Shown here in pieces: positions 1 to 14,819 of a stretch of 14,819 nucleotides of DNA (position 1 is its first letter; each line of letters opens with the position of its first letter). A model generated the notes under the pieces. It was not told where the DNA came from and made no database searches. It was given only the letters and a program-made list of their open reading frames with translations. The DNA lies in contig JAHLWH010000170.1 in the NCBI GenBank assembly GCA_019058015.1, forward strand, positions 1 to 14,819, in the 5' to 3' direction. The DNA is from Promethearchaeota archaeon. GTDB lineage: Archaea; Asgardarchaeota; Lokiarchaeia; Sigyniarchaeales; SOKP01. The position numbers and the translations under genes are program-made.

Positions 1-16
1 ATAAAAGGGAGCCAGT

Positions 17-202
17 TTGCCTGAATATGAAGTTAAGATAAAATTCCATATTTTTCCATATAGAAAATTCAACATTATCGCTACTGATGATGAAGAAGCG
101 AGAAGAATTGCTAAAATCCAAGCAGAACATATTATTAATACTTTAGACTTTACTATTGCTAGTATAAGAACTAAACGATATTTGATGGACAGGTTTTTAT
201 GA
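17..202 (+). CDS. Small hypothetical protein, possibly from a mobile element or virus
   Basis: 61-aa ORF with a TTG start after a GGGAG RBS-like sequence. Its TGA overlaps the ATG of a following 12-codon micro-ORF (ATGA at 199-202). No family recognised. Confidence 0.5.
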   Translation: MPEYEVKIKFHIFPYRKFNIIATDDEEARRIAKIQAEHIINTLDFTIASIRTKRYLMDRFL

Positions 203-256
203 AAAGAGCAAATCTATTCTGTCCTTGTTCGAATTAAAAAGAGAAAATTTTTACTC

Positions 257-697
257 TTAATTTAACTTAACATTTGCTAAAGAATATCTAACCGCCCACC
301 CTTCCACATTTTTATCCAATTCTTTTACTTTCCTCACCATAGGCACAAAATCACCGTCTCCAGATACCAATACCGCCGTATCATACGCATTTTCATACGC
401 AAGAGAAATTATATCAATCGCGATTTTGATATCAACTTTCTTCTCAATGGCATCACTAAACGTTATCTTATCAAAACTCGCTTTAATCACATATCCACTT
501 CTATTACTTAAATCTTCATACCACTTCTTCTTCTCTGGACTCATGGGATACACGACACCTTCATATAAAAATATGCCCTGTAATTTTCGGCCCTTAGTTA
601 TGATGTGTTTCAGTTTTTCATAGTCTGCCTTGATATTATACTTCCTAAAGCCCTTGAAAATGTTGCTATTATCTATAAAGATTATGATTCGTTCCAT
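257..697 (-). CDS. NYN/LabA (PIN-like) domain protein, apparently C-terminally truncated
   Basis: Motifs IFIDNSN, EKKVD and LVSGDGDF are typical of the NYN/LabA family. It ends abruptly after YSLAN and lacks the usual final helix/strand. Confidence 0.85.
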   Translation of the reverse strand: MERIIIFIDNSNIFKGFRKYNIKADYEKLKHIITKGRKLQGIFLYEGVVYPMSPEKKKWYEDLSNRSGYVIKASFDKITFSDAIEKKVDIKIAIDIISLAYENAYDTAVLVSGDGDFVPMVRKVKELDKNVEGWAVRYSLANVKLN

Positions 698-810
698 ATC
701 AAAAACCTTTTTTGCTTCATTAAAGATACTAAAGTTCTTTTTTTTTTTTCAATTATTTGAACTTCTTTTGTAAATATAAGCATTTAAATACTTACTTTCT
801 ATAACCTGTT

Positions 811-927
811 GGGTGTTCTGCTACAGATGTAGAATGTTTAGTATGTGGAAAAACATTACTTCAATCTACTGGTGGTAAAGCACGAATTCTAACGAAGATT
901 TTAGAAGTGGTTTCCTCGGTAAGATAA
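811..927 (+). pseudogene. rps27e: 3' fragment of ribosomal protein S27e (copy 1)
   Basis: Translates GCSATDVECLVCGKTLLQSTGGKARILTKILEVVSSVR*, matching the C-terminal half of archaeal S27e (CxxCG...TGGKA.I...ILEV). In-frame TAA at 802-804, no start codon, first CxxC missing. Confidence 0.85.
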
Positions 928-1063
928 ATTCTATAATCCTAATACAATCATTTTGATGAAAGGATTGCTTTATCAGCAAGATAATCTCGTTTTATTATTT
1001 TATCAGTTTCTTTAAAAATATTCAATAGAAAATCTTTTATGTTAATTTCTATTTTCAACATCA

Positions 1064-2017
1064 ATGATTAACATTTTTAGTGAACAATTTGATGAGGATA
1101 TCGAAATCGGTGAATTAGCTAATTTCATTTACAGAGTAAGAAAAGATAATAATTTCTTAGGAGATCAAACTATAGAATCAATAAAAGAAGAGTTAATGGA
1201 AACAAGGGATTCGTATGATATTCTCCTATTTTATGCCTATATTAATGCTAGGTTAGTAGGATTACTTCTCTTAAATATAAACACTCCTAGATTTGGATTT
1301 ATTTGGGATTGGTATCCATATGTGGTACCAGGACCTAAAGAAGATTTAGTAGCAATTGAATTATTAAAGAATTGTATCGAATATACTGGTAGAGATATTG
1401 ATAGATTCGAAGTCGCTTTTACAATTGAGACAGAACAAGATAAGACACGATATATTCAACATTCTAAATGGTTTGAAGCATTAAATTTTTATCGAATCGC
1501 AGAAGAAGCAGTTATGGAATTAACTCTTAAAAATAAAGAATTTGAACCTCTTCCCTTTCCTGAAAATATTGATCTTAAATCAATTAAAGATGCTGATTTG
1601 AACGATTTAGTCGATTGTGCCTATGAAGTATTTAACACAAGCCAGGATACAATATTTCTGGATCTTGATGAAGCACAGAAACAAGTTATGGTAAATAAAT
1701 ATTTTGATACATCTAAACCGATTTTTGAAGACGCTTCAGTAGTCCTGATGAAAGGCGGAGACGTTATAGGATTTGTAGTTGTAAATCCTGATGGTAAACA
1801 AGCGGAAATAAGATCGTTAGGAATTAAACCCAAATATAGAAATAAAGGATTAGGAAAGAATCTATTAAAATTGAGTTTAAGTATTTTAATAAAAAATGGG
1901 TTTAAAGTGGTTTTTTTAGATGTTACATTAGAAAACAAACCTGCCCTTGGACTTTATTCAAAATTGGGCTTTAAAATATCATCTACATCTAATTTATATG
2001 GATTAACCTGTGATTAA
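1064..2017 (+). CDS. Tandem-domain GNAT family N-acetyltransferase
   Basis: C-terminal domain has the acetyl-CoA motif A (LGIKPKYRNKGLGK) and ENKPALGLYSKLGF. The N-terminal half looks like a degenerate GNAT repeat. Confidence 0.9.
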   Translation: MINIFSEQFDEDIEIGELANFIYRVRKDNNFLGDQTIESIKEELMETRDSYDILLFYAYINARLVGLLLLNINTPRFGFIWDWYPYVVPGPKEDLVAIELLKNCIEYTGRDIDRFEVAFTIETEQDKTRYIQHSKWFEALNFYRIAEEAVMELTLKNKEFEPLPFPENIDLKSIKDADLNDLVDCAYEVFNTSQDTIFLDLDEAQKQVMVNKYFDTSKPIFEDASVVLMKGGDVIGFVVVNPDGKQAEIRSLGIKPKYRNKGLGKNLLKLSLSILIKNGFKVVFLDVTLENKPALGLYSKLGFKISSTSNLYGLTCD

Positions 2018-2099
2018 CATTAAAACAAAAGAAAAAAGAAAGAAAAAAAGTAATTTTAATTTGATATTGCTTTAAAACATAGCTTCAAATGAATATAAT

Positions 2100-2153
2100 A
2101 GTACTGGTGGAAAAGCTAGGATACTAACGAAAATCTTAGAAGTCTTATCCTAA
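2100..2153 (+). pseudogene. rps27e: 3' fragment of ribosomal protein S27e (copy 2), with a natural-looking stop
   Basis: agt act ggt gga aaa gct agg ata cta acg aaa atc tta gaa gtc tta tcc taa = STGGKARILTKILEVLS*; 16/17 aa identical to 865-915. Confidence 0.8.
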
Positions 2154-2205
2154 AAAACTTAAATTTCAAATCTAATTGTGTTTTATTGTTTGAACTTCAT
2201 TTTGA

Positions 2206-2227
2206 TCGTGAAACCACCCTTTCACGA
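2206..2227. repeat. Perfect 8-bp inverted repeat with 6-nt spacer
   Basis: TCGTGAAA-CCACCC-TTTCACGA, lying between S27e copy 2 and the 3' end of the MtaA-like gene. Confidence 0.7.
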
Positions 2228-2257
2228 ACTTAGATCATATATTAAAACTATTATGGT

Positions 2258-3271
2258 TTAGTCGAAATATGTCTTTACAGCGTGTACAAAAGCTTTTACG
2301 TTTTTTATAGGTGTGTCTCCAGTAATTTCACATCCTGGTGCGACTATAAAGCGTGGATCACCTCTACTTGCATTTAAAGCTGCGTGAACTGCTACTTCAA
2401 TTTCTTTTGGTGTGCCAGATGGAAGTAATTTAACATGATCAATATTTCCAGCCACACCTATCTTATGATCAAACAATTCTTGGGTTTTAGTAATGTCAAC
2501 ATATGGTCCAATGCTCAATGTGTTTAACCTATCAATTTTTTTAAGGTAACCCGCAACAACATTTAGATGTGGCGTTATCTTTCCACACATATGAAGGATA
2601 TTATAGTCATACACATTAAGGATCTCAGGTAGATAATCTATACTGAATTCTTTTACATGAGTAGGTCTCAACATCTGAAGATCATGTTCACAGATTACAA
2701 AGATTGTTGCTCCAGCTTCTTTCAAAACATAAATGTACTCCTTAATTATTTCAATAGTTCGTTTGACTAATTGGTGTACAAAATTAGGGTTTTTTACTAG
2801 CCTTCTGATCAAAGCTTTATAAGGCATTAGCTGTAAACTAAAAGATATTGGACCCGTCATGAAAGCTGCTACAGGAACATTAGCTTCCTTGGCAAGAATT
2901 CGTGTACCTTCAATCAAAACTCTTGTACTTTCTGTTAACATGAAATCTGGTATCTCTAATCCTTCTAAATCGCTTTCTGATTCAATCACGTATTTGGTAA
3001 TCCAGGGATTTTTATTAGACGGATAAGTAACTTCTGCACCACAAGCTTCGGCAACCGGCCAGCTTGGTTCAACCTGAATTGTTGTTATATCATAACCATA
3101 CAAATCCAATGCTCTTAAATGAGCTTTTGCAGCTTTTTTCGCATCTTTATACATACTATTATAAGTTAGCCCATTTATAATCCCCGCATGATCCCCGATT
3201 TGGGGAAATACTGGTGGTCGATCAACTGAACGACCTTTCAAAGCAGCAAAAATACGATCAAATGAATCCAT
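2258..3271 (-). CDS. URO-D/MtaA-CmuA family methylcobamide methyltransferase (MT2-like)
   Basis: N-terminal DRPPVFP, Zn-binding HxC (LHMCG), AGNID and C-terminal APGC motifs; lies near a corrinoid protein. Confidence 0.85.
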   Translation of the reverse strand: MDSFDRIFAALKGRSVDRPPVFPQIGDHAGIINGLTYNSMYKDAKKAAKAHLRALDLYGYDITTIQVEPSWPVAEACGAEVTYPSNKNPWITKYVIESESDLEGLEIPDFMLTESTRVLIEGTRILAKEANVPVAAFMTGPISFSLQLMPYKALIRRLVKNPNFVHQLVKRTIEIIKEYIYVLKEAGATIFVICEHDLQMLRPTHVKEFSIDYLPEILNVYDYNILHMCGKITPHLNVVAGYLKKIDRLNTLSIGPYVDITKTQELFDHKIGVAGNIDHVKLLPSGTPKEIEVAVHAALNASRGDPRFIVAPGCEITGDTPIKNVKAFVHAVKTYFD

Positions 3272-3380
3272 TAGGTATAATATTCACTTTAATTTATAAA
3301 AATAAAAATTAGAGACTAAATAAATCTAATATTTTTAAATAATTAAATTTAATATTTTCTGAAGTTTACTCCATCTGAAG

Positions 3381-3941
3381 ATGCCTTTCGTTCAAATAAA
3401 ATATTATGATATTTATTTCGATCCTAAAGTTCAGGAGATGTGTATTTCACCTAGTTTTAAGTGTCCTTTTTATGGTCATTCGTGGAGTTGTCCTCCAAAT
3501 TCACCTTATCTTGAAAAAGCTATGTCAACTTACACAGAATTTTATTTAATCTACTCTACATTTGATCTGGAAGAATATATTAAGAAAGAAAAGGAAAGGA
3601 CAAACAGATCAGAATTTTTCATTAAAAATACATTTTTACTCACCAAAAGTTTCGAAATAAATGGTTTGGAAACTGAATTCGATAAATTCTTATCCCAATA
3701 TAATAAAAAGTATAAAAAACGACTTCTTTTGTATGATAGGACATGCAAATACTGTAAAATTCAAAACGCGGGAAATTGCACCTTTGATTCTGGCGAACTA
3801 TGCCGTTTTCCAAGAATGATAAGATATTATATGGAAGCTATAGGGATTGAAGTTATAAGGACGGTACGCGAACTGAATTTAGATGTTGAATATCCCTCCA
3901 ATAAATATTCATTTAGATTTGGCTTAGTTTGCTTTAAATAA
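3381..3941 (+). CDS. DUF2284-like Cys-rich predicted metal-binding protein
   Basis: Motifs CPFYGHSWSCPP, CKYC...C...CRFP and MEAIGIEV. Confidence 0.8.
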   Translation: MPFVQIKYYDIYFDPKVQEMCISPSFKCPFYGHSWSCPPNSPYLEKAMSTYTEFYLIYSTFDLEEYIKKEKERTNRSEFFIKNTFLLTKSFEINGLETEFDKFLSQYNKKYKKRLLLYDRTCKYCKIQNAGNCTFDSGELCRFPRMIRYYMEAIGIEVIRTVRELNLDVEYPSNKYSFRFGLVCFK

Positions 3942-3960
3942 AAAAAAATAAAAAAAAAAA
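3940..3960 (-). terminator. Oligo-T tract (minus strand) between convergent genes
   Basis: Long A-run on the + strand just downstream of the stop of the minus-strand URO-D gene, consistent with an archaeal oligo-U terminator. Confidence 0.4.
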
Positions 3961-3970
3961 TTTAAATTAA

Positions 3971-5227
3971 TTAATATTTTCCGTATTCCATTACAGCTTC
4001 GGTCATAGCTTTTACGTTTTCAATCTTAGCGTCGCCCATGCCATTGAATTCCGTTGTAACTATATAGCCTCCGCCGGGTTTGTACTTTTTTATTGTTTCT
4101 TCCATGTGTTTTTTGACTTTTTCGGGCGTTCCACTAATGAGGAGTGATGAAGGTATACCACCAGCGATACAATAATCGCCTCCTACTACATCTTTTACTT
4201 TTGATAGGTCTGTTTTATCAAACCAAAGAATCACTTTCCCTTTAGGAAGTTCTAAAAGAGTGTCTAACAAATGATCGTAGCGACCTTGGAAGCACATGAG
4301 AGGAGTAAAATCTGCTTCAACTAATTCCTTGACAATCATTTTTATATATGGGAAATGGAATTCCCTGTACTTTTCGGGTGATAAGTATGTATTGTACCAG
4401 ATCGGACAGAACACTCTACGAGAACCTGTTACATCCCTTGAGATTTTACCTGTCATTTTCCCTACTGTGGCTAATACAGGTGCTAAGTTTTCACAAGCTG
4501 CTTTGACTTTCTCTGGCATTCTATAAAGATCCAACGAAAGAGTATCGAAATCTCTAAGGAATGCTCCAATAACGTCCAGAGGATTTGGAGCCAAAGCATA
4601 ATACCATGGAAGCCAGGCTTCTTCTTTCATTTTCCCAACAAATTCACCTAAAAAACCCGGAAATTTATTAAGTTCTTGACCCATTTTCAATAATGAGCCA
4701 ACAGCTGTTGGAGAATTTAAATTTTCTAGATTTCTATATGCTCTCGGTATAACAGTTCCCATGAGAAACTCAAAGGGTCGCTCTATTAGGTCATCATACT
4801 CATCATCGTTCATGACAGGTTTATCTATAACAAATTGTGATTCAACATTTTCCTTCAATTCTTTACCTGGCATTGAAGAGTAAACATCGGCTAAAATATC
4901 ATGTGATGCACCTCCAGCTAAAGCGGAGGAGACTGCTACACCAATAGCTAAATCAGCATCATATCCTGCTAACGCTAGTCCAAGAGGGGCACTTTCAAAT
5001 GAACGAAGGAGACTGAGACCATCCCAGTTAAAATCTCTAGCGAATTTAGTCCCTACTTCTATGTATTTATTATTGTCATAGAACATGTCATGATAACTTA
5101 CACCTGCGTATTTTGCTGGAAAGTAAGTAGTCGCAATCCCTATAGGTACTCTATCAGGTTCTTTTCCTTTCGCGGCAGTTTCTAATCTTTCTAATTTCGC
5201 TTTATAAATTTCTTCACTATCTTCCAT
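3971..5227 (-). CDS. Uroporphyrinogen decarboxylase (URO-D) superfamily protein, corrinoid-associated methyltransferase-like
   Basis: Motifs EPDRVPI, DLYRMPEKV, LSPEKYREF and CIAGGIP...GTPEKV...PGGGYI. Start placed at ATG 5227 (GGTGAG RBS) rather than the GTG at 5239; directly follows the corrinoid gene. Confidence 0.85.
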   Translation of the reverse strand: MEDSEEIYKAKLERLETAAKGKEPDRVPIGIATTYFPAKYAGVSYHDMFYDNNKYIEVGTKFARDFNWDGLSLLRSFESAPLGLALAGYDADLAIGVAVSSALAGGASHDILADVYSSMPGKELKENVESQFVIDKPVMNDDEYDDLIERPFEFLMGTVIPRAYRNLENLNSPTAVGSLLKMGQELNKFPGFLGEFVGKMKEEAWLPWYYALAPNPLDVIGAFLRDFDTLSLDLYRMPEKVKAACENLAPVLATVGKMTGKISRDVTGSRRVFCPIWYNTYLSPEKYREFHFPYIKMIVKELVEADFTPLMCFQGRYDHLLDTLLELPKGKVILWFDKTDLSKVKDVVGGDYCIAGGIPSSLLISGTPEKVKKHMEETIKKYKPGGGYIVTTEFNGMGDAKIENVKAMTEAVMEYGKY

Positions 5228-5228
5228 T

Positions 5229-5858
5229 TTATGACTCACCTTCTACCCAATTTTTAATTATTTTAACACCTTCGACTGCATCGTTGACCCAAGCATCCGC
5301 TCCCACGTGCTCACAAACACCTTGATCCATTCTTTCTCCTCCGACTATGATTTTTATTTCCTCTCTTAGTTTCGCATCACTTATACTTTCTATGGTTTTC
5401 TTCATGGGTTCTATTGATAACGTGAGCAGTCCACTCAAACCAACTACTTGAGGTTTGTGTTCCTTTATAGCATCCACAAATTTCTGGGGAAGAACATCTA
5501 CACCTAAATCAGTAACATCAAATCCTGCAGCCTTTAAGAAAGTTATAGCTATGTTCTTGCCTATATTATGTATATCCCCTTCAACAGTACCTATAACTAC
5601 TTTTCCTTTAATTTCAGATTCGGAAATAACCAATTTAGGCATTAAAAGTTCCATAGCTTCCTTGAATATCTCTCCTGCCATAATTAAATCCGTTAGAAAT
5701 GCGGTTCCTTCTATAGATTGATTGCCTATATCTGCTATACCTTTTCTGCAAGCTTCTAAAATTTTAAAGGGATCCTCATTAGCATCAAGTTTTTCCTTTA
5801 CTAATTTTAAGACCTTATCTTCCTCTAAATCAGCTATTGCATCAGAAATTTCTTTCAT
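5229..5858 (-). CDS. Corrinoid (B12-binding) protein, MtaC/MtbC-like
   Basis: B12 motif DxHxxG (EGDIHNIGK), DLGVDV, GLSGLL and IIVGG...VGAD, plus an N-terminal helical cap domain. Confidence 0.95.
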   Translation of the reverse strand: MKEISDAIADLEEDKVLKLVKEKLDANEDPFKILEACRKGIADIGNQSIEGTAFLTDLIMAGEIFKEAMELLMPKLVISESEIKGKVVIGTVEGDIHNIGKNIAITFLKAAGFDVTDLGVDVLPQKFVDAIKEHKPQVVGLSGLLTLSIEPMKKTIESISDAKLREEIKIIVGGERMDQGVCEHVGADAWVNDAVEGVKIIKNWVEGES

Positions 5859-6225
5859 ATTAATTGATCCTCACTCAATTTTTTCCTTAAAATTTTTTGA
5901 TATATTTTTATAATTTTTGAATCAAATTTCAGTATGTATAATCTTAATAAATAATTTTACTTTTTCGATCATATATTTATGAAATTGAGACATTTATTTT
6001 GTTCAAGTTAATAGCTTTTTTTATCAATAAATATAATTCTTATCCAAATCCACTATTACCTAGTAGAAATTCGTTAAGATATTTAAAATTTTAAGAGAAA
6101 AAAACCCGTACTATCTATTTTTAAAGTTTGTAAGACATTTAAGACATGAAAAGACAAACATTTTGTCTTGTTAATTTTACAAGTAGAAAGTGATAACCCT
6201 TAATATAATAATAATAACAATAATT

Positions 6226-6279
6226 TAATATTTTGTTTCCACTAATTTCATTAGCTCCCCCATAAAAAGTTGGCCTCAT
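6226..6279 (-). pseudogene. N-terminal remnant of an MBL-fold metallo-hydrolase
   Basis: MRPTFYGGANEISGNKIL resembles the 'LTFYGGVNEIGGNKIL' start of RNase J-like/MBL proteins. AGGTGG RBS upstream; similarity is lost after 18 codons. Confidence 0.6.
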
Positions 6280-6337
6280 ATTAACCCACCTTAAATTTAT
6301 TGAAAAGATAAGTAATTCTAAAATAAATAATTTCAAT

Positions 6338-6397
6338 TGCTGTGATACCACATGTGAGGGTGAATTTAAAAGTAATCCTGAAAAATATTTAAAATGA
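6338..6397 (+). pseudogene. C-terminal remnant of a YHS/TRASH domain
   Basis: CCDTTCEGEFKSNPEKYLK* resembles the YHS pattern FCxxxC...F..NPEKY; the N-terminal DPVCGM part is absent. Confidence 0.55.
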
Positions 6398-6530
6398 AAT
6401 AATTGAGGCTTCGATAGTTCGTGAAAATGGCCAAATTACAATTCCAAAAGAAATCTGGGAAAAATTAGGAATTAAAAAGGAGATAAATAGATTCTTGACT
6501 TAAAAGACAATTAAATAATAATTACTCATA
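6394..6530 (+). pseudogene. Decayed AbrB/MazE/SpoVT-family DNA-binding protein
   Basis: EIIEASIVRENGQITIPKEIWEKLGIKK, then after a frameshift GDK*ILDLKDN*III; carries the GQITIPK...LGIK.GD signature. Confidence 0.75.
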
Positions 6531-6625
6531 AGCAAATATGTAATGTGATAAACCGATATAATCTGTATAATATTTTAATAGCGTCCTACTTATAATTAAA
6601 TTAAAAATTCAAGACATAGTTGCAG

Positions 6626-7405
6626 TCAAGGTGATAATGCATTTTTAATTTCATGTCGAAGTTTATCTTTTTCTATCTCTCCATTCAATTTGACCATTTT
6701 TCCATTAATAAATATTTTTCTAGAAATGCCAAATCGCAGTAAAATTTCTGGATCATCTGCTGAAAATTCATTTAGAACAATTTTATTTCCAAATTCAGCA
6801 ACTACTTCTCTTACTCTCTGTGCTTCAACATCACTTGTTTGACAGAAAGTATTCCAAAATAGATCAATTATAACTTTACCTTTTATTGGCTTAAATATAT
6901 ATTTTTCTTTTCTAAATTGAGGAGGTTTGGCTGTTTGATCTAATTTTTTCCAAAGAATAGCTTCCTCACCTCGCTTATCAGCTATTTGGAATCCAAGACC
7001 CACAAAATATTTTGCTGGCATATACCAAAAATCCCAGAAAAAAGCGATAGTTGCAAGACCTTTGAGATTCTGTTTGCGAGTTTCTTCTTCAGCAGCTTTA
7101 ATCAATAATTTACCAATTCCTCTTTGAGAAAAACGTGAATGTGAAACTAAACAAGGAAATACCATTAAATCCTTACCTTGTACTGGCCATGGGGATATTT
7201 CAATAGGCATAATATGTATAAAACCTGCATGGATATTATCTACGAGTGCGATTTTAACTCTCAACCCTAATTTTTCCATACTACGAAGCCAAGGAATACG
7301 TCGCTGAGCGGACATTTCATACTCAAGATTATTTTCATTCACATGTGTGCAAGTTCCAACAAAATACTCATCATCTTTAGTCATATCACGAATAATTATC
7401 CCCAA
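6626..7405 (-). CDS. GNAT family N-acetyltransferase with C-terminal thioredoxin-like domain
   Basis: Motif A QRGIGKLLI..AEEE. The C-terminal part LFWNTFC...FGISRKIFING resembles a small Trx-like domain. TTG start with GGTGA RBS. Confidence 0.8.
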   Translation of the reverse strand: MGIIIRDMTKDDEYFVGTCTHVNENNLEYEMSAQRRIPWLRSMEKLGLRVKIALVDNIHAGFIHIMPIEISPWPVQGKDLMVFPCLVSHSRFSQRGIGKLLIKAAEEETRKQNLKGLATIAFFWDFWYMPAKYFVGLGFQIADKRGEEAILWKKLDQTAKPPQFRKEKYIFKPIKGKVIIDLFWNTFCQTSDVEAQRVREVVAEFGNKIVLNEFSADDPEILLRFGISRKIFINGKMVKLNGEIEKDKLRHEIKNALSP

Positions 7406-7687
7406 TTAATTCACCACACAATCATTTTTCTAGCAACCAATTGGTCTTCAATGATATCAAGATTGTATAAATAATTTATTTATTTAAAAATGTATAAAAA
7501 AGAATTGGAATCATTTATGAAAAATCTATTTGATAATTTTATTCTTCTTAGCAATAAAAGAATATACGCAAAAAAGATGTATAATCAATACTGGAATTAG
7601 AAACTCCTAAACAATTAATAGAACATGGCAAAAAAAAAGAAGGAATAAAAAATAGGCTCAAGATTTTAATTTTTTTCTATGTTTCTC

Positions 7688-7921
7688 TTATAAAGGAACA
7701 ACAATATGAGTCGCTGTTCTATCTACCCCATCTATCTTATGTATTTTTGATAAAATTACTTTTGCAATCGTCTCAATATCTTTTGCTTCTACTTTTATAA
7801 TTATATCAATCTCTCCTGTTACTGCATGAGCCTCTTTTACCTCATCCATTTTATTTAACTCATTAATTACATTTTCTACAAAACCAGCTTTAGTTCTCAT
7901 TAAAACATAACTTAAAGGCAA
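7688..7921 (-). CDS. Stand-alone Lrp/AsnC ligand-binding (RAM) domain protein
   Basis: 77 aa; EVKEAHAVTGEIDIIIKVEA...IHKIDGVDRTATHIV; no HTH. Confidence 0.9.
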   Translation of the reverse strand: MPLSYVLMRTKAGFVENVINELNKMDEVKEAHAVTGEIDIIIKVEAKDIETIAKVILSKIHKIDGVDRTATHIVVPL

Positions 7922-8114
7922 TTTTAAAAATCTCTCCTTTTGTTTCTTTTTTTAAATATTTGGCTTAAAAAATAAGATTATAACTAGACATTTAACTATT
8001 TTGTAGAAATATAAAAAAAATAACTTTATGGCCAGTATCTATTTAGATTTATATTCCTCTAGTTGCAAGAATTCTTATTCCAAATGCTAGCATGATTCCT
8101 TATGATTTCTAAAG

Positions 8115-8501
8115 TTATCTTTCTGTTTCTGATTTTCGTTTAATTTTTTCAATGAAATCTTTGCGTATAGGGTAGAAAATATCGAGCATTATAAAAGGTT
8201 CACTTCCAATACAAGTATCACTATGGGGAGTATTTGAGGGGATACAATAGAAATCTCCCTTTTGAACAATTTGCTCTTCATCACCGATGCGCAAGACCGC
8301 TTTACCAGAATATACTATGCCAATTTGTTCATGAGGATGGGAATGTAAAGGAACAGTACTCCCTACTTTTGTCTTATTGAGTACCATCATCATCTTTTCA
8401 CCATGAAGCCCTGTTAGAATAGTAGTTTCAAGCTGTGGCATTTGATTTAACTTGGTAGCATTATTTAGATTTATAAAGTAAGAAATCTTCTTCTGCTTCA
8501 T
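8115..8501 (-). CDS. Cupin domain protein
   Basis: Metal motifs PLHSHPHEQ...SG and GD...IPSNTPH, followed by LDIFYPIR. Confidence 0.9.
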   Translation of the reverse strand: MKQKKISYFINLNNATKLNQMPQLETTILTGLHGEKMMMVLNKTKVGSTVPLHSHPHEQIGIVYSGKAVLRIGDEEQIVQKGDFYCIPSNTPHSDTCIGSEPFIMLDIFYPIRKDFIEKIKRKSETER

Positions 8502-8886
8502 TTATTTATATCCTCTATTTTTAATTAAGCATTTAATTCATTAAAATAAATTAGGTTTGAAACAAAAATCATGGGTTAGGTTAAATATTTAAATATTTTC
8601 ATTACTAATTCTATTTTTTAAATATTTAAAAGAAGCAAAAAAGCCCATAAAATTTTATTAAATTTAAATTCTAAATGAGTTGGAGGACTGAAACAATAAT
8701 TAAGGATTTCAATGAAAAAAATAGATTGTTTCACTAATAATTGGACTATATTATATTTTAATTATTCATATCATATGAATACACATTAAATAAAAATAAT
8801 AAGTATTGAATAAAAGTAATTTTAGAAGATAGTTAATTCTAATATAAAATTTTTAATCACCAAAAAATAGAGGTGAATTTTCTTTT

Positions 8887-9597
8887 TTGAGTGAAATTAA
8901 CAATAAAACTTTGCTTAATAATTATAAATTCAGAGTAATTTTTACTTGGATTTGGTTTTTTATAGGTTCAATCATAGTTATTCTTATTTTTTTTTTAATA
9001 AAGAATTTTGACATTGAGGAAACCCTATCAATTTTAAATAATGAAAGGCATTTAATGGTATTCATAGAATTTAGTTCAGTCGGATTCATGCCCTTATTAA
9101 TTACTATAATGTGCAAGGATAATCTTGGTCTATATGGTGTGAATAAAGTTAAGAGAAATATACTTAAATCTATTGTTCCTTCAGCTTTGATGATTGCAAT
9201 TATGTATAGTATTGGTTATTTACTAAATGGTGTTATAATAAAATCTGAATCTTATGAGTTTGGTCTTGAAATTCCTTGGAATATCATATTTGGAATTATT
9301 AGTGTGTTTACATGGGGACCTTTAGAAGTATTTTTTTATATTTGGCTGATAACTAATACAGATATGATATTTGATGAGAGAAATAAGCCGTTTTCAAAGG
9401 GATTAATCATAACAACTATTGTTTTTGCGGCTGCTCATATTCTTACTACTAATGTTAGAAATGCATTCTATGTGGGAGGTATTTTTCTTGTTTTGGGATT
9501 GATTTATAAGTATTCAAATAACATTTTGGGTCCAGCTATAGCTTGGACGATGATAAACGGAACGATATGGTTTGTATCTCAAATGTTTTGGGTATAA
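8887..9597 (+). CDS. CPBP (Abi/CAAX protease-like) integral membrane protein with degenerate catalytic motifs
   Basis: Several TM segments. GPLEVFF sits at the EExxxR position, FAAAH is intact, and WTMIN sits at the HxxxN position. GAGGTGA RBS with TTG start. Confidence 0.7.
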   Translation: MSEINNKTLLNNYKFRVIFTWIWFFIGSIIVILIFFLIKNFDIEETLSILNNERHLMVFIEFSSVGFMPLLITIMCKDNLGLYGVNKVKRNILKSIVPSALMIAIMYSIGYLLNGVIIKSESYEFGLEIPWNIIFGIISVFTWGPLEVFFYIWLITNTDMIFDERNKPFSKGLIITTIVFAAAHILTTNVRNAFYVGGIFLVLGLIYKYSNNILGPAIAWTMINGTIWFVSQMFWV

Positions 9598-9868
9598 TAT
9601 AATCTCTATATTTTAAATTGAAAATTACAATTTTTCTCCTTTAATTTCCTCTTTATATTTCTTTCATCATTCAGTTAAATATATTCAAATGATTCTGTTA
9701 ACTAAGGTTAGAAGGATTAAATTAAAAGCCCTTGATAATATTGCTTCTAGTCATCATCTTATTATTTGAGACATTAGCTTTTTTTTATAGAACTAAAGTT
9801 TTATAACTTTAATTTAATATGATGAAATCCGTAGAGAAGAATTTTTCCCAATTGAGAAGGTGGTTTGA

Positions 9869-10057
9869 TTGAATAAGATCCTGATTAGTGAGAAGGAATA
9901 TCACGATAAAGTGTATGCATGTTGGTTAGGTAAAAATATTGGAGGAACTTTGGGAGCACCCGTATCAGAACGGTATGCCCAATCTATTGGGGCTGATGGA
10001 TACGCCAAAAACGCAAAAGAAGCAGTTGATAAAGCAATCAGTCTAATTAAAAAATAG
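9869..10057 (+). pseudogene. Chimeric remnant: ADP-ribosylglycohydrolase N-terminus fused in frame to a corrinoid-protein C-terminus
   Basis: aa 11-32 YHDKVYACWLGKNIGGTLGAPV resemble the ADP-ribosylglycohydrolase start. aa 29-62 GAPVSERYAQSIGADGYAKNAKEAV resemble the end of a B12-binding domain. Confidence 0.75.
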
Positions 10058-10393
10058 AAAGAAAAAGGAGACAAAAAAAAATAAATTAAGGGAAGGATTT
10101 CACTATTGAAGATATGAAAAATATGCTGAGATATTTTTCTGTCACCGACCTTTATATCAGAAAAGCAGTGCATAATGCAATTGGAAAGACCTATAAAAAA
10201 TTATAATGAATAAATTTAATATCAGTTATTTTTTTGCTTTTAATTTTGTCTAAAAAGATAACTTTAAATTGACAAATTTGTATAGAAATACTGGTATAAT
10301 TATACAAAAAAGTTCAATTCTATTATTTTGGAAATTGAATTTCGATATTAAATAACCAAGAAAAGGGAGAAGCTATAAAAAATAGTTGTTAAA

Positions 10394-11002
10394 ATGTCTC
10401 TAGATTACAAAACTCATATTTATAATCTAATGCAACTTGTACCTTCTATTTGGGCTGTTGCTATAGTTGAGGGAGAAAATAACATTGTATATTCTACAGA
10501 TAATTGGGATATTAGTGCAGATGTAGAAAACGTATGTTCAAGTTGGAACTCAATGAGAGCTCCATTTATCATAGTTTCTGGAGTGAAATATATGTTATTA
10601 GAATGTGAAATTGATAGTTTGGTTGCGACATCAATTAAAAAAGAGGGGCATATTGTTGGAGTGAAAAATGAAGAAAGGAAAATCATCACTTACGTTGAGC
10701 CTGATGGAGATAGAAAAGCAGCAATCGTGGAACTTTCAAGAGTTTTACAAGCCATGTGTCCTAAAACGCTATATATGGACGCAAATAACAAATCTGATAG
10801 AGCAGATCTAGCAATGGAAACAAGAGAGACAGGTTATGTAGATCCGCAAATGAAAAGTAAAATTGAAGAATTTTTAAATTGGATTAAAAATCCAGATGGG
10901 CTCGCAGGCTATATTAATTATTATCTTCAACAAAATGATGTTCAAACAATTTTTGAGTTAGCCAAAATTTATGCAGAATTAAGACAAATTTTCGGAGTAT
11001 AA
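10394..11002 (+). CDS. Asgard-type profilin-like protein with C-terminal helical extension
   Basis: First ~120 aa follow the Asgard profilin pattern (AVAIV, STDNWDIS, SGVKYM, GHIVG, ITYVEP), followed by a linker and a ~55-aa helical domain. Confidence 0.7.
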   Translation: MSLDYKTHIYNLMQLVPSIWAVAIVEGENNIVYSTDNWDISADVENVCSSWNSMRAPFIIVSGVKYMLLECEIDSLVATSIKKEGHIVGVKNEERKIITYVEPDGDRKAAIVELSRVLQAMCPKTLYMDANNKSDRADLAMETRETGYVDPQMKSKIEEFLNWIKNPDGLAGYINYYLQQNDVQTIFELAKIYAELRQIFGV

Positions 11003-11152
11003 TTTCTATTTAATATTTTGGATAAAATTTTGAAGTACATTAAAAAACAAGATTTGTAAGAATAGAAAAAAAATTAATAAAAATATAAATATTTTTAGTA
11101 ATTAATGTAGGAAAAATATATTGATTTTATGCATAAATTGGAGGAAAAAGGA

Positions 11153-11797
11153 ATGAATGTACCAGAAAGTAAAGTTGAGATCAGTGGGTTTGTGGCACGA
11201 TTTTACGACCAATTGTTACGGATCGCCAGCTTTGGTAAATACAACGGTATGATGAAAGCGGCGATTGCCGACATGGATATTCAGCCTGATGATGCGATTC
11301 TGGATATGGGCTGCGGCACTGGATATAACAGCTGTCTCATGGTCAAGTATCTTGGCAATGACGGTAAAATTATAGGACTCGATATCAGCAAAAAGATGAA
11401 GAAGCAATTTGAGAAAAAATGCCAAGAGTGCCCCAATATTTCATTTATTCAAAAACGAATCGAAGACCCCTTGCCGTTTCATGATGAGTTTGACAAGGTT
11501 TTTATATCGTTTGTCTTTCACGGATTTCCGAACTCAGAACGAAAAAAGATCGCTCAAAATGCATTTAATGCGCTTAAGTCGGGAGGACGGTTTACCATCT
11601 TTGATTTTAACGAGTTTAACCTTGATGCTCAGTCATGATGGTTTCGCTCTGCATTTCGCAGAATTGAATGTCCTCTGGCTTTTGAGTACATCACGGTTGA
11701 TTGGAAAGGCCAGCTGTCTGAGTGGGGAATCGATAATTTTAACGAACATTTGTACTTTTCAAAACGAATTAGTCTTCTCAAAGCCACCAAAAAATAA
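11153..11797 (+). pseudogene. Class I SAM-dependent methyltransferase (UbiE-like) interrupted by one in-frame TGA at 11636-11638
   Basis: Motifs ILDMGCGTG, GLDIS, FDKVFISFVFH and LKSGG. After the TGA the same frame stays open for 52 codons (WFRSAFRRIECPLAFEY...LLKATKK*). Likely start is ATG 11153 after GGAGG; the track start is 11129. Confidence 0.8.
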
Positions 11798-11822
11798 TAG
11801 TGCTTCTCAACAATGGTTCCAT

Positions 11823-12153
11823 CTAAATTCTTTTTAAAACTCTTGTATTTGTTAAAATATAACTCTCATTATATCTTTCTCGCTTTTTTTTTTTATATCT
11901 CTTATTAATTTAAGTATAACGAATATAATTATTGTATCCATAAAGATAACAATGGATAATCCTAATAACTCGAGCAATGTATCTAAGTTATAAAAATAAT
12001 TAGTAATGCCAAAGTAAAAATAACGAAAAATATAGTAATAATAAGGCCCTGCTTATACCGCTTCAAATCTGTTGAATATCTAAAGTTGTTAAAAAATTCT
12101 TTATACCATAATATCTCTTCATTTGGTTCTAATATTTTTTTAATCTCTTCCAT
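11823..12153 (-). pseudogene. Frameshifted membrane protein remnant (bPH-domain-associated type)
   Basis: MEEIKKILEPNEEILW..., then a TM helix and a stop at 11983. A second TM follows in a shifted frame, and after the A11 run a further frame gives YNESYILTNTRVLKRI*. Confidence 0.5.
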
Positions 12154-12241
12154 ATGGATTTCTTAATTATGTAAATCGTATTAATAGTATAAAATTACAT
12201 CTTTCCTTTAAATTTATAATAAAAATGATTATTCAGTTGAT

Positions 12242-12511
12242 TTATCCCCAATCGCTTTTATAACCAGTTCCTCCAGGGGGCCATGAGAAAAAGATTGCTT
12301 CTTCCTGACAAACATACCAGCATGCGGCACATTCCATACATTTTTCTAAACTCTTAATTTTAGCTTTTTTTTCCATGATTTCGAAACACCCAGCTAAACA
12401 AACTTTCACACAATTGCCGCATCCTATACATTTCTCATCATTAATTTTTATAAACTCGCCCGCGCCCTCAACCCATTGCACACCAGGAAAATCTTTAAAT
12501 GTTTTAACCAT
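12242..12511 (-). CDS. FixX-like 2x[4Fe-4S] ferredoxin
   Basis: CIGCGNCVKVC and CMECAACWYVC, with a FixX-like C-terminus WPPGGTGY...G. Directly downstream of the FixC-like gene. ATG 12511 preferred over TTG 12520. Confidence 0.9.
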   Translation of the reverse strand: MVKTFKDFPGVQWVEGAGEFIKINDEKCIGCGNCVKVCLAGCFEIMEKKAKIKSLEKCMECAACWYVCQEEAIFFSWPPGGTGYKSDWG

Positions 12512-12527
12512 ATTTATCAACTCTTAC

Positions 12528-14192
12528 TTAATATACATAAAATATTGATGGATTGGCTTTATCTACAAATTTTATCATTTTGTTGCTTAATTTATTCGAT
12601 ATAGGATTTAATAATTTTATAATCGCTGAATTGATGGGCTCAATAATAGGCAAACTTTTTCTCATTAACGTGTTCAAAGAATTTGAAAGAGGAATTATAA
12701 TGATTTTAAGTACTCTTCTTATACGCAGCATTGATTTCATTATTAAGTCTATAAATCTCAACGTGCTTAGAAATTTGCGTTCCTTCTTTCTGACTCGTTT
12801 TGATGCTGTGACTTTAATGACCTTCTTTTTCACATAATCATAACTCTCGTGAAGCCAATTCTGATAATATCGGAAGTACATCTTAATCCATTTTGTTATT
12901 ATCGTTGGATCTTCTTTCACATAGGCAAGGAGCAGCTTCATGAACGGCGTGGTAAAATGTGTCAACGAGCCTAACCCCCAACCTTGATGAATATACTTCT
13001 TGAGCTTCTTTATATCATGCTCTTGTTGAGCGATACGCAAATTATAGCGATTTCTACCCTTGATAGACCACTGAATAATTGAATGTGCCTTTACCTTATC
13101 ATCATATTTCTTCAAAAAAGCTTTGGAAACGTCATTGGCTTTAATTGCTTCAATTGCGACCTGGGCGGCAATTTCGGCTGAATACCATGCTGCCGGCACG
13201 CCATCACACAATTCTGTACTTTCAAGCCCCGCAGCATCTCCAATTAATATCATACCATCCGTATGATTAGGCATTTTCCGGAGCTTTTTATTTAGCCCTA
13301 CATAAATCTCGAAGCCTTCCCACATCCTTGCACGCAATTTAGCTCGAGGAGCTACTAAATCTTTCCACCACAACAGTTTTGAAGTTATATTATGATGATA
13401 CTCATCAAATAGTTTACCTAAATTTGGCACCGATTTCTTATCTGTTCTTAAACACTGGTCCTGCATAAAATGAATACTACTTCTATAAGGCCACACCATT
13501 AGACCATTGCCATAACCAAGCGGCGGAGATATTTTTTGCTCGTCCCAGCCCCAACACATCTTAACGGAATATCCAAAAATTTTATCAATGTCTTCTTTTC
13601 GCATAATATAGTCGTATGTATCGGCTAACGAGATGGTTTCAGGTGGATATTTTTCGCGCACGCCCGCCTTTATCGCTAATATGCCCTGCGAGCACTAAGC
13701 ATTTATTACAATCTTAGCCCTAATTTTCTCGCCTTTATCTGTTATAATTCCTTTAATGAATTCGCCCTCTTTTATAAAATTGGTGACTGTAGTTGACGTC
13801 CTTAGTTCAACGCCTGCCTCCACGGCCTTTCTGGCTTGCCACTGACAAAATGGCTTACAATAAGTATTATAACCAAATGCAATGATCGGAGAGAGTGGTT
13901 TCGGGACCTTTAGTGAATCATCGATTTCAATATCCCCTTTATCGATGTCTTTTATAATATAGTTTACAATACCATCAGCAGGACGCTCAAAGGGAGGATT
14001 ACCATCCCTAATAAATGTTGGAGCAAATAAAAATCCTTGAAATGGAATAGTTAAACCCGAAATGACTTTATCGCCAACATTCTCAGAACGTTCAAGCATT
14101 AAGGTTTTAAGCTCGGCATCAGCGCAGAGCTTCGCTGCTACAGAACCCCCAAACCCAGCACCAACAACAATAATATCAAAGTCTTCGTCCAT
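12528..14192 (-). pseudogene. FixC/geranylgeranyl-reductase-family FAD oxidoreductase interrupted by one in-frame TAG at 13695-13697
   Basis: GxGxxG (VVGAGFGG) and LER in the 5' ORF; LIGDAAG...GV in the 3' ORF. The two track ORFs share a frame and are joined by INA*CSQGILAIKAGVREKYP, giving 554 codons in total. Confidence 0.85.
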
Positions 14193-14215
14193 TTATAAAA
14201 TATTGAATAAAGAAG

Positions 14216-14223
14216 TATATAAA
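14216..14223 (-). promoter_or_regulatory. Candidate archaeal TATA box for the FixC-FixX-like operon
   Basis: TTTATATA on the minus strand, 24-31 nt upstream of ATG 14192 with an A-rich upstream flank; no RBS, so possibly leaderless. The AT-rich background weakens this call. Confidence 0.35.
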
Positions 14224-14254
14224 TTTATTATTTTAATTTTGTAATTATTTTCTC

Positions 14255-14464
14255 TTAATTAAAATATTGATTTAGCTTTCTTAATCCTTCAATAATCAAA
14301 TCTACTATTTTAAACATAGGCATTTTTACTGCCCATCCATATTCATCAAATAAGTATACAGGAAGTTTCCAAAAGAGCATTTTACGTGTTTCTCTTCGAT
14401 ACATGCCTATAAATGCACCTCCAACGATTTCACTTGTTCCAGAATCATCAATTTCTATAGTCAT
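14255..14464 (-). pseudogene. Probable N-terminal fragment of an RNase H-like-fold archaeal protein
   Basis: MTIEIDDSGTSEIVGGAFIG resembles the first acidic strand of RNase HII-like folds (IDEAG.G..VG). GGGAG RBS upstream. At 69 aa it is too short for the whole fold. Confidence 0.45.
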
Positions 14465-14483
14465 TTAACTCCCTTATACTTAA

Positions 14484-14807
14484 AAAGTTGTTCAATCATT
14501 TAAATCTTTTCTTAAAAATGCCAAGTCAACACTTCAAGAATTTTACCAAAAACATCAATTTGACACTCCAAAATATCAAGAAATTAAAAAAGTAGGTCCT
14601 GAACATAAACCCATATTCACAGTAGAAGTTATCATAAGACCTGGTAGTAATAAAATCGGTTTCGAAAATGCTTTTAACACTTACATAATTGATAATTCTT
14701 TTGTGAGTTCGACTGAAAAGGGAGGATCAAAAAAGATAGCTGAAATGAGGGCTGCTGAAACTATGTCTGATATTATTGGTTTATTATATACTTCAGAAAT
14801 GATGTAA
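14484..14807 (+). pseudogene. Double-stranded RNA-binding domain (dsRBD/DSRM) reading frame lacking a canonical start
   Basis: NAKSTLQEFYQK...PKY...GPEHKPIFTVEV...GGSKKIAEMRAAE matches the dsRBD consensus. The frame is open from TAA 14481-14483 to TAA 14805-14807, with no ATG/GTG/TTG before the domain. Confidence 0.75.
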
Positions 14808-14819
14808 TAATACTTGAAC

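What the first reader, a model, noticed from the sequence alone, without database searches (positions are those of the whole stretch)
811..2153. Two start-less 3' copies of rps27e flank a cargo gene: possible integration hotspot in a ribosomal protein gene
Seen: 865-915 and 2100-2150 both encode STGGKARILTKILEV(V/L)S in the same orientation. They differ at 12 of 51 nt, 10 of them synonymous. Copy 1 extends 5' to about 811 (second CxxC); copy 2 ends in TAA. A single GNAT gene lies between them. Established: elements that integrate into protein-coding genes (e.g. e14/phage 21 in icd) carry a replacement 3' end and leave the displaced 3' end as an att scar. Inference: synonymous-biased divergence means each copy was once the working end of an S27e gene. 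This suggests at least two successive integrations into rps27e, possibly at different crossover points (near 811 and near the shared TACTGGTGG), with the intact gene and integrase to the left of the window. I do not know of rps27e being described as an attB site in Asgard archaea.
Basis: partly seen in the sequence, partly recalled or inferred. Interest (0 to 1): 0.88.

Follow-up and report, generated by a model that had tools for sequence, protein, structure and literature searches.

The report
Dead S27e ends in transferred DNA
Two leftover tail pieces of a ribosomal protein gene mark DNA that came from a related archaeal genus and was pasted into this genome, while the real insertion hotspot is a small palindrome just after that gene in the donor genus, so the finding is real but more ordinary than proposed.

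Summary
Both start-less S27e 3' fragments exist as described. They differ at 12 of 51 nt and 1 of 17 residues, and a GNAT gene lies between them. They do not flank an element inserted into this genome's working rps27e. That gene sits intact on another contig (C204), in its native rpl44e-rps27e/TFS/PCNA context, with no insertion. The window is a whole contig. Left of copy 1 there is no gene head or integrase. There is a microhomology junction (806-809) with the last ~19 codons of a truncated methyltransferase gene. Window 809-5875 is 88-97% identical to another genus (g2) of the same Promethearchaeota family, against a 65-71% baseline. In g2 an intact rps27e is followed by the same GNAT gene. 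Copy 1 is therefore the donor-type gene cut at the edge of a transferred segment. Copy 2 is probably the tail and spacer of another lineage's rps27e, stranded between the GNAT gene and a conserved palindrome. No other genome searched keeps such fragments except the near-identical G002. In relatives, two integrase-bearing elements (G125, G027) are inserted in that palindrome just downstream of rps27e, not in the coding sequence. The hotspot idea is partly right, but the proposed mechanism is not supported here.

The parts
257..697 (-). NYN-domain gene, native to the own genus (g1) and multi-copy in relative G004
   Evidence: Pfam NYN 88.7 bits. Window 271-805 is 91% identical to G001:C54, and window 271-724/714 is 91-92% identical to two places in G004:C4.
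746..805 (-). Relic of the last ~19 codons of a SAM-methyltransferase gene that is intact in relative G001
   Evidence: The minus-strand translation ends like the G001 gene. The G001 gene is Pfam Methyltransf_11 at 65.8 bits. Nucleotide homology to G001 stops at 805.
806..809 (.). Junction between g1-type DNA (left) and g2-type DNA (right), at a 9-nt microhomology shared by the two parental sequences
   Evidence: Three-way alignment of the window, G001 and G127. A contig of run X1 spans 760-3400. A contig of run X5 has the same boundary at 809 with a different left flank.
810..915 (+). Copy 1: 5'-truncated rps27e of the donor (g2) type, about 35 C-terminal codons
   Evidence: Pfam S27e 35.1 bits, model positions 23-54 of 55. 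93-96% nt identity to intact rps27e of G127, G121 and metagenome contig L132. 74% residue identity to the genome's own S27e.
916..927 (+). Read-through tail of copy 1: the former stop codon is mutated (TAA or TAG in relatives, TCG here), and a Leu codon became Val
   Evidence: Comparison with G127, G083, G145 and G099.
951..975 (+). Weak hairpin about 35 nt after the former stop of copy 1. It is perfect in G127 and deleted in G145, G083 and G133. It may be the positional counterpart of the palindrome. Tentative.
   Evidence: Read. Similarity to the spacer of copy 2 is not significant: 1140 of 3000 shuffles reach the score.
1064..2017 (+). Two-domain GNAT acetyltransferase gene. In five g2 genomes and four metagenome contigs it lies directly downstream of an intact rps27e.
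   Evidence: Pfam Acetyltransf_1 72.2 bits. 85-94% residue identity in G083, G121, G127, G133, G145 and L132-L136.
2048..2189 (+). 142-bp stretch missing from the closest relatives (G127, L132, L133). It consists of 52 nt of unknown origin, copy 2, and 36 nt of spacer.
   Evidence: blastn gaps at 2047|2190. Sequences side by side.
2100..2153 (+). Copy 2: last 17 codons plus TAA of an rps27e of a lineage not sampled
   Evidence: 17 of 17 residues equal the family consensus C-terminus. The best nt match to any native rps27e in 135 family genomes is only 85% over 52 nt. Present in G002 and in contigs of runs X19, X5 and X6.
2204..2229 (.). Palindromic site with 10-nt inverted arms (2204-2213, 2220-2229) around a 6-nt centre (2214-2219). 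This is its only copy in this genome. In relatives it lies just downstream of rps27e and is where integrase elements are inserted.
   Evidence: Single hit in G000. Found in 36 of 42 g2 genomes with 0 hits for the reversed pattern. Element-flanking direct repeats lie inside it in G125 (10 bp) and G027 (17 bp). RNA-fold z-score -1.24 here and -3.66 in G123.
2258..5875 (.). Rest of the g2-like segment: URO-D-type methyltransferase (-), DUF2284 (+), a second URO-D-type gene (-), corrinoid protein (-)
   Evidence: Pfam. 88% to G125, 95% to G123 and 97% (2200-3760) to G145, against a g1-g2 baseline of 65-71%.

Best explanation
The two fragments are dead 3' ends of S27e genes that arrived as passengers in foreign DNA. 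A stretch of at least 5 kb (window 809-5875) from a genus-g2-like member of the same Promethearchaeota family sits in a variable region of this genus-g1 genome. In g2, the working rpl44e-rps27e operon is followed after about 40 bp by a conserved palindrome. Single-gene cassettes such as this GNAT gene can lie between the stop codon and the palindrome. Tyrosine-integrase elements insert into the palindrome itself. Copy 1 is the donor-type working rps27e, cut about codon 31 when the foreign DNA was joined by microhomology to a truncated methyltransferase gene. This happened either at uptake or by a later deletion. Copy 1 has since lost its stop codon. Copy 2 is older. It is the last 17 codons plus spacer of a different lineage's rps27e, still at native distance from the palindrome. 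It was most likely stranded when the segment 'rps27e-GNAT' replaced the head of that gene by recombination, homologous on the left and illegitimate on the right. Most relatives have since deleted the relic. Shown: fragment identities, junctions, foreign origin, native locus elsewhere, and the att site in relatives. Inferred: the direction and order of events, and the recombination mechanism behind copy 2.
For: The window equals contig C170. The intact rpl44e-rps27e is on C204, flanked by pyrB on one side and by TFS, an OB-fold gene and PCNA on the other, with TFS ending 7 bp from the rps27e stop. C204 is 93% identical to G001 and G004 but 65-71% to g2 genomes. Window 809-2047 is 93-96% identical to g2-type G127, G121 and L132. 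Window 2102-3961 is 95% identical to G123, 2200-3760 is 97% to G145, and 2212-5875 is 88% to G125. In those relatives rps27e is intact. The flanks are g1: window 1-330 is 97% and 12188-14819 is 98% identical to G004, and 271-805 is 91% to G001. The junction shows a 9-nt microhomology between the two parental sequences, and the methyltransferase relic is visible on the minus strand. The junction is spanned by an X1 contig, and the 809 boundary recurs in X5 with a different left flank. Relative to G127, copy 1 has Leu->Val and a mutated stop. Copy 2 with its spacer lies 53 nt before the palindrome, a spacing like the native one. By my collation, 18 of the 28 g2 genomes with gene and site on one contig have them about 16-61 nt apart. 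G127 and L132 keep the last ~18 nt of the same spacer. The series window > G127/L132 > G145/G133/G083 looks like progressive deletion. Integrase elements inside the palindrome: G125, 10.1 kb, PF00589 79.5 bits; G027, 17.6 kb, PF00589 72.2 bits.
Against: The tree of the rps27e-GNAT region is star-like, with supports of 43-84%. The closest relative (L132, 96%) and G127 lack exactly the same 142 bp, so that stretch could be a later insertion in the window's lineage rather than a relic. No sampled genome carries copy 2's sequence as a working gene end; the best match is 85%. No relative shows 'intact rps27e-GNAT-copy 2': 0 of 5 g2 genomes and 0 of 4 metagenome contigs that cover the interval. Copy 2 has no residue change from the consensus. 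That is somewhat surprising for an old neutral relic, given 4-12% divergence among GNAT copies. G002's contigs break inside 89-1458, so the 805/809 junction is not confirmed by that second genome. X1 is probably the source sample. Only Logan contigs, not raw reads, were laid.
Confidence: 0.6

Rival explanations
1. One reading: elements integrated twice, site-specifically, into the coding 3' end of this genome's rps27e. Each brought a replacement tail and left the displaced tail as an att scar, and the intact gene and integrase lie just left of the window.
For: Two direct, same-orientation tails flank a cargo gene, with synonymous-biased divergence. Copy 2 starts abruptly at a 9-mer shared by both copies. 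The contig ends 800 bp left of copy 1, so linkage beyond it cannot be seen. Downstream of the intact gene, C204 runs 13.8 kb to a contig end.
Against: Directly left of copy 1 is a methyltransferase relic and a NYN gene, not the gene head. The intact gene on C204 abuts its native neighbour TFS with 7 bp between them, so nothing is inserted there. Copy 1 is 74% identical in residues to the own gene but 97% to other genera. No integrase was found in the window. Fragments do not recur.
Confidence: 0.04
2. One event of the first reader's kind did happen, but in the donor lineage. A small integrative element carrying the GNAT gene and a replacement S27e tail recombined site-specifically at the shared 9-mer inside rps27e. 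Copy 2 is the displaced host tail (attR), and the integrase was lost later.
For: The architecture is gene-new tail-cargo-old tail, with homology starting exactly at the shared 9-mer. Both flanking scars decay or are deleted in relatives, as expected of useless att remnants. Integrase elements are active at this locus in relatives.
Against: No integrase lies next to any of the GNAT copies examined: 5 g2 genomes (a sixth genome contigs locus, L101, is identical to G083 over the aligned GNAT region) and 5 metagenome contigs, within the flanks fetched. The two demonstrated integrations use the palindrome, not the coding sequence. A 9-nt identity inside a conserved gene is expected anyway. g2 genomes without the GNAT gene have the same tail sequence as those with it, 2 differences in 54 nt, so no 'element-type' tail can be told apart.
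Confidence: 0.15
3. Assembly or binning artefact: C170 is a chimera of a g1 and a g2 population from the same sediment, and the fragments are cut ends of mis-joined contigs.
For: g1-like and g2-like stretches alternate along one contig. Run X19 holds both parental forms: the methyltransferase continuing after 805, and an intact rps27e before 809. The NYN region is repeated, and G002's contigs break there.
Against: A 3449-nt contig of X1 crosses 805/809 with 45 nt on the left and only 3 differences. A contig of X5 shows the same 809 boundary joined to other g1-type sequence. G002, a separate genome entry of the same genus, also holds window 1458-6229 at 98%. There is no shared repeat at the junction, only a 9-nt microhomology with two substitutions. 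Copy 1 carries pseudogene mutations absent from all intact g2 genes. Copy 2 lies inside an uninterrupted g2-like stretch.
Confidence: 0.06
4. The 142 bp holding copy 2 is a late insertion into a G127/L132-like arrangement, for example a patch from another lineage's rps27e end introduced by recombination at the palindrome. It is not an old relic.
For: The closest relative L132 (96%) and G127 lack exactly 2048-2189. The tree is unresolved and the window has the shortest branch. Copy 2 has no residue change from the consensus.
Against: G127 and L132 retain the 3' part of the same spacer next to the palindrome. This is simplest if they lost the rest. The more extensive deletions in G145, G133 and G083 show that loss is ongoing at both scars.
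Confidence: 0.15

Closest known systems
e14 / phage 21 type integration into the 3' end of icd in E. coli
   Same: Duplicate 3' gene ends in direct orientation flank inserted DNA. The copies differ mostly at synonymous sites.
   Different: Here there is no integrase, no intact gene head next to copy 1, and no recurrence in relatives. The locus is not the genome's working rps27e. Integrations demonstrated in relatives use a site downstream of the gene.
Tyrosine-recombinase integrative elements of Asgard archaea with short att repeats, e.g. Yucahu-i in Atabeyarchaeia (PMC11529989, passages read) and HeimV1 next to a tRNA-Gly gene (PMC8813620, passages read)
   Same: The G125 and G027 elements carry a PF00589 integrase at one end and are bounded by 10- and 17-bp direct repeats.
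   Different: The target here is a 10-6-10 palindrome just after rps27e, with related copies at a few other loci per genome. In the passages I read those papers report an 11-bp AT-rich motif and a tRNA-adjacent site. None of this machinery is present in the window itself.
Homology-facilitated illegitimate recombination and microhomology joining of foreign DNA (general bacterial/archaeal HGT mechanism; recalled)
   Same: One junction (806-809) shows a 9-nt microhomology between the parental sequences. Copy 2 fits a join that is homologous on one side and illegitimate on the other.
   Different: The mechanism is inferred from end-points only. No experimental system exists for these archaea.
Casposons inserted at the 3' end of the aEF-2 gene in archaea (recalled; PMC8464041 seen only in a search listing)
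   Same: A translation-apparatus gene end serves as a landmark for mobile DNA in archaea.
   Different: No casposase or Cas1 was seen, and there are no terminal inverted repeats or short target duplications here.

Membership tests
Ribosomal protein S27e gene (Pfam PF01667) | Sequence match over the curated cut-off | tested here: met
   Copy 1 scores 35.1 bits against a cut-off of 24.5. Copy 2 is too short for the model but matches 17 of 17 residues of the consensus C-terminus.
Ribosomal protein S27e gene (Pfam PF01667) | Complete zinc-ribbon (both CxxC pairs), start codon, proper stop | tested here: not met
   Copy 1 covers model positions 23-54 only, has no start and has lost its stop. Copy 2 covers the last 17 codons only. 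Both are pseudogene fragments. The complete gene is on C204.
Integrative element that replaces the 3' end of a protein gene (e14/icd type) | Integrase gene inside the element | tested here: not met
   The only ORF between the copies is the GNAT gene. None of the 15 window proteins scanned matched an integrase family. No homologue of the G125 integrase in G000 at E<=1e-15.
Integrative element that replaces the 3' end of a protein gene (e14/icd type) | Intact target gene head fused to the element-borne tail at attL | tested here: not met
   Copy 1 is joined at 806-809 to a methyltransferase relic.
Integrative element that replaces the 3' end of a protein gene (e14/icd type) | Direct repeats (att) at both ends, with an empty site in relatives | tested here: inconclusive
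   The 51-nt repeats are 76% identical, with a shared 9-mer at the start. g2 genomes without the GNAT gene exist, e.g. G123. The same picture arises from non-site-specific recombination.
Integrative element that replaces the 3' end of a protein gene (e14/icd type) | Excision or circular form | not testable with these tools
   Only assembled contigs of public runs could be laid. No joint that removes 916-2100 exactly was listed. The joints 916->2201 and 908->2204 in X19 are genomes without the GNAT gene.
Tyrosine-recombinase attachment site (core-type site: inverted arms around a short crossover region) | Inverted arms with a 6-8 nt centre | tested here: met
   Window 2204-2229 has 10-nt arms and a 6-nt centre. 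The same design is seen in 19 copies from three g2 genomes.
Tyrosine-recombinase attachment site (core-type site: inverted arms around a short crossover region) | Integrase-bearing elements bounded by repeats that lie in the site | tested here: met
   G125: 10-bp repeat, PF00589 79.5 bits. G027: 17-bp repeat, PF00589 72.2 bits. Only 2 clear cases. Of 8 further integrase-homologue loci, 1 has a motif-like site, 1 is doubtful and 6 have none in the 4 kb examined.
Tyrosine-recombinase attachment site (core-type site: inverted arms around a short crossover region) | Recombination at the site shown directly | not testable with these tools
   This needs read-level excision junctions or an in vitro assay.
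GNAT acetyltransferase (Pfam PF00583) | Match over the cut-off | tested here: met
   72.2 bits against a cut-off of 20.7, residues 222-303.

The most novel reading that the evidence does not exclude
The palindrome after rps27e belongs to a small family of 10-6-10 sites (2-7 per genome in genera g2 and g11, almost none in g1). These sites would act as dedicated recombination platforms in these Promethearchaeota. Integrase-bearing viruses and plasmids dock there. The rps27e-linked copy would also collect single promoter-less genes (GNAT, LRR and others) behind a highly expressed ribosomal operon, rather like an integron attachment site, with the recombinase supplied in trans. Copy 2 would be the footprint of one such cassette exchange that carried a replacement gene tail.
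Probability: 0.15. Interest if true: 0.65.

Novelty: new member of a known kind. Interest (0 to 1): 0.4.

Why it matters
For the finding as given, it shows that duplicated gene tails need not mark an att site in the genome where they are seen. Here they are cargo scars inside DNA moved between genera of Asgard (Promethearchaeota) archaea, and they give a dated, sequence-level example of inter-genus transfer joined by microhomology. The by-product may matter more. A conserved palindrome just downstream of rps27e is used by at least two different integrase elements in two genera, one of them virus-like, and related sites occur at a few loci per genome. My two literature searches and the passages read did not show this site described. 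If confirmed, it would give a simple sequence handle for finding integrated viruses and plasmids, and variable cassettes, in Asgard genomes.

Tried and rejected
Longer homology of copy 2 upstream of 2100: only a poly-A match, not meaningful.

Similarity between the spacers after copy 1 and copy 2, which would suggest a pair of att sites: a 10-nt identity, reached by 1140 of 3000 shuffles, so rejected as evidence. The hairpin at 951-975 is kept only as a lead.

RNA reading of the palindrome: no Rfam match at E<=1 in window 700-2400. Fold z-scores are -1.24 for the window and -3.66 for G123. A terminator role is neither shown nor excluded.

Donor of copy 2: not found. The best match is 85% over 52 nt in 135 family genomes. 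An exact 30-nt search of metagenome contigs found nothing.

Search for an 'intact rps27e-GNAT-copy 2' arrangement: 0 of 5 g2 genomes and 0 of 4 metagenome contigs covering the interval.

Ordering relic loss on a tree: unresolved.

General link between the G125-type integrase and the palindrome: 2 clear, 1 possible, 1 doubtful, 6 none. The integrase family is therefore not tied to this site alone.

Pyrrolysine reading of the in-frame TAG in the fixC-like gene: rejected. There is no PylS over the cut-off (best 27 bits against 178), and G004 has GAG at that codon.

Read laying gave only assembled contigs, so parts without cover and depth differences are not used as evidence.

Supplementary files of the papers were not opened and may list att sites that I did not see.
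Full report
WHAT IS THERE. The window is the whole 14,819-bp contig C170 of a 3.84-Mb, 29% G+C genome in 283 contigs. Public records holding the nearest relatives of its GNAT gene are titled Promethearchaeota or Promethearchaeia archaeon MAGs. Window 805-927 (+) is an open stretch of 40 codons with no start. It matches Pfam S27e from the second CxxC to the end (35.1 bits, cut-off 24.5). Window 2100-2153 (+) encodes the last 17 residues plus TAA. The shared 51 nt differ at 12 positions and one residue. None of 100,000 random 12-substitution sets was as conservative. One GNAT gene (1064-2017) lies between them.

WHERE THE WORKING GENE IS. A six-frame search of the genome finds one complete S27e gene, on C204:13852-14049 (-), mid-contig. 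It is preceded by rpl44e, and its stop lies 7 bp from the end of the convergent TFS gene. An OB-fold gene and PCNA lie beyond TFS, and pyrB lies on the other side. TFS, the OB-fold gene and PCNA also follow rps27e in other genera. C204 is 93% identical to the same locus in the congeners G001 and G004. Nothing is inserted there. The own-genus protein is divergent along its whole length. Copy 1 is 74% identical to it but 97% identical to S27e of genera g2, g6 and g11, and copy 2 equals their consensus tail.

WHAT LIES LEFT OF COPY 1. Window 271-805 is 91% identical to G001:C54. There a NYN gene is followed by a SAM-methyltransferase gene on the minus strand. The last ~19 codons of that gene are still readable at window 746-805. 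From 809/810 rightwards the window instead matches rps27e of genus g2. The two parental sequences share a 9-nt microhomology at the join. Both genes have therefore lost their 5' parts at one illegitimate junction. A 3449-nt contig of run X1, probably the source sample, crosses the junction. A contig of run X5 shows the same boundary at 809 behind a different left flank. Run X19 contains both parental forms.

FOREIGN ORIGIN OF 809-5875. Identity between this genome and g2 genomes at the native rps27e locus is 65-71%. Against that baseline, window 809-2047 is 93% identical to G127 and G121 and 96% to metagenome contig L132. Window 2102-3961 is 95% identical to G123, 2200-3760 is 97% to G145, and 2212-5875 is 88% to G125. 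In all of these rps27e is intact: 40 of 42 g2 genomes have exactly one hit and 2 have none, and 4 of 4 metagenome contigs that reach it have it intact. The contig's outer parts are genus-g1 DNA: 1-330 is 97% and 12188-14819 is 98% identical to G004, where these two blocks lie only ~150 bp apart. G002, a separate genome of the same genus, holds window 1458-6229 at 98%, against 93-95% at C204. I read this as recent transfer of a g2-type chromosomal stretch into a variable region of the G000/G002 lineage. Copy 1 is simply the cut end of that stretch. Relative to the intact G127 gene it has a Leu->Val change and a destroyed stop codon.

THE LOCUS IN THE DONOR GENUS. In g2 a 20-nt palindrome occurs in 36 of 42 genomes, with 0 hits for the reversed pattern. 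I collated by hand. In 28 genomes it lies on the same contig and strand as rps27e: about 16-61 nt after the gene in 18, at 100-540 nt in 3, and at 0.9-1.3 kb in 7. In those 7 a single gene sits between the two: the GNAT gene in G127, G133, G083 and G145 (G121's contig ends before the site), an LRR protein in G099 (Pfam LRR_4 97 bits), and another gene in G143 and G111. What follows the palindrome also varies: the native neighbour in G127, the methyltransferase/corrinoid cluster in G123, G145 and the window, and DUF2284 in G083 and G133.

In G125 a 10.1-kb element lies between the two halves of the site, bounded by a 10-bp repeat. It carries a tyrosine integrase (PF00589, 79.5 bits), an RHH/MarR protein and HTH proteins. 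In G027 (genus g6) a 17.6-kb element does the same with a 17-bp repeat. It has an integrase (72.2 bits) and sub-threshold terminase, portal and HK97-like hits. The integration hotspot is therefore real, but it is the palindrome downstream of rps27e, not the coding sequence. This genome has one copy of the site, at 2207-2226, inside the imported stretch.

COPY 2. Relative to G127 and L132 the window has 142 extra bp (2048-2189): 52 nt of unknown origin, copy 2, and 36 nt of spacer. The next ~18 nt of spacer before the palindrome are shared with G127 and L132. G145, G133, G083 and L134 have lost even more, on both sides of the GNAT gene. Copy 2 plus spacer stands 53 nt before the palindrome, which is like a native gene end. 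Its nucleotide sequence matches no sampled rps27e better than 85%. My preferred reading is as follows. A segment 'rps27e-GNAT' replaced the head of another lineage's rps27e, by recombination that was homologous upstream and illegitimate at codon -17. This stranded the old tail, which most descendants then deleted. The alternatives are site-specific integration at the shared 9-mer, an element-borne homology arm, or a late 142-bp insertion. They cannot be excluded, because the tree of the region is star-like (supports 43-84%) and no genome shows the intermediate with an intact gene.

RECURRENCE. A Pfam S27e search of 60 relatives found 3'-only fragments nowhere but in the window. A search with copy 1 as the protein query in 60 family genomes found them only in G002 besides the window. 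The same search in 42 g2 genomes found none. The other secondary Pfam hits are zinc-ribbon stretches inside ORFs of 106-340 aa.

COMPARISON WITH WHAT IS KNOWN. The picture resembles icd-type tail replacement only in outline. The defining parts (integrase, intact gene head, recurrence) were tested and not met here. The elements in G125 and G027 are ordinary tyrosine-recombinase integrative elements. Asgard examples with short att motifs or tRNA-adjacent sites are in print (passages of PMC11529989 and PMC8813620). A search for 'S27e' together with 'integration site' returned no paper, and the listing showed none on this site. Supplements were not seen.

VERDICT. The fragments are pseudogene scars in horizontally acquired DNA. 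Interest is moderate (0.4), mostly for the palindromic site family noticed along the way.

Noticed in passing
window 2204-2229; G123, G077, G127 loci L105-L123: The generic pattern GTGAAACNNNNCTTTCAC occurs in 119 of 135 family genomes, usually 2-7 times, with 0 hits for the reversed pattern. It occurs once in G000 and not at all in G003 and G004. In 19 copies from three g2 genomes the arms extend to 10 nt around a locus-specific 6-nt centre. In G127, 5 of 7 copies lie within 125 nt of a contig end, as expected where populations differ at the site.
   Followed up: partly
L079 (G125:C82) about 386-10490; L104 (G027:C6) reverse-complement coordinates about 646-18263: Two integrated elements lie directly downstream of rps27e. 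One is 10.1 kb and plasmid-like, with an integrase, an RHH/MarR protein and HTH proteins. The other is 17.6 kb, with an integrase, a TFIIB-like protein, and sub-threshold terminase, portal and HK97-fold hits, so it is possibly a tailed provirus.
   Followed up: partly
window 330-12188 versus L073 (G004:C4): In G004 the blocks matching window 1-330 and 12188-14819 lie ~150 bp apart. About 11.9 kb of the window is therefore variable between congeners. That stretch is a mosaic of g2-like, g11-like and g1-like pieces, e.g. 8735-9616 is 95% identical to G004 and 90% to a g11 genome, and 11118-11797 is 88% to G127.
   Followed up: partly
window 257-697 and 17-202; L073: The NYN gene is present at least twice in full, plus a 25-codon relic, within 12 kb of G004:C4. 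A 61-codon ORF (17-202) is 97% conserved next to the relic. Contigs of G002 and of public runs break in this repeat.
   Followed up: no
window 13695-13697 (-): The fixC-like flavoprotein gene (12528-14192, -) is interrupted by one in-frame TAG. G004 has GAG there, and also GGC where the window has TGC one codon further on. No PylS was found over the cut-off in G000, so this is a nonsense mutation or a sequencing error, not pyrrolysine.
   Followed up: yes
L051 (G002:C89) 2742-3030; window 1458: In G002, and in a contig of run X5 (joint 222->1461), the GNAT gene is cut at about codon 132 and joined to other sequence. That lineage therefore lacks copy 1 and the GNAT N-terminal half but keeps copy 2.
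   Followed up: no
L135 (metagenome contig) 936-1431: One relative carries an extra ~0.5 kb, apparently a second small acetyltransferase-like ORF, between the GNAT gene and the palindrome. This would be another cassette at the same spot. It was read by eye only.
   Followed up: no
window 11129-11837 (+): A methyltransferase ORF (Pfam Methyltransf_25, 73.8 bits) ends early and overlaps a second ORF in another frame, so a frameshift is possible. The stretch is 88% identical to a g2 genome.
   Followed up: no
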